In this document: positions 1 through 64,000 of the stretch, piece by piece | Numbering within the stretch: position 1 is the first letter of the stretch | How the letters are laid out: every line of letters begins with the position of its first letter | DNA from: a virus | Length of the DNA: 64,000 bases | Strand: one strand, 5' to 3' | Virus record (IMG/VR): IMGVR_UViG_3300024503_000419 | The notes under the pieces: model-generated | The model's input: only the letters and a program-made list of their open reading frames with translations | What the model was told of the DNA's origin: nothing | The model's database searches: none | Position numbers and translations under genes: made by a program

Positions 1-27
1 AAAAACATTCACACAAATGCATAACTC

Positions 28-58
28 TTTGCTATTCAATATACTCTGATTACTTTTA
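28..58 (+). promoter_or_regulatory. Bacteroidota sigma-A type promoter (near consensus) upstream of the scaffold/capsid operon
   Basis: TTTG (28-31), 19-nt spacer, TACTTTTA (51-58); consensus is TTTG-N19-21-TAnnTTTG, with one mismatch at the last base. Confidence 0.55.
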
Positions 59-92
59 CAAACGTATAAACCAAACTTAAAATAAACTACAT

Positions 93-1382
93 ATGGCTGA
101 GAACCTTGATACCCCGTCATTTGGCAACTTTAGTATTGAAAATACTATGGAAATGGGACCTGGAGGTGCAGAGCTTCTTAATGACTTGCTCTCTCCTGAA
201 ACTTCTACAAGCAATCCTGATCAGATTCAAGAGATTGTAAAGAACGTAGAAGATCCTGCTCCTGCTCCAAAACCTGAGGTGCCTAAAGGAAAAGAAATCG
301 TTCCTCAACAAGATGGTAAAGAACCTTCTGCTCAGGACTTGATTTCAAACTTCCTTGGTGACAACACTGATGAAGAAGAGGAAGAAACACAACCTGTTGA
401 TCCTCAACCAGTTAAGAAGAAAGCTGGCGAAGCAAAACCTGCTGAAGCTGCTCCTGCTGCTGAAGAGGAATCACAAGATGAGGAGACAGAACAAGTGAGT
501 CAATTCACCGCACTTTCTCGTGACCTATTCAAACTTGGTGTCTTTTCAAAGGATGAAGATGAAGAAGATGCTGACATCTCTACACCTGAAGCTTTCCTTG
601 AGCGCTTCCAAAATGAGAAGAAGAAAGGAGCTGTTGAAATGGTGCAGAGCTTCATTGGTCAGTTTGGGGAAGATTATCAACAAGCGTTTGATGCTATATT
701 CGTAAAAGGCGTTAATCCAAAGGACTACTTTGGTACATATAATAACGTGACCAGCTTTGCTGAAATGGATTTGTCACAAGAGAATAATCAAGTGGCAGTG
801 ATAAAACAAGCACTAGCTGATCAGGGTTTTGAAACTGAAGACATTAACACAGAGGTTGAAAGACTCAAAAACTACGGTGATTTGGAAAGCGTTGCTACAA
901 AGCACCATAAAGTGTTGGTTAAAAAGGAAGCTGCAAAACTCCAACAAATGGAGCAAAGAGCTGAACAAGAACTCCAACAAAAGCAAGCAATCAAAAACCA
1001 ATACATCCAGAATGTTCAGCAAGTTCTTAACGACAAGCTGAAATCTAAGGAGTTTGATGGTATACCCATCAATCCCAAGTTGGCAAACGAACTACAAGAC
1101 TTCCTGCTGGTAGATAAGTATAAGACAGCAAACGGTGAGACCCTCACTGATTTCGACAAGACCATCTTGGAATTGAAGAGACCTGAGAACCATGCAACAA
1201 AGGTGAAAGTTGCTCTCCTGCTTAAAATCTTAGAAAAAGACCCTACATTATCTACCATCCAAAGAACAGGCGTTTCAAAGAAATCAAACGAGCTGTTTGG
1301 GGAAGTGGCTAGACAGGTTACAAAAACTAAGTCAGCAGTGGGTGGTGCACAGCCTTCTAAACAAAATTCATGGTTCTTATAA
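93..1382 (+). CDS. Putative capsid scaffolding/assembly protein (conserved crAss-like gene upstream of MCP)
   Basis: 429 aa, acidic low-complexity N-terminal half, coiled-coil centre (KKEAAKLQQMEQRAEQELQQKQ), directly upstream of the MCP as in crAss-like head modules. Confidence 0.6.
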   Translation: MAENLDTPSFGNFSIENTMEMGPGGAELLNDLLSPETSTSNPDQIQEIVKNVEDPAPAPKPEVPKGKEIVPQQDGKEPSAQDLISNFLGDNTDEEEEETQPVDPQPVKKKAGEAKPAEAAPAAEEESQDEETEQVSQFTALSRDLFKLGVFSKDEDEEDADISTPEAFLERFQNEKKKGAVEMVQSFIGQFGEDYQQAFDAIFVKGVNPKDYFGTYNNVTSFAEMDLSQENNQVAVIKQALADQGFETEDINTEVERLKNYGDLESVATKHHKVLVKKEAAKLQQMEQRAEQELQQKQAIKNQYIQNVQQVLNDKLKSKEFDGIPINPKLANELQDFLLVDKYKTANGETLTDFDKTILELKRPENHATKVKVALLLKILEKDPTLSTIQRTGVSKKSNELFGEVARQVTKTKSAVGGAQPSKQNSWFL

Positions 1383-1408
1383 ATTTTCATAAATAAAAGG
1401 ATAACAAA

Positions 1409-2962
1409 ATGGCAATTCAAACAATCCCAGGTCTAACTGGCTTCACGTATGCTCGTGTCGCATCTATGGACAAGCGTGCTGTTGGTAAGCTAACTGACGC
1501 TAACCACCTGGAGAGCTTCCACTCAACTGAGCCTGCTGATTACGACAAGAAAATCATCAGCCTCTATACACAGAGCTCTCTTTACAGCAACGACTTCCTA
1601 GACATGATCAACAAAAGCACGCCTTATTACATTGATAATAATAGCGATGCTTGGAAATGGCAAGTAGCTGTTCCGTACAAATTCCCTAAAATCATCGACA
1701 TCCCTGCTTCCACTCTTGAGTTGAGCAAGCCTGGTATTGATGGTCAAGAGTTCCAATTGGTAATTGACACAAACGAGTTCTCTAAGAACGCTATCGTTTC
1801 TGTTGGTTCTCGCCAATATGGTCCTCGCTTTTACGTTATTAAGGATCCAGTTCCTTGGAACATGGGCTTCCTTTATAGCTTCACTTTGGTTACAGACAAT
1901 CCAACTGTAGACTTCGTTAGTCCTGTGTTCTTGCAAGTGGGCATTGAACTTGAACTAGTTGACGCTGCGATTGGTGAATTTGACCAAGACTTGTTAGGTC
2001 TTCCTCGTTTGGGTGAGCAAATCACAATGTTTGAATCTTTGGGTTCTGCATATGGTTTTGAGCACAAAATCACTGAGTGGGCTGATGACAAAATGATGAG
2101 AGATAGCAAAGGTAATCCTTTGGATATCTTGGTTTACGCTCCTCAAAGACGTAACCAACTTCCTTTAACTCGTAACGATGTTAAATGGGAGCCATTCATC
2201 GAGTTCTGGATGAGAAAGTCTATGCTTGAGTTGAAAGTTAAGCGTATGATTTGGTCTCGCCCAGGCACTGTTAAAACAAATGGTAGCAAGCAAGAATTGA
2301 AGCGTACATCTGCTGGTGTTTACCACAGAATGCGTAACAACGGTAACTTGGTACAATACAACCGTGGTGAATTCACTGCGAACTTGATCCGTTCTGTTTT
2401 TGGAGACTTGTTCTACAGAAGGGTGGATGTTAAAGATCGTAGAGTGAAAATGTACACCAACGAAGCTGGATTTGACGTGTTCCAACAAGCTTTGAAGAAT
2501 GACGCTTTGAACAGCGGTTTGACATTCATGGCTGATAGCGGTAACCGTTATTTGCAAGGCGAAGGCCAGCACATCACTTACAACTTTGCATTCGATGCAA
2601 TGGTTACACGTGAAACTGGTCGTGTTGAGCTCATCCATTTGAAAGAATTGGATTTGCCTCAAACTAACTTAGAATTTGGTCAGAACAAGAAGAGCACTCC
2701 TGTATTCATGGTATTTGACGTGTCTCCAATGTCTGATGGTTCTATGGTTAACAACATCCGTGAAGTTCGTATGAAGGGTGCACCTTCTATGACTTGGGGA
2801 TATATTGATGGAACTCGTCACCATTTGGGATTTGCCAAATCTCAGGGTATGAGCTCTGCAAACAAATTCCCAGGATATGAAATCTGGATGAAAGACCGTT
2901 GTGATGTCTTTATCGAAGACTTGTCTCGTACAGTTTTGATCGAAGAGATTCCACAATTCTAA
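1409..2962 (+). CDS. Major capsid protein, crAss-like HK97 fold
   Basis: 517 aa with strong codon bias; size, position and sequence character (WKWQV, DGQEFQLVID, YTNEAGFDVF) fit crAss-like MCPs; followed by stem-loops. Confidence 0.85.
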   Translation: MAIQTIPGLTGFTYARVASMDKRAVGKLTDANHLESFHSTEPADYDKKIISLYTQSSLYSNDFLDMINKSTPYYIDNNSDAWKWQVAVPYKFPKIIDIPASTLELSKPGIDGQEFQLVIDTNEFSKNAIVSVGSRQYGPRFYVIKDPVPWNMGFLYSFTLVTDNPTVDFVSPVFLQVGIELELVDAAIGEFDQDLLGLPRLGEQITMFESLGSAYGFEHKITEWADDKMMRDSKGNPLDILVYAPQRRNQLPLTRNDVKWEPFIEFWMRKSMLELKVKRMIWSRPGTVKTNGSKQELKRTSAGVYHRMRNNGNLVQYNRGEFTANLIRSVFGDLFYRRVDVKDRRVKMYTNEAGFDVFQQALKNDALNSGLTFMADSGNRYLQGEGQHITYNFAFDAMVTRETGRVELIHLKELDLPQTNLEFGQNKKSTPVFMVFDVSPMSDGSMVNNIREVRMKGAPSMTWGYIDGTRHHLGFAKSQGMSSANKFPGYEIWMKDRCDVFIEDLSRTVLIEEIPQF

Positions 2963-2969
2963 TGACCGT

Positions 2970-3124
2970 ACTAGTGATGCTACCCGTAAGATCAGCATCC
3001 TAGTCTTCATAAAATCGAGAAGAGAATGCCCCCCACACTCCCTGTGGGGGAGCTCTTCTCAAACTACAGAGTGGTTGGACTGGGGTGTCTCCCAATCGCT
3101 ATCCCTTCGATGGGAATCACTCTG
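2970..3124 (+). other. Three consecutive RNA stem-loops between the MCP and the next gene
   Basis: ACTAG/CTAGT + GATGCT/AGCATC (2970-3004); GAGAAGAG/CTCTTCTC + CCCCCACA/TGTGGGGG (3017-3060); CAGAGTGGTT/AATCACTCTG closing a branched element (3067-3124). Confidence 0.7.
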
Positions 3125-3152
3125 CGAATAAAACCAAATAAATAAACTACAT

Positions 3153-4121
3153 ATGGGTAAGTTAGGTAAAATCTCAACAATTAAGAAGGAGTATAATAAC
3201 TCACAACTTCAGACAATGCAAGGTGGACTTGCTTTAAAAGGTTTAACGCGTATTCCTGGAACAGGGGTGTTTAAATATCCCTATAAGGAATTGGATGGTA
3301 AATACAGAACAGGACTTGATACTGAAGCTGCTTACATCCGCAGAATTTCTGATCCTCTAGAAAGAGACTTGGAGATTGAGCGTGTTACAAAACTGAAAGC
3401 TAAATTGCAAGCTGCTCTTGGTGATGTTGACTTAGGTCCTCGTTCTAGTTTTTGGAACTATGGATTGTCTACATCTACACAAGATGGAATGCATGTTCAG
3501 CCTGTTAAACTTCTGGATGGTGACAACTTCTTCGATCTTGCAATTCCTCTACAGGAACTAGCTTTTTCTTGGTTACGTGTTCATCCAACCATCGCAAGCT
3601 CATATCAAGCTTGGGAGCGTGGTGAATATCCAGCTGACACACAGTTTTACGTAGCTGATGATGAAATTGAAAATGCTGTTCTGTTCAAGAAGAAGCAACT
3701 CATCAACAAAGCTATTGTCAAGTTTGATGGAATGACTCCTGAGAGAAAAAGAAAAGTGGCACGTTTGTTGGGCCTACCTGTAACTGATGATACTAAAGAG
3801 GAAGCAGTTTACAACCTTGTAGACAATGTCCTCAAACAAACCGAGTTTAAAAACGGTAAGTATCAGGGGTTGAATCCTGTTGAAGTGTTCACACGCTTTG
3901 CAGATATGAAAGACAACTTACTCCATATCAAAGACTTAGTGAAACAAGCCATCACACATTCAATATACAGATCTAAGCCAAATGGTAAAATCTATGAAGG
4001 TGAATTTGAAATAGCTAAGGACGAAGATGATTTGATTAAACAACTCTCTGATGATGACAATCAAGACTTGCTCTTGACTCTCGAAGGAAAGTTGAAAACT
4101 AAGAAATTAGCTGCAGTATGA
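3153..4121 (+). CDS. Conserved crAss-like protein downstream of the MCP, function unknown
   Basis: 322 aa ORF in the head-tail operon; its leader is nearly identical to that of the gene at 93. Confidence 0.6.
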   Translation: MGKLGKISTIKKEYNNSQLQTMQGGLALKGLTRIPGTGVFKYPYKELDGKYRTGLDTEAAYIRRISDPLERDLEIERVTKLKAKLQAALGDVDLGPRSSFWNYGLSTSTQDGMHVQPVKLLDGDNFFDLAIPLQELAFSWLRVHPTIASSYQAWERGEYPADTQFYVADDEIENAVLFKKKQLINKAIVKFDGMTPERKRKVARLLGLPVTDDTKEEAVYNLVDNVLKQTEFKNGKYQGLNPVEVFTRFADMKDNLLHIKDLVKQAITHSIYRSKPNGKIYEGEFEIAKDEDDLIKQLSDDDNQDLLLTLEGKLKTKKLAAV

Positions 4122-4849
4122 TACCAGTAGATAGTTTATTATACAAGATAGATCAGAAACTAAATAAACTATCAACTAATGTACACCAGCAGATAAACTT
4201 AGAAGACAAGATACTAGCCCTCAATGAGGCTCAGATAAAGCTGATAAAACAAAAGGTTGATGGTTTTAGTGTGATAAGTGGAATGGGACTTGACGCTTTT
4301 AAGAAGCGTTACGAGGACCTCCAAAGTTTGGTGATCACTTACAACCACCAACCTCTTGAGCTCAAACTCAAGAACAAGGAACTAAATCAATGGTTTGCTA
4401 ATCTGCATCTCCTAGTTCCCAAGTACATGTTCTATATTGATAGTTATGTACTGGCTGACAAAGGAGTGTGTAAGGACAGAAAGATCTGGATAAACAGAGA
4501 TTTGGCTAAACATGGTGACCTTCAGTTCATTCTGAACAACGACCATTACAGACCAAGCTTTGAATACCAAGAGACTTTCAACTTCCTTTCGACAGATGAA
4601 ATAAGCATCTTCACCGATGGGACATTCACCCCAAGCAAAATCTACATGTCTTACATGAGATATCCAGTTTATATCAATAAAGAAGGATATATAATGCTTG
4701 ACGGAGAACCATCTTACAACCAAGACTGCGAACTTGAACTCTATCTAGAGGATGAATTGGTAGACTTAACAGTACAAAACCTAGCTATGTATACAGAGAA
4801 CGCACCCGCTGTTCAAAGTGCACAGTTCAGGATACAGACAAACGAATAA
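4118..4849 (+). CDS. Tail ring (head-tail connector/tubular) protein
   Basis: 243 aa; helical N-terminus (LEDKILALNEAQIKLIKQ), C-terminal YMRYP...CELELYLEDELVDLTV pattern of crAss ring proteins; ATGA overlap with the previous gene. Confidence 0.65.
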   Translation: MIPVDSLLYKIDQKLNKLSTNVHQQINLEDKILALNEAQIKLIKQKVDGFSVISGMGLDAFKKRYEDLQSLVITYNHQPLELKLKNKELNQWFANLHLLVPKYMFYIDSYVLADKGVCKDRKIWINRDLAKHGDLQFILNNDHYRPSFEYQETFNFLSTDEISIFTDGTFTPSKIYMSYMRYPVYINKEGYIMLDGEPSYNQDCELELYLEDELVDLTVQNLAMYTENAPAVQSAQFRIQTNE

Positions 4850-4877
4850 GTTTTTTAATCACTAAAAATAAAGCAAA

Positions 4878-6050
4878 ATGGCTGATTTTTCATTAACTAC
4901 GCTCTTCGTAGTACCAGTAGGGCAAACTGCGCTCCCTAGCTCTGGATCTACGCAAGACCTAACAGCAGGTCAGGTGGGTATCTACCGTGCTGACTACTCT
5001 GTTGCCACAGCTGGTAACATTGCTGCTTCTCCTTATTTCTATATTGCGCAGGGCCGTACCAACACTTATCTGCAAGGCTCTAAGCGTTCTGATAAGATTA
5101 AAGGTTGTCCTTCAGGATCTGGTTGCAAAAGCAACGTAACTGAATGGTATAAAGTGAACGGTTGTCCTACACCATTGACTCAAATCACTGATGTAGTAAA
5201 CTGGAATGTACAATGTGGTGAGGTGGTAACCCTTACACTTCGTGCTCACTCTAGCTATTTAGACACTTTGTATTTTAACGGTTTCACTCGTTCAGTCACT
5301 GTAAATGCTCCTTGTTGTGAGTGTGACGGTAACCCTTGTGCTGCTGTTGATGTTCCTGCATTCATTGATGATGTAATCTATCATTTGAATTTGCAAGCTC
5401 CAGGTAACAACCCTGACAACATCACTTTGTCTGATTTCTATCAGTTCCAAAGAATTGGTAATGATGCAAACGCATTCTTGCGTATCACTGGTAAACCATT
5501 GACTAAATATGGTCAGCCTTGTGACGTTGCAGCATTTCCTTTCGAGTATGACAGAATGTGGTTCCGTACATTCGTGTACAGTGGTCCAGCAACAACTGCT
5601 GACTTCATTGTGTACGATCCTTGTAACGTTGTTGCTGATCCTGTAGTTGTACAGCGTTCTTCTTACGCCACTGGTACTTCTGCTGAGATTGCACAATTAG
5701 AAAAGAACTTCTACAGCTATCAAGCTGGTTACTTGAAGCATCTTTACAGAATGAATGGCTACAACGAGAACTTTGAATCTTGGGTGAGCGATGGTACAAC
5801 CTACACCACCTATTACATCAAGTTCAATGAGTATGACAAGTCTGTTTACAGCTGGGGCGATTATATCAAAGAAGATAGCACTGTAATCATTGCTGTTGAA
5901 AAAGATAGCGCTGCTGAAGCTGCAATTGAGGCTGTTCTTGTAGCTGGTCTTGGTGCTGTGGCTGATGAGAATGGAGTTTGTGTAACTACCACTTCTACAA
6001 CAACCACTGTATGGCCTTCTACTTCTACTACTACAACTTTGATTCCGTAA
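4878..6050 (+). CDS. Auxiliary capsid (cement/decoration) protein with a C-terminal Thr-rich tail
   Basis: 390 aa, high-expression codon bias, beta-rich, followed by a stem-loop; ends CVTTTSTTTTVWPSTSTTTTLIP; position matches the crAss auxiliary capsid gene. Confidence 0.6.
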   Translation: MADFSLTTLFVVPVGQTALPSSGSTQDLTAGQVGIYRADYSVATAGNIAASPYFYIAQGRTNTYLQGSKRSDKIKGCPSGSGCKSNVTEWYKVNGCPTPLTQITDVVNWNVQCGEVVTLTLRAHSSYLDTLYFNGFTRSVTVNAPCCECDGNPCAAVDVPAFIDDVIYHLNLQAPGNNPDNITLSDFYQFQRIGNDANAFLRITGKPLTKYGQPCDVAAFPFEYDRMWFRTFVYSGPATTADFIVYDPCNVVADPVVVQRSSYATGTSAEIAQLEKNFYSYQAGYLKHLYRMNGYNENFESWVSDGTTYTTYYIKFNEYDKSVYSWGDYIKEDSTVIIAVEKDSAAEAAIEAVLVAGLGAVADENGVCVTTTSTTTTVWPSTSTTTTLIP

Positions 6051-6081
6051 TAGTAGGAGAATAACCTAGATTATATTAACC

Positions 6082-6124
6082 TAAGCCAGAGGTGAGAGGA
6101 TTTAAAACTCAATCCTCTGGCTTA
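6082..6124 (+). other. Stem-loop after the auxiliary capsid gene (mRNA stabiliser or attenuating terminator)
   Basis: TAAGCCAGAGG (6082-6092) pairs with CCTCTGGCTTA (6114-6124); inner TGAG/CTCA. Confidence 0.65.
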
Positions 6125-6139
6125 ATTATTTAAGACAAC

Positions 6140-6703
6140 ATGGCAGATTTAAAACTAGACATACTGGTAATCCCTACATATAATGTAACCACACTTGGGG
6201 TTGCTGATGCCTCTACCTATCCAACTAATCCACCTGTTGTTTCTGGTGCTACAATTGAAATCACAGTTCCTGGATTTGGCACATTCTTCAAACCTTTTAG
6301 TGTTAATGACTTCAACATATTTACAACATCAAACTTAGGAATCACTCCTCCAGGTGTGGATCAGCCACTTCCTGATGGTGTGTATCGTTTAAAATATTCT
6401 GTGGCTCCTGCATACTTAAACTATGTAGAGAAGTCAATCATGCGTATTGAACAGCTACAAGAGAAGTTTGATGGAGCATTTATGAAGCTTGATATGATGG
6501 AATGTGATAGAGCTATAAAAACACAAGCGTTTGTAGATTTGAACACTATAAATTTCTTTATACAGGGAGCTTTAGCTGCTGCCAACAACTGTGCTGATGT
6601 TGAAGCAACAAAAATGTACAATCAGGCAGATATGATGCTGAACAACTTCTTGAAGAACAATTGTGGATGTTCTGGAAACAACTACATTATAAACTTTTAT
6701 TAA
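6140..6703 (+). CDS. Structural protein, possible tail hub component
   Basis: 187 aa, Ig-like N-terminal half (PDGVYRLKYSVAP) and helical Cys-containing C-terminal half, in the tail module. Confidence 0.45.
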   Translation: MADLKLDILVIPTYNVTTLGVADASTYPTNPPVVSGATIEITVPGFGTFFKPFSVNDFNIFTTSNLGITPPGVDQPLPDGVYRLKYSVAPAYLNYVEKSIMRIEQLQEKFDGAFMKLDMMECDRAIKTQAFVDLNTINFFIQGALAAANNCADVEATKMYNQADMMLNNFLKNNCGCSGNNYIINFY

Positions 6704-6704
6704 T

Positions 6705-6857
6705 ATGGCTGCTTGTAAAAAATGTGGAGCTAAGGTTGGATGTGGATGTCAATTGATTAACGGTCTTTGTGCTGCATGCAATTCTGCTGTAAAACAAGGA
6801 AGAAAAATTATAGGAAATGTTATCACCCAGGCTTACAAATTGTCCAGAGTGCGCTAG
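6705..6857 (+). CDS. Small Cys-rich protein, 50 aa (not in the ORF track)
   Basis: Manual translation MAACKKCGAKVGCGCQLINGLCAACNSAVKQGRKIIGNVITQAYKLSRVR*; starts 1 nt after the previous stop. Confidence 0.6.
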   Translation: MAACKKCGAKVGCGCQLINGLCAACNSAVKQGRKIIGNVITQAYKLSRVR

Positions 6858-7083
6858 TATTCCCAATCTTATCGCTGAGATAGATTGTAAACTGGCAGCC
6901 CTTGGAAACAATTTGTACAATAATGTTGTGTTTATGTTGAACCAGCCTGTACCTGGAGGGGTAATGCTGGCACTCATAAACTACAGAAGAATACTTGTCT
7001 ACAAGTATTGTAATCCCGATTATGCTGCTTGTTATACAGTGAATATGATTGCGAGCAGAGTTAAACTTTTAAAATATAAATAA
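6817..7083 (+). CDS. Small structural protein, possible tail hub component
   Basis: 88 aa, CxxC near the N-terminus, abuts the next gene. Confidence 0.5.
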   Translation: MLSPRLTNCPECASIPNLIAEIDCKLAALGNNLYNNVVFMLNQPVPGGVMLALINYRRILVYKYCNPDYAACYTVNMIASRVKLLKYK

Positions 7084-8181
7084 ATGTCCAACATTTGTTC
7101 AAATTGCTATAACGGTTGTGCAGAAACAATTTCTGATCAATGTGTGAGATATACAGGAGTGGATGTTCCCGTTTTGGGAATTCAAACAGGAGATTCTCTT
7201 TCGTATGTTGAACAAGCATTGATTACTTTTCTTGTATCTACACTTGATGGAAGTGGTATAGTTTTACCAATTGACCCTCAAATTATCTGTGAGATTGTAA
7301 ACAAGAATCTTGTAGAATGTGAAGACCTCACACTCATAAATGTTATCAATGCATTAATAAAGGCCATATGTGAGCTTGACACAAGACTCACTGCTCTTGA
7401 GGCTGACTTTGCTGCTCTAGAGGGAGCATATACAGTGGGTTGTCTTGATGGTGTAACTGGTTCTTCTGGAACACATGCCATCCTTCAGGCAGCCATCAAT
7501 AAGATTTGTGATATAGAAGTGGACCTTGCAGCGCTAGCTCTTGATGTAGATACAAACTATGTCAAGCTTGCTGATCTCAACGCATTAATTCAGGCTTACC
7601 TAAACAGTATTGGTACAAGCACCAAGTATTATAACAAAATGATACCTTATGTAGCTGTAGAATACTATGGCTCTCTTACAGGTAAGTTTGATGGTACAGG
7701 TGCTGGTATTGGTGACTGGGAGAAAATCTACCTCTGTAATGGTCAAAATGGAACGCCTGATAAAAGAGGACGTGTTCCAGTGGGAGTGACAACAGGTATG
7801 GGAGGTGGAGCTATGAGCCCTGCAGTGGATCCTGCTGTGCCAAGCAACCCTAACTACACTCTTCTGGGAACAGCTGGTTCTAATACAGTGACTCTTGCTA
7901 CCAACCAAATACCTGCACACTCACACTCAGCTACATCATCTGTAACTGATCCTGGACACACACATACACTTGCTTACGCTCCTGGTAAATCTGATCCAGA
8001 TGAAGCGGGTGCTGTTGCTGATTATATGGATCAAGCTGGTACAAAGAGTTCTTCTGCAACTACTAACTCAGCAAGTACAGGAATCTCCGTAAGTGTTACT
8101 ATTGGCTCTACAGGAGGAGGACTAGGTCATAACAACTATCAACCTGGTCTTGGATGTTACTACATCATGTATATTCCTTAA
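7084..8181 (+). CDS. Tail fibre protein with a C-terminal tail-collar-like domain
   Basis: YLCNGQNGTPDKRGRVPVG, TVTLATNQIPAHSH and GHNNYQP motifs typical of phage tail-collar/short fibre proteins; N-terminal Cys-rich module plus coiled coil. Confidence 0.7.
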   Translation: MSNICSNCYNGCAETISDQCVRYTGVDVPVLGIQTGDSLSYVEQALITFLVSTLDGSGIVLPIDPQIICEIVNKNLVECEDLTLINVINALIKAICELDTRLTALEADFAALEGAYTVGCLDGVTGSSGTHAILQAAINKICDIEVDLAALALDVDTNYVKLADLNALIQAYLNSIGTSTKYYNKMIPYVAVEYYGSLTGKFDGTGAGIGDWEKIYLCNGQNGTPDKRGRVPVGVTTGMGGGAMSPAVDPAVPSNPNYTLLGTAGSNTVTLATNQIPAHSHSATSSVTDPGHTHTLAYAPGKSDPDEAGAVADYMDQAGTKSSSATTNSASTGISVSVTIGSTGGGLGHNNYQPGLGCYYIMYIP

Positions 8182-8202
8182 TAGCTAAACTCTTTACATA
8201 AA

Positions 8203-8457
8203 ATGATATTTCTTCCACAAAACCCATGCTGCACACCTGTAGTCACTCCTGTTTATGCTGCGTGTGAACCTTGTACAGCACAGCCTATTCCAACGAATAG
8301 TGTGTCATACAGTGGTCCAAACCTTCCATGTACACAGATTCATACATGTGATACAGTGACTGTGTCTCTTCAAAAAATAGACGAACAAATTTGTATACTG
8401 AAACAACAAATCGTAAACCTTCAGAGTCAAATAGACGATTGTTGCACACCTTCATAA
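8203..8457 (+). CDS. Small Cys-rich fibre-anchor-like protein
   Basis: 84 aa; SVSYSGPNLPCTQIHTCDTVTVSLQKID is homologous to the N-terminal modules of the genes at 7084, 43810 and 44214. Confidence 0.6.
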   Translation: MIFLPQNPCCTPVVTPVYAACEPCTAQPIPTNSVSYSGPNLPCTQIHTCDTVTVSLQKIDEQICILKQQIVNLQSQIDDCCTPS

Positions 8458-8492
8458 AGTTAAAAATCCCTGTTTGTTGGTTTTCAGGGATC

Positions 8493-8530
8493 CTCCCTGG
8501 GGCTATGGCCCTGGGGAGTTTTTGTTTTCT
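8493..8530 (+). terminator. Intrinsic terminator
   Basis: CTCCCTGGGGC-TATG-GCCCTGGGGAG hairpin (with G-U pairs) followed by TTTTTGTTTTCT. Confidence 0.8.
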
Positions 8531-8572
8531 AACTAACTTAGTTAGTAACAATAATGAAGTTGGTTAAAATAA

Positions 8573-8605
8573 TTTGGAAAATATGAAAAAACTTTCGTAC
8601 CTTTA
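8573..8605 (+). promoter_or_regulatory. Bacteroidota-type promoter (near consensus)
   Basis: TTTG (8573-8576), 21-nt spacer, TACCTTTA (8598-8605), just downstream of a terminator. Confidence 0.6.
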
Positions 8606-8633
8606 GGCCAATTTTAATCAAACTAAAACGTAA

Positions 8634-9884
8634 ATGCCTGAAAATCAATCTCTTCTGCAACAGATGGAGCATATGCTTCACTGGAAAAAGAGCAAAAAGT
8701 TCTATGCAGACAAACTCAACATTACAGAAAGCGAAGTGGATGATTTGATAAAGGAGCTGCGAAGTTCGCAGATGGCACAGGATGACGCAGAGATAGGGAA
8801 CTACATTGGGGAGCTAGAAGATCAGATAGTAAGATTTTATGAAGACGTTCAAAGGGGAACTGGAGAAGTGGTCTTCAACTCTAAAGAGGAAATCAAAAGT
8901 TTAGATGAGCTCATTGAGAAGTGCAAGATTGATACAGAGAAATGGGAAATAACTAAATACGTACAAAACTACTGGGGAAATGCTGAGCAGCCTCACTACC
9001 AAGTGAAAGCATGGCTGGGCAAGAAGAAAGGAGAACAAGTTTTTCAAGATAATTTCATCACATTTCTTGAGACATATACACCTGTTTCGCCTGAGATAGT
9101 GGCTCCTAAGTATGATGCAGGCAGACAAGATGCTTGCCTTATTATCAACAAACAGGATGCCCATTTAAACAAACTAGATATAGCAGGGGATAACGATATA
9201 GACGAGCGTTTTGGTGATTTCATACAGAGGGTGGAGATCATCCTAGACCAAGCCTCTCTAGCCAACAATCTCACAGATATCAAATACATCATTGGTTCTG
9301 ATGAGTTCAATAGTGAGTTTACCAACACCACTACAAAGGGTACACCCCAACAAAACATCTTGTCCTATCACGATGCTTTCCAAGCTATCTGTGATCATGA
9401 AGTGAGTGTGATAAACCTTCTCCTTCAGAAGGGTGAAGAAGTGGAGGTGATATTTGTAGCTGGCAATCATGATGAGTATGTAGGATGGCATTTAGCCAGT
9501 TGGTTGAAAACCTATTACAGAAAAGAATATCGTGTGCATTTTGACATATCTCCAAGGTATAGGAAGTACGTAAGTTATGGAAGTTCTGCAATGATGTTCA
9601 ACCACGGAGATGCTCTTAAGCCTGCAAAACTTGCGCATCTGTTCCCAATGGAGTTCAAATTTGCATGGTCAGACCACGATAATTTCTACATATTTACAGG
9701 TGATAAACACCATGAAATGAGTTTAGATTTCAATGGTATTAAGTTCTATCAGCTTCCAGCCTTCTCCACAGCTAAGAGTGGATGGGATGATAAAAATGGG
9801 TACACAATAACCAAAGGTGAAGTGACAGGATTCTTGATAGACTATGATAATGGAATAACAAATATATTCAAACAGTATTTATAA
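8634..9884 (+). CDS. Calcineurin-like metallophosphoesterase with a possible N-terminal HTH
   Basis: Motifs DAH, GSDEFN, GNHDE, FNHGD, TGDKHH; N-terminal YADKLNITESEVDDLIKEL is helix-turn-helix-like. Confidence 0.8.
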   Translation: MPENQSLLQQMEHMLHWKKSKKFYADKLNITESEVDDLIKELRSSQMAQDDAEIGNYIGELEDQIVRFYEDVQRGTGEVVFNSKEEIKSLDELIEKCKIDTEKWEITKYVQNYWGNAEQPHYQVKAWLGKKKGEQVFQDNFITFLETYTPVSPEIVAPKYDAGRQDACLIINKQDAHLNKLDIAGDNDIDERFGDFIQRVEIILDQASLANNLTDIKYIIGSDEFNSEFTNTTTKGTPQQNILSYHDAFQAICDHEVSVINLLLQKGEEVEVIFVAGNHDEYVGWHLASWLKTYYRKEYRVHFDISPRYRKYVSYGSSAMMFNHGDALKPAKLAHLFPMEFKFAWSDHDNFYIFTGDKHHEMSLDFNGIKFYQLPAFSTAKSGWDDKNGYTITKGEVTGFLIDYDNGITNIFKQYL

Positions 9885-10612
9885 TGTCAACTTTTAGGAA
9901 GTTAGTTTCAGATGCGCGCTCTATGCACAAGTTGCTCTCCACAGACAACTTGATCACAGATAGAGCTATTATGTCTGAGATTAAGAACAATGCCTTCCTC
10001 TTGATAAAGCGTGAGACTAATCTGAGGAAGTTATGGGCAACCGATACAGTTTTTACCACCATTCCTTGTCTAGAGATGGTGGAAGTTCCTATTTCTGAAT
10101 GCTGTGATTATGCTGATCCTTGCACGGTCTCTAGAACGAAGTTTAAGCTTCCTAGGATTACAGAGGGTAACTATCAGTATGTAATTCAGGGTGTTTATTC
10201 AATTAACGCCATGAGTGGACAGGGAAAGAAACTTAAGGAAATAACCATCAACCGATACGTGAATTTGCTCAAGCTTCCAATTATTAAGAAGGAAGAATAC
10301 TATTGGATTTCAAATGGGTATCTGTATGTAAACAACCCATTGCTAAAAGCAATCAGACTAGTTGCTCTTTTCGAGGAAGATGTTCCAAATGAGATAATGT
10401 ATCCAGAATGTGGATGTGGAACTCCTAGCTATACACCAGAGCAACTGTGTGTAAATCCTTTAGATAAAGAATCTCCAGTGCCTGGCTACCTAGAAAAGCA
10501 GGTGTTAGAGCTCACTTCTCAGAAGCTTCTCACTACGTATTTCAAACTTAAGACAGACATCACAAGTGATGGCGTTGATGGTCAAGCACCTAACGCTCCA
10601 AACTTGAGATGA
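9884..10612 (+). CDS. Tail ring/tubular protein
   Basis: 242 aa, ring-protein size and pattern (YYWISNGYLYV, ALFEED, PVPGYLEKQVLE), upstream of HU and the muzzle as in crAss-like genomes. Confidence 0.65.
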   Translation: MSTFRKLVSDARSMHKLLSTDNLITDRAIMSEIKNNAFLLIKRETNLRKLWATDTVFTTIPCLEMVEVPISECCDYADPCTVSRTKFKLPRITEGNYQYVIQGVYSINAMSGQGKKLKEITINRYVNLLKLPIIKKEEYYWISNGYLYVNNPLLKAIRLVALFEEDVPNEIMYPECGCGTPSYTPEQLCVNPLDKESPVPGYLEKQVLELTSQKLLTTYFKLKTDITSDGVDGQAPNAPNLR

Positions 10613-10613
10613 T

Positions 10614-11096
10614 ATGAGAGTAAAGATAGACTGGCGAAGCGCTAGCAAAGATAACTACAACAGTTTCTGTAAGAAACATCCGTCCATCAAGCTTACATTT
10701 GATCAGTGGAGAAACATCATCTATTCTTTTAATGATGCCTTTAGAGAATATATTCTTGAGACAGGAGAACGAGCAAAGCTGCCCTTTGGGTTTGGTGAGT
10801 TCTCAATAAGCAAGAAGAAGCGCAGGAAGATAAAAGGAATAGATGGTAAAGAGTTTGTCAATCTTCCTATTGATTGGAAGAAGACAAAAGAAAAAGGTAA
10901 GCGTATATACAATTTCAACTTTCACACAGAGGGTTATTTCTTTGGATGGATGTGGTTTAAATTAACAGCTAGGTTTAAACACTCACCGCTGTGGTATTTC
11001 AAACCTTCCAGGAACACGTCTAGGCTTCTCTCCCACTATCTGAGAGCTGATGACAAATACCAACATTTATATCAAGAATGGAAAAAAGCATTATAG
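10614..11096 (+). CDS. HU/IHF-like DNA-binding protein
   Basis: AKLPFGFGEFSISKKKRRK matches the HU/IHF arm motif; an IHF-like gene is typical of crAss tail modules. Confidence 0.7.
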   Translation: MRVKIDWRSASKDNYNSFCKKHPSIKLTFDQWRNIIYSFNDAFREYILETGERAKLPFGFGEFSISKKKRRKIKGIDGKEFVNLPIDWKKTKEKGKRIYNFNFHTEGYFFGWMWFKLTARFKHSPLWYFKPSRNTSRLLSHYLRADDKYQHLYQEWKKAL

Positions 11097-12068
11097 ATGG
11101 CATACTATTACAAATATAATTTCGTCACTCCTGAGCCTATCTACTCTATCGTCAAGGAAGAGTTTAAAAGCTATTTTGATACAGGAGCTGTAGATGATTT
11201 GATGTTTCCCACCTATCTAGACAAATGTCTCAGAAAGCTGGGAAGAACCACTTATGTGATTTCTCAAGAGATTCTTCACATCTGTGACTATGAAGCAAGA
11301 CTCCCAGATAATTTCTACGCTGTTCGTGAAGCTTGGCTTTGTACAGCTGTAAATGGTTTTCCATATCAGCAGGCCAACTCGTTCTATTCACAAGCAGCTA
11401 GCTCTACAACTATTCAAGTGAGCCCTGTGATTGTGTATGGTAATCCTTGTGAAGAGGGTAATTGTGGTCAACAGTTTTGTCCTAAGTGTATGCCTGATTT
11501 GGTGCAAGCTGTATATAAGACAAATAATCAAGCACCTGTACTCTATAGAAAGGAATATCTTCTCAAGCCTGGTAATATATCTGCACAGGGTAACTGTGGT
11601 GTAGATTATACCAACAACTGGGAATTCTATCAAGAGGCACCTCCTATCAACGAGTTTACACCTGGTTCCTCCTGGTATGATTCATTTGATATTAGAGACA
11701 ATAAGTTTGTTACTAACTTCCGCAATGGTGTAGTGCATCTGCTTTTCTATGCAACAGAATATGACCAAGTGGGTAACCAATTGATTCCTGACAACTATCG
11801 TATCAGGGAGTTTGTGGAAGCCTTCATTAAGTATAAAGTGATTGAAACGCTCACCAATCAGACCAATGATGAGACATTTAATCAGCTTCAACAAAAGCTA
11901 GCTTTCTACAAACAGCAGGCTGATGAGGCGTTCATTATGGCTGATATTGAGATTAAGAAACAAGATCCTTGGACCAAGCAACGCAGAATAATCAACGATC
12001 TTAATAGGTTTAACATGTATGAACTACCTAACCGTACCAATAGATATGGTTGGAGACGCAATAACTAA
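11097..12068 (+). CDS. Tail ring/tubular protein
   Basis: 323 aa directly upstream of the muzzle; YEARLPDNFY and LIPDNYRIREFVEAFIKYK patterns. Confidence 0.65.
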   Translation: MAYYYKYNFVTPEPIYSIVKEEFKSYFDTGAVDDLMFPTYLDKCLRKLGRTTYVISQEILHICDYEARLPDNFYAVREAWLCTAVNGFPYQQANSFYSQAASSTTIQVSPVIVYGNPCEEGNCGQQFCPKCMPDLVQAVYKTNNQAPVLYRKEYLLKPGNISAQGNCGVDYTNNWEFYQEAPPINEFTPGSSWYDSFDIRDNKFVTNFRNGVVHLLFYATEYDQVGNQLIPDNYRIREFVEAFIKYKVIETLTNQTNDETFNQLQQKLAFYKQQADEAFIMADIEIKKQDPWTKQRRIINDLNRFNMYELPNRTNRYGWRRNN

Positions 12069-12073
12069 CACTA

Positions 12074-15000
12074 ATGGCTGAACAGGAACAAGGTAATATT
12101 AGGCAGGAATATAATAATGCTACCACTGGTCTTAACATGGACCAAACCCCTAATCAAATACAGAAGGGGAAACTTACGTATGCATTAAACGCTGCTGTTG
12201 AAAACTTTGACTCTAATTCTGTAAACTATCAGAATGAGCCAGGGAATGAACTGTGTGTTACATTCCCTTCTGGCTTTGTACTTATAGGTAATCATTTCAT
12301 CCAAGAAAGAAACAAACATGTATTCTTCATCACCAATCCAGACACTGGAGCTAGTCAGATTGGATATATGGAAAACAATGATTGCGTCTATCGTGTACTT
12401 GTAAATGCTCCATGTCTCAACTTTAACACTAGCTATCCCATACAAAAGGTGGCGCACAAGATTACCAACTGCACCACTGAGATATATTGGACAGATGGTT
12501 ACAATCCCAGAAGATACCTAGACATTGACAACATTCCTAAGGTGTTGAAGTCTGGCACTCCTTTCTGCCATCCTGAGTATACAGACGATCTAGACTGTAA
12601 TCAACTCAAACTCCAGCCTAATTTCAAGATTCCTCAACTGGATGTAACAGATGTCACTAGCACAGGAAATCTCACTGCTGGCACATACCAGTTTGCTATA
12701 CAATACTCTGATCCTCAGGGCAATCCTTACACATCCTATTATTCTGTTACCAACCCAACACCTATTGCTGATGAGTTTATTACATCAGTGAACTTCAACT
12801 ATCCTGTTGGTAAATCCATCATCCTTAATATCAGCAATCTTGAGGACAGTGGGCTCTACCAATATTTCAACTTGGCGGTGATCAGAACAGTGAATGATAT
12901 CACTTCTGTGGAGCTAGTGGGTACATATTACATTGATAATGTACAAAAGCAAATCACATACACTGGTCAGAACGTTACACAAATCCGTCTTACCATCAAT
13001 GATATATTTGAGAAATTCCCTTATTATGATATTGCACAAGACCTGACAACAGCTCAAGATATTCTTATATGGGACAATCTTACATCCATTGATCGTATCA
13101 ACTATCAAAGCATTGCAAATCAAATCAATCTTCAGTGGGAAAGCTGGAGAATTCCTGCTAATGAGAATTACGCAGATGAATTGAATGCCACCAACCTTAG
13201 AGGTTATCTGAGGGACGAAGTGTATGCATTTGAAATAGTATTCTTGCTTAAGAATGGCAAGCAAACAGATGGATTCCATATTCCTGGTAGGATAGCAACA
13301 AGCTTTGACTTAACACCAGTTTCTCCAGCAAATGATGACTTCATTGGAGAACCTGATCCTTTTACAGGAACCAGTCCATATTGGAAGATATACAACACAG
13401 CATCTGTTACAGGATTTGCTCCTGAATATTCCCCTGCTGATGACTACAAAGGACCATACCAATATGGTCAGTTTGCATATTGGGAATCTACAGACACCTA
13501 TCCTTGTAATGCAGATGTTTGGGGTGATTTGGCTGGTCAACCAATTAGACATCACAAGTTCCCAGATATAAACATCAGTGCTGCATATGAGTCTAAGATT
13601 TTCTTAGGACCTACAGCAATGGTGCAGGGAAATGATGCTGTATTCCCTATTGGTGTACATCTGGATATACAGCAAGTGGAGGCTCTCATTCAGTCATCTA
13701 GTTTGACAGATGACCAGAAAAGTGATATTGTTGGATTCAAGATTATACGTGCAGACCGTGGCACAAACAAATCTATTGTAGCAAAGGGCATCCTTAGGAA
13801 TGTGAATACGTATGAAAGAGAGAAGCAAACCTACTTCTATCCCAACTATCCATACAACGATCTTAATGTAGATCCATTCCTTAATGAGAACAACAATGCC
13901 TGGACACAGATTTGTGATGATTACACAATAGAGATATCGTCTCTTGGTCCATGCTCTGATGGTGGTGCCAACTGTGCAGAGGTGTTATACACAGATTGCA
14001 ACAGTAATAAACAGGGTACACAGAAATATTATTCTACAGGAACATACCATTTATGTTCTACAAGCAAGCCTTTGGTGTTATCCCCTGCAACAGGAAGAAC
14101 AGGACTTTCTACATATGATGTTTGGGTGGCAACAATATGTCCTCCTACATTTTTAAAGACAGGTAATAGGATAGAATGGGTTGATATATACAACGGACCT
14201 TCTACAGAATGGATAACAGGATGGCCAAATGTAGAAACATTTACATTCAATGCAGTTCCTGGAACAATCCCAAAGGTGATAGAAGGAACACCTGATAATA
14301 TATGTTTCACTGGTCCTACACGTGTCACTGGTCCTAATTGTAAAATAGAAACTCCACAGCACGCTGTAACAGAGAAGTACAGACAGATATTCAACTCTCC
14401 TGAAACTTCCTTTGGACAGCCATTCTTAGGTGGTATTCTGAAGCTTGAGAGTGTAATGTTTGGTGGTGGCAAGGCCCATTTTGTTGAGGTGAAGAGCAAT
14501 GCTAAATACAAGCTCTTGACAGAACAAGCTCAGGTGGATGCTCTTAACAGTTCTAATAAACTAGGTGCTCTCACCACACCGTTTAGTGCCACTGCTATGT
14601 TCACCACATATCAGGCATATTTGACAATCTATGTAAACGGTATCACCAGAAAAAACTATGCTTATTCTTTCAACTCTGTAGCTGATTACAACTATGGTGT
14701 TGGAGTTCCTGACAACCTTGGTATAAAGCAGAGAAACTTAGACATTGCTAGATATTTGATTCCTGGTGTGCAGAATGTTGGTGATGTATACAACATCAAC
14801 AACTTCCAGAGGGAATCATCTGTATATTTGAGAACTGATCTAGACAGACCAGCGCTTCCTTTCCCAGACCAAAGTCCTAACATGGTGTCTTCAGGAAGTC
14901 CTTTGGTTACAGACAAGTCTAGATTCACCATATCAGAGATTGGTAACTGTGATGTTCCTGGTAAGGAAGAAGACATATCTGTTGTGTCTTATTATGCTTC

Positions 15001-17854
15001 TATGAAGAACATCTTCCCAAATCAATATGGACAGATCTATTCATATGACACTGTAGACACTGGTTATCAGGCAATTATAAATAGTGTTGACCAACCACGT
15101 ACAGTGTTTGGTGGTGATACATTCATCAGTAGATTTGCATTCAAGAGCAAGCTTCCTTTCTTTATAGATAATAGGGTGAACGCTCCTGATGACAGTGATA
15201 TATTCTATGATGAGATTGGTAATATAGCCTATCCAAAATACTGGCACTCAGCCAGATCTATTCTGAAGGATTATGTAAGTAGTGGAGGAACATTAACCAA
15301 CATCATATCTTATAAGGCTCACAACTTTGATTGCCCTAACGATCAGGGTGTTATTGTTACGCCTTCAATCACCACTACCACAACCACCACTATTTTACAA
15401 GGCACCATTATTTCAACCAATCCAAACAGGACATACTATGATGGATATTTCTATCTGTTTGCATATGGTATTCCCAACTTCTATTGTGAAAGCTCTTACA
15501 ATATTGACCTGCGTCAGGCGTTCAATAATAGAGAGGGTGATTTCTGGCCTCACGTGAGCACAGGTATTCCTGATGACTGGGTGCAGCAAAGCTTTGTACC
15601 TATTGCTCAGGATAACACCTACTATTACAATGTGAGCTATTCTAAGCAAAACAGGGAGAATACATTCACCCATTTGCCTATCGACTGGGACAAACCTTGT
15701 TACACCTACTATCCATTCAGAGCCATCTATTCTGATAGCCAGAACATAGATGCTGACAACAGAGTGAATAGCTGGTTGATTTACAGAGCCATCTCCTATT
15801 ATGATTTCCCTCAGAACTTTGGAGATCTTGTGTCTCTAGATGGAATTCAGAACAGAGCTGTTCTTGCTCGTTTTGAGAACAAGACACTCATGTATAACAA
15901 CCTCCTTACAATAGATACAAGTAACCCTCAGGCTGCCTATGTAGGCAATCCAAGGTTGTTTAGAGGAGCACCCCCAATTGACTTCGCAGAAACTGATTTG
16001 GGATATGTAGGAACTCAAAACAAGATGTTATTGAAGATTCCACAAGGACAAGTGAGTGTGGATGCTAAGAGGGGTCAGGTGTTCCTAATAGCTGGAACAG
16101 AGGCTGTAGATTTGTCTGGTTTTGGATCTGGTCTTAACAGGTTCTTTACAGACCATCTGGCATTTGAAATCTTGCGTTACTTCCCTAAGGTGAACACAGA
16201 CAACAACTTCACAGGGATTGGATTACATGGTGTGTATGACAGCAAGTATGACCGTGTGCTTATTACAAAGCTTGATTATGTTCCTAAGGTGAATTCCATC
16301 ATGTATGATGAAAATACAAGGACATTTTATGATGTTAAAGAAGTGAATGGTCTTATAATCAGAATACCTATATCTGTATCTGATGAAAAATACTTCTGTA
16401 ACAAGAGCTGGACAGTGTCTTTCAACTTCAATACAAAGAGCTGGATAAGCTTCCATAGCTATCTGCCTAATTGGTATATTGGAGAAAACAACTTCTTCTA
16501 TTCTGGTATCAACGGATGCTGTGATGACTTTGATGTGCTTGTTGGTACAATTGGACCTATTCCAACCACCACCACAACTACAACACTTGATTGTGCTCTT
16601 GCAGGTATTGTGTATCTTTACAACTGTGATTTGGAAGGAACAGCAACTCCTGTAACTACTACCACTACATCTAGTACAAGCACTACAACCACCACATCTA
16701 GTACTAGCACAACCACCACATCTAGCACAACCACCACATCTAGCACAACCACCACATCTAGCACAACCACTACAACGACTACCGCTCCACCTGAACCAAT
16801 TTATAGTGTTAGACGTTGCTCAGATGACTTTGGTCCATACAAGATAACTTACGGTACTGGTGATGTACCAACCCTGGTGGGACAAGCATTTTTACTAAAT
16901 AACGGTGGATCACCATTCGATGGAGCTACTTGCTGGTATATTGAAAGTTTATCAGTTGAAGGACCTGCTGATTATGCTGCTGTTGCATTCGGTACAGCTT
17001 ATGCAGATTGTGATTCGTGTCCTTCTTTAACAACTACCACCACCACTGCACCACCTCCAGAACAATATACACTAAACTATAGCGATGTTGGTTGTGCAGA
17101 AGCTTGTGCAGGATATGGACCTCCATGTTCGAATTGCTCTACATATTACGCAGCAACTGGTGATCCATTGGCTAATGGTACGACAATTTATACAGACTAT
17201 AATCTAACAACAATAGCTCCAAATGGATATTATTCCAACGGAGTTTCATGTTGGACAATAGCAGGTAGTCCTGGTGGTGTATTAAATGCAGAAAGTGCCT
17301 GTGTAACTACAACAACCACAACAACAGAAGCCCCTGTCACCACAACCACTACAACAACACCAACACCTACCACCACTACAACAACAACTGAGCCACCAAC
17401 TACTACCACTACCACTACAGCTGCATTAGTTTTGTCTAGTATATTAGTAGTTGATGATAATGCATATAGCACAACAAGCTTGGCATGTACAAGTAATATA
17501 AACCCAGGTAGTAGCGGAACATACGATTATATACAGGGTAAGGTGACTTGCACGTTGAAGGATCAATATGGAAATACCTTTACAAACAATTTAGGATATG
17601 CAGTGGATGTAGACATAGATGCTAATGTAACAGGATGTAGTCCTGGTACTGTACCATTCACTATATCAATACCAAACGGAAGTTCAAGTGGATACATCAT
17701 ATATGACGTACAAATAACAGACAACTGTGGTGATCCAGATGCATTCTCATGTACACAGAACACAACAACTATGGATTGCATCACAGCAATTACAAATAGC
17801 TACCCAGTTTATACAGGAAGTAATTTGGATTATTGTTCATCACCACCTTTATAA
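12074..17854 (+). CDS. Muzzle/tail stabilisation protein (P22 gp10-like) with C-terminal Cys-rich domains on poly-Thr linkers
   Basis: 1926 aa; N-terminal GLNMD...YALNA, YQFAIQY, YLRDEVYAFEIVF, VFGGDTFISRF, FDSK-like YDSKYDRVLITK and SWISFHSYLPNWY motifs of crAss muzzle proteins. Confidence 0.8.
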   Translation: MAEQEQGNIRQEYNNATTGLNMDQTPNQIQKGKLTYALNAAVENFDSNSVNYQNEPGNELCVTFPSGFVLIGNHFIQERNKHVFFITNPDTGASQIGYMENNDCVYRVLVNAPCLNFNTSYPIQKVAHKITNCTTEIYWTDGYNPRRYLDIDNIPKVLKSGTPFCHPEYTDDLDCNQLKLQPNFKIPQLDVTDVTSTGNLTAGTYQFAIQYSDPQGNPYTSYYSVTNPTPIADEFITSVNFNYPVGKSIILNISNLEDSGLYQYFNLAVIRTVNDITSVELVGTYYIDNVQKQITYTGQNVTQIRLTINDIFEKFPYYDIAQDLTTAQDILIWDNLTSIDRINYQSIANQINLQWESWRIPANENYADELNATNLRGYLRDEVYAFEIVFLLKNGKQTDGFHIPGRIATSFDLTPVSPANDDFIGEPDPFTGTSPYWKIYNTASVTGFAPEYSPADDYKGPYQYGQFAYWESTDTYPCNADVWGDLAGQPIRHHKFPDINISAAYESKIFLGPTAMVQGNDAVFPIGVHLDIQQVEALIQSSSLTDDQKSDIVGFKIIRADRGTNKSIVAKGILRNVNTYEREKQTYFYPNYPYNDLNVDPFLNENNNAWTQICDDYTIEISSLGPCSDGGANCAEVLYTDCNSNKQGTQKYYSTGTYHLCSTSKPLVLSPATGRTGLSTYDVWVATICPPTFLKTGNRIEWVDIYNGPSTEWITGWPNVETFTFNAVPGTIPKVIEGTPDNICFTGPTRVTGPNCKIETPQHAVTEKYRQIFNSPETSFGQPFLGGILKLESVMFGGGKAHFVEVKSNAKYKLLTEQAQVDALNSSNKLGALTTPFSATAMFTTYQAYLTIYVNGITRKNYAYSFNSVADYNYGVGVPDNLGIKQRNLDIARYLIPGVQNVGDVYNINNFQRESSVYLRTDLDRPALPFPDQSPNMVSSGSPLVTDKSRFTISEIGNCDVPGKEEDISVVSYYASMKNIFPNQYGQIYSYDTVDTGYQAIINSVDQPRTVFGGDTFISRFAFKSKLPFFIDNRVNAPDDSDIFYDEIGNIAYPKYWHSARSILKDYVSSGGTLTNIISYKAHNFDCPNDQGVIVTPSITTTTTTTILQGTIISTNPNRTYYDGYFYLFAYGIPNFYCESSYNIDLRQAFNNREGDFWPHVSTGIPDDWVQQSFVPIAQDNTYYYNVSYSKQNRENTFTHLPIDWDKPCYTYYPFRAIYSDSQNIDADNRVNSWLIYRAISYYDFPQNFGDLVSLDGIQNRAVLARFENKTLMYNNLLTIDTSNPQAAYVGNPRLFRGAPPIDFAETDLGYVGTQNKMLLKIPQGQVSVDAKRGQVFLIAGTEAVDLSGFGSGLNRFFTDHLAFEILRYFPKVNTDNNFTGIGLHGVYDSKYDRVLITKLDYVPKVNSIMYDENTRTFYDVKEVNGLIIRIPISVSDEKYFCNKSWTVSFNFNTKSWISFHSYLPNWYIGENNFFYSGINGCCDDFDVLVGTIGPIPTTTTTTTLDCALAGIVYLYNCDLEGTATPVTTTTTSSTSTTTTTSSTSTTTTSSTTTTSSTTTTSSTTTTTTTAPPEPIYSVRRCSDDFGPYKITYGTGDVPTLVGQAFLLNNGGSPFDGATCWYIESLSVEGPADYAAVAFGTAYADCDSCPSLTTTTTTAPPPEQYTLNYSDVGCAEACAGYGPPCSNCSTYYAATGDPLANGTTIYTDYNLTTIAPNGYYSNGVSCWTIAGSPGGVLNAESACVTTTTTTTEAPVTTTTTTTPTPTTTTTTTEPPTTTTTTTAALVLSSILVVDDNAYSTTSLACTSNINPGSSGTYDYIQGKVTCTLKDQYGNTFTNNLGYAVDVDIDANVTGCSPGTVPFTISIPNGSSSGYIIYDVQITDNCGDPDAFSCTQNTTTMDCITAITNSYPVYTGSNLDYCSSPPL
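16650..16790 (+). repeat. Mucin-like Thr/Ser coding repeat in the muzzle protein
   Basis: VTTTTTSSTSTTTTTSSTSTTTTSSTTTTSSTTTTSSTTTTTTT, including three near-exact 18-nt ACATCTAGCACAACCACC units. Confidence 0.9.
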
Positions 17855-17866
17855 AAGGATAAACTT

Positions 17867-18391
17867 ATGGCACAGACAGTATTAATAGTATTAACCACAG
17901 CAGGAACTAACACAGGCCCCTTTAGCCTGTATTCAAATGTGGACGGATTTGTAACACCGTTTGAACTTGGTGTATCTAAGGCAGCTCTTGAAGCTGGGTA
18001 CACTTCGTTTCTTGTCCCTGATGGTGCAACCATAATCAGAGTGAAGTCTAATGGTGTATGTACAAACTACATAGATATTCCTTTTGGTATAACCACAACC
18101 ACCACAACATCTAGTAGTACAACCACCACTACGAGCACCACTATTTCAACCACATCCACCACCACTACAACTTATTGTCAGTCTATTGGTGCAGGAGCTG
18201 GTTGCTTCAACTGGAACTTTACAGCAGGTGGAACAGGAGCAATTGTACAATGGACAGATTGTAATGGTAACAACCAAACATCAGTGTTGAATGAAGGTGA
18301 GTCAGGAAGCGGATGTTTGTGTGATGGTCAAACACCAAATGTTCTAGAAGGTAGTTTATCTATTATAAGTCAAGTGGGTACATGTCCATAA
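17867..18391 (+). CDS. Small virion-surface protein: Ig-like domain, poly-Thr linker, Cys-rich domain
   Basis: 174 aa; N-domain is paralogous to the N-domain of the gene at 18404; C-domain resembles the C-terminus of the gene at 44214. Confidence 0.7.
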   Translation: MAQTVLIVLTTAGTNTGPFSLYSNVDGFVTPFELGVSKAALEAGYTSFLVPDGATIIRVKSNGVCTNYIDIPFGITTTTTTSSSTTTTTSTTISTTSTTTTTYCQSIGAGAGCFNWNFTAGGTGAIVQWTDCNGNNQTSVLNEGESGSGCLCDGQTPNVLEGSLSIISQVGTCP

Positions 18392-18403
18392 TGCGTTTAA
18401 TAA

Positions 18404-19270
18404 ATGAGTAAAACAATTATCATAAAGCTGACTATCTCAGGACCAAGTGCAGGTCCCTTTAACATCACTGATGAATTTGGAAACATCATAGCAACTGGTG
18501 TTTCCAAAGAAAGTCTGATTGATGGTGTTAGCTACAGTGTTGCAGACGATGTGACAATGGTGACCATTGAGTCCACTGGTAAATGTAAAAGCAAGAAAAC
18601 ATTCCCAATCGGTGTGACAAATCCTGTAGAAATAGCAGCTTCCAGTTATAAACAAATCACAACAGCTTGTATCTGGAGGCATCTGAAGAATCCAGTGATA
18701 TATAATACGTTCTATGGAAACATAGAGCCATACATCATCGAGTATCCTTTTGCCTACCAATACTTTGACGAAATCCTTCAGAGTGTTAAAGACTACACAA
18801 AGGCATACAGATATTTCCCTGATGTGGATGGTGTATCAGATGACAACCGCAAGATAGAAACTGATAATGCCTGGTTTAATAAGGCAGTGTTGTACAATGG
18901 TCAACAGTCTTCTGGTGTGTTGGAACTGGTTCCAAAACCAATCAACAACTTGAAGGAATACTTGAAATATCCTTTATATAATGTTGATTCTAAGACAATT
19001 ACATTCACAAAATCAGATAACTTCTATCAATATAACACCTTCTGGTCATTGGTGAAGAACAAACAAGAACCTCTCTTCGTACGCACGTGCGAGTCTTTGT
19101 CTTTGGACAAGGTGGTTAATCAACCTAATATGGACTATGGCAAGAGATCCTTTAAGAAGGAACCTCTAAGAGCAAAAGATTTAAGGGTGAGACACATCCT
19201 AGATAATAGATCAGATGCACATCTAGTTTCTCAGTTTATTTACACACCAGCTCAAATCTCTTACAAATAA
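18404..19270 (+). CDS. Ig-like domain fused to the detached C-terminal segment of the muzzle protein
   Basis: IWRH...YNTFYGNIEPYIIEYPF...FNKAVLYNGQQSSGVLEL resembles what normally follows the FHSY.P motif in crAss muzzle proteins (recalled similarity). Confidence 0.6.
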   Translation: MSKTIIIKLTISGPSAGPFNITDEFGNIIATGVSKESLIDGVSYSVADDVTMVTIESTGKCKSKKTFPIGVTNPVEIAASSYKQITTACIWRHLKNPVIYNTFYGNIEPYIIEYPFAYQYFDEILQSVKDYTKAYRYFPDVDGVSDDNRKIETDNAWFNKAVLYNGQQSSGVLELVPKPINNLKEYLKYPLYNVDSKTITFTKSDNFYQYNTFWSLVKNKQEPLFVRTCESLSLDKVVNQPNMDYGKRSFKKEPLRAKDLRVRHILDNRSDAHLVSQFIYTPAQISYK

Positions 19271-20814
19271 TGGCAAAGAAGTTAACATCATCCAAAGCAA
19301 GAGAAATCCTACACGACAAGAGCGTGCATGGACATCCTTTGACAGACAAGCAAAGAAGATTCTTTGGTGCTATTGCTGGAGGTGCTAAACCTTATAAAGC
19401 TCAGTTTGGATCATTTCTTCAACCAATTACAGGAGAAGATGTTTCAAGGTTCTTTGATTTATTTTCTGTGCCTCAAAAAGCTGCAACAAAACTTGTAACA
19501 GGGAAATATCAAACCCCTTCTCAGGCTATGGGAATCAAGAATAAAGCTGGTGCCATTGCTACAGACATACTTCTTGATCCTGTAAATTTAGTCACAGGTG
19601 TTGGTGCTTTGAGACAGGCTGTTAAATTTAGACCTAAGCCAGGAATGATGTATAGGCAGATATTTGGAGAAGAGGCATTAGAGAACTTTCAGAAATACGG
19701 ACCTACAACCAGACCAGGTGTTGAACCTAGTCAACAATTAGTTGACCATGCTTTGTTTCCTCAAAGGAATCCTTCAAAGGTGGGAGAGATGTATACCTCT
19801 ACTGGAGAAAAATTCAAAACAGTTTCTACTGTAGACGATGCTGGTGGATACAGGATGCCTTACTTTTCTGAGGGTAACTTATGGTATGGTAAGTCTCGTC
19901 CAAAAGCAGGCAAAGAACGTTTAATTGTAGCTGACCCAAAAAACTTCCCAGAGGGGACATTTACACCAGCTGGAGAATCTACCATCATAATGGGTAAACC
20001 TTCAAAAGCATTAGTGGAAAGTTATGCTGGTAACAGAAGAGCAATGGTTCCTCTTCAAGAAACATTTGACGCAAGTAAGTTTCAGGTTTATGAACCTAAC
20101 TGGCTTAGAGGGTATAAAGAAGTTAAACCAAAGAAAAAAGAAGAAGGTGGATGGTTGGATAAGTATGAGCAAGGAGGACTGGTGTTGAAGCAAAAGAAAA
20201 CAGATAACTATGGCACAAAGCCAAACGTTAATGATGATAAAGCCACCTATCCTGATGGATTCGTAGGATGGGAGTATGACATCACTGGACGTAACTACAG
20301 CCCTGCATGGGGTGGTCAGTTTGCTATGGGTGGATCTATCCCTGGTGCTGTAGGATTCACATACGCACGCACAGTGGGAGCTGCTCCTAGCAATGGTCCT
20401 TATGCTAAGAAGACCAAGGCTAGTGCACAGAATGGAATGGAGATGAAATACTATCAAGCAGGACTTGATTTCAAACCTAAGACTATTAGTCAAGATGGTA
20501 CAGTGATTGATCCTGATGGATATTGGAATCCAGACAACTGGGGAAAACCTGTAATTATTCCTTCCAATCAAATCACAATGGAAGATGTATATGAACCATT
20601 GGTTGGTGTGTCTGATGAAGGAGATGTTCAATACATGGAACCTGGAAAAAATTATGTGTTTGAGGGAGACTATGTTACAGAATATCCTGTTGCTAAAGGT
20701 GGAATCAGTGTGAACCAAGCTGATGCCCAACCTATTAAAAAGTTAGATCAATTGCTTAACTTTACAAACTATAACAAACCAACCAAGGGTGGGTGGTTAG
20801 ATAAATATCAATAA
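19270..20814 (+). CDS. Internal virion cargo protein
   Basis: 514 aa, basic N-terminus, repeated GGWLDKY and (A/F/Y)xxG(G) motifs; lies between the muzzle and the large cargo genes. Confidence 0.55.
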   Translation: MAKKLTSSKAREILHDKSVHGHPLTDKQRRFFGAIAGGAKPYKAQFGSFLQPITGEDVSRFFDLFSVPQKAATKLVTGKYQTPSQAMGIKNKAGAIATDILLDPVNLVTGVGALRQAVKFRPKPGMMYRQIFGEEALENFQKYGPTTRPGVEPSQQLVDHALFPQRNPSKVGEMYTSTGEKFKTVSTVDDAGGYRMPYFSEGNLWYGKSRPKAGKERLIVADPKNFPEGTFTPAGESTIIMGKPSKALVESYAGNRRAMVPLQETFDASKFQVYEPNWLRGYKEVKPKKKEEGGWLDKYEQGGLVLKQKKTDNYGTKPNVNDDKATYPDGFVGWEYDITGRNYSPAWGGQFAMGGSIPGAVGFTYARTVGAAPSNGPYAKKTKASAQNGMEMKYYQAGLDFKPKTISQDGTVIDPDGYWNPDNWGKPVIIPSNQITMEDVYEPLVGVSDEGDVQYMEPGKNYVFEGDYVTEYPVAKGGISVNQADAQPIKKLDQLLNFTNYNKPTKGGWLDKYQ

Positions 20815-20815
20815 C

Positions 20816-23800
20816 ATGAAAAAACAGATGCTTAAAATCGCTGGTGTCAAATCTGAAAAGGAATTCTACAAGAAGTTTCCTACAGAAGAAGCATTCATGG
20901 CTAAACATGGTAAGGCTTTCAAGAAGGCACAGATAGGTAGCTACATTGGTGGTGAATCAGATGGTGGGTTTCAGCCCATAAGTTTCCAAGATGTGTATGA
21001 CCAAGCTGACTACACTATCACTGGAATGACAGATGAGATGCGCAGAGATGAGCAACTCAGACAGTCACAAATGGCTGCTGCTCAGAAGGAAACTGGATCT
21101 GGTGGTAATCCACTTAGTAATGTTGCCAGCATGCTCCAAAACCCAGAAGCTATGCAAGCCATTACAGGTGCTTTTGGTGGTGCTAAGAAAGGAAAGAAAC
21201 TTTCAAAGCTCCAAGTGGGCTCTACAAGTGGACTATTATCTATACCCAACCCTACATTAGTTACACAAGCAGATCAGGACATCACTAAGCAGTTTTACGA
21301 TGCACAAGTTTCTCCTGATATACAAGAAATATCAGGATCTAATATTGGTAAAACTATTGGTCAATATGCTCCTGCTGCAGGAAAACTTATACAAGGTATT
21401 CAACAGGCAAAAGAAGAAAAGAAAGCTTTGCAAAGAGCTCAGCAGATGCAACAAGTTAGTGATGTTGTAAAACAAGCTGCTGAAACACGTCCTGAAGAAA
21501 CCCAACGTAGATATGTTCGTCCTGAGGATATTGTAAACACAGGAGAAGAATTTTTCCCAATATATGGTGTAGGTACAAATGTGCTTGCAAGGAATGGAGC
21601 TTCTGTTGGTGGTGGAGAAATCATGAACACATATGCTCCCAATACACTTTATGACAATCTTGGATATGAGCCTCTGAATGAGAGCGAGAGATATAAGCAG
21701 TTCTACCATGGTGGTAAGATGCATGTAGCTCAGAGTGGGTTTGAAGCATTTGCTCAAGCTGGTGGTGGAGATATAACAAGTCAGCTTCTTACAGGAATCA
21801 CTGGAGAGAATGCTGGTGGTCAGATTGGTGGAACAATTGGTAAAACAGCTGGAACAATAATTGGAGGCCCTGTTGGAGGAATGATTGGTCAGGTGGGAGG
21901 ACAGCTTATTGGCACATTGCTAGATAAGAAACCTCAGAAGATTAAAGCAGCTAAAGAAGCTACACAAAAGAACATTCAAGCTACAGCTCTTCAGTCAGGT
22001 ATTCAAGGAGCACAACAACAATATACATCCTTCATGCAAGATGGTGGCACCACCTCTCCTTACAAATGGATGAGCCATACATGGCAACCACAGGTGATAA
22101 CCACCTTTGGAGAGCACAAAGTGAGCGATCTTCTTAGACCTCCTAAGGATGCAGATATGCTAAGAGCTGGTGGTCATCTAAAAGAATACACACCTCCTAG
22201 TGCAAGAGCTATGTCTACAGAAAGACCAGACTTTCAAATGGGTGGAGAACTCCAAACACACTGGGGTGGATATGCAGAACCTATGTCCTACAATCCATAC
22301 CTTCCTGAGGGAGGAGAAACTGTAATGTTCAAAGGACAGTCTCACGATGAGTCTGATGGAAAAGGAAACACAGGCATTGGCATTACATATGGTGACAATC
22401 CTGTAGAAGTGGAAAGAGGTGAGCCTGCTATGAAGATGAGAGATGGATCTGGTGGCGATAGCAGTCTTGTAGTGTTTGGTAACCTGAAGGTGCCTAAGGG
22501 TATGCTTCCTGGTGCTGATGGTAAGAACTTCAAGAAATATGTATCAGAGCTTTCCAAGAATGAAGACAAAACAAATAAAATGATTAGTAAAGCTGTTACG
22601 TCTGTTGATGAATTGGATGTCATTACACCATATGATCAATTGGCTTTCAACACTTTACAAGCACAGATAGATGGTGGAAACGCAAAGCTTAAGAAGATAG
22701 CTCAGGATAAGATGGATGCTGCAGCTCTACAGACAGCTATGAATGACACCATTGAAGAGTTTGGACTTGAGACAACAGACAGAGGAACAATTAAAGCTAA
22801 AAAAGGAATGCTCATTACAAAAGCTCAAGATGGCACAAAGAAACCAAAATCAATGTCTGCTCTAGCAGAAGTTCCTAAAGGACAGAAAGAAACAGACATT
22901 GCTTATGGAAAGGTTACCCTGCAAGATATTGAGGATATGAAAAAGAACAATCCTTGGTATGATTGGAAAGGATTCAATCCTAAAAGCAAGGCAGATGTTC
23001 TTAAGTTCCAACAGGCATTCAATATGCTTTCTAAAGCTATTGGAAGTCCTACTAAACTTGTAGAGGATAAGCTCTTAGGAGAACAGACAGTGAGCTCTAA
23101 AGTGGAATATGATAAAGAAACACCTAAGATAGTAACTCCTGTAACAACCACACCTCAAACCACCATTCCACTTCAGACACCAGAGGAAAAGAAGTTTGAA
23201 ATTTCTGAGATTGTTCAAAGCAAACGTTTACCATGGATGGATGTTCTAAACCAGGTGCTTCCATATGTGAGACCAAGTGATGCTGAAAAACTAGATGCAA
23301 ACCAGCTTGCTGGTGAGATGTATGCATTGGCTACCAATCAGTTAGAGCCTGTAAGAGCTCAAACCTTCCAACCTCAGCTATCTGTCCCATATGACATATC
23401 TCTTCAGGATATACTAAATGAGAACGAAGCTACCTACAGATCTCAACAGAGGATGTTTGGATACAATCCTGCTCTACAAAGTCAGTTGAATGCCCAGAAA
23501 TATTCTGCTAACCAGAGAGTGCTTGGTGAGCAATTCCGTATGAACCAGGCTCTGAAAAATCAAATCTATAAAGAGAACAGGGATCTTCTGAACCAGTCAC
23601 AGCTTCAAAACCTGGGTATTCTGGACCAGCAATATGTTAGACAGCAGGAAGCTAAAAGTAAAACCAAGGCTACTACACAGGCTGCTCTTAATTCTATTGC
23701 TGCCAAATATGCTCAGAACAAGTTGGAAAACAGGACATTACAAGTGTACGAGAACTTGTACAACTATCGTTATGACCCTAGATTCAGGGCTATAAACATG

Positions 23801-23935
23801 AACCCTCTATTCCAAGCGAATATACCAAATGTTCAAGACACTTATACAGGTCTTCCTGTAGTTAAGGATGGTAAAAAGATAGACAGAAAAAAAGCTCTTA
23901 ATAGCTCCATTGTAAAGTCTATGAAAAATCTCTAA
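20816..23935 (+). CDS. Large internal cargo/ejection protein
   Basis: 1039 aa, Gly-rich hydrophobic segment (GGQIGGTIGKTAGTIIGGPVGGMIG), SHDE...VEVERGE motif, Gln-rich coiled-coil C-terminus. Confidence 0.65.
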   Translation: MKKQMLKIAGVKSEKEFYKKFPTEEAFMAKHGKAFKKAQIGSYIGGESDGGFQPISFQDVYDQADYTITGMTDEMRRDEQLRQSQMAAAQKETGSGGNPLSNVASMLQNPEAMQAITGAFGGAKKGKKLSKLQVGSTSGLLSIPNPTLVTQADQDITKQFYDAQVSPDIQEISGSNIGKTIGQYAPAAGKLIQGIQQAKEEKKALQRAQQMQQVSDVVKQAAETRPEETQRRYVRPEDIVNTGEEFFPIYGVGTNVLARNGASVGGGEIMNTYAPNTLYDNLGYEPLNESERYKQFYHGGKMHVAQSGFEAFAQAGGGDITSQLLTGITGENAGGQIGGTIGKTAGTIIGGPVGGMIGQVGGQLIGTLLDKKPQKIKAAKEATQKNIQATALQSGIQGAQQQYTSFMQDGGTTSPYKWMSHTWQPQVITTFGEHKVSDLLRPPKDADMLRAGGHLKEYTPPSARAMSTERPDFQMGGELQTHWGGYAEPMSYNPYLPEGGETVMFKGQSHDESDGKGNTGIGITYGDNPVEVERGEPAMKMRDGSGGDSSLVVFGNLKVPKGMLPGADGKNFKKYVSELSKNEDKTNKMISKAVTSVDELDVITPYDQLAFNTLQAQIDGGNAKLKKIAQDKMDAAALQTAMNDTIEEFGLETTDRGTIKAKKGMLITKAQDGTKKPKSMSALAEVPKGQKETDIAYGKVTLQDIEDMKKNNPWYDWKGFNPKSKADVLKFQQAFNMLSKAIGSPTKLVEDKLLGEQTVSSKVEYDKETPKIVTPVTTTPQTTIPLQTPEEKKFEISEIVQSKRLPWMDVLNQVLPYVRPSDAEKLDANQLAGEMYALATNQLEPVRAQTFQPQLSVPYDISLQDILNENEATYRSQQRMFGYNPALQSQLNAQKYSANQRVLGEQFRMNQALKNQIYKENRDLLNQSQLQNLGILDQQYVRQQEAKSKTKATTQAALNSIAAKYAQNKLENRTLQVYENLYNYRYDPRFRAINMNPLFQANIPNVQDTYTGLPVVKDGKKIDRKKALNSSIVKSMKNL

Positions 23936-23975
23936 CTAGTTCAGTTAGAGCGAATTACCAAAACTCGTTATTCCT

Positions 23976-24007
23976 CTTGGAAAATATAATTATTCATATT
24001 ACATTTG
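23976..24007 (+). promoter_or_regulatory. Bacteroidota-type promoter upstream of the RNAP/ejection operon
   Basis: CTTG (23976-23979), 20-nt spacer, TACATTTG (24000-24007, perfect -7 element). Confidence 0.7.
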
Positions 24008-24022
24008 CTAACTTGACTTAAA

Positions 24023-26689
24023 ATGGCTTCATTTACAGACCTCATACCGCAATTTAACCCCTATATCCAGCAGCTCCCTGTGGACGCTATGGTGACTGTG
24101 GGCATGGAGAAACAGAAGCGCTATGACGAGGGTATACAAAAGATTCAGTCTCAGATAGATCAGATTGGTGGGTTAGACATCAGTAAACCTGGCCATAAGG
24201 CATATTTGCAATCTAAGCTGAATGAACTTGGTAACAACCTCAAAATAGTAGCTGCTGGTGACTTCTCCAACTTTCAGCTTGTTAATTCTGTATCTGGAAT
24301 GACAGCTCAGATTGTTAGAGATCCTATAGTGCAGAATGCTGTAAGATCTACACAACATGCTAGAAAGGAGCAAGAAAATATTCAAGCTGCTCAGAAGGCA
24401 GGTAAGTCATCTGTAGACAACGAAGACTTTTACTACGATAGGTATAACAAGTGGTTGAACGATGCTGATCTTTCCAAACCATTCACAGACGAGTTTATTG
24501 AATACAAGGATGTGGATGCCAAGCTTAGGGATTTAACAAGCAAGCTGAAAGAAGATGAGATAGGTATTGAGAATCCTTACATGAGAAATGAGCTAGGAGA
24601 AACCCTCTACTTTTATAAAGATCCTAAGACAGGACAAACCTTGGCTTCTACAGATCCTTCAAAAGGAGAGAAAAGACTAGACCTAGATATGTTGAGCATT
24701 AAGGTGAAGGGACTTCCTGCAGAAAGAATTCTTAACAACTTCTATGATAGCTTAGATGCAAATGACATTAGACAGCTAAGAATAAATAGCTGGGCACATT
24801 ATAGAGGCGCTGGTCCTGAGTCTTTTAGAAAGGATATAGAGGATTCATATAAGAATAAGAAAGAAATGCTTTCTCAAAAAAAGGTGGACTTGGCTGTAAA
24901 AATCCAAAACCCATCAATCACAGGTCCAGCTAAAGATAGACTTGTAGCTGAACTTGCAGATATTAATAACCAGATAGACAATAATGTACTAGATAAAGAA
25001 TTAGCTAGTGATCTTGCAGAACTTCAAAATCCTAGAAATCTAGAAGAGTTCAAATACAAGCTGTATACACAAAACCATTTAACAAATCTAGCAAAAGATC
25101 TCTCATATAAAAGCTATGTACAGGAGAGGAAAGCCAATCCCGCTGAACAAGCAAACCTTGCAAGACAGAAGTTTCAGTTTGATCAGATCAAGGAAGCTAA
25201 TGATATGTACAGATGGAAAACAACAGAGGGAAGACTTGAAAGAGAGTTTCAGTATAGAGTGAAAAAAGATCTTGAGGAAAAAATAGCTAAGGGGTACAGA
25301 GTGAGTCCTGGTGATTGGGGAACAGATATAGAAGCTCCTACAACACAAGATTTATTTAAAGACATGACCACCAGCGCTGAGGCATTTGGTGCTGAGCAAA
25401 CCAGAATTGCAGAAGCTTTCTATCCAAGTACCAATCCTTTGTATAAGAACATGACCTTAGATGAGAAGGTGAAAGCTCTTGGTATCAAATCTTCAGAATA
25501 TAGACAAAATCCTAATATGACTCTTACGCCAGATCAAAAGCTGTATCTGGAGCAGTATAGAGAAATGGAGAACAACATTTCAAAAACAATCAATACATAC
25601 AATTCTGCTATTAAGTTTGAAGAAGATTTCAAGAAGAAATATGTAGCTGAGAAGATAGGTGCTCAAACTGTCACTGTTGCAGGAAAGACCTATACAGGAG
25701 ATGATGCTGCAGACTTTGATGCCACAGTAAACAAGTTTAACAAAATGGGTGTATCAGTTGGTATGAGTGGTGCTCCTTCTGCATCTCCATATTTTGATAC
25801 AAAAGCTGCTGACAATTTCTATAAAACATATAAAGGTGGTAAGCTTTATCAAATGTGGCAAGCATATGATAGAGATAAAAGTCCATTTAAGAGAATGACT
25901 GGTGATGATGAACAGTTGATGAATTTCATGACACGTTCAAAAGTTCCTTTACAAAATTTACAATCTGAGGTTTCAGAAGCCACATCAAAATACATTGCTT
26001 CAATCAGCCCTAATTATGCTGTACAAAGAGCTAGGATTGATATAAAGGATCCAAATAAAGCTAGAGACCTTGATGACTTCCTTGCAGAGAAAAGAGCACA
26101 GTATGAAAGCAAGGGTGCGCTCGCTACAAAAGACTTGGGAGATTACAATCCAACCACTGCTACATCAATAAGAACAGGAGAAGGTTCTAGCTTCCAAATA
26201 GAAAAACGTAGAGACGGTGGTGCAAATGTTATTATGTTTGGAGCAAAGGGATCTAAACAAGTGATACCAGCAACTGCTTCTGAGGTGGCTAGATTCTTTC
26301 CAGAGGTGGCAGTTAAAAATCCTTTCTCTGACATAAATGACATAATACTAACTTCACCAGATCGTACAACAAATGCTGCAAATCAAAGATTTGTTCCTGG
26401 TTCTGGTAGCACAGCTGTAAATGCAAAGATTAGTGGGTACCAACTTCCTCAACTCAAAGGCACTGGATATGAATCAAAGGTGAGACTGGACGTTGAAGGT
26501 AGTTTGAGTAACACAGGTAATCCTGAGACAGACTTATTCACAGTGATTATGTATGTACCAGATCCTAAAACTGGTACATGGAAAGGTGACTATCTAAGTG
26601 ATGGATATGTTTCATCAGCAGATGCTTTATTGAAAATGCAACTCATTAGTCCTATTAGTATTAATGATGCAATTAAAACATTTAAGTAA
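24023..26689 (+). CDS. Ejected virion protein (first of three large genes of the RNAP cluster)
   Basis: 888 aa, mostly helical, translationally coupled (TAATG) to the RNAP gene. Confidence 0.6.
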   Translation: MASFTDLIPQFNPYIQQLPVDAMVTVGMEKQKRYDEGIQKIQSQIDQIGGLDISKPGHKAYLQSKLNELGNNLKIVAAGDFSNFQLVNSVSGMTAQIVRDPIVQNAVRSTQHARKEQENIQAAQKAGKSSVDNEDFYYDRYNKWLNDADLSKPFTDEFIEYKDVDAKLRDLTSKLKEDEIGIENPYMRNELGETLYFYKDPKTGQTLASTDPSKGEKRLDLDMLSIKVKGLPAERILNNFYDSLDANDIRQLRINSWAHYRGAGPESFRKDIEDSYKNKKEMLSQKKVDLAVKIQNPSITGPAKDRLVAELADINNQIDNNVLDKELASDLAELQNPRNLEEFKYKLYTQNHLTNLAKDLSYKSYVQERKANPAEQANLARQKFQFDQIKEANDMYRWKTTEGRLEREFQYRVKKDLEEKIAKGYRVSPGDWGTDIEAPTTQDLFKDMTTSAEAFGAEQTRIAEAFYPSTNPLYKNMTLDEKVKALGIKSSEYRQNPNMTLTPDQKLYLEQYREMENNISKTINTYNSAIKFEEDFKKKYVAEKIGAQTVTVAGKTYTGDDAADFDATVNKFNKMGVSVGMSGAPSASPYFDTKAADNFYKTYKGGKLYQMWQAYDRDKSPFKRMTGDDEQLMNFMTRSKVPLQNLQSEVSEATSKYIASISPNYAVQRARIDIKDPNKARDLDDFLAEKRAQYESKGALATKDLGDYNPTTATSIRTGEGSSFQIEKRRDGGANVIMFGAKGSKQVIPATASEVARFFPEVAVKNPFSDINDIILTSPDRTTNAANQRFVPGSGSTAVNAKISGYQLPQLKGTGYESKVRLDVEGSLSNTGNPETDLFTVIMYVPDPKTGTWKGDYLSDGYVSSADALLKMQLISPISINDAIKTFK

Positions 26690-29600
26690 TGCCAATTTTT
26701 GACAAAGAGCTTATTGATAATGTTCATGAGGATGGGTCTTTGAAAGGACCCACTCCTGTACTTGGTTCTTTTGCTGGAACTAAAGTTGATATGAATGCTT
26801 TTGGTCGAGGTGCATTGTTTGCTCCTAGTAGTAAGGTGGGACTTAGTCTCAAAGAAATAAAAGCAATACAGGGAACCCCTGGTCCGAAAGGTTTTGATCA
26901 ATTGTTCCCTGCTGCTCTTGAGTCTGAACTTCTTGCCAACCAACGCTACCCTGTCTATGAAAGAGGTGTTGATTTGGAGCAAATATATGCATTGCAACAA
27001 CCATGGTATCAAACACTTAGTAATGGTGTAGCCAAGCTTGGTATAAACGCCATAGGTACATTTGCCCAGTCTTTAACAAACATCCCTAATACAATATCTG
27101 CAATAAAGAATGGAGAAGCATCAAAGCTCTCTGGTGATCCTAATGGATATGAAGGAACTATAGATAAATGGATGAGGGACATGAATGATGTTCTTCCTAA
27201 CTATGCAAGTCAGTATTCTAGAGAACATCCGTTCCTTTCAGCAATTCCTTTTACAAGAGGATCTGCATATTGGTGGGGAGAGAAGTTCTTGCCTAACATA
27301 GGATTTATGGTGGGTGCTGTAGGCGGTGCTGCTTTACAAGATATTGCTATTGGTGCTGTTACACAAGGACTTGGAGAGATTCCTCTTGTTGCATCTCAAG
27401 TGGGAAAAGCTGCTCTCTACTTAAACAGACTATTCAGTTCTGAAACCAAACTTGACAGACTTCTTGAAGCTGGAAGAGCTCTTGGTAAAACAGAGCAACA
27501 GCTTCTAAACGTGAAAAGACTTGGAGAACTTGCTGCTGCTGCAAAGGTGGGAAGTGGGTTTAGATATGGAACTGCAATTGCAGGAGCCTCTATGACTGAA
27601 TCTGGTGTTGAAAGTAGAGGTGCATACACACAGGTGAAGGATGAACTTACAAGACAATATATTGCTGAGAATGGTAAAGAACCAGATTTTGCTGCTGCAC
27701 AAGAAATAGAAAACTATGCAACAAATGCTATGAATGCCAGATTTGGTATAAACATGGCTCTTCTTACAGCATCAAACACCCTGCAGTTTGGTAACCTATT
27801 CAGATCAATGACTGCTGCAAGAGGTGCTGTCACTCAGCTTGAAGGTATTGGAAAGATAGGACTTGCAGAGGGATCTCTAGATGTATTTGAAAAGCAGGGA
27901 GCTAAGACAGTTGCTGGTAAGGTTTGGGATAGTGTTAAGCCTGGTGTAGGTAATATATTCAGAGAAGGTGTGTTTGAAGAAGGTGGACAGTTTGCTGCAG
28001 AAAGAGGAACTTACGATTATTATACAAGAAAGTATAAAAGCGATAAGTATAAAGGAACATGGGATGATCTAAATGAGTTGATTAAATCCACCACCTTCGG
28101 AATGAAGGAACAGTTTGGTAGTGTTGAAGGTATAGAGAACATGTTGATAGGAGGTCTCACTGGATTGATTGTTGGAAAGGTTCAGAACCTGTATGAGGAG
28201 AAGAAAGGAATAGGAGAGAAAGCTAGAACAGGAACTGCCTTAAACATCTTGAACAGGTTTGGTATGACCAACACCCTTCAGAGGAAATACGATGATACAG
28301 TGACACAGGCTGGTATTCTGAGAGATATGCAGGAAGCTGCAAAGTCCAATGATGTATTCAGATACAAGAACCTTCAGTCAGATGCATTCTTCAACTTTGT
28401 ACAATCTCGTATTCCTTATGGAATGCACGATGTTACGGTTGAACAGCTTAACATGCTCAAGGATTTGTCTAAAGAACAATTTGAGCAGATGTTCCAATTA
28501 GACTTCAATGAAACAAACAAAGCTACAGTTAGTGAGTATGTAGATGCTCTTATTAACAAGGCTAACGAAATAAAGAAAACATCTGATGCAATTAATCAGA
28601 CGTTTGTAAATCCATTCAAGAATGCTCCTAAGGAAGGTGATGTAGCAAGTCAGATAGAAGCTGACAACTATAACACCTTTGAAGATTATAAGCTTGATTT
28701 GGCTTATTACGCTTCAATTGCTCCAGAGGTGAATAGAAGACTTTCATCTATTCAACAAGATGTAACTAACATCGTTCCTGGAGTGAGCAATAACATGTTG
28801 TCTCAGCTCACCAGTGAGAGTGGCTTGAAAGCCTTGAGTGAAATGTATGAGCAAAAGGCAAACATGCTCAATTCCACTGTAACAGAACTTACACCTGTTC
28901 AGGAGAAGATAGCCATCAAGAACCAAGTGAAAGCTCTTCGTACAAGATCTGAGAAAATATCTATGGCTCTTGGAGAGGGTAAGATTACAGACAAATTGTT
29001 TGAAGACCTTCTCAACTTTGAGATGAATAACCAAGATGCTACAAAGGAAAACATTGTTCCTTTGGCACAGGTTCAGAAGCTTCGTGATTATGGTTTTGAC
29101 ATAAACAGAAACCTTGAGAGAAAGAAGATAGCAGCTGACGCTTTTGATAAACTTTCTACAAAAGAAGGATTTGAGAAATACTACGAACAAGCTGAACAGA
29201 TAGCTGCTGATAAAGAGGAAGCAGAAAAGGAAGAAGTAAAGCCTGTTGAAGAAAAGAAAGAACCTGTATACAAAAATGTAGCTGGTGTAGAAGAAAAACT
29301 TGAAAAGAACAGAGAATACCAAATCCCAAAGGCTAAGATAGCTTCTGTAAAAAAGCTGGCTGATGACAGATGGAGTGTAAGCTACCCTGGAGGAGCTACA
29401 ACATTCTACAAAACACAGGAAGATGCTAAACTTGCTGCTGATGACATCAATGATGAACTGGGCAATCTGCAGAAGGTGAGAGTGTTGGAGTTTAATGAGG
29501 ATGGCTCTGTTAAGGTGGAAAACCTGAAAGGAGATATATTCAATATACAACCATCTAGACTTGCTGGATATGAGAGAGTGGAAACAAAAGAAGAGAAGTT

Positions 29601-32600
29601 CTCAAAAGCAGCAGGTGATATAAACAGACAACAGGAAGAACTTGAGAAGAGGAGTGGTGATATAAACGTAGGACAACAGTCTACAACAGCTCCTCCACCC
29701 CCTTCAAGTGAGGGTAAGCTGAAGGCAGCTAGAAGATTCTTTGCTTCAAGTACAGGTCCTTCTGAGGCTGCTGAAGATCCTACACAGCTTTCTCCACAGG
29801 TGGTTCGCTCTAGGGTGTTTTTGAACAATGCTAAAAACTTCAAAAACAGAAACAAACTTAGAGCCTTCCTAGTTACACCAAATCAATTGGCTGGTCTTGG
29901 TCTCACTGGACTAATCCAAATGCAATACAACCTTCCATTAAACACTCCTTTGTCAGACATCCCAAATGCAGATAATGTAGACTTGGGACTTGTTGCACAG
30001 GTGTATGTTGAGGAAGATGCTGGTAAGTTGTATTTTGTAGATGAGAAGGGTGAGCGCATCAGTGAAGTGAATGGTCAACCTACTGATATGAGTAGGGTTG
30101 TATTCAAGGCAATGCCTACCACTGAGATCTATTATAACTATAAAGACAAGAATGGTAATCCAGTTCCTAAATATAGAGATGGTGAGAAGGAAATATTCCA
30201 GCAATATGCTAATGGCTGGAAACAAGCTAGAATAGGACTTTTTAAAGCTCCTGCATTTCCTATCAAACTGTATAAGTTTAACATATCAAGAGGTGTTGCA
30301 AAGACAAATAAAATAGATGGTAACTTTGTAAGAAGCCATGTTGGTAGCACCATTCTTCCTGAAGACAAGATAGGTACGCAGGAAGGATTGATTGTGATAA
30401 ACAAAGAAGGATTCATTACACACCAAGGAGATAACATTGGATGGCCTATTGGTTCTCCAGCAGTTCAGTTTGGTGACACTCTTGAATACATCAATAATAG
30501 TAGGTTTAGCAGAAACAAAGCTGTCTCTATTTATCAGGTGATAAAAGCTTTGGCTGCTGACACAATGAAACAGTATGAGTCTGGTAAGGGTATATCCCTC
30601 AATCAGGCTTACATGACATATTTGCAAAATGTTTTATATCTACGTAAGACAGGTGTTGTTAAAGCAGACAGCAATCAGTTCTTTATAGATACAGCAAACA
30701 TGTCCATCTCTCTAGGCGGTAAAGTGTATAAGCTGGATGAGATTGAAAACAATGAGAAGGAGATGGTAGAACAGCTTAGATCAATCTACCACAACCTAAA
30801 CTCATTCACACTAAAGGACAACTTCTATTCTCCTTTCTACGAGTATAGCTATGAAGATGGATCTCTGAAGGAAATAGAATGGCCTAACTACCAATCATAT
30901 CTGCTTTCTTCAAAGTATCCAGACGGTAAGTCTAGAAGCACTGAAGACACCCCTTATTTGACAAACGTAGCTCCTCCTACACCAGCTGTTCCATATTCTT
31001 TTGAACAGAAGTATTCTACATTAATTGATTTTGATTTTCCTGCTGTAGCTGCATCAAAAGCTGAACCTTCAGCTGCAGGTGTTCCTATGATAGGAGAATA
31101 TGATATGGGTGGAGAGAAGGTGAACACCTACCCATCCACACTTGGACCTATAGACTTTACAGGCACCATATCGAAAAAAGATGGAAAGGATGTAATTGAT
31201 GTAGATGTTAAGGACAATGACACCATCCTTAAGATTGCAAAGGATGCTGAGTTTGTTGAGAAGACAGTGGTTCCTACACTTAAGCAAGTGAAGGACTTTG
31301 ATGAATCAGATGATGATATTTCATTGGTTAAAAAGTGGGCAGGATATAGAGTGATGGGTCAGTTGTATGCAATGAAAGAAGCCCCAGTTGCGGAAGAAAA
31401 AGAAGAAGAAGAAGTTAAACCCACTGAAGAAAAGAAATTTAATGCAAACGATGCACTTCCTCCTTCAGATGAATACATGAGGGTGGGTGTCACTGAGGGT
31501 GCTGCCCCAATGACAGATGCTGAGTTTGAAGCGTTCAAACAGTTTCATGCAGAAAAAGTTCCAGGTATTCCATTTGAGGTGTTGGACAATGTTGTTACAA
31601 CACACGACAATGAAAAAGCTTTTGGTGTATTTGAGAATGGTGTGGCTAAGTTTCACAAACTTGCTCCTGCTACAACCCCTTATCATGAGATAGGTGAAGG
31701 TGTGTGGAAAGCATTCCTCACTCCTGAGCAAAGACAATTATTGTTAGAGGAGTTCAAAGCTAAGTCTGGTCAGTTTACAGACAGAGCTTCAGGAAAGAAA
31801 ATCTACTATGCTGATGCTACAGACCAGCAGGCTAAAGAAAGAATATTGGATGACTATGCTGAGTTCAGAGCTGGTAAGATAAAAGCCAAGTCTCTGGGAG
31901 AAAGAGTGTTAGCATTCTTCAGAAGCATTATAGAATTCTTCAAGCAATTTGTACAGAAACCTTCTATGAAGGAACAGTTGTTCAAAGCAATTGAATCTGG
32001 CAAGTTTAAAGAGTTCAAGGTTCCTGAGAGAGTGCAAAGAGACATTCCTGAATATATGCGTATTCCTGGACTTACAGAAACTCAGGCATATGACTTTGTA
32101 CAAGACATGATAATTCGTTCTGGCAGAATCCTATTTGGAGGAAGCAAGAAATCCATATTCAAACTCAACCCAATCACTGGTAGAGAAGTGTTCAACACTA
32201 TTGAGCAAGAATACATCAGGGAGAATAAAAGACAGCAGATGTCTGATGTTACATGGAACATGCTCAAGAAGAGAACAATAGACAGTCTTCGTACAATAGG
32301 AATCAACTATAACGAAGAGGATCTATTAAACATCAACTCTGAGGGAACTACAGGACTTGCCTATGCCCCAGAACCATTCTCTGTCAATTGGAAGAAGAGT
32401 TCTCCATTCCCTATAAAGTTCTTGGCATATGTTATGCCTAAGACAAAACCCACCAACCAGCAAAACTCTACATCCTTAAAACTCCCAGAAAGAGAAATCA
32501 CATCTAGTGTGCTAGGATTTAAGATGGCAGGATATGGAAGGGTATTCAGCACGCTATTCAGTAAGCTGGCTAACACCACCAATCCTAAATTGATGGGTAA

Positions 32601-35600
32601 GAAGCTTTCTGACCTAGCCAAATATGATGCTGACTTTGTTAGATTCTTCCAATACGTTGGTGGTAATCTGGACACAGGTGAAGTGGATTTCACAAACTTT
32701 AAAGATGCTGACTGGAGATTGTTCATCAACTTCTTCCAGACATTCAGCTTGCAAAAGCCTGAAGCACTTGCACAATATATAACAGGAAGTCAGGTTTATA
32801 CAGCTCCTGCCAATCAGTTCACTGCTGCAAAAGAAATTGAATACGGATGGTATGAGGGAATCAAAACGTTGTCCAAAGATCCTAACTCAATTGTAAAATG
32901 GAACAAGGAGAAGAAAACGTACGAGGTTAATACGAATGAGAAAGTTTACCCAACAAGCATGCCAAAGAATCCTGAAGACCAGATTGAGTTCTTGTCTAAG
33001 ATTGGCATTACATTCACTCTAGGTGACTATGCTAATCTAAAGGATGAGGGTAAAGACGAGTTCTCAGAAGCTGTAGGAAACATATACACCTATCTGAAAC
33101 GAACAAAAGAGATAGGTATAGTGAGTGGAAAAGAACTAGGTATCAATTCTTATGTATCTGCTCTAGCCAACCTTTTGATAGAATCAACCAATCCTCTCAC
33201 CGATAGCACCTATCCTGGTGTGGATGGATCAAGACTTCAAACCTATACACAGAACAACTACTTCTCTGTGTTTGAAAATGAATTCAATGAGGCAGAAACT
33301 CTTGAGGATTTGATTTCTATGAGACCAGAACTCCAAGACATCTTCTCTAAGAACAGCATTTCTCTAATGAAGAATGGACTGTTCTACAAGGCTGATGGTA
33401 CAAAGATGAGGCTAATCAAGGTTTCGTACATACAGGGTGAGAAGAACAACAACACAAACACTGGTAAGACAACCAACAGTTTACCTCTTGGACAAAGAAT
33501 GACCCAAGAGATCAACCAGAACCTAAAAGGAAACTACTATATAATGCTCCCTGCAGATTCATCTACAGAGTGGATGATGAACATGGGCAACTATATTACA
33601 TTTGATGACATCAAGAATGGCAGATCTTGGAACAGACTTTACAAGGTGTTCAAGGGCTATTTGATAGATGACATAAATGTTGCTTTGGATTGGGAGAACA
33701 GGTCTAAGATTAGGAACATTGGAAACAAAGCAAAAGAACTTCGTTTCTTCAAGGATATACTCTCAACATATAACAGCGCTGGAGAACTGGTTCCTTCAGC
33801 TGTACTCAACGAAATAAACAAAAGAATTGAAGCAGGAGAGTCTATTGACCAAATAAAAGAATACATAGATCGTGAGGATGTTACAGAGAAGATCAATGAG
33901 ATGGTTAAAATATCTGTTGAAGAAAATGTAACTAGAACCAGAGAAGCTCTTATGTCAGAAAGCCAGATCGTTCTGCTTTCTAAACGTGAGCAAGATGATC
34001 CAAACATGTATGCCTATCCAAAGCTTGATGATAGTTTCACTAATAGCAAGAATGTTTCTTTGAATAAATTTAAACTTTCAGAAGAAAGTGTTAATAATAT
34101 TCTAACGTTTGCCAGGATGAACTATATGATTGCTAATATAGAGTTCCACAAAATTCTATTTGGTGATCCATATCAGTTCAAGATAAAGGATAACATTCTT
34201 GATGAAACCAAACGTGTGAAGTCATTTGGTTCTCCAAGAAGAGTGACATTTGACACTCCTGAGTATAACAGCTCATTGAATGATGAGTATAACAAGGTGG
34301 GTGATGTGTCCTTGGATCCTGAAGAACTTGGTTATCATTTACACAAAGACTACGCTAACACCATCACGGTGAAGGATATTGAGTTCTCAACTCCACTGTA
34401 TAAAGAAGTGAATGAGGCAGATGCTGATTCTTGGCTGATGGATACAGCATACAGAGAGCTTAAGCTCAAGAATGCACAGTGGCCAGAAGAAGCTGAAGAA
34501 TGGCATCAATGGCAAATGGCTTACACCAGACAGAATATGCCAGGCTATGAGTATAAGAATGAGCAATTAAGAAAGCTTGATCAAGAACGTCTTAAGAAGC
34601 CTGAGCCTTTGTTTGTGCTTGAAAAGCTTAAGCCAGTTGCTACAGGAACCAAAGCTGCTTCAACAAACATTAATCTCGTAGTTGATAAGTTTGCACAGCT
34701 TCCTATATATTACAAAGCTGTTCAGGGAAGAAACCTTGAGAAGCTTTACACTAAGATGTGGAAGGAGAAGGTTGATTATGCTGTAATGGTTAGTGGTAGA
34801 AAGCTGGGTGCTGAGAAGCTTCAGAACCTCTATGCCAACAATCAGTTTAACGATGCTCCATTTGACAACTTTGTTAAGGTGCCTTGGAAAGCTCTTGGTA
34901 TTCAGGTGGAAAACTCTTATGAGAATCCTAAGGATCAAACGTGGGGATCTCAGCCTTCAAAGATATCTAGCATGGACTTCTTCAATAATGGTAAAGAGGC
35001 TATAGCTGGTGCTGAGAAGGCATACAAAGATTACATAGATGCTACCAAGAGGTATCATGACAATAAGTATCAGCAGCTTCTAAACAAGCTTGGTCTTAAA
35101 GATTTGGGAGATGGATTTAAACTTGTTGATCCTGTGGCTGTTGCAGAAACTCTTGAGGGTGAATTCTTCAGAAGACAACTTTCTGAGAATGTGAAATATG
35201 CTATCCAGTTGGACGAGAACAAACAGTTCCCTATTCCTTTTGAAGCATCTACACACTACACGCAGATTAAGGACATTCTCTACTCAATGGTGAATAAGTC
35301 TTTGGTGAGTCCTAAGTTGAACGGTGGGCCTAAGGCTATGTCATCTGTCACTCTTTGGGAGAAAGGAAAGAGAGATCCAAATGCTCCAAACCCAGAACTT
35401 AAGTTCTATACAAAGGACGATCCATATATTGAGATATTGCTTCCTTATAAGTATAAGAGCAAGTTTAATAAGAGAAGATTCCCAACAGATGAGTCTATTC
35501 TAGAATACCTGAATAGCACTCCAGAGGGCAAACAAATAATACAGGGTGTTGCTTTCCGTGTTCCTTGTGATGCACAGAATAAGATTGACACATATAGAAT

Positions 35601-38600
35601 AAAAGGTTTCCTTCCAGAATTCATGGGAGATGTTGTAATTGTTCCTTCAGAACTTACAACAAAAGCAGGTCTTGACTTTGACTTTGATAAGATGAGCACC
35701 TACCTCAAGTCTATATATGTAGACAAGAATGGTAATGTTCGTTTGGTTAAATACCTTGGCTCTGAAGAAGCTACAAAGGATTTCTTTGGTAAGGTGTTTG
35801 ATGATAGACTTGAGAAGAAGAAGGTGAATAAAGCTGAGATATTGGATGCTCTGCAAATCCTTGACCTGGGACTTGAAGATCCAAACAATCTGGTAGAAAG
35901 ATACTCAGACCTTCTGGATTTGCTTCTTGAAGATGCTACAGCAGAAGATCGTGCTGATGTCCTTATAAAGGAACTTGAAAGTTTAGGAGATGCAAATCTC
36001 CAAGCTACTATGAGAGATAGATATGTGAACGACATGTACAACCGTGCTCTTGAGAATGAATACTTCCAAACTCTTGAGAATATGCTCACCCTTCCTGGCA
36101 ACTATGATAGAAGACTTGTTCCTACCAATGATGCTGGTTTGAAGGAAGTGGCAAATGAAATAAACAGACTTAGAGGAATAGATACTGATAAGGTGAAGAA
36201 CAGACTTCTGGATGGTACATACATGACCACACTTAGAAATGACTTCATCACAGGTAAGGCATGGATAGGTATTGTTGCTACAAACATCACTTCTCATTCT
36301 CTATTCCAAAAAACCCAAACTCATCTAGATCCTTTAAAACTGTCACAGTTGTCTGACTTTGAGAGGTCAATTATTGGAAATGGTAGTATAGTTCTTCCAC
36401 ATAACACTGTGAATATCAATGGAATAGAACGTCTTTCATTGTCTGGATCTAAAACTGCTGATGGAAACAATCAATACATTTCTGACAGACTTGCTGGATA
36501 TGGTACAGCTGTTCTTGATGTGTCTAAGGATAGATTCATCATGGATATCATCTATTCAGATTTGCTGATAAGTCCAACCATGTTCCTTGAGAGAATTGGA
36601 TCAGGTGCATACGTTTCTAAGTTTATTAACCAGCCCATCATCAGAAAGTACATTTCTTATCTGGAAGGAAAAGGAGACAAGAGATTGTTCTCTTCTGCAA
36701 ACGTAAAAGCTGTCAAAGCTTTCTTCCCCACTACATCCTCACTCACTTACACAGTGGGTATAGATATAAAAAACTTTGATAATAATATTGAACAATACGC
36801 AAAAGAAAGTCTCACGAGTGAACAGAATGCTGAACAGCATAACATCCTTGATGAGTTTTTGAAATATGCCAAGATGGCTCAGTATAGTTACAAACTTACA
36901 CAAGCCATCAACTATGACACATCTAAGTCAAGAAACTCAGATTCCTTCTCAAGGAAGCAAACCAAAACAGGAATTGCTCAACAGAAAAACATCTTCTGCT
37001 GTGCAGAGAAAATCCTCAATGCTTCCTTTATAGGTAACCAAAGAGACTTGATTGACTTGATGATGTCTTCTATGGGAGAGATAATTAAGACTGAGCAAGA
37101 CAAGTTTAGAGTGATAACTGACTCAGTATTAACACCTTATGAAGAAGTGGACTTTATGGCAGATGAGAACTTTGAGAAGGTGGCAAGTAAACTCAAGGCT
37201 AGCTTCATTGATTACATCATTCAAACCAAGACCAATCTAAATGAGGAGCTTGCAAGCTTAACACTTGGAGACAACTCTGTAGCTAAACAGCTTGAGCAGG
37301 CAAAGAAGAAATACCCAACATTGAGAATACTTAACGAGCTCCAAGTTGTAACTGGTGATAGAGAGGGAGGTGCTCAAAGCATCAAAACTAGAGTGAAGAT
37401 AACAGATCCTGTAGATGAGAACATTTACACAGAGATGATGAGAGAGCTGAATGATGTTGATCCTGACCTCTTCAACAACATTGTTAAGGTGGCTCTGATA
37501 CAGGGAGTTTATGACTCTTCTATATCCATAAAGAACATTATTCCTCCAGAGAAGTATTCTGAGAAGGTGAAGCCTATTATTGATTCTCTGGCTCCAACAT
37601 TGGATGTACAATTGTTCTCTAAAGGAGCTTTCCAAAAGAACAACTGGAACGATGATAATGTGATGCCTGTAGCTAAGATAAAGCTGTTTGAAGATGAAAG
37701 TGTAGCACCTTTTGAAGACCAATATGGCAATCAATATTACAGATATAAATCTCCATCATTTGGGGCAATAAAAGAATTGGGAATCAAAGATGACCTTGAC
37801 AGGAGAATAATGTTGATTGATCCTAAGTTTAACTCTTCAGATGCACAATACGAGTTTTTGAAGGTTCGTAGAATCACACTCATTGAAAACCTTGGAGAAT
37901 TGGTTGACATGGAAACAGGTCTCACCATAACAAATGCAGCTGTCTACAACAGAAGAAAGTCAGGAGACCTATCTGTAGATAATGTGTATGGCTATCAGAA
38001 GGTGAGAGATGCTTTGGGTAATCCTGTAACAACATATAAGGGAGAATATGTATACAAGCTTGTAAACCTGTTGGGAGATGGCAACCGTGCTTCTGAATAC
38101 TATGCTGACAACAGACGTTCTATATACAACAATGGAACTGTTCAGATTGATAATGAGATTCCTGATGAGGACATTATAAATTATTTTAGTGGCGTTGTTA
38201 AAGCTGAAAAACAAGTTGTACCTTCACAATTAGTTGATGAAGAAGTTAGTGACACAGATATAAATGAGTTAATTACAATAAACTTGGCTGAAGAAAATTC
38301 AACAGTAGGTGAAGCTTATGAGATAGGTCTTATTGATAATGAGTTTAAATTGAATTATGTATTTGAAGATTTCAAGACCTACAAAGAAAACATTGACAAG
38401 GGTGAAAGATTAATTGCAGAAGGTAAAAACAAGGAAGCTCTTGAGTTTTTGAATAAGGTTCCAACACCTCGTGAGTTTGATGAAGATGGAAATGTTGTAG
38501 ATGCTAGTATTGATAATGAAACTCTTTTGGCAAAAATGATATGGCTTCATTATGAAAACATATATGATAAATCACCTGCTAAAGCTATAAGAGGTGCAAT

Positions 38601-38730
38601 TAATGATATTGTGAATGATCTGACCAGTGCTTCAAAAAGAGTGAGTGACTATAGAAAAGGAAATGAAGAGATATCTGCTAAAGAGTTTCCTAATAAAGAT
38701 CTAGACATTAAAGACGAAAAATGTAAATAA
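26689..38730 (+). CDS. Virion-packaged DNA-dependent RNA polymerase polyprotein, crAss-like two-barrel type
   Basis: 4013 aa; catalytic GLDFDFDKM (35674-35691) preceded by AFRVP (35557), as in the phi14:2 gp66-type DFDxD RNAP; N-terminal hydrophobic ejection-like region; zincin-like YHEIGE at 31684. Confidence 0.9.
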   Translation: MPIFDKELIDNVHEDGSLKGPTPVLGSFAGTKVDMNAFGRGALFAPSSKVGLSLKEIKAIQGTPGPKGFDQLFPAALESELLANQRYPVYERGVDLEQIYALQQPWYQTLSNGVAKLGINAIGTFAQSLTNIPNTISAIKNGEASKLSGDPNGYEGTIDKWMRDMNDVLPNYASQYSREHPFLSAIPFTRGSAYWWGEKFLPNIGFMVGAVGGAALQDIAIGAVTQGLGEIPLVASQVGKAALYLNRLFSSETKLDRLLEAGRALGKTEQQLLNVKRLGELAAAAKVGSGFRYGTAIAGASMTESGVESRGAYTQVKDELTRQYIAENGKEPDFAAAQEIENYATNAMNARFGINMALLTASNTLQFGNLFRSMTAARGAVTQLEGIGKIGLAEGSLDVFEKQGAKTVAGKVWDSVKPGVGNIFREGVFEEGGQFAAERGTYDYYTRKYKSDKYKGTWDDLNELIKSTTFGMKEQFGSVEGIENMLIGGLTGLIVGKVQNLYEEKKGIGEKARTGTALNILNRFGMTNTLQRKYDDTVTQAGILRDMQEAAKSNDVFRYKNLQSDAFFNFVQSRIPYGMHDVTVEQLNMLKDLSKEQFEQMFQLDFNETNKATVSEYVDALINKANEIKKTSDAINQTFVNPFKNAPKEGDVASQIEADNYNTFEDYKLDLAYYASIAPEVNRRLSSIQQDVTNIVPGVSNNMLSQLTSESGLKALSEMYEQKANMLNSTVTELTPVQEKIAIKNQVKALRTRSEKISMALGEGKITDKLFEDLLNFEMNNQDATKENIVPLAQVQKLRDYGFDINRNLERKKIAADAFDKLSTKEGFEKYYEQAEQIAADKEEAEKEEVKPVEEKKEPVYKNVAGVEEKLEKNREYQIPKAKIASVKKLADDRWSVSYPGGATTFYKTQEDAKLAADDINDELGNLQKVRVLEFNEDGSVKVENLKGDIFNIQPSRLAGYERVETKEEKFSKAAGDINRQQEELEKRSGDINVGQQSTTAPPPPSSEGKLKAARRFFASSTGPSEAAEDPTQLSPQVVRSRVFLNNAKNFKNRNKLRAFLVTPNQLAGLGLTGLIQMQYNLPLNTPLSDIPNADNVDLGLVAQVYVEEDAGKLYFVDEKGERISEVNGQPTDMSRVVFKAMPTTEIYYNYKDKNGNPVPKYRDGEKEIFQQYANGWKQARIGLFKAPAFPIKLYKFNISRGVAKTNKIDGNFVRSHVGSTILPEDKIGTQEGLIVINKEGFITHQGDNIGWPIGSPAVQFGDTLEYINNSRFSRNKAVSIYQVIKALAADTMKQYESGKGISLNQAYMTYLQNVLYLRKTGVVKADSNQFFIDTANMSISLGGKVYKLDEIENNEKEMVEQLRSIYHNLNSFTLKDNFYSPFYEYSYEDGSLKEIEWPNYQSYLLSSKYPDGKSRSTEDTPYLTNVAPPTPAVPYSFEQKYSTLIDFDFPAVAASKAEPSAAGVPMIGEYDMGGEKVNTYPSTLGPIDFTGTISKKDGKDVIDVDVKDNDTILKIAKDAEFVEKTVVPTLKQVKDFDESDDDISLVKKWAGYRVMGQLYAMKEAPVAEEKEEEEVKPTEEKKFNANDALPPSDEYMRVGVTEGAAPMTDAEFEAFKQFHAEKVPGIPFEVLDNVVTTHDNEKAFGVFENGVAKFHKLAPATTPYHEIGEGVWKAFLTPEQRQLLLEEFKAKSGQFTDRASGKKIYYADATDQQAKERILDDYAEFRAGKIKAKSLGERVLAFFRSIIEFFKQFVQKPSMKEQLFKAIESGKFKEFKVPERVQRDIPEYMRIPGLTETQAYDFVQDMIIRSGRILFGGSKKSIFKLNPITGREVFNTIEQEYIRENKRQQMSDVTWNMLKKRTIDSLRTIGINYNEEDLLNINSEGTTGLAYAPEPFSVNWKKSSPFPIKFLAYVMPKTKPTNQQNSTSLKLPEREITSSVLGFKMAGYGRVFSTLFSKLANTTNPKLMGKKLSDLAKYDADFVRFFQYVGGNLDTGEVDFTNFKDADWRLFINFFQTFSLQKPEALAQYITGSQVYTAPANQFTAAKEIEYGWYEGIKTLSKDPNSIVKWNKEKKTYEVNTNEKVYPTSMPKNPEDQIEFLSKIGITFTLGDYANLKDEGKDEFSEAVGNIYTYLKRTKEIGIVSGKELGINSYVSALANLLIESTNPLTDSTYPGVDGSRLQTYTQNNYFSVFENEFNEAETLEDLISMRPELQDIFSKNSISLMKNGLFYKADGTKMRLIKVSYIQGEKNNNTNTGKTTNSLPLGQRMTQEINQNLKGNYYIMLPADSSTEWMMNMGNYITFDDIKNGRSWNRLYKVFKGYLIDDINVALDWENRSKIRNIGNKAKELRFFKDILSTYNSAGELVPSAVLNEINKRIEAGESIDQIKEYIDREDVTEKINEMVKISVEENVTRTREALMSESQIVLLSKREQDDPNMYAYPKLDDSFTNSKNVSLNKFKLSEESVNNILTFARMNYMIANIEFHKILFGDPYQFKIKDNILDETKRVKSFGSPRRVTFDTPEYNSSLNDEYNKVGDVSLDPEELGYHLHKDYANTITVKDIEFSTPLYKEVNEADADSWLMDTAYRELKLKNAQWPEEAEEWHQWQMAYTRQNMPGYEYKNEQLRKLDQERLKKPEPLFVLEKLKPVATGTKAASTNINLVVDKFAQLPIYYKAVQGRNLEKLYTKMWKEKVDYAVMVSGRKLGAEKLQNLYANNQFNDAPFDNFVKVPWKALGIQVENSYENPKDQTWGSQPSKISSMDFFNNGKEAIAGAEKAYKDYIDATKRYHDNKYQQLLNKLGLKDLGDGFKLVDPVAVAETLEGEFFRRQLSENVKYAIQLDENKQFPIPFEASTHYTQIKDILYSMVNKSLVSPKLNGGPKAMSSVTLWEKGKRDPNAPNPELKFYTKDDPYIEILLPYKYKSKFNKRRFPTDESILEYLNSTPEGKQIIQGVAFRVPCDAQNKIDTYRIKGFLPEFMGDVVIVPSELTTKAGLDFDFDKMSTYLKSIYVDKNGNVRLVKYLGSEEATKDFFGKVFDDRLEKKKVNKAEILDALQILDLGLEDPNNLVERYSDLLDLLLEDATAEDRADVLIKELESLGDANLQATMRDRYVNDMYNRALENEYFQTLENMLTLPGNYDRRLVPTNDAGLKEVANEINRLRGIDTDKVKNRLLDGTYMTTLRNDFITGKAWIGIVATNITSHSLFQKTQTHLDPLKLSQLSDFERSIIGNGSIVLPHNTVNINGIERLSLSGSKTADGNNQYISDRLAGYGTAVLDVSKDRFIMDIIYSDLLISPTMFLERIGSGAYVSKFINQPIIRKYISYLEGKGDKRLFSSANVKAVKAFFPTTSSLTYTVGIDIKNFDNNIEQYAKESLTSEQNAEQHNILDEFLKYAKMAQYSYKLTQAINYDTSKSRNSDSFSRKQTKTGIAQQKNIFCCAEKILNASFIGNQRDLIDLMMSSMGEIIKTEQDKFRVITDSVLTPYEEVDFMADENFEKVASKLKASFIDYIIQTKTNLNEELASLTLGDNSVAKQLEQAKKKYPTLRILNELQVVTGDREGGAQSIKTRVKITDPVDENIYTEMMRELNDVDPDLFNNIVKVALIQGVYDSSISIKNIIPPEKYSEKVKPIIDSLAPTLDVQLFSKGAFQKNNWNDDNVMPVAKIKLFEDESVAPFEDQYGNQYYRYKSPSFGAIKELGIKDDLDRRIMLIDPKFNSSDAQYEFLKVRRITLIENLGELVDMETGLTITNAAVYNRRKSGDLSVDNVYGYQKVRDALGNPVTTYKGEYVYKLVNLLGDGNRASEYYADNRRSIYNNGTVQIDNEIPDEDIINYFSGVVKAEKQVVPSQLVDEEVSDTDINELITINLAEENSTVGEAYEIGLIDNEFKLNYVFEDFKTYKENIDKGERLIAEGKNKEALEFLNKVPTPREFDEDGNVVDASIDNETLLAKMIWLHYENIYDKSPAKAIRGAINDIVNDLTSASKRVSDYRKGNEEISAKEFPNKDLDIKDEKCK

Positions 38731-41700
38731 TGGCTTGTAGACTAGATGTTAAAAAGGCAATATTGGACAAAGCTTTCAACGAAATGTTTGAAGGTAGGTA
38801 CACTTATTCCCGTATATCTGATGACACCATAAGAATAAATGGTAAAGTGGATGCTGCTGGGACAAAAGCTTTGAGTAGAACTCAAGCCTTGAATATAGCT
38901 AAAAGAAAGCTGGCACAAGTTAGAAAGTCATTTAATAATGCTGTAACTGGATATGTTACAAACGTTTCTGATTATGATCCAGTTACAATAACTCTGGATG
39001 TCAATCCTAATTATGTAGAACACGAATACAATAGACTTCCTGAAGAACAAAAGACAGATCCTAAGAATGCTATGTTACAGAAGGAAGACTTAGATATGTC
39101 AAAAGCTTCTCCTGCCACTGTGGCCATGATAAAAGACTTCCTCAATCGTATTGGTGTTAACATCAAACCTATGCAACAGATTGTTGTAAATGGTGAGAAG
39201 CAGAATGCAAATGGTGTAGCTCTTATTATGCAGAAGCTTATACAGGTGGTAGAGGGTAAAGAGGCTGAAGCTCTTCCTGAGGAAGCAATGCACTTTGCTG
39301 TTGAGATTATAAAGCAAACAAACCCAGCCCTTTACAAGAAGCTGTTGAGTGAGATAAACAACTATAGGATATTAAAGCAAGTGTTTGCTGACTATGCGTC
39401 TGATCCTCTCTATCAGACAAAGGATGGTAAGCCAGATGTCCTCAAACTTAAAGACGAGGCTATAGCAAAGGTGTTGGCTGAGGTGGTTATTAAGAACCGT
39501 GAGGGAGCTGTGGACAATCCTCAGAACCTTGAGAAAGCACTTGGTTGGTGGGGAAAGATTATGGAATGGCTCAAAGGACTATTCACAAAGAGTGGATTTG
39601 ACCAGGCAGCTATGGACATCATCTCTGGAAAGAAAATAGGTACAGCGGATGACATCAGAGCTGATATAGATTTAGCTTTCCTTCAGCAGGCAAATGATCC
39701 ACAGACCACCATCTTTAATAAAATAAAAGAGGTGGATTCTAAGATAGAGAAAAAAACTGTTATAGAGGATGGTGAGGAAGTTGAGAGATACTTCATAGAT
39801 GGAAAGCAAATCAGAAGAAGGGTGACAGATCTTTCTAAAGATTGGTATTCCAGACAGCGTGACCAGAAGGATTTAACAAAGAGTGACTACCAAAAGGCAC
39901 TTGATGAACTTAAGAAAGAGAAGGGTACAGCTGGCCATAAATATCTAGAACTTGCATTTGGCATGTTCATAGATGAGAACGGATTTGTAAGAGATGTTCC
40001 TTTGGATGAGGATGTAGCATTAGCCAAGGTGCCTGCTTCAGACAGGTCTATGTTTAGTGTTCTGAAGGACAATCTACAAGAAAGAATTAGAGTGATCAAT
40101 GCTCAGGGTGGTGGTAAGGTGAGATTTGCTAGTGAGGTGACCATCTACGATCCTAACAGATCTATAGCTGGTACAGTGGACTTCCTTGCTATTACACCAG
40201 AAGGAAATACATATGTTCTTGACTGGAAGTTCATGGCTATTAAGACAGATCAATTCCAAGAGATTCCTTGGTATAATGTCAATAGCTGGAGAATACAAAT
40301 GGACCAGTATAAGCTCATCCTAAAGAGCGTGTATGGTGTTAAGCCTGGAAACTTTGAACAGACTAGGATGATTCCTATACAGGCTATTTACACAGGAGGG
40401 GATGCAAGGTCTGGTGTTCTTCCAATGCTTGAGAAGGTGAGGATTGGAGATGTTGTGGTGAACAACATTGATGAAGATTATTTATTACCTCTTGCTTTGA
40501 TTGATGAGAAAACAGGTAGCAAAAAGCTTGACAGCATTCTTGAAAAACTCAATGCTGTATACAAAAAGTTTTCTGAGAGAAGAGTGTTGCCTTCTGAAAC
40601 ATTGAGCAAAAGAGAACAGCTCAACTCACTGTTCCAGGCAATCAGACATCTTCAGATGAAGAGAGAGGTGAGACCTCTACTTAGACAAGCTAAGATATTA
40701 AACATACAGATAAAGAAGCTCCTACAGAGATATAAGAATGAGTTTGAAGGAAAAGATCCTAAGTCTTTCACAGACCAACAGGTTAGTGAGTTTGCTGCAG
40801 ATCTTATTACAGCACAGGAGTCTTTGAGAACCTACACCAATCTTGATGTGGATTTGAGATTTCTGTTCCCAGAAGAACTGTCAGAAGAGGATGCAAAGCT
40901 TAATGAAGACTTAAGAAAGACAGCAGATGCTGCCAGATCTCTTATGAATGAGCTAGAAGGTGAGGATGGTGTTATAAACAACTTTGCTTCTGAAATAGTT
41001 GCTAAGTCTGAAGGAATAGATTCCTTGTTGTCTCCAGAGAAAATAATAAAAGGTTTTACAAAACTCTTTGGAACCACATCAACATTACAGACAAGAGCTA
41101 TACAAATCCTTTACAAAAAGGCAAACAAAGCGTTTGCTTATTCTGGAATGGAGGCAATCAACGAGAACAAAAGACTGCTGTCTATAAAGGAAGCCTACGA
41201 TAAATGGGCAAGATCTAAAGGACTTACAGCAAAAAGCTATTTTGATATTATCAAGAAGAAAGGAAAGAACGAGCTTATTGATGAGTTCAATCCTGAGTTC
41301 TTCTCCACCCTTAAGAAGAAGATAGAGGCTAAGGATTATGATTGGGTGAGAGCTAACATCAATGTTGCTGAATACAACAAAGACCTTTCTGAGAAGCTCA
41401 AGGAAGAGATACAAAGAATTATTGACAGACCTAGGGTGTTTGAGAACCAAGAAGAAGCTGCAAGAATGCAGAGATATGAGGAGACAAAGAATCCTGCAGA
41501 TCTTCCAAATGAGCTTAAATATGAAATAAACCAGGCTAGAGCTTTATACAACACAACCACTACAGAATCTCCAGGATGGTTGCTTTATGATCTTGTAAAG
41601 AAACATGCAGCAGAGAAATGGGTGTCTAAAGAATGGAAAGAGCTGAACGATCCAAAGAACAAAGCTGCTCTTGATTTCTATAATTACATTAGAGACAAGA

Positions 41701-43742
41701 ACGAAGAATACAGAGATCTTGGATATATAAGAAGAGACAGCGCTAGGGTGTTCCTGCCATTTGTAAGAAAAACCCTTACAGAGAAACTTGTAATGGGAGG
41801 AAACGTTAGACTTGGTGAACAGTTCTTCAGAAGCATATCTATTGATGAAGGAGATATAGGATATGGTCAAACTGATCCATTGTCAGGCAAACCCATCAAT
41901 GTCATCCCTAAGTATTTCACATCTCCTATAGAAGGAGAAGTGAGCGAAGACCTGTTCAGGACAATGGCTTTCTATAATGAGGCAGCCATTAGATATAAGT
42001 ATTTGAAACAGATGGAGGATCAGTTGAGACTTGTGTCTGGTGTTGAGAGGAACAAGAAGGCAATTGCCACCTCTATATTTGGAAAAACAGAATACAAAGA
42101 TGATGTTCTCCAATACACTCCAGACAATAATGAAAACTCCAAGCTCTACGATGATATGATGAAATCCATCATATATGGTCAGAGATATGTTACAAGTGAG
42201 ACATTTGATCAGCTGCTTGGAAAGCTTGGTAATTGGGGTGAGACATTGAACAAGAAGCTTGGAATAAACGTATTCCCAGAGGGTCTGTCTGAAAGACAAG
42301 TGAGTGTTAATAAGGTTATTGACAATCTGAACAGCACATTCCAGCTGAGTGCTCTTGGACTAAACCTCCTGTCAGCATCTTCCAACTTCTTTGGTGGTAA
42401 TGCTCAGTCTATCATCAACTCTGGTAAGTATTTCACCAAGGGTGATTATCTGGCTAGTGAGCTTGAGATATTCACACAGAAGCTCAATGTTCCTAACCAA
42501 AAGAAAATAATAGCTGCTCTTGAATACTTCCTCCCTCTGACAGAAAACTATAACAGGGAGTTTGCAAAGAAGCTTTCTCTCAGCACATTGACACAGGAGA
42601 GTTTACAAGATGGGCTGATGTTCCTTATGAGAAAGTCTGACTGGAATGTACAAACTGCCAACTTCCTTTCCTTCCTCAAGAACACTATTGTTCAAGATGG
42701 AGAAGTGGTGAATGCTAGAGAATACCTAAGGTCTCAGCCTAAATATGCAAACATATATGCTGGTGGGGTGGAGCAAAGAAAAAGCCTAGAGAATCAATTT
42801 GAGGAGGATGTTAAGAAACTTGTTGAAGAGAAGGGTGTATTAAAAGTTTCACAAATCGTTGATAATAAACTAGTTATACCTGGTGTTGAGCAACAGTCAC
42901 AAAGTGTTGTTGATCTCAGAAGGAACGTACAAAGTCTGAGCAAAGCTGCGCTTGGTAACTTGTCAGAAGATGATCTCAGAATGATAAACATGAGTGTATA
43001 TGGTAAGTCATTCATGGTGTTTAAAAACTGGATTCCTCGTCTGATTGATGTAAGATTTGGTAATGTTAAATACAATTCAGCCTCTGATGCCTACGAATGG
43101 GGAAGAACAAGAATGGTGTTTAGGATTATCAAGGAAGACCTATTCAGAATGTTAGGTAATCTCCATGGATCTCTAGTGGCTAATGAGAGAGGGGTTGAAT
43201 TCATGAGACAGCTTTATGAAAAGAAGAGGGATGAATATAAGAAGGACACAGGCAAGGAACTAGATATGACAGAGGCACAGTTTATAGATCTTGTCAGAGG
43301 AAACATTAGGTCTCAGATAATAGACGTAATATTCTACGTAAGCCTACTCATCCTTGTGGCAGGCATAAAGAACCTTCCAGATGATGAGGAAGATCCTTCT
43401 GTCAAGAACCAATATAGGTTCCTTGTAAAGATGGCTGATAAGTTTAAGGATGAGATTAGCTATTTCTACGATCCTACAGCCATCCTCAAAACTGTATCTG
43501 GAAACATATTCCCAGCCATCTCCCTGATTGAGAACTTCAGAAAGGGACTGGGTAACTTCTTTGTAGAAAACTGGGCTCTTATAGAAGGTGATGAGAAAAC
43601 TGTAAAAGATACATATGTTATCAAGTATTGGATGCGTACCTTCCCATTCACCAATCAGATGGTTGGTTACCTCCCAATGTTCTACCCAGATGCTGCCAAA
43701 GACCTGGGTATAAAGATGCAAAAGAACTATGGTATACGATAG
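38730..43742 (+). CDS. Large ejected virion protein with zincin-like and PD-(D/E)XK nuclease-like domains
   Basis: 1670 aa; PEEAMH...DEAIA (39279); GTAGHKYLE, SEV, AGTVD, DWK, QMDQY (about 39920-40320); helical C-terminal region. Confidence 0.7.
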   Translation: MACRLDVKKAILDKAFNEMFEGRYTYSRISDDTIRINGKVDAAGTKALSRTQALNIAKRKLAQVRKSFNNAVTGYVTNVSDYDPVTITLDVNPNYVEHEYNRLPEEQKTDPKNAMLQKEDLDMSKASPATVAMIKDFLNRIGVNIKPMQQIVVNGEKQNANGVALIMQKLIQVVEGKEAEALPEEAMHFAVEIIKQTNPALYKKLLSEINNYRILKQVFADYASDPLYQTKDGKPDVLKLKDEAIAKVLAEVVIKNREGAVDNPQNLEKALGWWGKIMEWLKGLFTKSGFDQAAMDIISGKKIGTADDIRADIDLAFLQQANDPQTTIFNKIKEVDSKIEKKTVIEDGEEVERYFIDGKQIRRRVTDLSKDWYSRQRDQKDLTKSDYQKALDELKKEKGTAGHKYLELAFGMFIDENGFVRDVPLDEDVALAKVPASDRSMFSVLKDNLQERIRVINAQGGGKVRFASEVTIYDPNRSIAGTVDFLAITPEGNTYVLDWKFMAIKTDQFQEIPWYNVNSWRIQMDQYKLILKSVYGVKPGNFEQTRMIPIQAIYTGGDARSGVLPMLEKVRIGDVVVNNIDEDYLLPLALIDEKTGSKKLDSILEKLNAVYKKFSERRVLPSETLSKREQLNSLFQAIRHLQMKREVRPLLRQAKILNIQIKKLLQRYKNEFEGKDPKSFTDQQVSEFAADLITAQESLRTYTNLDVDLRFLFPEELSEEDAKLNEDLRKTADAARSLMNELEGEDGVINNFASEIVAKSEGIDSLLSPEKIIKGFTKLFGTTSTLQTRAIQILYKKANKAFAYSGMEAINENKRLLSIKEAYDKWARSKGLTAKSYFDIIKKKGKNELIDEFNPEFFSTLKKKIEAKDYDWVRANINVAEYNKDLSEKLKEEIQRIIDRPRVFENQEEAARMQRYEETKNPADLPNELKYEINQARALYNTTTTESPGWLLYDLVKKHAAEKWVSKEWKELNDPKNKAALDFYNYIRDKNEEYRDLGYIRRDSARVFLPFVRKTLTEKLVMGGNVRLGEQFFRSISIDEGDIGYGQTDPLSGKPINVIPKYFTSPIEGEVSEDLFRTMAFYNEAAIRYKYLKQMEDQLRLVSGVERNKKAIATSIFGKTEYKDDVLQYTPDNNENSKLYDDMMKSIIYGQRYVTSETFDQLLGKLGNWGETLNKKLGINVFPEGLSERQVSVNKVIDNLNSTFQLSALGLNLLSASSNFFGGNAQSIINSGKYFTKGDYLASELEIFTQKLNVPNQKKIIAALEYFLPLTENYNREFAKKLSLSTLTQESLQDGLMFLMRKSDWNVQTANFLSFLKNTIVQDGEVVNAREYLRSQPKYANIYAGGVEQRKSLENQFEEDVKKLVEEKGVLKVSQIVDNKLVIPGVEQQSQSVVDLRRNVQSLSKAALGNLSEDDLRMINMSVYGKSFMVFKNWIPRLIDVRFGNVKYNSASDAYEWGRTRMVFRIIKEDLFRMLGNLHGSLVANERGVEFMRQLYEKKRDEYKKDTGKELDMTEAQFIDLVRGNIRSQIIDVIFYVSLLILVAGIKNLPDDEEDPSVKNQYRFLVKMADKFKDEISYFYDPTAILKTVSGNIFPAISLIENFRKGLGNFFVENWALIEGDEKTVKDTYVIKYWMRTFPFTNQMVGYLPMFYPDAAKDLGIKMQKNYGIR

Positions 43743-43773
43743 CTATATTATGTCGTTTATTTCTTCATAACTC

Positions 43774-43804
43774 ATTGAAAATACATTACTAACAACTAAT
43801 TTTG
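43774..43804 (+). promoter_or_regulatory. Bacteroidota-type promoter upstream of the fibre genes
   Basis: ATTG (43774-43777), 19-nt spacer, TAATTTTG (43797-43804). Confidence 0.6.
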
Positions 43805-43809
43805 CTTAT

Positions 43810-44205
43810 ATGCGTACTGCTGCAATTTGCCCAACATGTGCCACCTATGAGAATGCTCTGTGCGTTCTTTATAACGGTGACTATTTGACTAACATTGACG
43901 TAAACCCCCTAGACTCTTTACAGGTTGCGTTAGAGAAGATTAATGACAATCTGGTTCCTGTAACAGGATCTGGTGCTCCTACAGCTGGAGCCATCTACTT
44001 GGGACAGCTCTATTTAAGAACCAGTGGACCCAAGAATCTTTATTATGCCCAAACTACAGGCACAGGAGCCTTAGACTGGAGGATTCTTCTTTCTGTTCCT
44101 TACACAGGAGCCCCTGAATATGCTGATAATGCTGCTGCCATTTTGGGTGGTTTACTCCAAGGTCAAGTGTACCGTACAGGTGACGTATTGAAAATCGTAC
44201 ATTAA
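43810..44205 (+). CDS. Small fibre-associated protein
   Basis: 131 aa; N-terminal CVLYNGDYL...DSLQVALEKI module and C-terminal YADNAAAILGGL..GQVYRTG motif typical of fibre ends. Confidence 0.65.
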   Translation: MRTAAICPTCATYENALCVLYNGDYLTNIDVNPLDSLQVALEKINDNLVPVTGSGAPTAGAIYLGQLYLRTSGPKNLYYAQTTGTGALDWRILLSVPYTGAPEYADNAAAILGGLLQGQVYRTGDVLKIVH

Positions 44206-44213
44206 TTTAGAAC

Positions 44214-46931
44214 ATGAACGTACTTCCTAATATACTCCAATATGGGGGTAGTGGCACATCTGGTACTTCAGGTGAGTCAACTCCTGACTGTGTAGATAAT
44301 ACACCGATATATACCTATGTGCCTGATCCTGAACCAGTTAATGATTCAGACAAAGTACCGTTCATATCTAAACTCTTTGGCAATCATAGCCAAAATGATT
44401 CTTTTACAACCAGCCCAGTCATATGTGCTGCTAACCCTTGTCCAATTATATTGAACGCCACTTGTGTGTTCTATGAAGGACCCAATTTGATCTATACAAA
44501 AATTAACACCAACGATAATGTTCAGACAGTCATTGAGAAAATAGAAGCAGCTTTTGCCAATGGTTTGGCAGGAAGCTCTGGAACTTCTGGAACTTCTGGA
44601 ACCAGTGGGACCAGTGGTACTTCAGGTGCAGATGGAACGTTTGGTACAAGCGGTAGCTCAGGAACCAGTGGGACCAGTGGGACCAGTGGTACAAGCGCTA
44701 CGAGTGGAACTAGTGGCATAGCTGGTAGTTCTGGTACAAGCGGCACAACAGGTACTTCTGGTACCACTGGTACGAGTGGTACGAGTGCAACCAGTGGAAC
44801 ATCAGGCACAAGCGGTACAAATGGTACTGGCGGCACATCAGGCACGTCTGGTACATCAGCTACCTCAGGATCTAGTGGAACCACAGGTACAAGCGGTACA
44901 AGTGCTACAAGTGGTACGTCTGCAACAAGTGGATCAAGTGGTACATCAGGTACGTCAGCAACAGATGGTACAGGTGGTACCAGTGGTACGTCAGGTACTT
45001 CTGCCACCTCTGGTACATCAGGATCTTCTGGAACTGATGGAACAGGAGGAACTTCAGGTACAAGTGGTACGAGTGCGACTTCTGGATCTTCAGGTACTAC
45101 AGGTACAAGTGGAACAAGCGGAACTACAGGAACATCTGGCAGTAGTGGTACAAGTGGTACATCTGCCACTGATGGTACAGGAGGTTCATCAGGTACGTCA
45201 GGCACAAGTGGAACTGCTGGTACAACAGGTACATCAGGAACCAGTGGTACAGCTGGAACCAGTGGTACAGATGGTACAGCAGGTACGTCTGGTACTAGTG
45301 GCACTGCAGGAACAAGTGGCACATCAGGAACCACTGGCATAAGTGGTACTTCTGGCACTTCAGGAACCAGTGGAACAGACGGATCTGGAGGTACAAGCGG
45401 TACATCTGGTACAAGTGCAACAAGCGGCACCAGTGGTACGAGTGCTACATCAGGCACTTCTGGAACAAGTGGTACTACAGGTACATCAGGATCTTCAGGT
45501 TTGAGTGGTGATAGATTTGCTACAACATCCTCCACCACATATACAATACAAGCCCCTCCTGGTACAGGCACTATTACAGTGGGTACAGGACTGGCATACA
45601 CTCTGGGGCAATCAATCATTATAACTTATTCAGGCGATGCTTTCAAACACAATGAAGCAGTCGTTACATCATATGATCCAAACACTGGTAGCTTAAGCTT
45701 CCAAGTGACTGGACAAACTGGCTCTGGTACATATTCATCTTGGGAAGTGAACCTAGATGGTGCTACAGGTGGTAACGGTACAGATGGTACTTCTGGAACA
45801 AGTGGTACGTCTGCTACAGCAGGTACGTCTGGTACTACAGGAACTTCTGGTTCAAGTGGTAGTAGTGGTACAACAGGCACATCAGGTACTGGTGGCACAT
45901 CTGGTACAAGTGGAATAGATGGCACGTCTGGAACTACAGGCACCTCAGGCACCTCAGGAACCACTGGAACATCTGGTACAAGTGCTACATCTGGAACTTC
46001 AGGTACATCTGGTACTAATGGATCTAATGGTACATCTGGTACGTCTGGCACCACAGGTACATCTGGTAGTAGTGGAACAAGCGCTACATCAGGTACATCA
46101 GGCACTAGCGGCACTGATGGTTCAGGAGGAACCAGTGGTACGAGTGGCACTACAGGTACGAGTGGAAGTTCTGGCAGCTCTGGATCATCTGGTAGCAGTG
46201 GTACAGCTGGATCTTCAGGCACAAGCGGTACAGCAGGTAGCTCAGGAACAGATGGTAGTGGGGGAACCAGTGGAACATCTGGATCTTCTGGATCTAGTGG
46301 CAGTGCTGGTACAAGTGGTACTGACGGTAGTGGCGGAACCTCTGGCACTGCAGGAACTAGTGGATCGTCTGGGTCTTCTGGAAGCTCTGGTAGTTCAGGC
46401 ACAGCAGGCTCTAGTGGAACAAGTGGAACATCAGGTACTGATGGAACAGGAGGAACATCAGGTGTTGATGGTACTAGTGGAACTTCAGGTACAAGTGGTG
46501 TGGATGGAACATCAGGTACTTCTGGAGTTGATGGCACATCTGGTTCATCTGGAACCTCAGGAATCAACGGAACATCTGGTGTGGATGGAAGTTCAGGTAC
46601 AAGTGGATCAAGCGGTACTAGTGGAACAAGTGGTGCGTCTTCAGTGTATGTTGGTACAAGCTCAAGTGCAATCACACTACCTTTGGTAGAATGTACAACA
46701 ACCACTACTACTACCGCTTTTGTATGTGCCAACTGTAGAAATTGGGAGTATAATGGAGCAACTATTCCTGAAGGAGGTGATGTGATTCATTATTACAACT
46801 GTTATACTGGTGATCCTCAAACAATTACATTAAGCAGTGGTGACCCAACTGGTCAATTCTGTAACTGTGATTCTGTAGGAAATCCTTATGCTGATAATGG
46901 TACAACGTTGACACAAATTGGTATATGTTGA
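44214..46931 (+). CDS. Gly-Thr-Ser collagen-like fibre protein
   Basis: 905 aa; two runs of about 100 (G/A)-X-Y triplets dominated by GTS/GSS/GTT flanking a globular domain; C-terminal poly-Thr and Cys-rich domain. Confidence 0.85.
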   Translation: MNVLPNILQYGGSGTSGTSGESTPDCVDNTPIYTYVPDPEPVNDSDKVPFISKLFGNHSQNDSFTTSPVICAANPCPIILNATCVFYEGPNLIYTKINTNDNVQTVIEKIEAAFANGLAGSSGTSGTSGTSGTSGTSGADGTFGTSGSSGTSGTSGTSGTSATSGTSGIAGSSGTSGTTGTSGTTGTSGTSATSGTSGTSGTNGTGGTSGTSGTSATSGSSGTTGTSGTSATSGTSATSGSSGTSGTSATDGTGGTSGTSGTSATSGTSGSSGTDGTGGTSGTSGTSATSGSSGTTGTSGTSGTTGTSGSSGTSGTSATDGTGGSSGTSGTSGTAGTTGTSGTSGTAGTSGTDGTAGTSGTSGTAGTSGTSGTTGISGTSGTSGTSGTDGSGGTSGTSGTSATSGTSGTSATSGTSGTSGTTGTSGSSGLSGDRFATTSSTTYTIQAPPGTGTITVGTGLAYTLGQSIIITYSGDAFKHNEAVVTSYDPNTGSLSFQVTGQTGSGTYSSWEVNLDGATGGNGTDGTSGTSGTSATAGTSGTTGTSGSSGSSGTTGTSGTGGTSGTSGIDGTSGTTGTSGTSGTTGTSGTSATSGTSGTSGTNGSNGTSGTSGTTGTSGSSGTSATSGTSGTSGTDGSGGTSGTSGTTGTSGSSGSSGSSGSSGTAGSSGTSGTAGSSGTDGSGGTSGTSGSSGSSGSAGTSGTDGSGGTSGTAGTSGSSGSSGSSGSSGTAGSSGTSGTSGTDGTGGTSGVDGTSGTSGTSGVDGTSGTSGVDGTSGSSGTSGINGTSGVDGSSGTSGSSGTSGTSGASSVYVGTSSSAITLPLVECTTTTTTTAFVCANCRNWEYNGATIPEGGDVIHYYNCYTGDPQTITLSSGDPTGQFCNCDSVGNPYADNGTTLTQIGIC
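44571..45510 (+). repeat. Gly-X-Y (GTS) coding repeat, block 1
   Basis: Period-3 amino acid repeat with highly varied synonymous codons. Confidence 0.95.
45759..46640 (+). repeat. Gly-X-Y (GTS) coding repeat, block 2
   Basis: Period-3 amino acid repeat with highly varied synonymous codons. Confidence 0.95.
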
Positions 46932-46946
46932 CACAAATTGGTACAT
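46907..46946 (+). repeat. 20-bp tandem duplication at the 3' end of the GTS fibre gene
   Basis: GTTGACACAAATTGGTATAT followed by GTTGACACAAATTGGTACAT. Confidence 0.9.
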
Positions 46947-47013
46947 GTACCACAACCACTACAACAACTCAACCAATATAATTAAATTTACAAAACAACC
47001 TTAATATATCAAC

Positions 47014-49986
47014 ATGCCTAATTGCTCTCCTTGTGGATGTTATGACAATATAACCCTTACTACCCAAACAGGATTGTCATTCAATGCAAACGACTTTGTG
47101 CAGTTGTATGATGGTGTTAATTCTTACATATGGGGTGAAATTGTTTCATATAATAGTGGAACTGGAGAACTAGTTCTTAAACCTTGTCAATTTTGTGGAG
47201 ACGCAGGTGTTATAACTAATTGGACCATCACGTTATCTGGCATCCCTGGCCCAAGTGGAACTAGTGGAATAGGAATCTTTACTGCTGGTTCTGGTACTTG
47301 TTCTTCTATTAGATGTGGTGTTAATAATACAGCACCAGGTGATTATAGTTTTGCTGGAGGTGGTCAATGTAATACAGCTGGTGGGTGTCACTCATTTGTT
47401 GGTGGTGGATATCTAAATATAATCAGTAATAGTAATGGTACATGTAACTCAGCAATTGTAGGTGGAAAATTTAATATAAATCAAACTAGATTTTCTACTA
47501 TAGCTGGAGGAGAGTGTAATCAAATCTTAACATTATCAGGCTATGAGGGTTGGAGCTTTATTGGTGGAGGATCTTATAATATAATTTGTGGTTCTTCTCA
47601 TACAATTTCTGGAGGTAACTATAATACTATTACTGCTGGAACATATGGAACAGCCCAAGCTCACTTTATTGGTGGAGGTAACTGTAATACTATTAGTAGT
47701 GATTATAATACAAACACTATTTCTGGAGGTTACTATAACACCATAAGCGGCATGTATACCACAAATGCTTTTATTGGTGGAGGAAATACTAATACTGTTT
47801 GTTCACAAAATTCAAGTATTTTATCAGGATTCTGTAATACTATTAGTAGCAACTGTTGGAATCCAAACTCAGCTGGTTCATCTACCATACTATCAGGATA
47901 TAATAATAACATAACATGTAATACACTCTCATCTGCTATTGTTGGCGGAAGATATAATACAATATCAGGAGGATATTCCGCATTTATAGGTGGTGGTGAG
48001 TGTAATATTGCTGGTATTGGTTATTCAACTGTTAGTAGTGGTTATTGCAACGTAGCATATTATGGAGGATTTGTTGGTACAGGAGCGTTTAATACGGCTG
48101 GCGCTGGTGAATCATTTATAGGAGCAGGTATGTATAATACAGCTTGTGGAATACATTCAGCAATAGTAAGTGGACAATATAATACTATATCTTCAAATTA
48201 TTCATTTATTGGTGGAGGAAGGTTTAATGTGAATGGAGGAGACTGTTCATCTATTGCAGGTGGTACTTATAACTATACTTATGGACAAAACTCAACTGTT
48301 GGTGGAGGAGATGGTAACCAAGCGTGTGGATCTTATTCAGCAATTGTTAACGGTTTATTAAATACAGCAAGTGGTTATAACTCAGTAGTATTAGGTGGTA
48401 GGGGTAATACAGCATCTGCTCCATATAGTGCAGTATTTGGCTGCGGATTAACTAACTCTGTAGCTTGTTCATTCAAAGCCAATAGATTAATTGCAGCTAA
48501 CTTAGCAACTGCTGGTTGTGCTGTTTGTACTGATGCAAATGGAATGTTAGTTCCATACACTGCAGGTGGTGGTGGAATTATGGTTGCAGGTGCAGGTTGT
48601 AATTCTACACTTAGATGTGGAGTTAGTAATACTGCATGTGGAGATTATAGCTTTGCAGGTGGTGGACAATGTAATACAAACGGAGGATTAGCTACAAGTA
48701 TAGTAGGAGGTACAAATAACACAGCAGCACAATATGTGTCTTGTACATATAATATAACAAATTCCAATTTATATGGAATGGGCTATTTGCAATTAAATAG
48801 CTCTTACGGAGATGTTACATCAATGTTCCCAAATGGTTCTACAGTAACGATGAACTCAGCCACTTATGGTCTAATGACAGGACAGGTTACTGTGAGTAAC
48901 TACTACGGCTGGATACCTGCCACTGTAATTGCAACGACTTGCTCCTCTTTCTATTGTGATTTTACAACCATCACTGGAAGTATAGGTTCTTCAAACTCAT
49001 TTATAGGAGGTGGACAGTATAATACAGTTTGCTCAAATAATTCAAATATTGTAGGTGGCCGTAGTAATACAATTCATCCAGCTTATTCAGCAATAGTAGG
49101 TGGGTGTAATAATACAGTTTGTTCTAAGCGTTCATTTATAGGTGGAGGAAGTTATAACATAATAGATGGGTATTCAAATACTGCAACTATTGTGGGTGGT
49201 ACTGGTAACTGTATTGCCCCTAATTACAACAACTCATTTAGTGCATATTATACATTTATTGGAGGCGGTACTTCTAACTTTGCTAGTAATCAATACTCAA
49301 CTATTGTTGGTGGATGTGCAAATAGTGCTAGTGGTTACTCATCATTTATTGGTAATGGATACCAGAATGCTGCTCGTGGATACTATTCTGCAGTAGTTGG
49401 AGGTGGTAGTAATATAGTAGACGGTGATGGTTCATTTATTGGAGGTGGTTATTTTAACACGGTTTGTTGTAGCCAATCAGTAATCCTAGGAGGTATGGGT
49501 AATACAGCCTCTGGAAATTATTCAGGAGTATTTGGATGTTGTATTGTTAACAGTATTGCTTGTTCTTTTGCATCAAACCAATTGTGGGCTTGTAATCTTG
49601 TAGGTACAACAGTTGCTTTATGTGTTGGAACAAATGGTGTGATTGTTAGAAATAGCTCTGACATACGTTTAAAAACAAACATCTGTGGTCTTTCTTATGG
49701 ATTATGTGATGTTAAAAAACTGAACCCTGTTAGCTTTGACTGGAATGAAACAGCAAGAGAAACTAGAGGATGTAATAGACAAATTGGCTTCATAGCTCAA
49801 GAGGTTGAACCAATTATACCAGAAGCAGTAGGTAGAAGTGCAGAGAGTGATGAAATGTCTCTAAGTCCAGAGAAAATAATTCCAGTTCTTACTAAAGCAT
49901 TACAAGAATTAAGTGCTAAATTTGATGCTCAAGAACAAAAAATAGCTACCTTAGAGGATATAATCAAAAGAAACAATTTAGTTTAA
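47014..49986 (+). CDS. Beta-helical tail spike/fibre with a C-terminal Peptidase S74 intramolecular chaperone
   Basis: 990 aa; many S(F/A)I(G/V)GGxxN repeats; SDIRLKTNI, LNPVSFDWN, IGFIAQEV and IPVLTKALQEL chaperone motifs. Confidence 0.85.
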   Translation: MPNCSPCGCYDNITLTTQTGLSFNANDFVQLYDGVNSYIWGEIVSYNSGTGELVLKPCQFCGDAGVITNWTITLSGIPGPSGTSGIGIFTAGSGTCSSIRCGVNNTAPGDYSFAGGGQCNTAGGCHSFVGGGYLNIISNSNGTCNSAIVGGKFNINQTRFSTIAGGECNQILTLSGYEGWSFIGGGSYNIICGSSHTISGGNYNTITAGTYGTAQAHFIGGGNCNTISSDYNTNTISGGYYNTISGMYTTNAFIGGGNTNTVCSQNSSILSGFCNTISSNCWNPNSAGSSTILSGYNNNITCNTLSSAIVGGRYNTISGGYSAFIGGGECNIAGIGYSTVSSGYCNVAYYGGFVGTGAFNTAGAGESFIGAGMYNTACGIHSAIVSGQYNTISSNYSFIGGGRFNVNGGDCSSIAGGTYNYTYGQNSTVGGGDGNQACGSYSAIVNGLLNTASGYNSVVLGGRGNTASAPYSAVFGCGLTNSVACSFKANRLIAANLATAGCAVCTDANGMLVPYTAGGGGIMVAGAGCNSTLRCGVSNTACGDYSFAGGGQCNTNGGLATSIVGGTNNTAAQYVSCTYNITNSNLYGMGYLQLNSSYGDVTSMFPNGSTVTMNSATYGLMTGQVTVSNYYGWIPATVIATTCSSFYCDFTTITGSIGSSNSFIGGGQYNTVCSNNSNIVGGRSNTIHPAYSAIVGGCNNTVCSKRSFIGGGSYNIIDGYSNTATIVGGTGNCIAPNYNNSFSAYYTFIGGGTSNFASNQYSTIVGGCANSASGYSSFIGNGYQNAARGYYSAVVGGGSNIVDGDGSFIGGGYFNTVCCSQSVILGGMGNTASGNYSGVFGCCIVNSIACSFASNQLWACNLVGTTVALCVGTNGVIVRNSSDIRLKTNICGLSYGLCDVKKLNPVSFDWNETARETRGCNRQIGFIAQEVEPIIPEAVGRSAESDEMSLSPEKIIPVLTKALQELSAKFDAQEQKIATLEDIIKRNNLV

Positions 49987-50005
49987 ACATAAAAAAATAA
50001 ATATT

Positions 50006-50227
50006 ATGGCAGATTTAACAGCCTTAGAGGCAGAATTAAGAGCAACTCAATTAGAAATTGAATTAGCAAGAAAAGCTAAAATGGAAGCATTTATTGCACA
50101 AAGAAAAGCTGAGGAAGAAGCAGCAGCAGCAGCTGAGGCAGCAAAAACTCCTGAGCAAAAAGCAGCAGAATTGCAAGCTAAAATTGATGAGCATAAAGCT
50201 CGTTTAGCTCAATTAAAAGCTGAATAA
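50006..50227 (+). CDS. Small Ala/Glu/Lys-rich coiled-coil protein, possible fibre assembly factor
   Basis: 73 aa directly after the spike gene. Confidence 0.55.
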   Translation: MADLTALEAELRATQLEIELARKAKMEAFIAQRKAEEEAAAAAEAAKTPEQKAAELQAKIDEHKARLAQLKAE

Positions 50228-50231
50228 AAAT

Positions 50232-50262
50232 TTTGTTATTCAAAATAGTTGGTTTACCTTTG
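50232..50262 (+). promoter_or_regulatory. Bacteroidota-type promoter of the GT9/sulfotransferase/PAPS operon
   Basis: TTTG (50232-50235), 19-nt spacer, TACCTTTG (50255-50262): perfect consensus. Confidence 0.85.
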
Positions 50263-50281
50263 GAGGTAAAATCAACCATAC

Positions 50282-51148
50282 ATGAATATAATATTCCAAA
50301 TTAATGGCGGTATTGGCAAGGTGATTGCTGGTACCGCCATTTGTGCTTCTATCAAGGCTAAGTATCCTGATAGTAAACTTATTGTTGTCTCTGGTTATCC
50401 AGATGTATTCTTAGGTAATAAGAATGTTGACAGAGCATACGCTTTTGGACAACAGGCTTATTTCTATAAGGAATACATTGAGAATCAAGAGATTATGGTA
50501 TTTGCACACGATCCATACTTGGAAGCAAAGCACATTAAACAAGATGAACACCTTATTGAAACATGGTGTAATTTGTACGGTTTACCAGTAACAAAGACTG
50601 TTGGAGAGCTATTTCTTACACAGAGAGAAATAGATTTCTTTAGCAAAAAATTTGTTTCTGATAAGCCTATTTTTTTGATGCAAACTAATGGTGGTGCTGA
50701 GACAGAACAGAAATACTCTTGGGCTAGAGATATTCCTAGCTATATAGTAGAGAATGTTATACATGAGTTTAGAGAGAAGTATAACATTGTTCATATAAAG
50801 AGAGAAGATCAGATAGGTTACGAAGGAACATTTGCTGTGTCTGATACCTTCAGAGCATTGATTGTTCTTATAAACCTTAGTGAAAAGAGATTGTTAATGG
50901 ATAGCTTTGGACAACATGCAGCTGCAGCTTTGAATAAACCTTCTACAGTGTTGTGGGTTGCTAACAGTCCTAAGGTGTTTGGATATGACTTACATACAAA
51001 CATTGTAGCTAACTCAGGAACAATTAGTCCAGAATTAAGAAATGCCTATCTAAGTAAGTATAATATTGGAGGTGACCCTATTGAGTTTCCTTACAACAAA
51101 GAGTCTGAAATATTTAATGTAGATGCTGTAATTAACTCCTTAAAATAA
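50282..51148 (+). CDS. GT9-like (GT-B fold, heptosyltransferase-related) glycosyltransferase
   Basis: NGGIGKVIAGT N-terminal loop; MDSFGQHAAAALNKPSTVLW corresponds to the GT9 DSG..H.AAAL..P.V.L motif. Confidence 0.7.
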   Translation: MNIIFQINGGIGKVIAGTAICASIKAKYPDSKLIVVSGYPDVFLGNKNVDRAYAFGQQAYFYKEYIENQEIMVFAHDPYLEAKHIKQDEHLIETWCNLYGLPVTKTVGELFLTQREIDFFSKKFVSDKPIFLMQTNGGAETEQKYSWARDIPSYIVENVIHEFREKYNIVHIKREDQIGYEGTFAVSDTFRALIVLINLSEKRLLMDSFGQHAAAALNKPSTVLWVANSPKVFGYDLHTNIVANSGTISPELRNAYLSKYNIGGDPIEFPYNKESEIFNVDAVINSLK

Positions 51149-51154
51149 ACCAAC

Positions 51155-51976
51155 ATGGAAAAGATATTCTATCAAAGCTCATTGCCTAGAGCAGGAAGTA
51201 CATTGTTGCAAAACATACTAGCTCAAAATCCTGATATATACGCTACACCTACAAGTGGTGTGTTAGAACTTATATTTGGTGCACGTGCTAACTATACAAA
51301 CTCAGCAGAGTTTAAAGCTCAAGATCCTGAGTTAATGAAAACAGGATGGCAAGCATTTGCTAAAGCTGGAATGGATGCATTCTACAATGCTGTTACAGAT
51401 AAAAAATATGTGATAGATAAGTCTCGTGGATGGGGTATTCACTATGATTTCTTACAGTTTGTACAAGGTGGTGAACCTAAAATCATTTGCATGGTTAGAG
51501 ACCTACGTGATGTATTTGCTTCTATGGAGAACAACTTCAGAAAGCATCCTGAGAAGCAATCAGACATTTTGGATTGGTCTAAAGGTCAAGGTACTACTGT
51601 ACCAAAGCGTATTGATATCTGGTCACAGAATCCTCCTGTAGGACTAGCTATTGAAAGACTAGCTGAGATATTTAGACTAGGTATTAATACTAAAATATTA
51701 TTCATTAAATTTGAAGACCTATGTCTCTATCCAGAAACAGAGATGACAAGGATATATCAATACCTTGGTATACCACACTACCACCATGATTTTGATAACA
51801 TTGAGCAAATTACTAAGGAGGATGATGAAGTGTATGGAGCATTTGGTGATCATGTCATTAGAACAAAGCTAGAGCCTGTTCCTTCTAGAGCAAAAGCATT
51901 GTTAGGGAAAGATGTAGTTGATTGGATATACAACAACTACAAATGGTTTTATGACTATTTTAGATATTCAAAATGA
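51155..51976 (+). CDS. PAPS-dependent sulfotransferase
   Basis: 5'-PSB loop SLPRAGSTLLQNIL, DKSR, 3'-PB motif MVRDLRDVFAS, IKFEDL. Confidence 0.9.
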   Translation: MEKIFYQSSLPRAGSTLLQNILAQNPDIYATPTSGVLELIFGARANYTNSAEFKAQDPELMKTGWQAFAKAGMDAFYNAVTDKKYVIDKSRGWGIHYDFLQFVQGGEPKIICMVRDLRDVFASMENNFRKHPEKQSDILDWSKGQGTTVPKRIDIWSQNPPVGLAIERLAEIFRLGINTKILFIKFEDLCLYPETEMTRIYQYLGIPHYHHDFDNIEQITKEDDEVYGAFGDHVIRTKLEPVPSRAKALLGKDVVDWIYNNYKWFYDYFRYSK

Positions 51977-52416
51977 TTATAGTGTTATTTGGACAGCCTA
52001 ATTGTGGAAAGTCCACATTGGCTGATGCGCTTATAAAGGAAAGGTTTACTATTGTAAACATTGATGGAGACAAGCTCAGAGAGATATTTGTGAACAAAGA
52101 TTACAGCAGAGAGGGGAGAATCAAGAATCTGAACAGGGCTAGTGATATTGCTACGTTCATGAGCACTATTGGGGATGACATCATCCTATCTCTCGTATAT
52201 CCATATAAGGAAGCTAGAGACTACCTCAACAGCTTGTGTGACTCTGTCTATTGGGTTTATTTGACATATGATGAGCCTAGAGGCAGGGAATCATTTCATG
52301 TAAAGGATTTTGAAGAGCCTGGAGATGATGAACGTGTTCTTCGTCTGAACACTTCTACAACATCCATAGAGGACTGTATAACTAAAATAATGACACATGC
52401 AAAACTTCTTGGCTAG
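51973..52416 (+). CDS. cysC: Adenylyl-sulfate (APS) kinase
   Basis: P-loop GQPNCGKST, IDGDKLRE, DYSREGRIKNL, FEEP motifs of CysC. Confidence 0.8.
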   Translation: MIIVLFGQPNCGKSTLADALIKERFTIVNIDGDKLREIFVNKDYSREGRIKNLNRASDIATFMSTIGDDIILSLVYPYKEARDYLNSLCDSVYWVYLTYDEPRGRESFHVKDFEEPGDDERVLRLNTSTTSIEDCITKIMTHAKLLG

Positions 52417-52795
52417 ATCAGCAGGACCCACTTCTTCCAATGACAAGAAATATTCTATGTTTATAGGAAGATGGCAACCCTGGCACGCTGGACACAGATG
52501 GTTAATTGACCAGAGACTCAATGAAGGAAAGAATGTCCTCCTCTGTATAAGAGATGTAGAACCAGATGAGAAGAATCCTTGGACCGCACATCAAGTGATG
52601 TTAAACTTATTCGATGAACTTAAAGACTTGGTTGAATCAGGAAGAGTTAGGGTTATTACTATACCTGATATTGAATCTATTAATATTGGTAGGGGTGTTG
52701 GTTATGATGTCATAGAACACGTACCCCCTCAGGAGATACATGACATATCTGCTACAAAAATCCGTGAGCAAATGAAAGTAGAAGGTAAGCTATGA
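52397..52795 (+). CDS. HxGH-family nucleotidyltransferase, candidate minimal ATP sulfurylase
   Basis: FIGRWQPWHAGH and ISATKIRE motifs; lies between the APS kinase and a DUF2061-like gene. Confidence 0.65.
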   Translation: MQNFLARSAGPTSSNDKKYSMFIGRWQPWHAGHRWLIDQRLNEGKNVLLCIRDVEPDEKNPWTAHQVMLNLFDELKDLVESGRVRVITIPDIESINIGRGVGYDVIEHVPPQEIHDISATKIREQMKVEGKL

Positions 52796-53004
52796 CTGTA
52801 AGCAAGAAAAGACATATAGCCAAAACAATCAGCTACAGGATTGTCAGCACACTCATTGGGTTTGGTATTATGTGGCTAGTGACAGGAAGTGTGAAAATAG
52901 GAGCTGCATTTGGTGTAGCTGAGCTAGTGTACAAGCCTATACAATATTACCTACATGAGCGTATTTGGTATAAATGGATTAGATATGGACTGAAGAAAGA
53001 CTAA
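52792..53004 (+). CDS. DUF2061-like small membrane protein
   Basis: AKTISYRIVST...YYLHERIW signature; this family is often found beside sulfate-activation genes. Confidence 0.75.
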   Translation: MTVSKKRHIAKTISYRIVSTLIGFGIMWLVTGSVKIGAAFGVAELVYKPIQYYLHERIWYKWIRYGLKKD

Positions 53005-53794
53005 GCATTGCTTTGTATTCTTCTAGCCCTTTCTCCAAATTGTATTTAGCTTCCCAACCAGGCATAAACAAATCAGCCTTGGTAAACATCTGATAGTTGT
53101 CAGGCATTTCAAACTTGAACTTGTATTTGAATGGTATATCCATTATCTCTAGAACATTCTCAAACGTTCTGGGCTCTCCTGTTCCTACATCAAACCATCC
53201 TCCTTTGAATTCATTGTAATGCTGCCAGGCATACAAATTTGCATCTACAACATCCTTTATATACACAAAGTCTCTCACAGGTTGTCCTGGAAAGAGCATC
53301 ACTTCTTCTCCAAGCTGATGTTTCTTATAAGATTGATGAGCAATAGAAGCCATGTTTCCTTTGTGCATTTCTCCTGGTCCATACACATTGAAATAACGTA
53401 GGGCCACTCCCTTGCTCTTTATTACAAACTCCTCTCCCAGAAACTTACTCCATGCATAGAGTGTTTCAGGACTTCCCTTTGTTCCATATATAGCAGCTGA
53501 TGAACTATATATAATGGGAATGCCTCTGTGCTGACACCAGCTAGCAATGATGTTAGTGGAATGTACATTGAGCATAAGCATCTCATTGATGTCCTTGTTC
53601 TGTGTATCTGAACAAGCACCTACATGAAACACCACTTCTGGGTTCATGTCTACAAGATATTCTATAAGTCTATCCTGCCATCTGGCTCTATCAAATATCC
53701 ATTTCTCAAGACCCTTTACAGTGTGCCCCTGTCTTTCAAGTTCTGTCTGTAAAGCTTTGCCAATAAATCCGTTGTTACCTGTTACGCAGACCAT
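52979..53794 (-). CDS. hldD: ADP-L-glycero-D-manno-heptose 6-epimerase
   Basis: VTGNNGFIG, FHVGACSDT, YSSSAAIYG, YAWSK, LRYFNVYGPGEMHKGNMAS, RDFVY and YQMFTKAD closely parallel HldD/RfaD; start placed at the ATG at 53794. Confidence 0.88.
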   Translation of the reverse strand: MVCVTGNNGFIGKALQTELERQGHTVKGLEKWIFDRARWQDRLIEYLVDMNPEVVFHVGACSDTQNKDINEMLMLNVHSTNIIASWCQHRGIPIIYSSSAAIYGTKGSPETLYAWSKFLGEEFVIKSKGVALRYFNVYGPGEMHKGNMASIAHQSYKKHQLGEEVMLFPGQPVRDFVYIKDVVDANLYAWQHYNEFKGGWFDVGTGEPRTFENVLEIMDIPFKYKFKFEMPDNYQMFTKADLFMPGWEAKYNLEKGLEEYKAMLSLSSVHI

Positions 53795-54435
53795 ATGTGT
53801 ATTATTATTTCTGTATAATATGCTAGGAATTCTTCTGACCAAACTCCTGCTGTGATGTCCACACCATCCAAGGAATACACCTTGAAATTTACATCATGTA
53901 AATATTCATCTCTAAACTTCTTGAATTTTTGTTTCAGAAGAAGATTGCTCAAATGCCATTCTCCAGCTATCTTCTTCATATTGCTCAGTATCCATGGTTT
54001 GTTTTCTAGGGTGAATATGTCATACTCCCCACCCTCACAATCCATCTTAAGGAAGTCTATCCTACCAATATTGTAATCTTCAATCACCTGCTTAAAGGTG
54101 GTGCAATACGTAGATTCCCCCTGATCATCAAAGACAAACTCACCATCAAACTTACCTACATGTCCTGATATAGCTTTGTTGATACATGTAACAGGAGCGT
54201 GTCTTGTATTATACACCAGTGTCTTAAACTCTGAATAACTAGGCTCAAAACAGAACACGTGCTTTGGATGCTTATCTAGGATGGAATAGGTGAATATACC
54301 TATACTTGCTCCAATATCAAACACCACATCACCCTCTTCTACGGTGAAGCATTTCTCATATATCCTATCTACAAATGTTTCTCTCTTTACTGTCTCTATA
54401 AATATGGCGTCTGATGTTCCCCAATTAAATTCCAT
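53782..54435 (-). CDS. FkbM-family SAM-dependent methyltransferase
   Basis: VVFDIGASIGIF, VFCFEP, IDFLKMDCEGGEYDIF. Confidence 0.88.
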   Translation of the reverse strand: MEFNWGTSDAIFIETVKRETFVDRIYEKCFTVEEGDVVFDIGASIGIFTYSILDKHPKHVFCFEPSYSEFKTLVYNTRHAPVTCINKAISGHVGKFDGEFVFDDQGESTYCTTFKQVIEDYNIGRIDFLKMDCEGGEYDIFTLENKPWILSNMKKIAGEWHLSNLLLKQKFKKFRDEYLHDVNFKVYSLDGVDITAGVWSEEFLAYYTEIIIHIWSA

Positions 54436-57400
54436 GATTGTATTTTTTTAATTACGTCTTCAGATTTAATAGATGTCTGACATTCCCATTGTCTGTCTGT
54501 TCCTTTATGCACAGGACACCAGTTCCAATCTCCTGCATCAAATCTGTATTCAGCTTTGTTCCAGCATCCATGACATACATTCTCATTAGTAATTCTAATA
54601 CAGCTAAACTCATGGTCAGCAGCTGTAAAGTTACTAATCATTACCACTTGTTTATTCAGAGCCCAAGCTAACCAGCTTAGCCCACTGGATAGTCCTATAA
54701 AGAACTCACTGTGATGGATAACATTCATGGTGTTCTCCATAGATGTATCTTCAAGCTGTTCACAATTGTCAAAAGGATTCTTCTCCTTGGACACATTAAC
54801 TATCTTATATCCATTCTCATGTAAGAAGTTGATGGTGAGCTGCCAGTCTTCCTTCTGCCAAAACTTACATCCAGCCGTTGAATTAGTGGCTATTGTAACA
54901 TATCTACCATATGAATTGTTACCAGGTGTAAAGGCTAAACGTGGTCTAATCTCTTGAAAATCAAGACCTAAGATGTTGGTTGCTGTCTGTTGGAGGGGAA
55001 TAGTATTACACAAAGCTGGCTCCTTATTACCATCATAGAACCAACCCACACTGTACATACCAAGGATGTTACCTACACCTGTTCCTGGTTCTACAAACTC
55101 AAGCTCTGGATAGACACTCTCAAATAGGAAGTTCTTAAATGTGCTCACTGTTACATGGCAATTGTGCTTCCTCTTGAACTCAAGTACATATGGCATCCAT
55201 GCAATTGTGTCTCCTAGTGATTTGCTATCCATAGCTATATAGACACGCTGGCCCTCATAATTGAGTGTATACTCATAGTATATACTTTCATCCTTCCACA
55301 CCTTGATGGTCCATTTGGTAAACCATCTCCTGTTGAGCTTCACCCAGTGATTCACCTTTATCTTGTTCTCATAGTGACACACACCCTGCTCATCATAAAA
55401 TCTGACAGTGAAGGTGCTTTTGGAATTACCTGTTATCTCTAGGAATGGCTCGTGTATAAATGTGTGGGTGATATTAATCAGTTCTTTGTCAGGCTGTATG
55501 GGTCTATTCATCACCTCCTGATACAGATCAATATGCTTCTGTGCGAAATCAAGCTTCTGTCCTTCAGGAATATCGTAGCTCACATCTGTATCTAACAGCT
55601 GGGTGAGCTGTTCTTTCATCTTTTCAGGCTTCAGATCTGTAATATACTGAGTGAACATGTCTCCATACTGAGGAAGATTTCTTGCCAGGATTGGCAGTCC
55701 ATATCCTATAGCTTCTCTAATCACCAGTGGATTGCATTCAAATGTACTGTTAAACAGGAACACATCTGCAGCTGCCATAAACCTACCCACATCATCACGC
55801 TCTCCCCATACATGTACATTAGGTGGTATGTCCTTCATAATGGGTTCCCAGTAGTGCTGGAAGTTACCAGCCTGATTACCTACAAAGTGGAATTGTACAT
55901 CTGGCATTTGTCTAGCCAGCTCTACAGCTTCTCCTTGGTTCTTACCAGCAGTCCATAGTCCTACATTAAGCACATGTTTACCAGGTCCTAGATCTATGGG
56001 CTCAGATTCTTTCTTCACGATAGGAAACTCAATCACCTCCTTTCTAGAAGGCATATTAGCAAACGTCTTTAGATGGTGTGGTGTACAGAACGCATATGCA
56101 TCTGGATGATAGCGCTTCTCTAAGTCTGGCTTGAACACAATGTTGTGACATGTTTCAATCATCCTCCAGGTTCTATTTGGACTGTACAGCGCTTGTCTCA
56201 CCTCTTCTGGCCAGTTGTTCCAGCCATCTTCCACCATCTCATCCACATGCACTATATCTACAGCATGTCTTTTGATGATATCAATCACCTCCATCTTATT
56301 CTCTCCCAAGGTGTAGAAGTGGTGGGCTATTTCCTTTATCTGATTCTTCTGGACAACAAAGTGATCACTGTGGTTGGAATACTCCACAACAATAATCTTA
56401 GATTTGGAATAGGCCAACAGATCTGCTATTCTCTCTAAAAGGAAGGCAGGCATTCCACCTGTCGATAGATGTGGTGCCAGGAATAATATCTTAAGCTGAT
56501 TCTTCTGGCGCTCTAACATTCTGTACATAGTGACAGCATCCTTTTCTCCGTGATAGAATAGTAACTGGTCTACATCTGCAGGCACAGCTACAAAATGTGC
56601 TAGGTGCTGCTTCTTAGTTCTGAATGTGACATTATTCACTGTGTTCAAGGATCCATTCATGTATATGTATGGTAGTCCATCTAATGCCTTGTACTTCCAC
56701 AGAAGCACGTTAGCTATAGTTTCCTCATGATAGGGAGCATAGTATTGTGGATTCTGTAACACCTTGGGATGGTTACACATCCACCACCAACTGTCAAGGA
56801 ATTCTTGACAGTATTCACCAGCTACAAAATATCCTGTTTGTCTGTATTTATCTCTGATGTATTGATCTACACCAAACAGCTCACAAGCTGGATGTTCAAG
56901 AGTAGTGGATAGGTCATCTCTACTATCAGCCCCACCTCTTCCATTGCTGATCATCCATTCATATATTCCCTCTGTAAAATACGGATAGGCACTCTTCACT
57001 GGGAAATAGTCAAATATTCTGTCTACATACTTGGTAGCCACACTATCACTATCCACATAGGCCACTGTTTTAGCATGCTTTAACGCTTCTTTAACAATTA
57101 GTGGGCGCTGGATGAGGATGTTGTAAATGTCTGGATTAGCTCTGTCTATATACTTCTGCTGAGGAAGATCCTTGGTTTTACAATCCCAACGGAATGTAGC
57201 AGCTCCCTTTATATCCACATCTGAGTTGAGCATATAAACCATAACAGGTAGACTGCTAAAGGTTCTAAGAGAATCTACGCACGCCTGCACAGTGTCCTTA
57301 TAGCTCTCTGTAGCATATAAGACATATGCTTTTTCCCATCTAATGTCCTGATTTACATAGTATCCATACCACTGGTTGTCATATAGCTTCTCCAGTCCTG

Positions 57401-57848
57401 GGTAACGCTCTAGCATCACCTCTGGTGTTAGATCTGCCTGGTGGTGGGTTTCATACTCATTTCCATACTCTGCTCCATCCTGAGCCATCATATAGGGCAC
57501 AGCTACAAGAAACCTCTTGTCCATCAGGTCAAAGTCTGTAAGCAGGTTTTTAGCTGTGCCTGAGGGTAGGTGTTCTAGAATATCCCCTAAGATGATAAAG
57601 TCATAGGGTCTAACATCAAAGGTGACAATATCCCCTACATAAACATTATCATATTTAGCTCTCAGATTGAACTGATCTACATATGGAGCCCATATCTCTA
57701 CAGCATCCATCCTATATCCTAAATTCCTTAGCAAATCAGAATATGTTCCCTGTCCAGGACCTACATCTAGAATGCGTGTTGATAGGGGAATATTGTCTAT
57801 AAACCACTGCTTTATTTCAGGCTTGAAGTAGGTGTAACTGTTTGGCAT
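54396..57848 (-). CDS. Four-domain enzyme: class I methyltransferase, GT-A glycosyltransferase, GT4 glycosyltransferase and Aah/TibC-type protein O-heptosyltransferase
   Basis: ILDVGPGQG/GDILEH; AYVDSD (DxD); FLAPHLSTGGMP...ECNPLVIREA; SLGDTIAWMPY...FIGLSSGLSWLAWA...CHGCW...WCPVHKGTDRQWEC. Start placed at the ATG at 57848, downstream of the promoter. Confidence 0.85.
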   Translation of the reverse strand: MPNSYTYFKPEIKQWFIDNIPLSTRILDVGPGQGTYSDLLRNLGYRMDAVEIWAPYVDQFNLRAKYDNVYVGDIVTFDVRPYDFIILGDILEHLPSGTAKNLLTDFDLMDKRFLVAVPYMMAQDGAEYGNEYETHHQADLTPEVMLERYPGLEKLYDNQWYGYYVNQDIRWEKAYVLYATESYKDTVQACVDSLRTFSSLPVMVYMLNSDVDIKGAATFRWDCKTKDLPQQKYIDRANPDIYNILIQRPLIVKEALKHAKTVAYVDSDSVATKYVDRIFDYFPVKSAYPYFTEGIYEWMISNGRGGADSRDDLSTTLEHPACELFGVDQYIRDKYRQTGYFVAGEYCQEFLDSWWWMCNHPKVLQNPQYYAPYHEETIANVLLWKYKALDGLPYIYMNGSLNTVNNVTFRTKKQHLAHFVAVPADVDQLLFYHGEKDAVTMYRMLERQKNQLKILFLAPHLSTGGMPAFLLERIADLLAYSKSKIIVVEYSNHSDHFVVQKNQIKEIAHHFYTLGENKMEVIDIIKRHAVDIVHVDEMVEDGWNNWPEEVRQALYSPNRTWRMIETCHNIVFKPDLEKRYHPDAYAFCTPHHLKTFANMPSRKEVIEFPIVKKESEPIDLGPGKHVLNVGLWTAGKNQGEAVELARQMPDVQFHFVGNQAGNFQHYWEPIMKDIPPNVHVWGERDDVGRFMAAADVFLFNSTFECNPLVIREAIGYGLPILARNLPQYGDMFTQYITDLKPEKMKEQLTQLLDTDVSYDIPEGQKLDFAQKHIDLYQEVMNRPIQPDKELINITHTFIHEPFLEITGNSKSTFTVRFYDEQGVCHYENKIKVNHWVKLNRRWFTKWTIKVWKDESIYYEYTLNYEGQRVYIAMDSKSLGDTIAWMPYVLEFKRKHNCHVTVSTFKNFLFESVYPELEFVEPGTGVGNILGMYSVGWFYDGNKEPALCNTIPLQQTATNILGLDFQEIRPRLAFTPGNNSYGRYVTIATNSTAGCKFWQKEDWQLTINFLHENGYKIVNVSKEKNPFDNCEQLEDTSMENTMNVIHHSEFFIGLSSGLSWLAWALNKQVVMISNFTAADHEFSCIRITNENVCHGCWNKAEYRFDAGDWNWCPVHKGTDRQWECQTSIKSEDVIKKIQSWNLIGEHQTPYL

Positions 57849-57868
57849 AACTGATTGGCTTTCTGTTA

Positions 57869-57900
57869 CAAAGATAGAAAAAAGATTTGGTAGTTTCAAA
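57869..57900 (-). promoter_or_regulatory. Bacteroidota-type promoter driving the glycosyltransferase-FkbM-hldD operon
   Basis: Minus strand: TTTG (57900-57897), 20-nt spacer, TATCTTTG (57876-57869): perfect consensus. Confidence 0.85.
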
Positions 57901-57917
57901 TAAATTACATAGATTTG
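57886..57917 (+). promoter_or_regulatory. Bacteroidota-type promoter driving cupin-hldC-hldA
   Basis: TTTG (57886-57889), 20-nt spacer, TAGATTTG (57910-57917): perfect consensus; overlaps the divergent promoter. Confidence 0.85.
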
Positions 57918-57953
57918 CCCCACAAGTGGAGTGTATCCACTTTATGCTATATT

Positions 57954-58301
57954 ATGCACGAACTACATAAAGTTGAGAAGGGTTGGGGTCACGAACTCTG
58001 GATCCATAACTCCCCAGAATACTGCGGAAAACTGCTGGTTTTCAAGGCTGGCAAGAAGTTCTCAATGCACTTCCACAAGATAAAGCAGGAGAGCTGGTAT
58101 GTAAGCAAAGGGTCCTTCCAATATACATGGGTGGACATGTCTACAGGCACCCTCTATACAGACTATCTGAAGGAAGGAGATGCTCTAACCATTATGCCCT
58201 ACCACCCTCACCAGCTGGAAGCTCTAGAAGATGGCATCATATTTGAGGTGAGTACACAACACTTTGATGAAGATAGCTACAGACTATGGAAGGGGGACTA
58301 A
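57954..58301 (+). CDS. Cupin-fold sugar(-phosphate) isomerase-like protein
   Basis: VEKGWGHE, SMHFHKIKQESW, PYHPHQL and FEVST cupin metal motifs; start placed at the ATG at 57954. Confidence 0.8.
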   Translation: MHELHKVEKGWGHELWIHNSPEYCGKLLVFKAGKKFSMHFHKIKQESWYVSKGSFQYTWVDMSTGTLYTDYLKEGDALTIMPYHPHQLEALEDGIIFEVSTQHFDEDSYRLWKGD

Positions 58302-58696
58302 GGGTATGGGTGAATGGAGCATTTGATGTCCTGCATATAGGGCATATTCAACTCCTTAAAAGAGCTAAAGAGTTTGGTAGTGTGAGAGTGGGTGTTGATA
58401 GTGACGCACGTGTTGCAGAATTAAAAGGTGATAGTAGACCATTTAACAAGCTGTCTGACAGAATAGATTTCCTGAAGAGCATTAGGTATGTGGATGAGAT
58501 AGTATCATATGATTCTGAGGAAGAGCTCACCAACCAAATCAAACTTTATGAACCAGACATCATGGTGATAGGATCTGACTACATGGGAAAAAGAATAGTG
58601 GGGGCTGAATATATAACACAGATAGTATTCTTTGACAGAATAGAACATAAATCAACTACATCAATATTAGGGTATGAAGCTGGTGGTAATAGGTGA
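58286..58696 (+). CDS. hldC: D-glycero-beta-D-manno-heptose 1-phosphate adenylyltransferase (RfaE/HldE domain II)
   Basis: NGAFDVLHIGH, GVDSDARV..LKGDSRPFN, GSDY. Confidence 0.82.
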   Translation: MEGGLRVWVNGAFDVLHIGHIQLLKRAKEFGSVRVGVDSDARVAELKGDSRPFNKLSDRIDFLKSIRYVDEIVSYDSEEELTNQIKLYEPDIMVIGSDYMGKRIVGAEYITQIVFFDRIEHKSTTSILGYEAGGNR

Positions 58697-59414
58697 TGTC
58701 TGCAAGGATGTCTTCATCTATGGAGACTGTAAACGCTTAAGTCCAGAAGCACCTGTACCTGTATTTAATCCAGTGGAAACAATAGAGAACTCAGGAATGG
58801 CTGGTAACGTGGTAGCCAATCTAAGTGCTATCAACCCCAACCTGCAGATAAATTTCCATCACAACTTTGAGAACATTACCAAAACCAGGTATGTAGATAA
58901 GAAGACCAATCACCTTTTCCTAAGAGTGGACGATGAGCCAAAGGTGAATAGAATATTCCTCACAGCTCAGCTTATTGAGGATGTAGAAACTGCAGATGCT
59001 GTGATTGTGAGTGACTATGACAAGGGATATCTAACAGAAGATGACCTGCAATATATAGCTGTTAAAGCTAAGTGGTCCATCTTAGACAGCAAGAAGCATT
59101 TAAAACCACACACCATATCAAACTATTCATTCATCAAACTGAATGAATCTGAATACAATAAAAACAAACAGTCTCTAATTTACATGAGAGACAAAGTGAT
59201 AGTGACACTTAGTTCCAAAGGAGCAATGCATAAAGATGTTACATACAGCTCCCCAAGTCCAAAAGAAACTATAGATGTAAGTGGTGCAGGAGATACGTTC
59301 GTTGCAGCATTTACAATTAAATACTTGGAAACCAAAGACATATCTACGTCTATTGAATATGCCAATCTTATGTCATCTATTGTGGTGGGTAAGAGAGGTG
59401 TTGTAACCCCATAA
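58674..59414 (+). CDS. hldA: D-glycero-D-manno-heptose 7-phosphate kinase (RfaE/HldE domain I, PfkB family)
   Basis: IGDVCKDVFIYG..KRLSPEAPVPV, GMAGNV..NL, VSDYDKG, DVSGAGDTF. Confidence 0.88.
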   Translation: MKLVVIGDVCKDVFIYGDCKRLSPEAPVPVFNPVETIENSGMAGNVVANLSAINPNLQINFHHNFENITKTRYVDKKTNHLFLRVDDEPKVNRIFLTAQLIEDVETADAVIVSDYDKGYLTEDDLQYIAVKAKWSILDSKKHLKPHTISNYSFIKLNESEYNKNKQSLIYMRDKVIVTLSSKGAMHKDVTYSSPSPKETIDVSGAGDTFVAAFTIKYLETKDISTSIEYANLMSSIVVGKRGVVTP

Positions 59415-59486
59415 ATAATTTCTAACTACATAGCACACTATTCCTGTTCGGAGGGAAGGGTGTGCTATTTTCCATTATGTAATGAA

Positions 59487-59774
59487 ATGAAAGAGAACGA
59501 GTCTGTAACAGCAATCAAATCTTGGGTGTTCCCAGGTCTCATCACAGTGCTAGCAGCCATTATTTGGAGTGATGTACAAGAGATCAAGTCTGATGTAAAG
59601 GCCCTAATGGCCCAGTCAAACATTGATAAAACTAGGATTGATAACCTAGAACGAATAATATACCAACAAAACGATCCCATAAAAACCTTCTATCCAGGTT
59701 CAGAAAGAACCTTGGCAATATTGCCAAACAACAATTTTGAATTTAAAAAGAAGGAAAATGAAAAAGTTCTTTAG
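59487..59774 (+). CDS. Single-pass membrane protein with coiled coil (lysis-module)
   Basis: WVFPGLITVLAAIIW transmembrane segment followed by a heptad region. Confidence 0.5.
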   Translation: MKENESVTAIKSWVFPGLITVLAAIIWSDVQEIKSDVKALMAQSNIDKTRIDNLERIIYQQNDPIKTFYPGSERTLAILPNNNFEFKKKENEKVL

Positions 59775-60012
59775 TGACTTATTCAATGATGACAACAAGA
59801 TTAATGAAAAAAGCTTCATTGGTTTTCTTGCATTTGTAATGATGACAGTGTTTGCTGTGTCAGACATCGTTACAGGATCTCTTGGTAAGGATCTGGTTAT
59901 TAATGACTTCATTTTTAACGCGTTCCTCTACCTCACTCTTGGATGTTTTGGTATAGCATCCATAGACAAATACATTAACAAAAAAGGTGATAGTGATGAA
60001 CAAGCTTCTTAG
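59758..60012 (+). CDS. Putative holin
   Basis: 84 aa, two transmembrane helices, charged C-terminus, upstream of the endolysin. Confidence 0.6.
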   Translation: MKKFFSDLFNDDNKINEKSFIGFLAFVMMTVFAVSDIVTGSLGKDLVINDFIFNAFLYLTLGCFGIASIDKYINKKGDSDEQAS

Positions 60013-60589
60013 TGTAATTATCGTAGTGCTTATAGGCTTTTTAGTATTCAAAGGAAATGGATGTGGAGGGGATGTCCCCAAAGCTGACACAGTGGTGGTG
60101 CATGACACATCATGGCAAGTGCATGATAGCCTCATCATTAAGAAGATGAAGGTGAAAGAAGTGATTCATGACACACTGCCTCCTGAGTATATAGCTGATA
60201 CAAACTACCCAAAGCTGAAGGCACAATACGAAGAATTGGCTAAAGCTTTCCTGGCTAAGAAGATATACGCTGATACACTAAAACTTGACACTCTAGGATA
60301 TATAGCTGTAGCTGACACTGTACAGAAGAATGAACTTCAGAATAGATCGTATGACTACAAATATAAAATCCCAACAATCACCAACACTGTCACCATAACA
60401 AAACAAGACCCACCTAAAGGTGCTTTATATGTAGGAGGCGGTGTGTCTGGAGAGAAAACCAATGGAATAAATTCTGTAAGAGGAGGGTTGCTTTACAAAA
60501 CCAAGAAGAACACCATGTTTGGTGTACATACTGGCTTTGCAAACAACCAGCTGGTTTATGGAATAGACGCTTATTGGAAACTTAAATAA
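59996..60589 (+). CDS. Membrane-anchored periplasmic protein, spanin-like or lysis accessory
   Basis: N-terminal hydrophobic anchor, DTVVVHDT repeats, C-terminal beta-strands ending in aromatic residues (YGIDAYWKLK). Confidence 0.5.
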   Translation: MNKLLSVIIVVLIGFLVFKGNGCGGDVPKADTVVVHDTSWQVHDSLIIKKMKVKEVIHDTLPPEYIADTNYPKLKAQYEELAKAFLAKKIYADTLKLDTLGYIAVADTVQKNELQNRSYDYKYKIPTITNTVTITKQDPPKGALYVGGGVSGEKTNGINSVRGGLLYKTKKNTMFGVHTGFANNQLVYGIDAYWKLK

Positions 60590-60596
60590 ACTATAA

Positions 60597-60725
60597 ATGG
60601 AAAAATTGATTGAGCTCTTAAAGAGTCTGTTCAGCAAGGGTGGCCTTGTTGAGAAGGTTAAAACCATCAAACAATTAGACAAAGAAGTTAAGAAAATAAT
60701 CCCTGCTAAAAAAAAGAAGAAATGA
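60597..60725 (+). CDS. Small basic protein, 42 aa (not in the ORF track)
   Basis: MEKLIELLKSLFSKGGLVEKVKTIKQLDKEVKKIIPAKKKKK*; ATGA overlap with the endolysin. Confidence 0.55.
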   Translation: MEKLIELLKSLFSKGGLVEKVKTIKQLDKEVKKIIPAKKKKK

Positions 60726-61321
60726 ACCTAGAGAAACTGAAAGGACATATACCAGATGATGTGATTGCACAAATCCCTGAGGTGGGAGAGAAGTTTCAAA
60801 TCAATTCTCCTCTCAGACTAGCCCATTTCCTTGCACAGTGTGGACATGAGAGTGGTGGGTTTAAATTCAAATCAGAGAACCTCAACTACTCAGCTGAAAT
60901 CCTCAGAAAGGTGTTCCCTAAATACTTCCCAGACATTGTTGTAGCTAAGCAATACGAGCGTAAGCCAGAAGCTATTGCTAGCAGAGTGTACGGAGGGCGT
61001 ATGGGTAATGGTCCTGAGGCTTCAAAAGAGGGGTTCAAGTACAAGGGTCGTGGCTTCATCCAACTCACAGGGAAGCAGAACTACACTGCATTTGATGCTA
61101 CAGTGCCTGAAGATATACTAGCTAATCCAGACTTGGTAGCCACTAAATACCCCCTACTTTCAGCAGCCTGGTTCTGGAATAGCAGGAAGCTGAACAGCAT
61201 AGCTGATCAGGGAGCAACGGATGAAGTGGTTACCAAGATTACCAAGCTGGTAAACGGTGGCACCATAGGACTAGCAGATAGGATTAAACACTTCAAAGAA
61301 TATCATAAACTGTTAGGATAA
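60722..61321 (+). CDS. Endolysin, glycoside hydrolase family 19
   Basis: RLAHFLAQCGHESGGF, ENLNYSA, YKGRGFIQLTGKQNY, SAAWFW, ITKLVNGG. Confidence 0.92.
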   Translation: MNLEKLKGHIPDDVIAQIPEVGEKFQINSPLRLAHFLAQCGHESGGFKFKSENLNYSAEILRKVFPKYFPDIVVAKQYERKPEAIASRVYGGRMGNGPEASKEGFKYKGRGFIQLTGKQNYTAFDATVPEDILANPDLVATKYPLLSAAWFWNSRKLNSIADQGATDEVVTKITKLVNGGTIGLADRIKHFKEYHKLLG

Positions 61322-61704
61322 TGGCAAACGCTCAACCTAAACCCAAACCTAAAAGATCTAGGAGATCTGGACTTAAGAAAGCCAAGCTTATTAAGAAAAA
61401 CATTGATGTGATCTATAATTTATGGACACAGATGAACGCTCAACAGCTTACAATCATCATCATTATTATAGGGTTGTTTATAAGCAGTTGTGCTAATGTT
61501 AAATATGTTTATGTTGACCCCAAAGACTCAGTGGTGAGAAGACAGAGAGTAGTATATGACAACTATATAGCACCTAGTCCTTTTTATGATCCGTTCTTTA
61601 GGCCCTATTTCTGGGGACCTAGACAGATTATAATTGTACCTAGAAACCAGCCCCAAAGACCAGGATTTGGTCCATTGCCCCCAACACCTAAACCCCGTAG
61701 ATAA
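61321..61704 (+). CDS. Pro-rich lipoprotein, candidate o-spanin (likely start at 61432)
   Basis: MNAQQLTIIIIIIGLFISSC lipobox-like signal; Pro-rich C-terminus. Confidence 0.5.
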   Translation: MANAQPKPKPKRSRRSGLKKAKLIKKNIDVIYNLWTQMNAQQLTIIIIIIGLFISSCANVKYVYVDPKDSVVRRQRVVYDNYIAPSPFYDPFFRPYFWGPRQIIIVPRNQPQRPGFGPLPPTPKPRR

Positions 61705-61705
61705 A

Positions 61706-62011
61706 ATGGCTACATCGAAAAAAGGAGTGAGCGTATCAGCCAATCCTCTTCCAATATCCTTTAAAGACTTTGCAAAGAATCCTGTAGTGGGCACCCTGTT
61801 TCTGGTGCTCATTGCTATTTCCTACCTGTATATAGACATTCGTTCTACATTCCAAGATCAAGCTAGAAAGCAAGATGCTCGCATTGAGAAGGTGGAAGGA
61901 AGACTAGACCTTGTACAGGATGCCCTAAGAAGAAGTGACAGTGCTAAGGCTGTAACAAGTACACAGCTTAGGACCCTTCAAGAACTAGGAGCCATCAAAA
62001 AAGTTAACTGA
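61706..62011 (+). CDS. Membrane-anchored coiled-coil protein, candidate i-spanin
   Basis: Transmembrane segment VVGTLFLVLIAISYLYI plus coiled coil. Confidence 0.5.
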   Translation: MATSKKGVSVSANPLPISFKDFAKNPVVGTLFLVLIAISYLYIDIRSTFQDQARKQDARIEKVEGRLDLVQDALRRSDSAKAVTSTQLRTLQELGAIKKVN

Positions 62012-62343
62012 TGAAACAACTTTTACCCATAATCCTTATAGTTTTCTATTCTTGCCAATCTGGTAATGCTCAAAAGGTAGACCCTACACTTGGTGAAGAT
62101 AGAGAGTTTGAGGAGTTTATGAAACAAGTGAATTATAATCAAGCAGTTGCAGCAAAAATACAAGCTGAAGCTGCCAAAAGCCAAACCAAACTAGTAGAAC
62201 AAACAGTATCCAAAATTGTCACCCTCAAAACTGAGGTGACAACATTAAAAACAGAACTCAACGATGTTAAACAAAAGCTTGATAGCGTTACTGCTGACAC
62301 TGGGAACACTTACAGGGTGGTCCCAATCGACCACTTACCCTAA
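62011..62343 (+). CDS. Coiled-coil lipoprotein
   Basis: MKQLLPIILIVFYSC signal and heptad repeats. Confidence 0.55.
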   Translation: MKQLLPIILIVFYSCQSGNAQKVDPTLGEDREFEEFMKQVNYNQAVAAKIQAEAAKSQTKLVEQTVSKIVTLKTEVTTLKTELNDVKQKLDSVTADTGNTYRVVPIDHLP

Positions 62344-62665
62344 AACCAAAAGGATAGGACAGGACTCTGTCGTAATAATAACCATCAAGCAAGCTGACCA
62401 AATTAATGATACATTCCGTCTTTACAAAGACAGCATAGCATTAACCATAGACAGCATAATAAAACAGAAAAAACTATTAGACAGCCTCAGGTTGGAACAT
62501 TACAACCTAAAGAACGCTCCAAATGAATACAAATGGAAGTATGAGGCCAATAGGGAGATCTACTTCAAAAGAGAAGAGTCTATAAAGAGGGATGAGAAAT
62601 ACCATTTCCTTCAGAAGATAATGCTTGTAGGTCTTGTTGTATTCTTATTCTCTCAATTAAAATAA
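62264..62665 (+). CDS. Exported protein with a C-terminal membrane anchor
   Basis: N-terminal signal peptide (LIALLLTLGTLTGWSQ); C-terminal KIMLVGLVVFLFS. Confidence 0.5.
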   Translation: MLNKSLIALLLTLGTLTGWSQSTTYPKTKRIGQDSVVIITIKQADQINDTFRLYKDSIALTIDSIIKQKKLLDSLRLEHYNLKNAPNEYKWKYEANREIYFKREESIKRDEKYHFLQKIMLVGLVVFLFSQLK

Positions 62666-62670
62666 ACCAC

Positions 62671-62802
62671 ATGGCAAAAGCAAAAACCAGCAAAGGAGAA
62701 GCTACAAAGATCTCCTTTGGCAAAAGAAAGAAGGGCAAAGCTCAGAAAACTCAGGGTCCTAAAGACAAACCAGTGAGCAAGTATAGGGGGCAAGGAAGAT
62801 GA
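62671..62802 (+). CDS. Small basic protein, 43 aa (not in the ORF track)
   Basis: MAKAKTSKGEATKISFGKRKKGKAQKTQGPKDKPVSKYRGQGR*. Confidence 0.65.
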   Translation: MAKAKTSKGEATKISFGKRKKGKAQKTQGPKDKPVSKYRGQGR

Positions 62803-62942
62803 AAAAGATCCTATCCCTAATAGTGTTAGGTTGGGTAACCGTGGCATTATTCATACAGCTTACATTCGTAACACTGTCTTTCACAAACCCTGATAAGGCT
62901 ACACAGCTGGCTAGAAGAATGATGAACACCATCTCTAACTAA
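62799..62942 (+). CDS. Small membrane protein, 47 aa (not in the ORF track)
   Basis: MKKILSLIVLGWVTVALFIQLTFVTLSFTNPDKATQLARRMMNTISN*; ATGA overlap. Confidence 0.55.
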   Translation: MKKILSLIVLGWVTVALFIQLTFVTLSFTNPDKATQLARRMMNTISN

Positions 62943-62993
62943 GTTAGTTAGAGTCGTTTTAATCAATCTTGTTATTGTAATTTGTTGAGGCTC

Positions 62994-63024
62994 ATTGTTT
63001 TTTGTTATAAACACCATATTTTTG
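62994..63024 (+). promoter_or_regulatory. Bacteroidota-type promoter
   Basis: ATTG (62994-62997), 19-nt spacer, TATTTTTG (63017-63024). Confidence 0.55.
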
Positions 63025-63031
63025 TATACTT

Positions 63032-63679
63032 ATGGCCATACCATCCCGTCAGATAGGCTGGGGCACACAGGACAACCTGCTGTGGCAGATTGCAAAGCAA
63101 CTGGAGGGAGCCTCTTGTCAGCTCTGTACGTTGAATGATAACATAGCCACTATTACAGGCACCTCTGGTACAAGTGGGACTAGTGGTGTTAGCGGATCTA
63201 ATGGTACATCAGGTACCAGTGGGCTTTCTAGTTTTAAATACGGATCTTTCTATAGCACTGTGGATCAATCACTTGCAAAGGATGCTATAGGACCTTTTAC
63301 ATTTAACAACACAGACCTAAGTAATGGTGTTAGTGTGGTTTCTAGTTCAAGAATTACACTGGCTAACGCTGGTAAATACAACATCCAGTTTAGTGCACAG
63401 TTTCATCACATAGGTGGTGGAGGATCTGGGGAAACAGTGAACATATGGCTTGCTAAAAACGGCTCAGATATAGCTGACTCAAACACAAGACTCACTATCA
63501 CCTCTAGTACTAAGTATAGTGTGGCAGCCTGGAACTTCTTTGTAGATGCTTCAGGAGGAGACTATTATGAAATCATCTGGTCTACAGATAATGCCAATAT
63601 AAAAATAGAACATGAGGCTGCTGGTGTGCATCCTGCTATACCATCAATAATTTTAACAGTCAATCAAATAGGAATATAA
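63032..63679 (+). CDS. Short fibre/decoration protein: anchor module, GTS linker, C1q/BclA-CTD-like head
   Basis: GTSGTSGTSGVSGSNGTSGTSG linker; YGSFY...ITLANAGKYNIQFSAQF...GDYYEIIWS jelly-roll pattern. Confidence 0.7.
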   Translation: MAIPSRQIGWGTQDNLLWQIAKQLEGASCQLCTLNDNIATITGTSGTSGTSGVSGSNGTSGTSGLSSFKYGSFYSTVDQSLAKDAIGPFTFNNTDLSNGVSVVSSSRITLANAGKYNIQFSAQFHHIGGGGSGETVNIWLAKNGSDIADSNTRLTITSSTKYSVAAWNFFVDASGGDYYEIIWSTDNANIKIEHEAAGVHPAIPSIILTVNQIGI

Positions 63680-63680
63680 C

Positions 63681-63830
63681 ATGGCAATACCATCAAGGGG
63701 CATAGGTTGGGGTACAACGGAGAACTTGTTGTGGCAAATTAGCAAACAGCTGGAAGGAATATCTTGCCAGCTTTGTGATTTGAATAACAATTTCACTACC
63801 ACCACAACCACCACCACATCACCAGTGTAA
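63681..63830 (+). CDS. 49-aa paralogue of the preceding anchor module with a poly-Thr tail (not in the ORF track)
   Basis: MAIPSRGIGWGTTENLLWQISKQLEGISCQLCDLNNNFTTTTTTTTSPV*. Confidence 0.8.
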   Translation: MAIPSRGIGWGTTENLLWQISKQLEGISCQLCDLNNNFTTTTTTTTSPV

Positions 63831-63895
63831 TATTTTGCGCAAAGTACCTAAAACAGGTACCGTTCGCAAATTTTTTATAACCAACAAAACTACAT

Positions 63896-64000
63896 ATGAA
63901 GGATTTAAAGTATGTTTGTGTTCAGCCTGACGACACCTATTACACATGGCAGGTGCATTTATGGTTGGAGAGCCTTAGAAAAAGAAACGAATCTGACAAG
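63896..64000 (+). CDS. Partial CDS at the window edge, possibly a glycosyltransferase-like protein
   Basis: MKDLKYVCVQPDDTYYTWQVHLWLESLRKRNESDK..., open to the end of the window; AACTACATATG leader. Confidence 0.55.
   Translation, partial: MKDLKYVCVQPDDTYYTWQVHLWLESLRKRNESDK

Follow-up and report, generated by a model that had tools for sequence, protein, structure and literature searches.

A crAss-like phage encodes a long tail fibre built largely from collagen-like Gly-Thr-Ser (GTS) triplets, together with a multidomain protein that carries a TibC/Aah-like (BAHT) heptosyltransferase domain. GTS fibres and BAHT genes co-occur across viral genomes in both directions, which makes the fibre (P0001) very probably the substrate of the BAHT-bearing protein (P0002), so that it would be sugar-coated. 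The sequence anatomy of the fibre, the family membership of the enzyme and the genomic co-variation of the two are established; the sugar is perhaps structurally required for the triple helix, and the co-occurrence fits a need in folding and a need in some other fibre function alike. Both genes lie in the 64,000-nucleotide stretch of IMG/VR virus record IMGVR_UViG_3300024503_000419 that we analysed, called here the window (Table 1). We did not find the pairing described in the literature on phage BAHT enzymes, glycosylated collagen-like phage fibres, crAss collagen-like fibres or phage Mel-JY01.

Table 1. Features of the fibre, the transferase and neighbouring genes in the window
Feature	Position (nt)	Strand	Evidence
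Tail-fibre gene P0001, 905 aa	44214..46931	+	ORF; PHROG tail-fibre families match
N-terminal anchor domain of P0001, aa 1-116	44214..44561	+	Alignments of relatives
Collagen-like block 1, aa 117-434, 106 (G/A)-X-Y triplets, 11 with Ala	44562..45515	+	Sequence, Pfam
Knot domain, 81 aa, between blocks 1 and 2	45516..45758	+	AF2 model
Collagen-like block 2, aa 516-809, 98 triplets, 3 with Ala	45759..46640	+	Sequence, Pfam
C-terminal Cys-rich head, aa 810-905, poly-Thr then 8 Cys	46641..46931	+	Sequence
Second fibre/spike, 990 aa: knot-like N-domain, beta-helix repeats, S74 intramolecular chaperone	47014..49986	+	Pfam, PHROGs
Sulfotransferase, APS-kinase-like, nucleotidyltransferase-like cassette	51155..52795	+	Pfam
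Transferase P0002, 1175 aa: methyltransferase, middle region, GT4, BAHT	54396..57923	-	Pfam
BAHT domain of P0002, aa 859-1155	54459..55349	-	PDB 4RAP match
Cupin, cytidylyltransferase-like and PfkB kinase genes	57915..59414	+	Pfam
Small fibre P0003, 215 aa: MAIPSRQIGW anchor, 8 GTS-type triplets, BclA_C-like head	63032..63679	+	Sequence, Pfam

The fibre gene and its repeats

By its sequence, P0001 is a crAss-like phage tail-fibre protein. It lies downstream of a crAss-type structural module of capsid, ring 1, ring 2 and muzzle genes, recognized by the Pfams Crass_capsid, Ring_1, Ring_2 and crAss_MUZ. Megablast with the whole region and TBLASTN with the whole protein, both under a low-complexity filter that strips the P0001 repeats, found no match and no close DNA relative among GenBank phages. 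The Pfam Collagen (PF01391) hits the protein at E 4.5e-63 and 209 bits, relative to a cut-off of 27.

An earlier note on this DNA had described about 200 (G/A)-X-Y triplets dominated by Thr and Ser at X and Y and free of Pro, and our count bears this out. The two blocks hold 204 triplets, with register unbroken within each; the first residue is always Gly (190 triplets) or Ala (14), Thr occupies X in 154 and Ser in 35 (Thr/Ser 93%), and Y is Ser in 144 (71%). Pro, Lys and Glu are missing from all 612 repeat residues, which include a single Arg and 17 Asp, and both known sequence-encoded stabilizers of the helix (Pro/Hyp and Lys-Asp/Glu pairs) are absent. There are 101 GTS, 29 GSS, 14 GTT and 11 ATS triplets, and the 101 GTS against 0 GST indicate an X/Y asymmetry that composition alone cannot explain. 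This asymmetry, with Thr, Val or Ile at X and Ser, Asn or Asp at Y, is kept over hundreds of diverged GTS proteins. The Y-position Ser residues stand in the contexts T-S-G (98), S-S-G (29) and T-S-A (14). The synonymous codons are indeed scrambled, as had been claimed: the 101 GTS units are written in 32 distinct 9-mers that draw on both Ser codon families, exact DNA repeats reach 23 nt at most, and repeat codon usage is about that of the other window genes.

The array is not the single continuous one, from 44571 to 46640, of the earlier description; the globular knot domain interrupts it, and block 1 begins at 44562, two triplets before 44571. Ala recurs, although without the periodicity attributed to it, at triplets 16, 26, 34, 39, 41, 45, 50, 58, 68, 96 and 99 of block 1 and at triplets 7, 26 and 37 of block 2. 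The collagen triple helix rises 0.286 nm per residue, and at this rise blocks 1 and 2, if triple-helical, would be ~91 and ~84 nm long.

Other domains of the fibre and a trimer model

The anchor domain is common to 35 viral contigs, where it keeps the same genomic position after genes of 1670 and 131 aa. Alignments from 12 phages give it 32 invariant columns; its conserved core (aa ~50-116) ends with EKIEAA... immediately before the first triplet. The knot is a predicted six-stranded beta-barrel (AF2 on 32 homologues, pLDDT 86.8), for which a Foldseek search of PDB gave no significant match (best E 0.019, to generic small beta-barrels). Dozens of unrelated contigs have it in their GTS proteins, often in several copies, and it weakly resembles the N-terminus of the neighbouring spike. 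The C-terminal head, with no homologue in any locus compared, is presumed from its position alone to be the distal or receptor-binding end. Pfam, even at E up to 5, found nothing for the N-terminal, knot and C-terminal domains or for the 131-aa and 288-aa genes.

A three-copy model of aa 48-175 scored 0.75, compared with 0.02 for the best of three controls, and has aa 75-141 at its interface; contact agreement between runs is at least 62%, and pLDDT is at least 57 for the partner and ~58 for the repeat. The mark for such models is reached by 20 of 30 solved one-chain pairs and 1 of 23 solved single chains, counts that apply only roughly here because our model used its own alignment and three copies. 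Because solved collagen helices exist, the pass may reflect likeness to these.

The BAHT domain of the transferase

The likeness to TibC that the earlier note had seen is upheld by a match to PDB 4RAP at E 1e-44, compared with E 0.4 for LPS heptosyltransferases. TibC residues Asp-110 (catalytic), Thr-226, Lys-230 and Trp-305 are kept as D905, T1016, K1020 and W1084, as are four of four iron-finger Cys (C1117/1120/1136/1148), and all of these are invariant in 11 phage sequences. We classify the domain, on this conservation, as a true BAHT domain. In the phage branch an invariant Thr replaces the Arg-286 with which TibC binds sugar; P0002 has Ser at the Pro-300 position of TibC, and the thumb beta-hairpin that forms the TibC dodecamer is deleted, with gaps at its tip (TibC ~262-266). 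The Arg-286 replacement and thumb loss imply that the phage enzymes may use another donor sugar and have another quaternary structure than TibC.

Co-variation among relatives

Through the N-terminal domain of the fibre we recovered 35 viral records, with 22 informative GTS-fibre records among them. P0002/BAHT homologues occur in 22 of the 35, and all 22 have GTS repeats; among the complete genomes, those with GTS have BAHT in six of six cases. Eight relatives have GTS repeats without BAHT, and all eight end within ~2 kb downstream of the fibre; the distance from fibre to BAHT gene in crAss-like relatives is ~4-12 kb.

Two near-complete relatives (G024 and G025) have fibres without GTS, and BAHT is also absent. 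The tree built from the neighbouring 1670-aa gene pairs G024 with G023, and G025 with G022, as sisters, a placement that implies two independent, concordant losses of GTS and BAHT, the only two fully informative loss pairs. The transferase gene is cleanly missing from G024, with its flanking neighbours retained, and the replacement fibre there is Thr/Ser-rich yet not G-X-Y.

Co-variation across wider viruses and its specificity

The pairing extends over crAss-like, jumbo, mega- and cyanophage genomes. Further BAHT-bearing records at least 90% complete have GTS in 10 of 10 cases, including jumbo phages of 326 and 318 kb, and GTS is present in 19 of 19 complete BAHT-bearing genomes. In Mel-JY01, a cultured Microcystis phage, a GTS gene without annotation lies 1.7 kb upstream of a BAHT fusion. 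Megaphage LR756501 (735 kb) has 966 GTS pattern hits, >470 kb from its own BAHT gene, and the 326-kb phage G041 has GTS repeats, none of them within 10 kb of its BAHT gene; from these two cases, linkage is no explanation for the pairing.

For specificity we compared arbitrary true-GTS contigs, 18 of 40 with BAHT, against Gly-Pro-X collagen contigs, 1 of 46 with BAHT (p = 1.7e-6); the single positive Gly-Pro-X contig also carries GTS. The BAHT enzyme is found on at least 480 IMG/VR contigs, and GTS contigs are many more than those among the matches listed. The co-occurrence of GTS fibres and TibC-like genes that the earlier note had offered as a check is thus strong, specific and seen in both directions, and the loss pairs and the Gly-Pro-X control agree.

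We found no complete genome with a GTS fibre but without BAHT among the genomes compared. Two true-GTS-fibre records, 84% and 64% complete, gave no GT9 domain, and megaphage LR756504 has a BAHT-like gene (33% identity) with G-[ST]-[ST] repeats absent. The pattern-positive, BAHT-lacking G062 (98% complete) was ruled out as an exception, its hit being a short GTT/GTG run rather than GTS; G094 was ruled out likewise. The Burkholderia BAHT relatives compared, of interest because Bucl3 of that genus is GTS-type, have no G-X-Y gene within 10 kb, nor do classical bacterial BAHTs (at most 36% identity) have one nearby.

Neighbouring genes

The earlier note took the adjacent island as a whole to glycosylate the fibre, and this is well supported for the BAHT-bearing gene, which tracks GTS, but not for the sulfation and heptose-supply genes, which do not and which we reject as acting on the fibre; with only the BAHT gene tracking GTS, the island is not a single unit. 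The sulfation cassette is present in G024, which has neither GTS nor BAHT, and missing from G014, G019 and G033, which have both; judged from gene content, it is an independent module, unconnected with the GTS fibre. The cupin, cytidylyltransferase-like and PfkB genes would provide an accessory nucleotide-heptose supply, and such heptose-synthesis genes occur only in the window and in G012 (one of nine relatives compared).

The spike and the GTS fibre are a single ORF of ~3000-3400 aa in L003, L004, L009, L012, L016 and L028. The small fibre P0003 is likely a second substrate of the transferase. Its orthologues share anchor and head but differ in the stalk, which is GTS in the BAHT-bearing G012 and GPQ/GIQ in the BAHT-lacking G024; in G023, the BAHT-bearing sister of G024, where we had expected a GTS stalk, the protein is entirely stalkless and so bears on the swap neither way.

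Proposed mechanism and alternatives

We propose that P0001 forms a homotrimer in which the conserved N-terminal domain would anchor the fibre and set the register, with the two triple-helical stalks linked by the beta-barrel knot and the Cys-rich head distal. We infer the sugar transfer, its acceptor residue, its donor sugar and its structural role as follows. The BAHT domain of P0002 would O-glycosylate the fibre in the cytoplasm of the infected cell, most likely at Y-position Ser in the contexts T-S-G and T-S-A, with ADP-heptose or a related sugar as donor; extending and capping the glycan would then fall to the GT4, middle and methyltransferase domains fused to it. The GTS-type stalk would depend on this sugar coat for fibre function, most plausibly through helix stabilization and hydration. 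Salt bridges are the common stabilizer of the triple helix, with Thr glycosylation the known alternative (PMC11923368). TibC and Aah modify Ser, not Thr, and act on synthetic peptides, and the mapped TibA sites are N-S-G-G and N-T-S-A-A (PMC4358343). Taken as a whole, a trimeric GTS fibre that P0002 glycosylates and whose function depends on its sugar coat is in our judgement narrowly probable.

The foremost alternative is that P0002 does glycosylate the fibre, but that the sugar is a shield or functional coat rather than a requirement of the helix; it might confer resistance to proteases or abrasion, keep a very long uncharged fibre soluble, mask it from host defences or grazers, or bind host surface glycans weakly. 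All of the co-variation between enzyme and fibre is equally compatible with such a coat, and two further observations favour it: an enzyme with GT4 and methyltransferase domains builds beyond the single sugar that suffices in Riftia-type peptides (PMC11923368), and the unmodified GTS/GSS collagen-like regions of Burkholderia Bucl3 have a predicted Tm of 20-35 C (PMC4565658), a stability that might serve a phage of cold water without any sugar. We nonetheless consider it rather unlikely. In the BAHT-lacking G024 the small fibre stays collagen with Pro/Gln triplets, pointing to helix chemistry and not to a generic coat; a stand-alone BAHT (~360-400 aa) suffices in 5 of 18 GTS phages; and every complete genome found with a GTS fibre has BAHT.

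A possible objection is that BAHT modifies the beta-helix spike, another Ser/Thr-rich virion protein or a component of the host envelope, with the GTS pairing arising from linkage or a shared host lineage. Known BAHT substrates are all beta-helical autotransporters, not collagen-like helices (PMC4358343), and the neighbouring spike has beta-helix repeats; the spacing of the two genes in crAss-like relatives, given above, would also suit linkage. However, we rejected the spike as the BAHT substrate, since its modules do not co-vary with the enzyme: spike/beta-helix modules are kept in the BAHT-lacking G024 and G025 and missing from the BAHT-bearing G019 and G033. The knot, too, is missing from many GTS proteins of BAHT-bearing phages, the Thr/Ser-rich replacement fibre of G024 comes without BAHT, and the pairing spans phage groups from crAss-like to megaphages, all of which makes another target highly improbable.

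Gly-X-X repeats can adopt other folds, as in the snow-flea antifreeze protein. A disordered, mucin-like linker or a polyglycine-II bundle, with the transferase decorating a Ser/Thr-rich spacer, is less probable still as a reading of the G-T-S array, for although the repeats lack Pro and charge pairs and are modelled with low pLDDT, register is perfect over 106 + 98 triplets, position 1 admits Gly and Ala but no other residue a single step away from GGN, the X/Y asymmetry persists across diverged proteins, the trimer interface takes in the first seven triplets, and the turn-forming breaks every ~10 residues that a polyglycine-II bundle requires are absent.

Returning to the glycosylated triple helix, we offer a bolder generalization only tentatively, as possible rather than probable: that Y-Ser O-glycosylation by a virus-specialized TibC/Aah branch is a third general route to the collagen triple helix, independent of Pro/Hyp and of salt bridges, used by phages from ~100-kb crAss-like to 735-kb megaphages for fibres hundreds of nm long, and that GTS stalks can neither fold nor persist without it.

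Should the fibre be glycosylated, environmental phages of a very common class would encode their own glycoprotein fibre. In phage biology virion glycosylation is known from only a few systems, and in this one it would bear on adsorption, on stability and on recognition. To collagen biochemistry the reading, if true, would bring a Pro-free, charge-free helix whose stability may rest on a Ser-linked sugar, and possibly recombinant collagen-like materials of tunable stability; to glycoenzymology, a branch of BAHT enzymes that has turned from beta-helices to collagen-like helices as its target. The cultured Mel-JY01 has the same gene pair, which opens the glycosylation question to direct bench work.

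Comparison with known systems

The closest enzymes are those of the E. coli pairs TibC-TibA and Aah-AIDA-I (PDB 4RAP/4RB4; PMC4358343), with the homologous domain described above. P0002 retains from TibC the catalytic Asp, the iron-finger Cys and three of the four residues that bind sugar, and would likewise be a cytoplasmic enzyme that hyper-modifies Ser of a long repetitive fibrous surface protein; the fibre shares with the TibA sites the local contexts S-G and T-S-A. As in BAHT enzyme-substrate systems, the genes for enzyme and partner are co-inherited (22 of 22 informative relatives). Unlike the TibC/Aah systems, in which the substrate is a beta-helical autotransporter passenger with ~19-aa repeats, the co-varying partner here is a virion G-X-Y stalk, and the phage domain lacks the thumb hairpin, has Thr for Arg-286, and is fused to GT4, methyltransferase and a further region.

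Among collagen-like proteins, Burkholderia Bucl3 shares the Pro-free GTS/GSS triplets, in 38-63 repeats, but is a bacterial surface protein whose glycosylation is not discussed in its description (PMC4565658). EPclA of an E. coli O157 prophage (PMC3368898) has the plan proposed for P0001, with a trimerizing N-terminal domain, a collagen stalk and a C-terminal head; unlike P0001 it is rich in Pro and charge and has no dedicated transferase, and it is stable unmodified, with a Tm of 42 C as given in PMC11923368.

BclA of the Bacillus anthracis exosporium is also a microbial collagen-like filament with triplets rich in hydroxy amino acids, and the small fibre P0003 has a weak BclA_C-like head. 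The O-glycans are BclA's: its GPT repeats carry O-linked oligosaccharides (Daubenspeck 2004, as cited in PMC11923368). It differs from P0001 in having Pro at X, Thr at Y, unrelated rhamnosyltransferase-type enzymes as its modifiers and a place on the spore surface. PMC11923368 also cites the cuticle collagen of Riftia pachyptila, Gly-X-Thr(Gal) (Mann 1996), together with peptides of the form (Gly-Pro-Thr(beta-Gal))10. This is an animal extracellular collagen, with Thr at Y, Pro still present and galactose as the sugar. The sugar is thus on Y-Thr in Riftia and BclA, whereas P0001 has Ser at Y and Thr at X; as cited there, Riftia nonetheless gives the precedent that a glycosylated hydroxy residue at Y can stand in for hydroxyproline as the stabilizer of the helix.

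A two-block collagen-like tail fibre

Genes for the crassvirus major capsid protein, tail ring proteins 1 and 2 and the muzzle protein (Pfam) lie upstream of the fibre, and by its sequence the window comes from the genome of a crAss-like phage. These structural genes are followed by a 4013-aa ORF and a 1670-aa ORF, and the next large gene is that of the fibre protein, P0001 (Table). Its repeats match Collagen (Pfam, E 4.5e-63) and fall in tail-fibre families of PHROGs. We found the earlier description of these as proline-free, Gly-Thr-Ser-type (GTS) triplets to be accurate: position 1 of the 204 triplets is Gly in 190, Ala in 14 and nothing else, X is Thr in 154 and Ser in 35, and Y is Ser in 144. 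Pro, Lys and Glu are absent from the 612 repeat residues, which include 17 Asp and a single Arg. Residue order is strict (GTS 101, GSS 29, GTT 14, ATS 11, GST 0). The Gly-to-Ala substitutions, described as periodic, are recurrent but irregular, and the array of about 200 triplets is split by a folded 81-aa domain. The scrambling of synonymous codons holds: the 101 GTS units derive from 32 distinct 9-mers using both Ser codon families, no exact DNA repeat exceeds 23 nt, Tandem Repeats Finder yields arrays of only 64-80% match, and codon usage resembles that of other window genes.

Features of the fibre, transferase and related loci (window positions unless an accession is given)
Feature	Nucleotides	Residues	Strand	Remarks
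P0001 fibre gene	44214-46931	905 aa	+	ORF
P0001 N-terminal domain		1-116
P0001 triplet block 1	44562-45515	117-434	+	106 (G/A)-X-Y triplets
P0001 globular insert (knot)		435-515		81 aa
P0001 triplet block 2	45759-46640	516-809	+	98 (G/A)-X-Y triplets
P0001 Cys-rich C-terminal domain		810-905
Sulfotransferase/APS-kinase-like/nucleotidyltransferase-like cassette	51155-52795
P0002 transferase	54396-57923	1175 aa	-	methyltransferase, GT4 and C-terminal GT9 (Pfam); middle region with no assigned domain
Small fibre	63032-63679		+	eight GTS-type triplets, BclA_C-like head
Mel-JY01 collagen-like ORF (L245, PP395634.1)	2-3052		+	unannotated; runs off record start
BAHT-like gene of LR756504.1 (L250)	457181-458242			33% identity; 636-kb megaphage

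Ala is the sole replacement of Gly, though the one-step neighbours of GGN codons include Asp/Glu, Val, Ser/Arg and Cys/Trp; X is filled by beta-branched Thr/Val/Ile, Y by small polar Ser/Asn/Asp. The register and the position-1 and X/Y rules are kept in unrelated phages too, and in relatives that share only 50-70% identity in the flanking domains. The unbroken register, Ala-only substitution and X/Y asymmetry favour a structure in which every third residue is tightly packed over a mere Ser/Thr-rich linker. A three-copy model of P0001 residues 48-175, from an alignment of the fibre N-domain (A3), scored 0.75 against 0.02 for the best control; among solved proteins, 20 of 30 one-chain pairs and 1 of 23 single chains reach this mark, counts that apply only roughly here because our own alignment was used, with three copies. 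At least 62% of contacts are common to the runs, partner pLDDT is at least 57, and the confident interface extends over the conserved core of the N-domain and on through the seventh triplet. Because collagen helices are among the solved structures, the model indicates likeness to collagen, not proof of it. The 81-aa insert is predicted to be a six-stranded beta-barrel (pLDDT 86.8) with no significant match in the PDB, and it recurs in dozens of unrelated contigs, whose GTS proteins often have multiple copies of it.

Directly upstream of the fibre gene, a 131-aa gene (43810-44205) is 82-88% identical in 15 relatives, its neighbours 28-64%; Pfam and PHROG give no match for it, and its product may be an adaptor docking the fibre N-domain. 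A 20-nt tandem repeat (2.5 copies, 46898-46948) crosses the fibre stop codon. Fibre and beta-helix/S74-chaperone spike form one ORF of ~3000-3400 aa in six fetched loci (L003, L004, L009, L012, L016, L028); the window has two genes (44214-49986) where many relatives have one ORF. The Cys-rich head of the window fibre has a homologue in none of the fetched loci.

GTS repeats co-occur with a BAHT domain

The transferase P0002 ends in a domain of the bacterial autotransporter heptosyltransferase (BAHT) family, which includes TibC and Aah of E. coli. The earlier note had called for a check on whether GTS fibres and TibC-like genes co-occur in viral databases, and they do, whether approached from fibre, enzyme or repeat.

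First, the P0001 N-domain found 35 viral contigs, of which 30 have a GTS-x3 DNA pattern and 22 a P0002 homologue; all 22 are GTS-positive, and the eight with GTS alone are fragments ending ~2 kb or less downstream of the fibre gene. At 90% completeness or more, the enzyme occurs in 6/6 GTS-positive genomes and is absent from both GTS-negative ones, G024 and G025. A tree built on the neighbouring 1670-aa gene pairs G024 with G023 and G025 with G022 as sisters (each 100% SH-aLRT), so that these are two independent concordant events. The G024 and G023 fibres have their first 286 residues in common (84% identity), beyond which the G024 fibre is Thr/Ser-rich and non-G-X-Y, then beta-helix. Gene order in G024 is exactly that of the window, minus the transferase segment between the nucleotidyltransferase-like and 104-aa genes.

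Small fibres share the anchor MAIPSRQIGW; across relatives their stalks are GTS-type, GPQ/GIQ-type, poly-Thr or none, and their heads vary. That of G012 reads GTS, knot, GTS. That of G024 has anchor and head unchanged and a stalk of GPQ/GIQ/GVQ; in this one case the collagen stalk is retained where the enzyme is absent, but in proline/glutamine triplets. The small-fibre locus, a modular 'whisker', often occurs as two or more paralogues in one genome.

Second, at least 480 viral contigs were matched by a BAHT-domain alignment. All ten further BAHT-positive records of at least 90% completeness contain GTS repeats, including 326-kb and 318-kb phages; in the 326-kb phage they are absent within 10 kb of the enzyme gene. 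Only four GenBank phage records have the domain. The 735-kb LR756501 has 966 GTS pattern hits, with over 470 kb between them and the enzyme gene (LR756503 has the same length and the same match). Mel-JY01, a cultured Microcystis phage, has, 1.7 kb ahead of a GT4/methyltransferase/BAHT fusion (CDS 4750-8430, 1227 aa, labelled 'methyltransferase FkbM'), a G-[T/S]-S ORF of 1016 aa or more, and offers a cultured test system for the pairing. Its record annotates antisense 'hypothetical proteins' (1-651 and 739-2298, minus strand) and only the 3' end of the ORF (2519-3052, plus strand). The same artefact arises in the window, where we rejected antisense ORFs of 365 and 368 aa (44522-45619 and 45626-46732, minus strand) as by-products of the GGN-ACN-WSN codon pattern. 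LR756504 has a BAHT-like gene and no G-[ST]-[ST] repeats anywhere in its record; this enzyme may serve another substrate.

On bacterial genome contigs, S/T-type G-X-Y genes lie within 10 kb of all three BAHT relatives that have usable flanks and 39-43% identity, and of none of ~74 relatives of at most 36% identity; the pairing is thus confined to one branch of the family. In MAG contigs filed as bacterial (L378, Bacteroides; L379, Ignavibacteriaceae; L380, Pseudobdellovibrionaceae), phage-branch BAHT relatives of 39-43% identity lie beside S/T-type G-X-Y genes of 50-276 triplets; these may be prophages, binned phage contigs or true cellular genes.

Third, among arbitrary viral contigs matching a 4.5-unit GTS pattern, most of them 10-40% complete, the BAHT profile matches 18/42. 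Two of the negatives, including the one complete negative, were discarded as short GTT/GTG runs, not GTS. The match rate is 7/9 at 60% completeness or more and 11/31 below. Two records with true GTS repeats (completeness 84% and 64%) show no GT9 domain and are possible exceptions. Of 46 Gly-Pro-X collagen-like control records one matched, and that genome also has 38 GTS pattern hits (18/40 versus 1/46, Fisher's exact p = 1.7e-6).

Neighbouring modules vary independently

The earlier note assigned fibre modification to the adjacent island; a role for the whole island does not survive comparison, as its sulfation and heptose-type genes do not track GTS. The sulfotransferase, APS-kinase-like and nucleotidyltransferase-like genes are kept in G024 (GTS- and BAHT-negative) and absent from three GTS- and BAHT-positive genomes (G014, G019, G033), and the cassette is inherited independently of both. 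Among the genomes compared, only the window and G012 have the epimerase, cupin, cytidylyltransferase-like and PfkB genes. The beta-helix spike was rejected as BAHT substrate: it is kept in BAHT-negative G024 and G025 and absent from G019 and G033. In 5/18 GTS phages the BAHT ORF is only ~360-400 aa. Because neighbouring modules vary and such BAHT-only ORFs occur, the minimal unit is the GTS protein plus BAHT.

The transferase retains most of the defining TibC residues

The C-terminal domain of P0002 matches TibC (PDB 4RAP) with E 1e-44, versus only E 0.4 for LPS heptosyltransferases. We mapped the defining TibC residues (PMC4358343) onto P0002: the catalytic Asp-110, Thr-226, Lys-230, Trp-305 and four iron-finger Cys are all kept, and these catalytic/sugar-site residues and Cys are invariant across 11 phage homologues. 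Unlike TibC, the phage branch has an invariant Thr for Arg-286, and P0002 lacks the dodecamer thumb hairpin; its stereoselectivity position is Ser, as in Aah. TibC and Aah modify Ser, not Thr, and accept synthetic peptides, with sites mapped in a TibA peptide at N-S-G-G and N-T-S-A-A (PMC4358343). Ser contexts in the fibre are T-S-G (98), S-S-G (29) and T-S-A (14).

Interpretation and comparison with known systems

The most economical reading is that the BAHT domain acts on both the fibre and the small fibre as its substrates, and we consider glycosylation of the fibre by P0002 quite probable. BAHT would modify the fibre in the cytoplasm, before assembly, and the fused P0002 domains would elaborate the glycan.

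As to the earlier claim that the sugar is structurally required, we lean towards a stalk that needs it to function. The argument for this role draws on the literature: proline or Lys-Asp/Glu salt bridges are the usual stabilisers of collagen-like proteins, and (Gly-Pro-Thr)10 stays a random coil unless its Thr is galactosylated (PMC11923368); the P0001 stalk has neither proline nor such salt bridges. What speaks against strict necessity is the proline-free GTS/GSS Bucl3 of Burkholderia, with a predicted Tm of 20-35 C unmodified (PMC4565658); co-occurrence, for its part, fits stabilisation and shielding alike. It seems rather unlikely that P0002 glycosylates the fibre with a sugar dispensable for folding.

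In the literature searched, the GTS-BAHT pairing, retargeting from beta-helix to collagen-like substrate, and the breadth of the pairing in phages all appear undescribed. The component parts are all of known kinds. Glycosylated collagen-like proteins are familiar from BclA and Riftia. Collagen-like phage fibres (PMC3368898) and the BAHT family (PMC4358343) are likewise established, and GTS-type repeats were already known from Burkholderia Bucl3.

Follow-up and report, generated by a model that had tools for sequence, protein, structure and literature searches.

What does a phage do with genes for heptose synthesis, glycosyl transfer, methylation and sulfation placed between its fibre genes and its lysis gene? 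The question is raised by a 64,000-nucleotide stretch of DNA (the window; IMGVR_UViG_3300024503_000419) from an uncultured riverine phage that is crAss-like, judging by its muzzle-protein homologue. The reading that we favour, and consider fairly likely, is that the island formed by these genes (50282-59414) serves protein O-glycosylation in the cytoplasm, encoded by the phage itself and directed mainly at its own collagen-like (Gly-Ser/Thr-Ser/Thr)n (GTS) tail fibre. In a literature search we found no paper describing such a phage particle decoration system.

Gene content and setting of the island

The island has the fibre genes on one side and a GH19 endolysin gene (60722-61321) on the other. 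Using HMM profile searches and fold models we found every gene class that the initial annotation had listed, each where it had been placed, as well as genes encoding a cupin (57954-58301) and a DUF2061 protein (52792-53004), both on the plus strand. Hydropathy prediction gave no membrane segment in any island enzyme. Thus, we expect these enzymes to act in the cytoplasm, in line with the earlier idea that the glycan is built there. The stretch is present in riverine metatranscriptome assemblies, which is no proof of transcription. The phage has a crAss-like architecture, which by itself does not place it in the order Crassvirales, as had once been assumed; its relatives include Cellulophaga and Flavobacterium phages, whose records give no Crassvirales placement.

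The operons had been described as driven by host-type promoters. This holds for a Bacteroidota motif (TTTG-N17-21-TAnnTTTG), which occurs eight times in the window versus 2.4 expected and in three of these cases coincides with the starts of all three island operons, but not for sigma-70 promoters, which are not enriched (27 found versus 32 expected). The motif of the first operon (50232-50262, plus strand) lies 20 nt 5' of the ATG at 50282, and a divergent pair (57869-57900 on the minus strand, 57886-57917 on the plus strand) sits in the gap separating the transferase gene from the cupin operon.

A four-domain transferase fusion

TibC and Aah belong to a family of protein-serine heptosyltransferases. 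The central gene of the island (54396-57848, minus strand) encodes a fusion protein of 1150 aa in which a domain of this type (GT9/TibC) follows a class-I methyltransferase, a GT-A and a GT4 domain. Translation probably starts at the Met at 57848 rather than at a GTG at 57923, since the alignments of relatives begin at residue 24-26 of the longer open reading frame. The SAM methyltransferase domain (residues 1-150; 57399-57848) matches PF13489 and PF08241 and has an invariant DVGPGxG motif. The GT-A domain (residues ~160-460; 56469-57371) has no Pfam match; its AlphaFold model (pLDDT 82) resembles, by Foldseek, the retaining GT-A enzymes UGGT (GT24) and GTA/GTB (GT6) at E~1e-7, and D266-S-D268 is invariant. 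The retaining GT-B fold GT4 domain (residues ~455-790; 55479-56486; PF13692, PF00534), with an invariant E704-x7-E712, matches WaaG (2IV7) and IagA/BgsA.

The TibC/Aah-type domain (residues ~790-1150; 54399-55481) scores 259.6 bits against TIGR04414 (cut-off 200) and matches the TibC structure 4RAP at E=1e-45. Aligned to TibC (4RAP/4RB4), the domain retains Asp110, Thr226, Lys230, Trp305 and the four iron-binding cysteines. These comprise the catalytic Asp as well as the residues that bind phosphate and sugar, which bears out the assignment made by the initial annotation. The corresponding phage residues (Asp880, Thr991, Lys995, Trp1059 and Cys1092/1095/1111/1123) do not vary among 14 relatives or between four phage lineages, and the motifs of all four domains are kept in the 14 relatives at 57-84% identity.

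Linkage to collagen-like fibre genes

The tail-fibre gene at 44214-46931 (plus strand) encodes 905 aa with PHROG tail-fibre and collagen-like matches. Its product has two proline-free collagen-like blocks, one of 106 and the other of 98 Gly/Ala-X-Y triplets (204 together; 83-88% Ser/Thr). It is convergent with the transferase gene and lies 7.4 kb from it in this window, with spike and accessory genes in between; in a minimal arrangement (relative L008) the transferase gene directly adjoins the GTS fibre gene.

Across IMG/VR, a collagen-like G-S/T-S/T open reading frame was identified downstream in 41 of 51 informative TibC loci and upstream in 2 of 68. The positive loci, many of which come from one broad phage lineage, have a median distance of 1.9 kb, and 40 of the 41 pairs are convergent. 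By sequence cluster the pairing holds for 24/27 informative TibC clusters, including 8/10 that are not crAss-like, and it recurs in Microcystis phage Mel-JY01 and in the huge phage LR756501. In genomes (MAGs and isolates, among which there may be phage contigs), 21 of 34 informative loci have the TibC-like gene within 2.5 kb of a GTS-repeat open reading frame, and the bacterial partners examined as examples are small, with signal-peptide or lipobox N-termini. The background for the Fisher test of linkage, 0/34 windows, is a crude rate. Four TibC-negative relatives (Lbo-JY46, phi17:2, Fpv1 and csAssE-Sib) have no open reading frame with a Ser/Thr tract. The initial annotation would have failed had the island been equally common in phages lacking Ser/Thr-rich virion proteins; the tight linkage and the four tract-free relatives speak for it. 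The converse association is looser: among 68 short GTS-repeat chunks from IMG/VR, a TibC gene is present in only 5, so a GTS fibre gene is not always accompanied by one nearby.

Given the linkage in IMG/VR, the bacterial pairing and the tract-free TibC-negative relatives, the 905-aa fibre is the probable main acceptor. A second substrate could possibly be the 215-aa protein at 63032-63679 (plus strand), which has a short GTS collagen-like stretch, a match to phrog_30509 (collagen-like minor tail) and sub-threshold Collagen and BclA_C matches; of the 16 relatives retrieved first, nearly all have a homologue close to the transferase. The other Ser/Thr tracts that had been noted in virion proteins are also real: a C-terminal poly-Thr/Ser cassette in the muzzle-protein homologue (12074-17854, plus strand), a 174-aa poly-Thr/Ser protein (17867-18391, plus strand), and tracts in 4878-6050 and 63032-63679. 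Relatives G007, G001 and G002 carry tracts like those of 12074-18391. We infer that the muzzle homologue and the 174-aa protein may possibly be further substrates, and capsid Ser/Thr tails might be modified as well. A virion glycocalyx covering capsid, muzzle and fibres, as first envisaged, is nevertheless an extrapolation: what the comparison of genomes singles out is the (Gly-Ser/Thr-Ser/Thr)n fibre.

Heptose can also be placed on DNA. In a preprint, phage clusters of a kinase/phosphatase, a cytidylyltransferase and a GT-B transferase add mono- and di-heptose to 5-hydroxymethylcytosine, and such clusters can occur close to structural genes, so that a role of the island in hypermodifying phage DNA with heptose-containing glycans has a precedent. 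We nonetheless find this scarcely credible here. Five near-complete relatives encode no gene of the thymidylate-synthase/dCMP-hydroxymethylase family, evidence against glycosylation of the DNA. In type, the transferase is a protein-modifying enzyme like TibC and not like T4 beta-GT, and in bacteria the partners of its homologues are repeat proteins that are secreted. A Tet/JBP search gave no match, although its control was equally silent.

Proposed supply of ADP-heptose

We identified genes for an HldD-like ADP-glycero-manno-heptose 6-epimerase (52979-53842, minus strand), an HldC-like heptose-1-phosphate adenylyltransferase (58286-58696, plus strand; TIGR02199 99 bits, cut-off 181.5; phrog_7878 E=2e-38) and an HldA-like heptose-7-phosphate kinase of the PfkB family (58674-59414, plus strand; TIGR02198 125 bits, cut-off 345; PF00294). 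For the HldD-like protein, TIGR02197 is the clear best family (179 bits, cut-off 274.6; the runner-up, GalE, reaches 42 bits). All three calls, like that of the APS kinase below, fall under the equivalog cut-offs. Neighbouring genes share 55-90% identity with those of the relatives, but the HldD-like gene shares only 43-45% with their HldD and is reversed in orientation; by this comparison it is a xenologue.

Neither GmhA nor GmhB was found by profile searches, and the near-complete relatives have no SIS-type GmhA. The cupin, with weak PMI, lyxose-isomerase and Cupin_2 matches and an HxH..E...H metal-ligand set, is a candidate non-orthologous sedoheptulose-7-phosphate isomerase; its gene is present in every relative with HldA/C/D and in none without them. 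It had been supposed that the host lacks heptose and that the phage must bring its own donor. This rationale is not upheld: the complete relatives G007, G003 and G002 have the transferase but no HldA, and HldD was found in 80 of 151 sampled Bacteroidota as well as in the Sediminibacterium and Chitinophaga MAGs to which binning assigned the closest TibC contigs. The cupin/HldA/HldC/HldD set is an optional accessory module and not a necessity.

Possible chain extension, methylation and sulfation

The 288-aa protein encoded at 50282-51148 (plus strand) has no Pfam match; its AlphaFold model (pLDDT 80.5) is a GT9-fold, heptosyltransferase-like GT-B enzyme, for which Foldseek ranks the GT9 structure 3TOV (E=4e-11) first, followed by WaaF (1PSW), WaaC and TibC. 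The model makes it a candidate chain-extending transferase, and its gene accompanies the sulfotransferase gene in relatives. That its nearest structures are LPS heptosyltransferases, that the GT4 domain is like WaaG and glycolipid glucosyltransferases, and that the sulfotransferase resembles NoeE, whose substrate is a lipo-oligosaccharide, would also suit an island that remodels the host envelope (LPS core, capsule or surface proteins), its proximity to the fibre gene being incidental. Such remodelling could block superinfection or keep progeny from re-adsorbing to debris; the operons carry host-type promoter motifs, and heptose-containing host glycans are plausible, HldD being common in Bacteroidota. 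We judge it decidedly unlikely, since the TibC/Aah family modifies protein serines, the convergent GTS-fibre pairing is kept across unrelated phages, the partners of the bacterial homologues are secreted proteins with GTS repeats, and the island lacks a flippase, an undecaprenyl-phosphate transferase and any enzyme with a membrane anchor.

For tailoring, the island encodes, besides the methyltransferase domain of the fusion, an FkbM-family SAM methyltransferase (53782-54435, minus strand; TIGR01444 61 bits, cut-off 37.7; PF05050). FkbM is a separate gene in L006, in other lineages the matches are next to the transferase gene or part of it, and the Mel-JY01 fusion gene carries an FkbM annotation. 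The PAPS-type sulfotransferase (51155-51976, plus strand; PF13469 63 bits, cut-off 27; PF00685) is of the carbohydrate type (NoeE, E=7e-9), with an N-terminal PRAGST that we take to resemble the 5'-phosphosulfate-binding motif. A 147-aa APS-kinase-like P-loop kinase follows (51973-52416, plus strand; PF01583 41.9 bits, cut-off 21.1). It scores under every NCBIfam APS-kinase cut-off and, unlike normal CysC, lacks the C-terminal third, yet it retains the P-loop and the IDGDKLR (DGD) motif when aligned to solved APS kinases. The 132-aa HxGH nucleotidyltransferase (52397-52795, plus strand; PF01467) is nearest to NMN adenylyltransferase models (E=2e-9; PDB 1EJ2), and phrog_10255 fuses such a domain with a kinase domain. 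No recognisable ATP sulfurylase was found by profile searches, and we propose that this protein may serve as sulfate adenylyltransferase. The DUF2061 protein (PF09834 64.8 bits; hydropathy borderline) co-occurs with the nucleotidyltransferase in L001, L003, L004, L007, L010, L014 and L016.

The fusion might glycosylate the fibre while the sulfation and/or heptose genes are auxiliary metabolic genes for host sulfur or envelope metabolism. Relatives whose capsid proteins are nearly identical differ in the accessory sets that they carry, each set being gained or lost on its own, the nucleotidyltransferase is NMNAT-like and unlike ATP sulfurylase, and phage and virome papers on auxiliary metabolic genes mention sulfotransferase genes. 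This separation still appears unlikely to us: where present in relatives, the accessory genes adjoin the transferase gene, mostly on the fibre-gene side; TibC fusions come with the same sulfation set in L187 and L191, a phage group without any marker gene in common with this lineage; and the sulfotransferase is of the carbohydrate type.

Proposed pathway and comparison with known systems

In the fibre glycosylation that we favour, the cupin, HldA, HldC and HldD would increase or safeguard the pool of ADP-L,D-heptose. From this donor the TibC/Aah-type domain would place heptose on Ser, perhaps on Thr, before the fibre chain is assembled, and further sugars would be added by GT4 and GT-A in the same polypeptide together with the free-standing GT9-fold enzyme. 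Gene adjacency suggests that the two methyltransferases and the NoeE-like sulfotransferase would probably tailor the glycan, with PAPS from the APS-kinase-like enzyme and possibly also the HxGH nucleotidyltransferase. The sugar, the acceptor and the order of steps are as we infer them. The benefit to the phage may be a more stable fibre, shielding from proteases or a change in adhesion.

Pro300 of TibC is replaced by Ser in the phage domain, matching Ser294 of AAH, a change that permits AAH to use ADP-L,D-heptose and that agrees with the HldD gene in the island. Arg286, which contacts the adenine in TibC and is required for activity, is Thr in the phage domain, which also lacks the beta-hairpin thumb with its Phe265; thus the donor specificity and dodecameric mechanism of TibC are not transferable to the phage enzyme. 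The substrates known for TibC/Aah are autotransporter passengers of beta-helical fold and not collagen-like repeats such as those of the phage fibre.

A proposed phage-encoded glycosylation island

The phage carries an island of three transcription units, flanked by fibre genes on one side and by a GH19 endolysin gene (60722-61321) on the other. ORF listing and HMM scans bore out the gene content that the initial annotation had proposed for it. The first unit (50282-53004, plus strand) encodes a 288-aa protein with a predicted GT9-type fold, a sulfotransferase, an APS-kinase-like protein, an HxGH nucleotidyltransferase and a DUF2061 protein. The second (57848-52979, minus strand) encodes a large fusion protein, an FkbM methyltransferase and an HldD-like epimerase, and the third (57954-59414, plus strand) encodes a cupin and HldC- and HldA-like proteins. 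No island enzyme has a membrane segment; thus, the enzymes should act in the cytoplasm. A near-identity DNA search against GenBank phages gave no match.

The genes had also been placed under host-type promoters. This holds in so far as a Bacteroidota-type motif (TTTG-N17-21-TAnnTTTG), found eight times in the window against 2.4 expected, precedes each of the three units (exact positions 50232, 57869 on the minus strand and 57886 on the plus strand). A sigma-70 promoter scan of the window, in contrast, showed no enrichment.

The fusion protein (54396-57848, minus strand) combines a SAM methyltransferase, a GT-A domain, a GT4 domain and a C-terminal TibC/Aah domain. It probably starts at the Met at 57848, from which relatives align, giving 1150 residues. 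All catalytic motifs are kept in 14 full-length relatives (57-84% identity), with DVGPGxG of the methyltransferase, D266-S-D268 of the GT-A domain, E704-x7-E712 of the GT4 domain and, in the last domain, Asp880, Thr991, Lys995, Trp1059 and Cys1092/1095/1111/1123 being invariant. The GT-A domain was not detected by Pfam; an AlphaFold model of residues 160-460 (pLDDT 82) matches the retaining GT-A enzymes UGGT and blood-group GTA and GTB.

The last domain scores 259.6 bits with TIGR04414, the model for bacterial autotransporter heptosyltransferases (BAHT; TibC, Aah), against a curated cut-off of 200, covers model positions 26-372 of 374, and aligns with TibC (4RAP) at E=1e-45. Residue roles in catalysis, ligand binding, the iron finger and the thumb follow those assigned to TibC (PMC4358343). 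By alignment, the catalytic base Asp110 corresponds to Asp880, and the phosphate/sugar binders Thr226, Lys230 and Trp305 to Thr991, Lys995 and Trp1059. A predicted iron finger, C-x2-C-x15-C-x11-C, matches TibC Cys339/342/358/370 and is likewise unchanged among the relatives. Given this score and the retained catalytic core, the phage domain is, as far as sequence can tell, a true BAHT member.

Other features of TibC are altered. Pro300, which enforces D,D-heptose selectivity in TibC, is Ser in the phage domain, as it is in AAH, which tolerates ADP-L,D-heptose (PMC4358343); this Ser is in keeping with the island's HldD gene. The adenine contact Arg286 is replaced by Thr1040; of the four phage lineages compared, a single one has an Arg in the vicinity. 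The beta-hairpin thumb (Phe265/Val266), which mediates the dodecameric ring of TibC (PMC4358343), has lost about 10 residues relative to 4RAP, the Phe265 position among them, and three of the four lineages likewise have a short thumb region. A TibC-type ring is unlikely for the phage domain, and the donor specificity of TibC is not simply transferable to it.

TibC-type genes are paired with collagen-like repeat genes

A search profile made from the TibC-type domains of four phage lineages matched at least 595 IMG/VR contigs. Among loci with at least 5 kb downstream, a collagen-like ORF (counted where X and Y positions were at least 70% Ser/Thr) followed the TibC-type gene in 41 of 51, at a median distance of 1.9 kb, and 40 of these 41 ORFs were convergent with the transferase. 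Upstream, such an ORF was present in 2 of 68 loci. Many positive loci come from one broad lineage; counted by TibC sequence cluster, 24 of 27 have the pairing, including 16 of the 17 clusters sharing marker genes with the window's lineage and 8 of the 10 not sharing them. The island is therefore not equally frequent in phages lacking Ser/Thr-rich virion proteins, a possibility that the initial annotation had raised against its own proposal.

A crude background of twenty-kb windows yielded a collagen-like ORF in 0/34, and loci of the same lineage centred on the MCP gene had one in 18/80. In the reverse direction, 5 of 68 IMG/VR chunks with GTS-type (Gly-Ser/Thr-Ser/Thr) collagen-like ORFs carried a TibC gene, a lower bound because these chunks are short and uncentred. 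An autotransporter passenger gene is absent here; the conserved neighbour is the collagen-like G-S/T-S/T repeat gene. Each of the four TibC-positive sequences of the window's lineage that were scanned has three to seven Ser/Thr-rich ORFs, and in the TibC-negative relatives Lbo-JY46, phi17:2, Fpv1 and csAssE-Sib no ORF reaches even 60% Ser/Thr over 30 residues.

The pairing extends to the cultured Microcystis phage Mel-JY01 and to the 735-kb uncultured phage LR756501. In the latter (LR756501.1, 8095-16068), a 738-aa TibC-containing ORF comes after two ORFs of 1140 aa and 695 aa, the second of which is GTS collagen-like. In the related 636-kb phage LR756504 the TibC-like gene (389 aa) stands alone, and no Ser/Thr-rich ORF occurs up to 15 kb away. 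In Mel-JY01 (PP395634.1, 1-3052 and 9150-9990), a plus-strand ORF with a 447-residue Gly-Ser/Thr-Ser/Thr block adjoins a 1226-aa FkbM...TibC fusion. The record places a minus-strand CDS (739-2298) over the repeat, so a wrong strand may have been assigned to the repeat gene.

Genome records of bacteria and archaea gave 34 informative loci, and in 21 of them (19 of 27 at GC of at least 0.40) a GTS-repeat ORF lies at most 2.5 kb from the TibC-like gene; the more distant flanks contain 7 such ORFs in 333 kb. Those examples that were read encode small proteins carrying a signal peptide or a lipobox. In genomes of Methylococcales, Arenicellales, Polaromonas and Burkholderiaceae (loci L370-L405), the TibC-like gene adjoins genes for small proteins that consist largely of (Gly-Thr-Ser)n or (Gly-Ser-Ser)n repeats, for instance L385:11234-11863, L392:11157-12053 and L393:11196-11909, all on the minus strand. 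These loci may be the bacterial counterpart of the proposed phage pair of enzyme and substrate.

Based on sequence, predicted folds and comparative context, we consider it reasonably probable that the phage encodes a system for heptose-initiated O-glycosylation of its collagen-like tail fibre, to which the donor-supply and tailoring modules are optional additions. The TibC-type domain would transfer heptose from ADP-heptose to protein Ser, modifying many Ser of a repetitive surface protein in the cytoplasm before assembly or export.

The island could instead glycosylate phage DNA with heptose. DNA hypermodification clusters provide a real precedent, in that they also combine sugar-nucleotide synthesis with glycosyltransferases in phages and can use heptose; they modify 5hmC via T4 beta-GT-like or GT-A enzymes and require a 5hmC pathway (bioRxiv 10.1101/2023.12.21.572611). 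Unlike in those clusters, a 5hmC pathway was not found here, and the five near-complete relatives have no gene of the thymidylate-synthase/dCMP-hydroxymethylase family. The transferase belongs to a protein-modifying family, and the genes of its bacterial homologues lie beside those for secreted repeat proteins, which makes DNA an unlikely target. A Tet/JBP search of the relatives gave no match, with the control genomes equally silent.

Ser/Thr-rich virion proteins

The Ser/Thr tracts that had been noticed in several virion proteins are real. The 905-aa GTS fibre (44214-46931, plus strand) contains 204 Gly/Ala-X-Y triplets in which X and Y are 83-88% Ser/Thr and proline is absent. The muzzle homologue (12074-17854, plus strand) ends in about 440 residues of poly-Thr linkers alternating with small Cys-rich domains (16400-17854), a design shared by the 174-aa protein encoded after it (17867-18391); relatives have comparable cassettes of differing size. 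A small protein at 63032-63679 (plus strand), with homologues of 190 to 633 aa in relatives, includes a short collagen-like GTS stretch, and its similarity to BclA_C (E=0.008) is sub-threshold.

The initial annotation proposed a virion-wide glycan. The linkage narrows this proposal, as it specifically concerns the Gly-Ser/Thr-Ser/Thr fibre and has no counterpart of comparable strength for the muzzle, the capsid tail or the 174-aa poly-Thr protein. Modification of these latter proteins is possible.

Donor-supply and sulfation genes

The established ADP-L-glycero-beta-D-manno-heptose pathway comprises GmhA, HldE or HldA plus HldC, GmhB, and HldD. As in this pathway, HldA-, HldC- and HldD-like genes are present. 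For each, the best model is one of the heptose pathway, with scores below the equivalog cut-offs (125 bits against 345, 99 against 181.5, and 179 against 274.6, respectively). In contrast to the pathway, GmhA and GmhB were not detected in the window, nor in those near-complete relatives that have the heptose genes. There is no SIS match for a SIS-type GmhA among the island proteins, and GmhA PF13580 has no match in five relatives (four of them at least 93% complete), with the control positive in 11 genomes. GmhB (TIGR01656-type) likewise has no match among the island proteins or in five relatives.

The cupin has an HxH..E...H metal site by sequence, and a sequence search of the PDB returned generic cupins only (oxalate decarboxylase). 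It is encoded in every relative with HldA/C/D and absent from all relatives without them. This strict co-occurrence makes the cupin a reasonable candidate to replace the missing isomerase GmhA.

The first ORF of the island (50282-51148), which has no Pfam hit, is predicted to adopt a GT9 heptosyltransferase-like GT-B fold (model pLDDT 80.5), with 3TOV, WaaF and WaaC as best structural matches, followed by TibC. This enzyme and the sulfotransferase (PF13469, 63.2 bits, cut-off 27; PF00685, 46.3 bits, cut-off 22) could conceivably serve to remodel the host envelope, a role that would leave the conserved TibC-GTS pairing unexplained.

The APS-kinase-like protein (147 aa) exceeds the Pfam APS_kinase cut-off over residues 2-91 only and stays below the cut-off of all NCBIfam models. 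Its P-loop and DGD motif are kept and its C-terminal third is missing. No island protein matches an ATP sulfurylase family (Sat/CysDN). The 132-aa HxGH enzyme, closest to NMN adenylyltransferases, is the only candidate for this step in the island, and assigning it the role is a guess. Both genes (51973-52795) are matched by phrog_10255 (230 positions), whose first 85 positions cover the APS-kinase-like gene and whose last 96 cover the HxGH nucleotidyltransferase; the two are therefore probably fused in some phages. In the window the two genes use different frames and share 20 nt, and several relatives have them at a distance from each other.

A more extensive reading posits a widespread, hitherto undescribed pair of TibC-type heptosyltransferase and proline-free GTS collagen-like protein in phages and bacteria alike. 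In this phage the pair would be embedded in a self-sufficient pathway for methylated and sulfated heptose-initiated O-glycans on the tail fibre, with the cupin as isomerase and the minimal NMNAT-like enzyme as ATP sulfurylase, both being non-orthologous replacements. We regard this version as tentative and rather doubtful. That the accessory modules serve general metabolism rather than a glycan is a live alternative.

Lineage, host and variability of the island

At least 594 IMG/VR contigs encode the capsid protein (1409-2962) at 95-99% identity, indicating an abundant lineage, and the island is nearly identical in at least 18 riverine metagenomes. The sole GenBank phage match of the capsid protein is Leptolyngbya phage Lbo-JY46 (26%). 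The 1926-aa muzzle homologue shares 25-35% identity with the 'Muzzle protein' of csAssE-Sib and with proteins of Cellulophaga phi17:2 and phi4:1, of Flavobacterium FpV phages (structural proteins in the Cellulophaga and Flavobacterium phages) and of Lbo-JY46. On this homology 'crAss-like' is a fair description; the membership of Crassvirales assumed initially goes beyond it. The records of the related phages carry no placement in that order. A 4013-aa ORF (26689-38730, plus strand) without a PHROG match occupies the position of the crAss-type giant cargo/RNA-polymerase gene. The promoter motifs, together with the closest TibC-type contigs in genome bins (Sediminibacterium, Chitinophaga and Lutibacter; binning being weak evidence), suggest a Bacteroidota host. 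A literature search found no paper on Lbo-JY46 or Mel-JY01.

Whole-genome checks were made on near-complete relatives rather than on the window's own genome. All relatives with nearly identical capsids have the transferase, as the four-domain fusion, as a 744-aa GT4+TibC protein or as separate genes; at one locus (L008) it directly adjoins the GTS fibre gene, with nothing else. The heptose genes occur in some relatives only (L001, L004, L005, L007, L016 and L164), and the sulfation set is found in other relatives of the same capsid group. HldA is nowhere in the complete relatives G007 (terminal repeats, 100% complete), G003 and G002. Bona fide HldD was identified in 80 of 151 sampled Bacteroidota genomes and also in Sediminibacterium, Chitinophaga and Saprospirales bins. 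Taken together, these observations do not support the earlier argument that a host without heptose obliges the phage to provide its own; the phage heptose genes resemble an optional booster of supply.

The window's HldD (52979-53842, minus strand) is 43-45% identical to that of relatives, compared with 55-90% for neighbouring genes, and lies on the opposite strand within the transferase operon. Thus, it was probably acquired separately or replaced. Within the lineage the transferase is 55-84% identical and changes its domain architecture, against 95-99% for the capsid, which marks the fibre and glycosylation region, in these sequence comparisons, as the hypervariable part of an otherwise very conserved and abundant phage.

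River metatranscriptome assemblies contain 81-90% of the island's sampled words, as contigs that do not by themselves show transcription or strand. In river RNA-library assemblies, long contigs of depth 17-30 cover the flanks, and the stretch 50.3-57.9 kb is broken into fragments of depth 3-13, with loose or diverging contig ends at 50283, 52674 and 58036/58408. This divergence at three points suggests that co-occurring strains carry different cassettes at the island site.

Implications and comparison with known systems

Literature searches found no paper uniting a TibC-type heptosyltransferase with collagen-like proteins, and no relevant paper on a heptosyltransferase in crAss-like phages. 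New with this window are the complete fusion of four domains, a heptose module in which a cupin stands instead of GmhA, a sulfation module beside the transferase, and host-side data against the argument from missing host heptose. If the proposed fibre glycosylation is correct, the number of contigs with a TibC-type domain implies that sugar-coated fibres are common in environmental phages, with a bearing on host recognition, particle stability and phage adhesion to surfaces. Collagen-like Gly-Ser/Thr-Ser/Thr repeats, which also occur beside the bacterial homologues, would join autotransporters as substrates of the TibC/Aah family, and a sulfated glycan on a bacteriophage particle would possibly be a first. 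The island also offers candidate enzyme replacements (the cupin for GmhA, the small HxGH enzyme for ATP sulfurylase), and the four-domain fusion is a possible tool for making defined heptose-based glycoproteins in E. coli. The same pairing in the cultured Mel-JY01 makes a direct test feasible.

Phage virion glycosylation is known for mycobacteriophages. Freeman and colleagues reportedly described, in 2023, glycosyltransferases beside structural genes in Che8/Corndog-type mycobacteriophages, together with glycosylation of the virion. Like the enzymes discussed here, these glycosyltransferases are encoded beside structural genes, and cytoplasmic O-glycosylation of virion proteins of the same phage has been proposed or shown for them. 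In contrast, they belong to other enzyme families and come without a heptose pathway, a TibC-type enzyme or sulfation genes; they act on the C-termini of capsid and tail-tube proteins instead of on collagen-like fibres, and the host is Gram-positive-like.

Bacillus BclA is a glycosylated collagen-like protein, and serine-rich-repeat adhesins are glycosylated by GtfA/B with GT8/GT2 extenders. These systems resemble the phage island in their repetitive Ser/Thr-rich or collagen-like filaments, in cytoplasmic O-glycosylation and in having GT4/GT-A enzymes beside the substrate gene. They differ in the initiating enzyme and sugar, and they are bacterial, not viral.

The closest comparison is with TibC/Aah protein heptosylation, which is well characterised (PMC4358343; structures 4RAP/4RB4). 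Like these enzymes, the phage domain keeps the catalytic Asp, the Thr/Lys/Trp binders and the four-Cys finger, and is predicted to be cytoplasmic. Unlike them, it is phage-encoded, lacks the thumb and Arg286 and is fused to three further catalytic domains, and its linked candidate substrate is a proline-free GTS repeat rather than a beta-helical autotransporter passenger.

Follow-up and report, generated by a model that had tools for sequence, protein, structure and literature searches.

A putative phage-borne sulfation operon with a short-lid APS kinase and a candidate minimal ATP sulfurylase

Organization and transcription of the operon

The DNA analysed here, a stretch of 64,000 nucleotides from an uncultured river phage (hereafter the 64-kb window), carries an operon of five co-oriented genes at positions 50282-53004, with the open reading frames (ORFs) as given by the initial annotation (Table 1). 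The genes code for a GT9-like protein, a sulfotransferase, an APS-kinase-like protein, an HxGH nucleotidyltransferase (NTase) and a DUF2061 protein. The operon lies directly downstream of the two tail-fibre genes, in an island that also contains ADP-heptose-type genes and encodes a multi-domain GT/MT protein. DNA searches of a phage collection found no relatives of the window.

Table 1. Genes and promoter of the operon, with the evidence for each assignment
Feature	Position	Strand	Evidence
Bacteroidota-type promoter consensus TTTG-N19-TACCTTTG	50232..50262	+	Pattern match
GT9-like (weak) putative glycosyltransferase, 288 aa	50282..51148	+	NCBIfam RfaQ E 0.009, phrog_8954
PAPS-dependent sulfotransferase, 273 aa	51155..51976	+	Pfam Sulfotransfer_3, Sulfotransfer_1; phrog_27463
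Short-lid APS kinase (CysC-like), 147 aa	51973..52416	+	Pfam APS_kinase, NF004041, PDB matches
Minimal HxGH nucleotidyltransferase, candidate ATP sulfurylase, 132 aa	52397..52795	+	CTP_transf_like 1e-4, motifs, AF2 fold, gene linkage
DUF2061 small membrane protein, 70 aa	52792..53004	+	Pfam PF09834

Profile matches, motifs and ORF coordinates bear out the gene identities first proposed. The same applies to translational coupling, which can be read in the sequence: stop and start codons overlap by 4 nt (ATGA) at 51973 and 52792, and the kinase and NTase genes share 20 nt (52397-52416). The GT9-like and sulfotransferase genes are separated by a 6-nt gap (51149-51154). An alternative NTase start (ATG at 52457) would yield a protein of 112 aa.

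The "perfect promoter" of the initial annotation holds as a consensus match only. The site matches the Bacteroidota consensus TTTG-N19-TAnnTTTG in full and ends 20 nt before the start of the GT9-like gene; the pattern occurs at 8 sites in the window versus 2.4 expected, and none of 100 shuffles reached 8. The operon was found in six river metatranscriptome libraries, and contigs of four river metatranscriptomes span it completely with at least 99% identity, bridging every gene junction. RNA coverage has a gap exactly at a neighbouring divergent promoter pair, and the contigs continue from upstream through the promoter site in front of the GT9-like gene, so that transcripts starting at the fibre genes may extend into the operon. 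The bridging contigs are consistent with co-transcription of all five genes and agree with the proposed inclusion of the GT9-like gene, but contigs of this kind do not prove it.

Sulfotransferase and short-lid APS kinase

The sulfotransferase scored 63.2 bits against Sulfotransfer_3 (5e-17; cut-off 27) and 46.3 bits against Sulfotransfer_1 (5e-12; cut-off 22), and matched phrog_27463 at 1e-42, with NoeE as its best NCBIfam match (7e-9). It contains the 5'-PSB motif PRAGST and the 3'-PB motif RDLRDxxxS (RDLRDVFAS). A Foldseek search with its AF2 model (pLDDT 91.9) returned TPST1/2 as the best match (E 3e-9, TM about 0.54), followed by the curacin sulfotransferase domain and then the heparan-sulfate 3-O-sulfotransferases (HS 3-OSTs). 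By its loops, profile scores and fold, the protein belongs to the PAPS-dependent sulfotransferases (PF13469/PF00685). It shares the PAPS-binding fold and both motifs with TPST1/2 (PDB 5wrj, 3ap1), its best structural and PDB sequence match, and with carbohydrate sulfotransferases (HS 3-OST; NoeE/NodH-type), but identity is about 21%, TM about 0.5, and the acceptor-binding parts are not conserved. Homologues in cultured phages are limited to the Synechococcus phages S-SKS1, S-SCSM1 and S-SRM01 (28-30% identity). These phages share the sulfotransferase, whereas P0004 and P0003 gave no tblastn match there, and no cultured phage of the searched phage collection holds the four-gene module.

The kinase reached 41.9 bits against Pfam APS_kinase (1.4e-10; cut-off 21.1), versus 40.5 bits for TIGR00455 (cut-off 138.7) and 54.9 bits for NF004041 (1e-14; cut-off 127), and its best PDB matches are all APS kinases (top match 2yvu, 1e-8). 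The Walker A motif GQPNCGKS, the motif IDGDKLR (DGDxxR) and a YS..GR..N block show no variation among 37 viral short kinases. The DGD motif is essential for the APS kinase of human PAPSS (PMC11697783). An APS-binding block is present: DYSREGRIKNLNR corresponds in the alignment to the canonical CysC segment GFSxxDRxENxRR, and LSLVYPY to the canonical SFISP(F/Y) strand. What is missing is the canonical mobile lid (RDPKGLYKK ... NFTGID; KGLYKK...FTGID), which makes the phage lid about 24 residues shorter than that of PAPS synthases and leaves PRGRESFHVKD in its place. This loss is common to 72 viral stand-alone kinases (median 148 aa). Judging from its sequence, we infer that the kinase would be active despite the shortened lid and would convert APS to PAPS by phosphorylating its 3'-OH.

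The initial annotation had argued for sulfation of a product and against sulfate assimilation, and our searches support that logic. PAPS-reductase/CysD PP-loop and Sat motifs are absent from all ORFs of at least 45 aa in the 64-kb window, and CysD/CysN-seeded searches of the window gave no match. An APS kinase with a sulfotransferase and no reductase therefore points to sulfation rather than assimilation. Virome papers routinely class viral cysC under assimilatory sulfate reduction, and in that view the operon would supply auxiliary metabolic genes that enhance this process in the host. Such a role is highly improbable, given that the window holds no PAPS/APS reductase signature, that translational coupling links the genes to a sulfotransferase, and that their surroundings are fibre and glycan genes.

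Sequence and fold of the nucleotidyltransferase

The NTase carries the motifs GRWQPWHAGH, GRGVGY and ISATKIR and scored 22.7 bits against PF01467 (cut-off 21). HAGH, ISATKIR and a Rossmann-like fold (AF2 model, pLDDT 93.5) place it in the HIGH-signature nucleotidyltransferase superfamily (PF01467 clan). The HIGH fold and its motifs are those of alpha-phosphate nucleotidyl transfer, and both the superfamily and the HxGH motif are common to Sat/PAPSS. The closest relatives in sequence and fold are archaeal NMNAT/NadM and PPAT rather than Sat: VIA-align gave Z-scores of 10.6 for NMNAT, 10.5 for PPAT and 8.1 for Thermus thermophilus ATP sulfurylase (1v47), and no Sat was among the top 50 Foldseek matches in the PDB. 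The Sat profile PF01747 did not match. At 112-132 aa versus about 390 aa, the phage protein is also much smaller than Sat, and it has neither the PUA-like N-domain nor a GTPase partner. In an hhalign comparison of the NTase family with two Sat catalytic domains, the HxxH segment alone was aligned (probability 8.7%); an equivalence of GRGVGY with GRDHAG, drawn by eye only, was not recovered there and was set aside. The protein would thus be at most Sat-like in action, and it stands outside the Sat family proper.

With NadM-type NMNATs (TIGR01527, NF002243; PDB 1f9a, 1ej2, 2qjo) the NTase shares GRxQPxHxGH, an NP(F/W)T helix cap and ISxTxIR, and the Foldseek E-value is 4e-4. Unlike them, it is about 35-50 residues shorter, aligns in the ATP-binding half only, belongs to a family with an invariant Arg36 and a GRxVGY loop, and has APS kinase as its genomic partner, never NAD-salvage genes. 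Its scores are far below the NMNAT cut-offs (TIGR01527, 31.5 versus 181.2 bits; NF002243, 37.1 versus 127 bits). The NMNAT matches end near residue 94-97; as nothing aligns beyond about residue 94, the protein lacks the NMNAT half that binds the second substrate. With scores below the cut-offs and no NMN-binding half, the protein falls outside the NMN adenylyltransferases. No paper on this NTase family, whether as a mini ATP sulfurylase or otherwise, was found in the literature searched.

Linkage to APS kinase and apparent displacement of CysDN and Sat

In 36 of 39 cellular loci, a member of the NTase family lies next to an APS kinase or is fused to it, with fusions in both orders. The loci with a linked pair span Planctomycetota, Omnitrophota, CPR, DPANN, Marinimicrobia, SAR11, Flavobacteriales and others. 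Among viral loci, the kinase is fused, adjacent or at most three genes from the NTase in 77 of 79, while cysDN is found in none. Some of the fusions involve full-score CysC (P0188, with 230.7 bits, P0185, P0223 and P0165), and in none of the 39 cellular and 79 viral loci is the NTase linked to a Nampt, NR-kinase or Nudix partner. This arrangement recalls the bifunctional PAPS synthases, namely human PAPSS1/2 (N-terminal APS kinase and C-terminal ATP sulfurylase), Aquifex Sat-CysC (PDB 2gks) and CysN-CysC: here, too, nucleotidyl transfer by an HxGH enzyme would be followed by a P-loop 3'-kinase with DGD, the activities are fused or coupled, and relatives of the phage NTase are joined to CysC in either order.

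Sat and strong CysD are both absent from 21 of 26 NTase-bearing genomes, although this and the other absence counts are weakened by the incompleteness of MAGs and SAGs and by shared ancestry. The remaining five keep Sat or CysD, and one Acidobacteriota locus has an NTase-CysC fusion directly beside cysDN, so that the NTase is not always the sole sulfurylase. Among 151 Flavobacteriales genomes, CysD is present in all 65 with CysC and no NTase versus none of the six with both (Fisher 7e-9, phylogeny ignored), and these six likewise have no Sat. Each of the five NTase-bearing Flavobacteriales genomes tested (all but G014) holds 1-9 sulfotransferase genes, several of them at most 15 kb from the kinase-NTase pair.

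SAR11 bacteria are famous for not assimilating sulfate. Within the Pelagibacterales, 74 of 101 genomes carry the NTase-kinase pair, and seven genomes with full-score APS-kinase ORFs of 613-639 aa have no NTase. Of five SAR11 genomes sampled, the four on megabase contigs hold 2-5 sulfotransferases and neither Sat nor CysD. Sulfotransferases are also the commonest Pfam family among the two neighbours on either side of the pair in cellular loci, and the order sulfotransferase-kinase-NTase-DUF2061 is repeated in many viral loci.

Given its linkage to APS kinase and the exclusion of CysD and Sat, the NTase is likely best read as a candidate non-canonical, minimal ATP sulfurylase. It would adenylylate sulfate (ATP + sulfate -> APS + PPi) and represent a third, very small type of this enzyme. 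With the NTase as sulfurylase, the operon would be self-sufficient for PAPS; the "self-contained" synthesis proposed at the outset thus gains support from comparative genomics, through the NTase-CysC fusions and the mutual exclusion with CysDN and Sat.

Two other readings of the pair were weighed. Sulfation might depend on the kinase and sulfotransferase only, with APS supplied by CysDN or Sat of the host and the NTase being regulatory, APS-binding or NMNAT-like. The nearest relatives of the NTase are indeed NMNAT/NadM, the Acidobacteriota fusion adjoins cysDN, and CysD is present in 104 of the 151 Flavobacteriales genomes, so that many potential hosts could supply APS. We nevertheless regard this as unlikely: the NTase scores far under every NMNAT cut-off and is missing the NMN-binding half, its partner is almost always an APS kinase and never one of NAD salvage, and pair-bearing genomes that have no other sulfurylase still hold CysC and sulfotransferases.

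Less probable again is that the pair activates an anion other than sulfate, making another 3'-phosphorylated adenylyl compound for enzymes other than a sulfotransferase. This would fit the missing FTGID lid and the low APS_kinase scores (42-48 bits) of the short kinases. It would also fit the SAR11 pair, which is flanked by a Rieske oxygenase and a HalD-like Fe/2OG enzyme at a distance from the sulfotransferases, and the fused relatives in Xylella and Stenotrophomonas phages, which have DNA-metabolism genes as neighbours and no Sulfotransfer_3 gene in their genomes. However, members of the same NTase family are fused to full canonical CysC, the short kinases all retain DGDxxR and the phosphosulfate-binding block unchanged, and translational coupling ties the pair to a PAPS-type sulfotransferase both in the window and in many viral loci. 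The SAR11 genomes, moreover, hold sulfotransferases and no other PAPS source.

Proposed sulfation route and its acceptor

We consider it reasonably probable that the five genes form a self-sufficient sulfation module carried by the phage, with the NTase as ATP sulfurylase and a fibre sugar as the likely acceptor. In this scheme, the sulfotransferase would move sulfate from PAPS to an acceptor that the GT9-like protein helps to make or present. This acceptor would most plausibly be a sugar attached to the tail fibres, which are heptosylated, rich in Ser/Thr and encoded by the genes just upstream. As all steps would be phage-encoded, the phage would be independent of the sulfur genotype of its host, which matters because 80 of the 151 Flavobacteriales genomes have no CysC and 47 have no CysD.

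The glycosyltransferase is the less firmly assigned member. The 288-aa protein matched NCBIfam RfaQ with 14.8 bits against a cut-off of 467, and phrog_8954 is of unknown function; Pfam GT9 (PF01075) did not match, nor did BLASTP relate the protein significantly to the TibC-like domain of the window (E 0.33). Its 100 nearest Atlas clusters include 40 viral clusters, of whose members 15% carry PF01075. Of the original "GT9-like" label, the weak match and the Atlas neighbours stand and a firm GT9 assignment does not; the label is therefore a lead only, and we treat the protein as a putative glycosyltransferase. GT9-like homologues are present in 31 of the 79 NTase-carrying viral loci, usually beside the sulfotransferase.

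The TPST-like fold of the sulfotransferase raised fibre tyrosines as a classical target. Tyrosine sulfation of the fibres is unlikely because none of their 72 tyrosines lies in an acidic context. Synteny with the fibre and GT9-like genes makes a glycan on the neighbouring Ser/Thr-rich fibres the most plausible acceptor. PAPS might instead be made as proposed and its sulfate passed to a host structure (capsule, LPS, small molecule or host protein), for example in superinfection exclusion. We rate this as possible but doubtful. The fold search leaves the substrate unfixed, and bacterial sulfotransferases near the pair lie in cell-surface polysaccharide clusters (Wzx, ABC exporters, GTs). Several observations speak against a host target. 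The operon comes right after the two fibre genes, within the ADP-heptose-type and GT/MT island. Viral loci repeatedly pair a GT9-like gene with a sulfotransferase gene, often downstream of very large ORFs. A Pfam/PHROGs scan of the longer ORFs at 43.8-59.4 kb found no flippase or exporter.

An ATP sulfurylase activity of the NTase would add a third, minimal solution for sulfate activation, one at present annotated as "cytidylyltransferase" or "NMNAT". This would explain how sulfotransferases are supplied in organisms that have neither Sat nor CysDN, including SAR11, and many viral "cysC" auxiliary metabolic genes would be parts of sulfation rather than assimilation. For fibre sulfation as proposed, a virus would supply the complete cofactor route to decorate a structure chemically, probably its own fibres, and sulfation would join the known glycosylation of virions; no description of a phage PAPS module was found in the literature searched. 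More tentatively, we posit that the NTase is a third class of ATP sulfurylase that would account for PAPS supply in most SAR11 and in streamlined NTase-carrying Flavobacteriales, Marinimicrobia, CPR and DPANN. Phages would have captured it with the kinase and DUF2061 to sulfate their glycosylated fibres, and the sulfated surface of the virion would affect adsorption to Bacteroidota hosts. The suggestion of the initial annotation that sulfated virions imitate the polysaccharides on which Bacteroidota forage is purely speculative.

The DUF2061 protein

No description of DUF2061 function was found in the literature searched. The phage protein matched PF09834 with 64.8 bits (9.5e-18; cut-off 23.1) over profile positions 1-51 of 52, and its hydropathy indicates one hydrophobic hairpin of roughly 33 residues. 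We infer that it may be a membrane partner of the kinase step, serving as an anchor or as a route for sulfate. Of the 79 viral loci, 48 have a DUF2061 gene at most three genes away from the NTase. In another phage contig it follows a canonical CysC-NTase fusion, and elsewhere DUF2061 forms the N-terminal part of a fusion with canonical CysC that is encoded upstream of cysD-cysN-cysQ.

Operon organization and transcription

The window comes from an uncultured phage with a genome of roughly 105 kb, and its gene order recurs unchanged on a 58.9-kb and a 105.6-kb contig. Its DNA occurs in 18 river metagenome and 6 river metatranscriptome runs in public archives, all 24 of which are labelled riverine. 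The five genes of the operon are co-oriented, and profile, motif and PDB matches bore out the families given to four of them (sulfotransferase, APS kinase, nucleotidyltransferase (NTase) and DUF2061) in the initial annotation. The translational coupling proposed there is likewise seen in ATGA stop/start overlaps at 51973 and 52792 and in a 20-nt overlap of the kinase and NTase genes (52397-52416). An alternative NTase start, the internal ATG at 52457, yields a 112-aa form that is also on record. The promoter described as perfect holds as a consensus, being a full match to the Bacteroidota motif TTTG-N19-TAnnTTTG, which is over-represented across the window (8 occurrences versus 2.4 expected; at least 8 in 0 of 100 shuffles). 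A divergent pair of such sites in the same island separates the gene of a 1175-aa GT/MT protein from the cupin-HldC-HldA genes.

Features of the operon and its surroundings
Feature	Position	Strand	Length	Characteristics
Fibre protein 1			905 aa	46% Ser+Thr, 25% Gly
Fibre protein 2			990 aa	S74 chaperone domain
Ala/Glu/Lys-rich protein	50006-50227		73 aa	matches no family
Promoter consensus	50232-50262			TTTG-N19-TAnnTTTG, full match
GT9-like protein	50282-51148	+	288 aa	ORF
Sulfotransferase	51155-51976	+	273 aa	Sulfotransfer_3/_1; motifs PRAGST, RDLRDxxxS
APS-kinase-like P-loop kinase	51973-52416	+	147 aa	APS_kinase, 41.9 bits
HxGH nucleotidyltransferase	52397-52795	+	132 aa	CTP_transf_like
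DUF2061 protein	52792-53004	+	70 aa	DUF2061, 9.5e-18
Divergent promoter consensus	57869-57900	-
Divergent promoter consensus	57886-57917	+

Contigs of four RNA libraries covered the operon at ≥99% identity and bridged every junction. In three or four libraries the contigs leave a gap at 57851-57929, ending at about 57846-57850 and restarting at 57930 (58049 in the fourth library). Because this gap sits exactly over the divergent promoters, the contigs argue for real RNA and not DNA carry-over. They also run across convergent gene ends and the promoter at 50232, and the bridged junctions therefore establish neither a single transcript nor a start site.

A short kinase paired with a distinct nucleotidyltransferase

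The PDB matches of the kinase (P0003) were exclusively APS kinases, and its score lies above the Pfam and below the NCBIfam cut-off. Aligned with canonical CysC, it has the P-loop, the DGDxxR motif, the (F/Y)S..R..N phosphosulfate block and the SxxSP strand, and is without about 24 canonical lid residues (KGLYKK...FTGID). The DGD motif is essential for the APS kinase of human PAPSS (PMC11697783). This short form is common to 72 stand-alone viral kinases next to an NTase (median 148 aa), with invariant catalytic residues, and we read P0003 as a putative APS kinase with a reduced lid.

For the AF2 model of the NTase (pLDDT 93.5), the nearest folds were archaeal NMNAT (Z 10.6), PPAT (Z 10.5) and NadM (Z 9.8), followed by Thermus ATP sulfurylase (Z 8.1) and other Sat entries (Z 5.5-6.6). 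The sequence match to NMNAT is confined to the ATP-binding half and far under curated cut-offs, and hhalign against two Sat sequences paired the HxxH segment alone. Judged by these alignments, the NTase belongs to a family of small proteins in its own right within the HIGH superfamily, by membership neither NMNAT nor Sat. The family is large (1117 clusters at 50% identity) and has invariant positions of its own: Arg9, His14, His17, Arg36, Pro45, a Gly82-Arg83-x-Val-Gly-Tyr loop and SxTxxR.

Linkage to APS kinase is widespread. Among 39 cellular loci from at least 10 phyla, the NTase is fused to an APS kinase in 21 and adjacent to one in 15, and sulfotransferases are the most frequent Pfam family among its ±2 neighbours. 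Fusions occur in both orders and include full-score CysC domains (up to 230.7 bits). Among 79 IMG/VR loci, kinase and NTase are fused in 4, adjacent in 59 and at most three genes apart in 14; DUF2061 is no more than three genes away in 48, a recognisable sulfotransferase was found in 29 and a GT9-like homologue in 31, and cysDN in none. The 128 neighbours of the pair at loci L011-L049 also included four His_Phos_1 proteins and three sulfatases; an enzyme of the His_Phos_1 type could serve as PAP phosphatase in such clusters.

On another phage contig (with a sheath gene and ClpP), DUF2061 follows a canonical CysC-NTase fusion, and it is also found fused N-terminally to canonical CysC upstream of cysD-cysN-cysQ, which ties it to the kinase/PAPS step. 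The association is mostly with viral loci. As to its role, a membrane anchor or a sulfate route is our guess.

Proposed displacement of canonical sulfurylases

Across phyla, 26 genomes with the NTase-kinase pair contained Sat in one case and a strong CysD in four. Within a single order, 71 of 151 Flavobacteriales genomes had CysC; CysD was present in all 65 of these that lacked the NTase, versus none of the six that carried it, which were also without Sat (Fisher 7e-9 for CysD versus NTase, although the six may represent one clade). Each of the six NTases adjoins a full-score CysC, and the five of these genomes that were tested contain 1-9 sulfotransferase genes each. In Pelagibacterales, the NTase occurs in 74 of 101 genomes, next to a phage-like short kinase where coordinates were compared, and in none of the 7 genomes with 613-639-aa ORFs that contain a full APS kinase domain (CysN-CysC size). 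Of five SAR11 genomes sampled, four, assembled on megabase contigs, had 2-5 sulfotransferases and neither Sat nor CysD. Across SAR11, the short kinase and the NTase are nearly a core trait. Since APS kinase and sulfotransferases would otherwise be senseless in genomes with no sulfurylase, we infer, chiefly from this pattern of non-orthologous displacement, that the NTase supplies APS and is a candidate ATP sulfurylase.

We keep two alternatives alive, namely that the NTase-kinase product is an activated anion other than sulfate, or that the NTase has a non-sulfurylase role. Both are kept in play by an Acidobacteriota locus in which cysDN adjoins an NTase-CysC fusion, and by the fused short-kinase-NTase proteins (phrog_10255, annotated 'kinase') of Xylella phage Salvo (gp32; L003 5578-6324) and Stenotrophomonas phage DLP6 (L004 4617-5348), which lie among early and DNA-metabolism genes including MazG, topoisomerase, ligase and an Fe(II) oxygenase in genomes where no Sulfotransfer_3 gene was found. 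The same holds for SAR11 genome G237 (L171, G237:C1 5677-8548), where the pair, far from the sulfotransferases of the genome, is flanked by a Rieske oxygenase and a HalD/WelO5-like Fe/2OG enzyme. A full-text literature search returned no description of the NTase family as a sulfurylase, of DUF2061 function or of a phage PAPS module, and viral cysC was listed only as an assimilation gene.

Putative acceptor and fibre decoration

If the NTase and kinase provide PAPS, its user would be the sulfotransferase. The model of this protein (pLDDT 91.9) is nearest in fold to TPST1/2 (E 3e-9, TM ~0.54), followed by the curacin sulfotransferase domain and heparan-sulfate 3-O-sulfotransferases, and its best NCBIfam match is NoeE. 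Because neither of the two tail-fibre proteins contains a tyrosine in acidic context, a sugar or Ser/Thr hydroxyl is the more likely acceptor, rather than classical tyrosine sulfation.

The two fibre genes directly precede the operon, and the order of fibre genes, GT9-like gene, sulfotransferase and PAPS genes is embedded in a heptose/GT/MT island. Convergent to the operon are an epimerase, an FkbM methyltransferase and the 1175-aa MT-GT4-GT9 protein, past which lie a cupin, an HldC-like cytidylyltransferase and a PfkB kinase. This synteny points to fibre decoration as a putative use of sulfation. Mimicry of sulfated polysaccharides by virion glycans, as raised in the initial annotation, would be speculative.

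The Ala/Glu/Lys-rich protein encoded between fibre gene and operon is probably a coiled-coil, with a possible role as a linker or in assembly of the fibre. At 49869-49949, at the 3' end of the gene for the 990-aa fibre protein, contigs break at a cluster of linked substitutions; these vary among river runs and resemble strain-level variation in the tip or chaperone end of the fibre.
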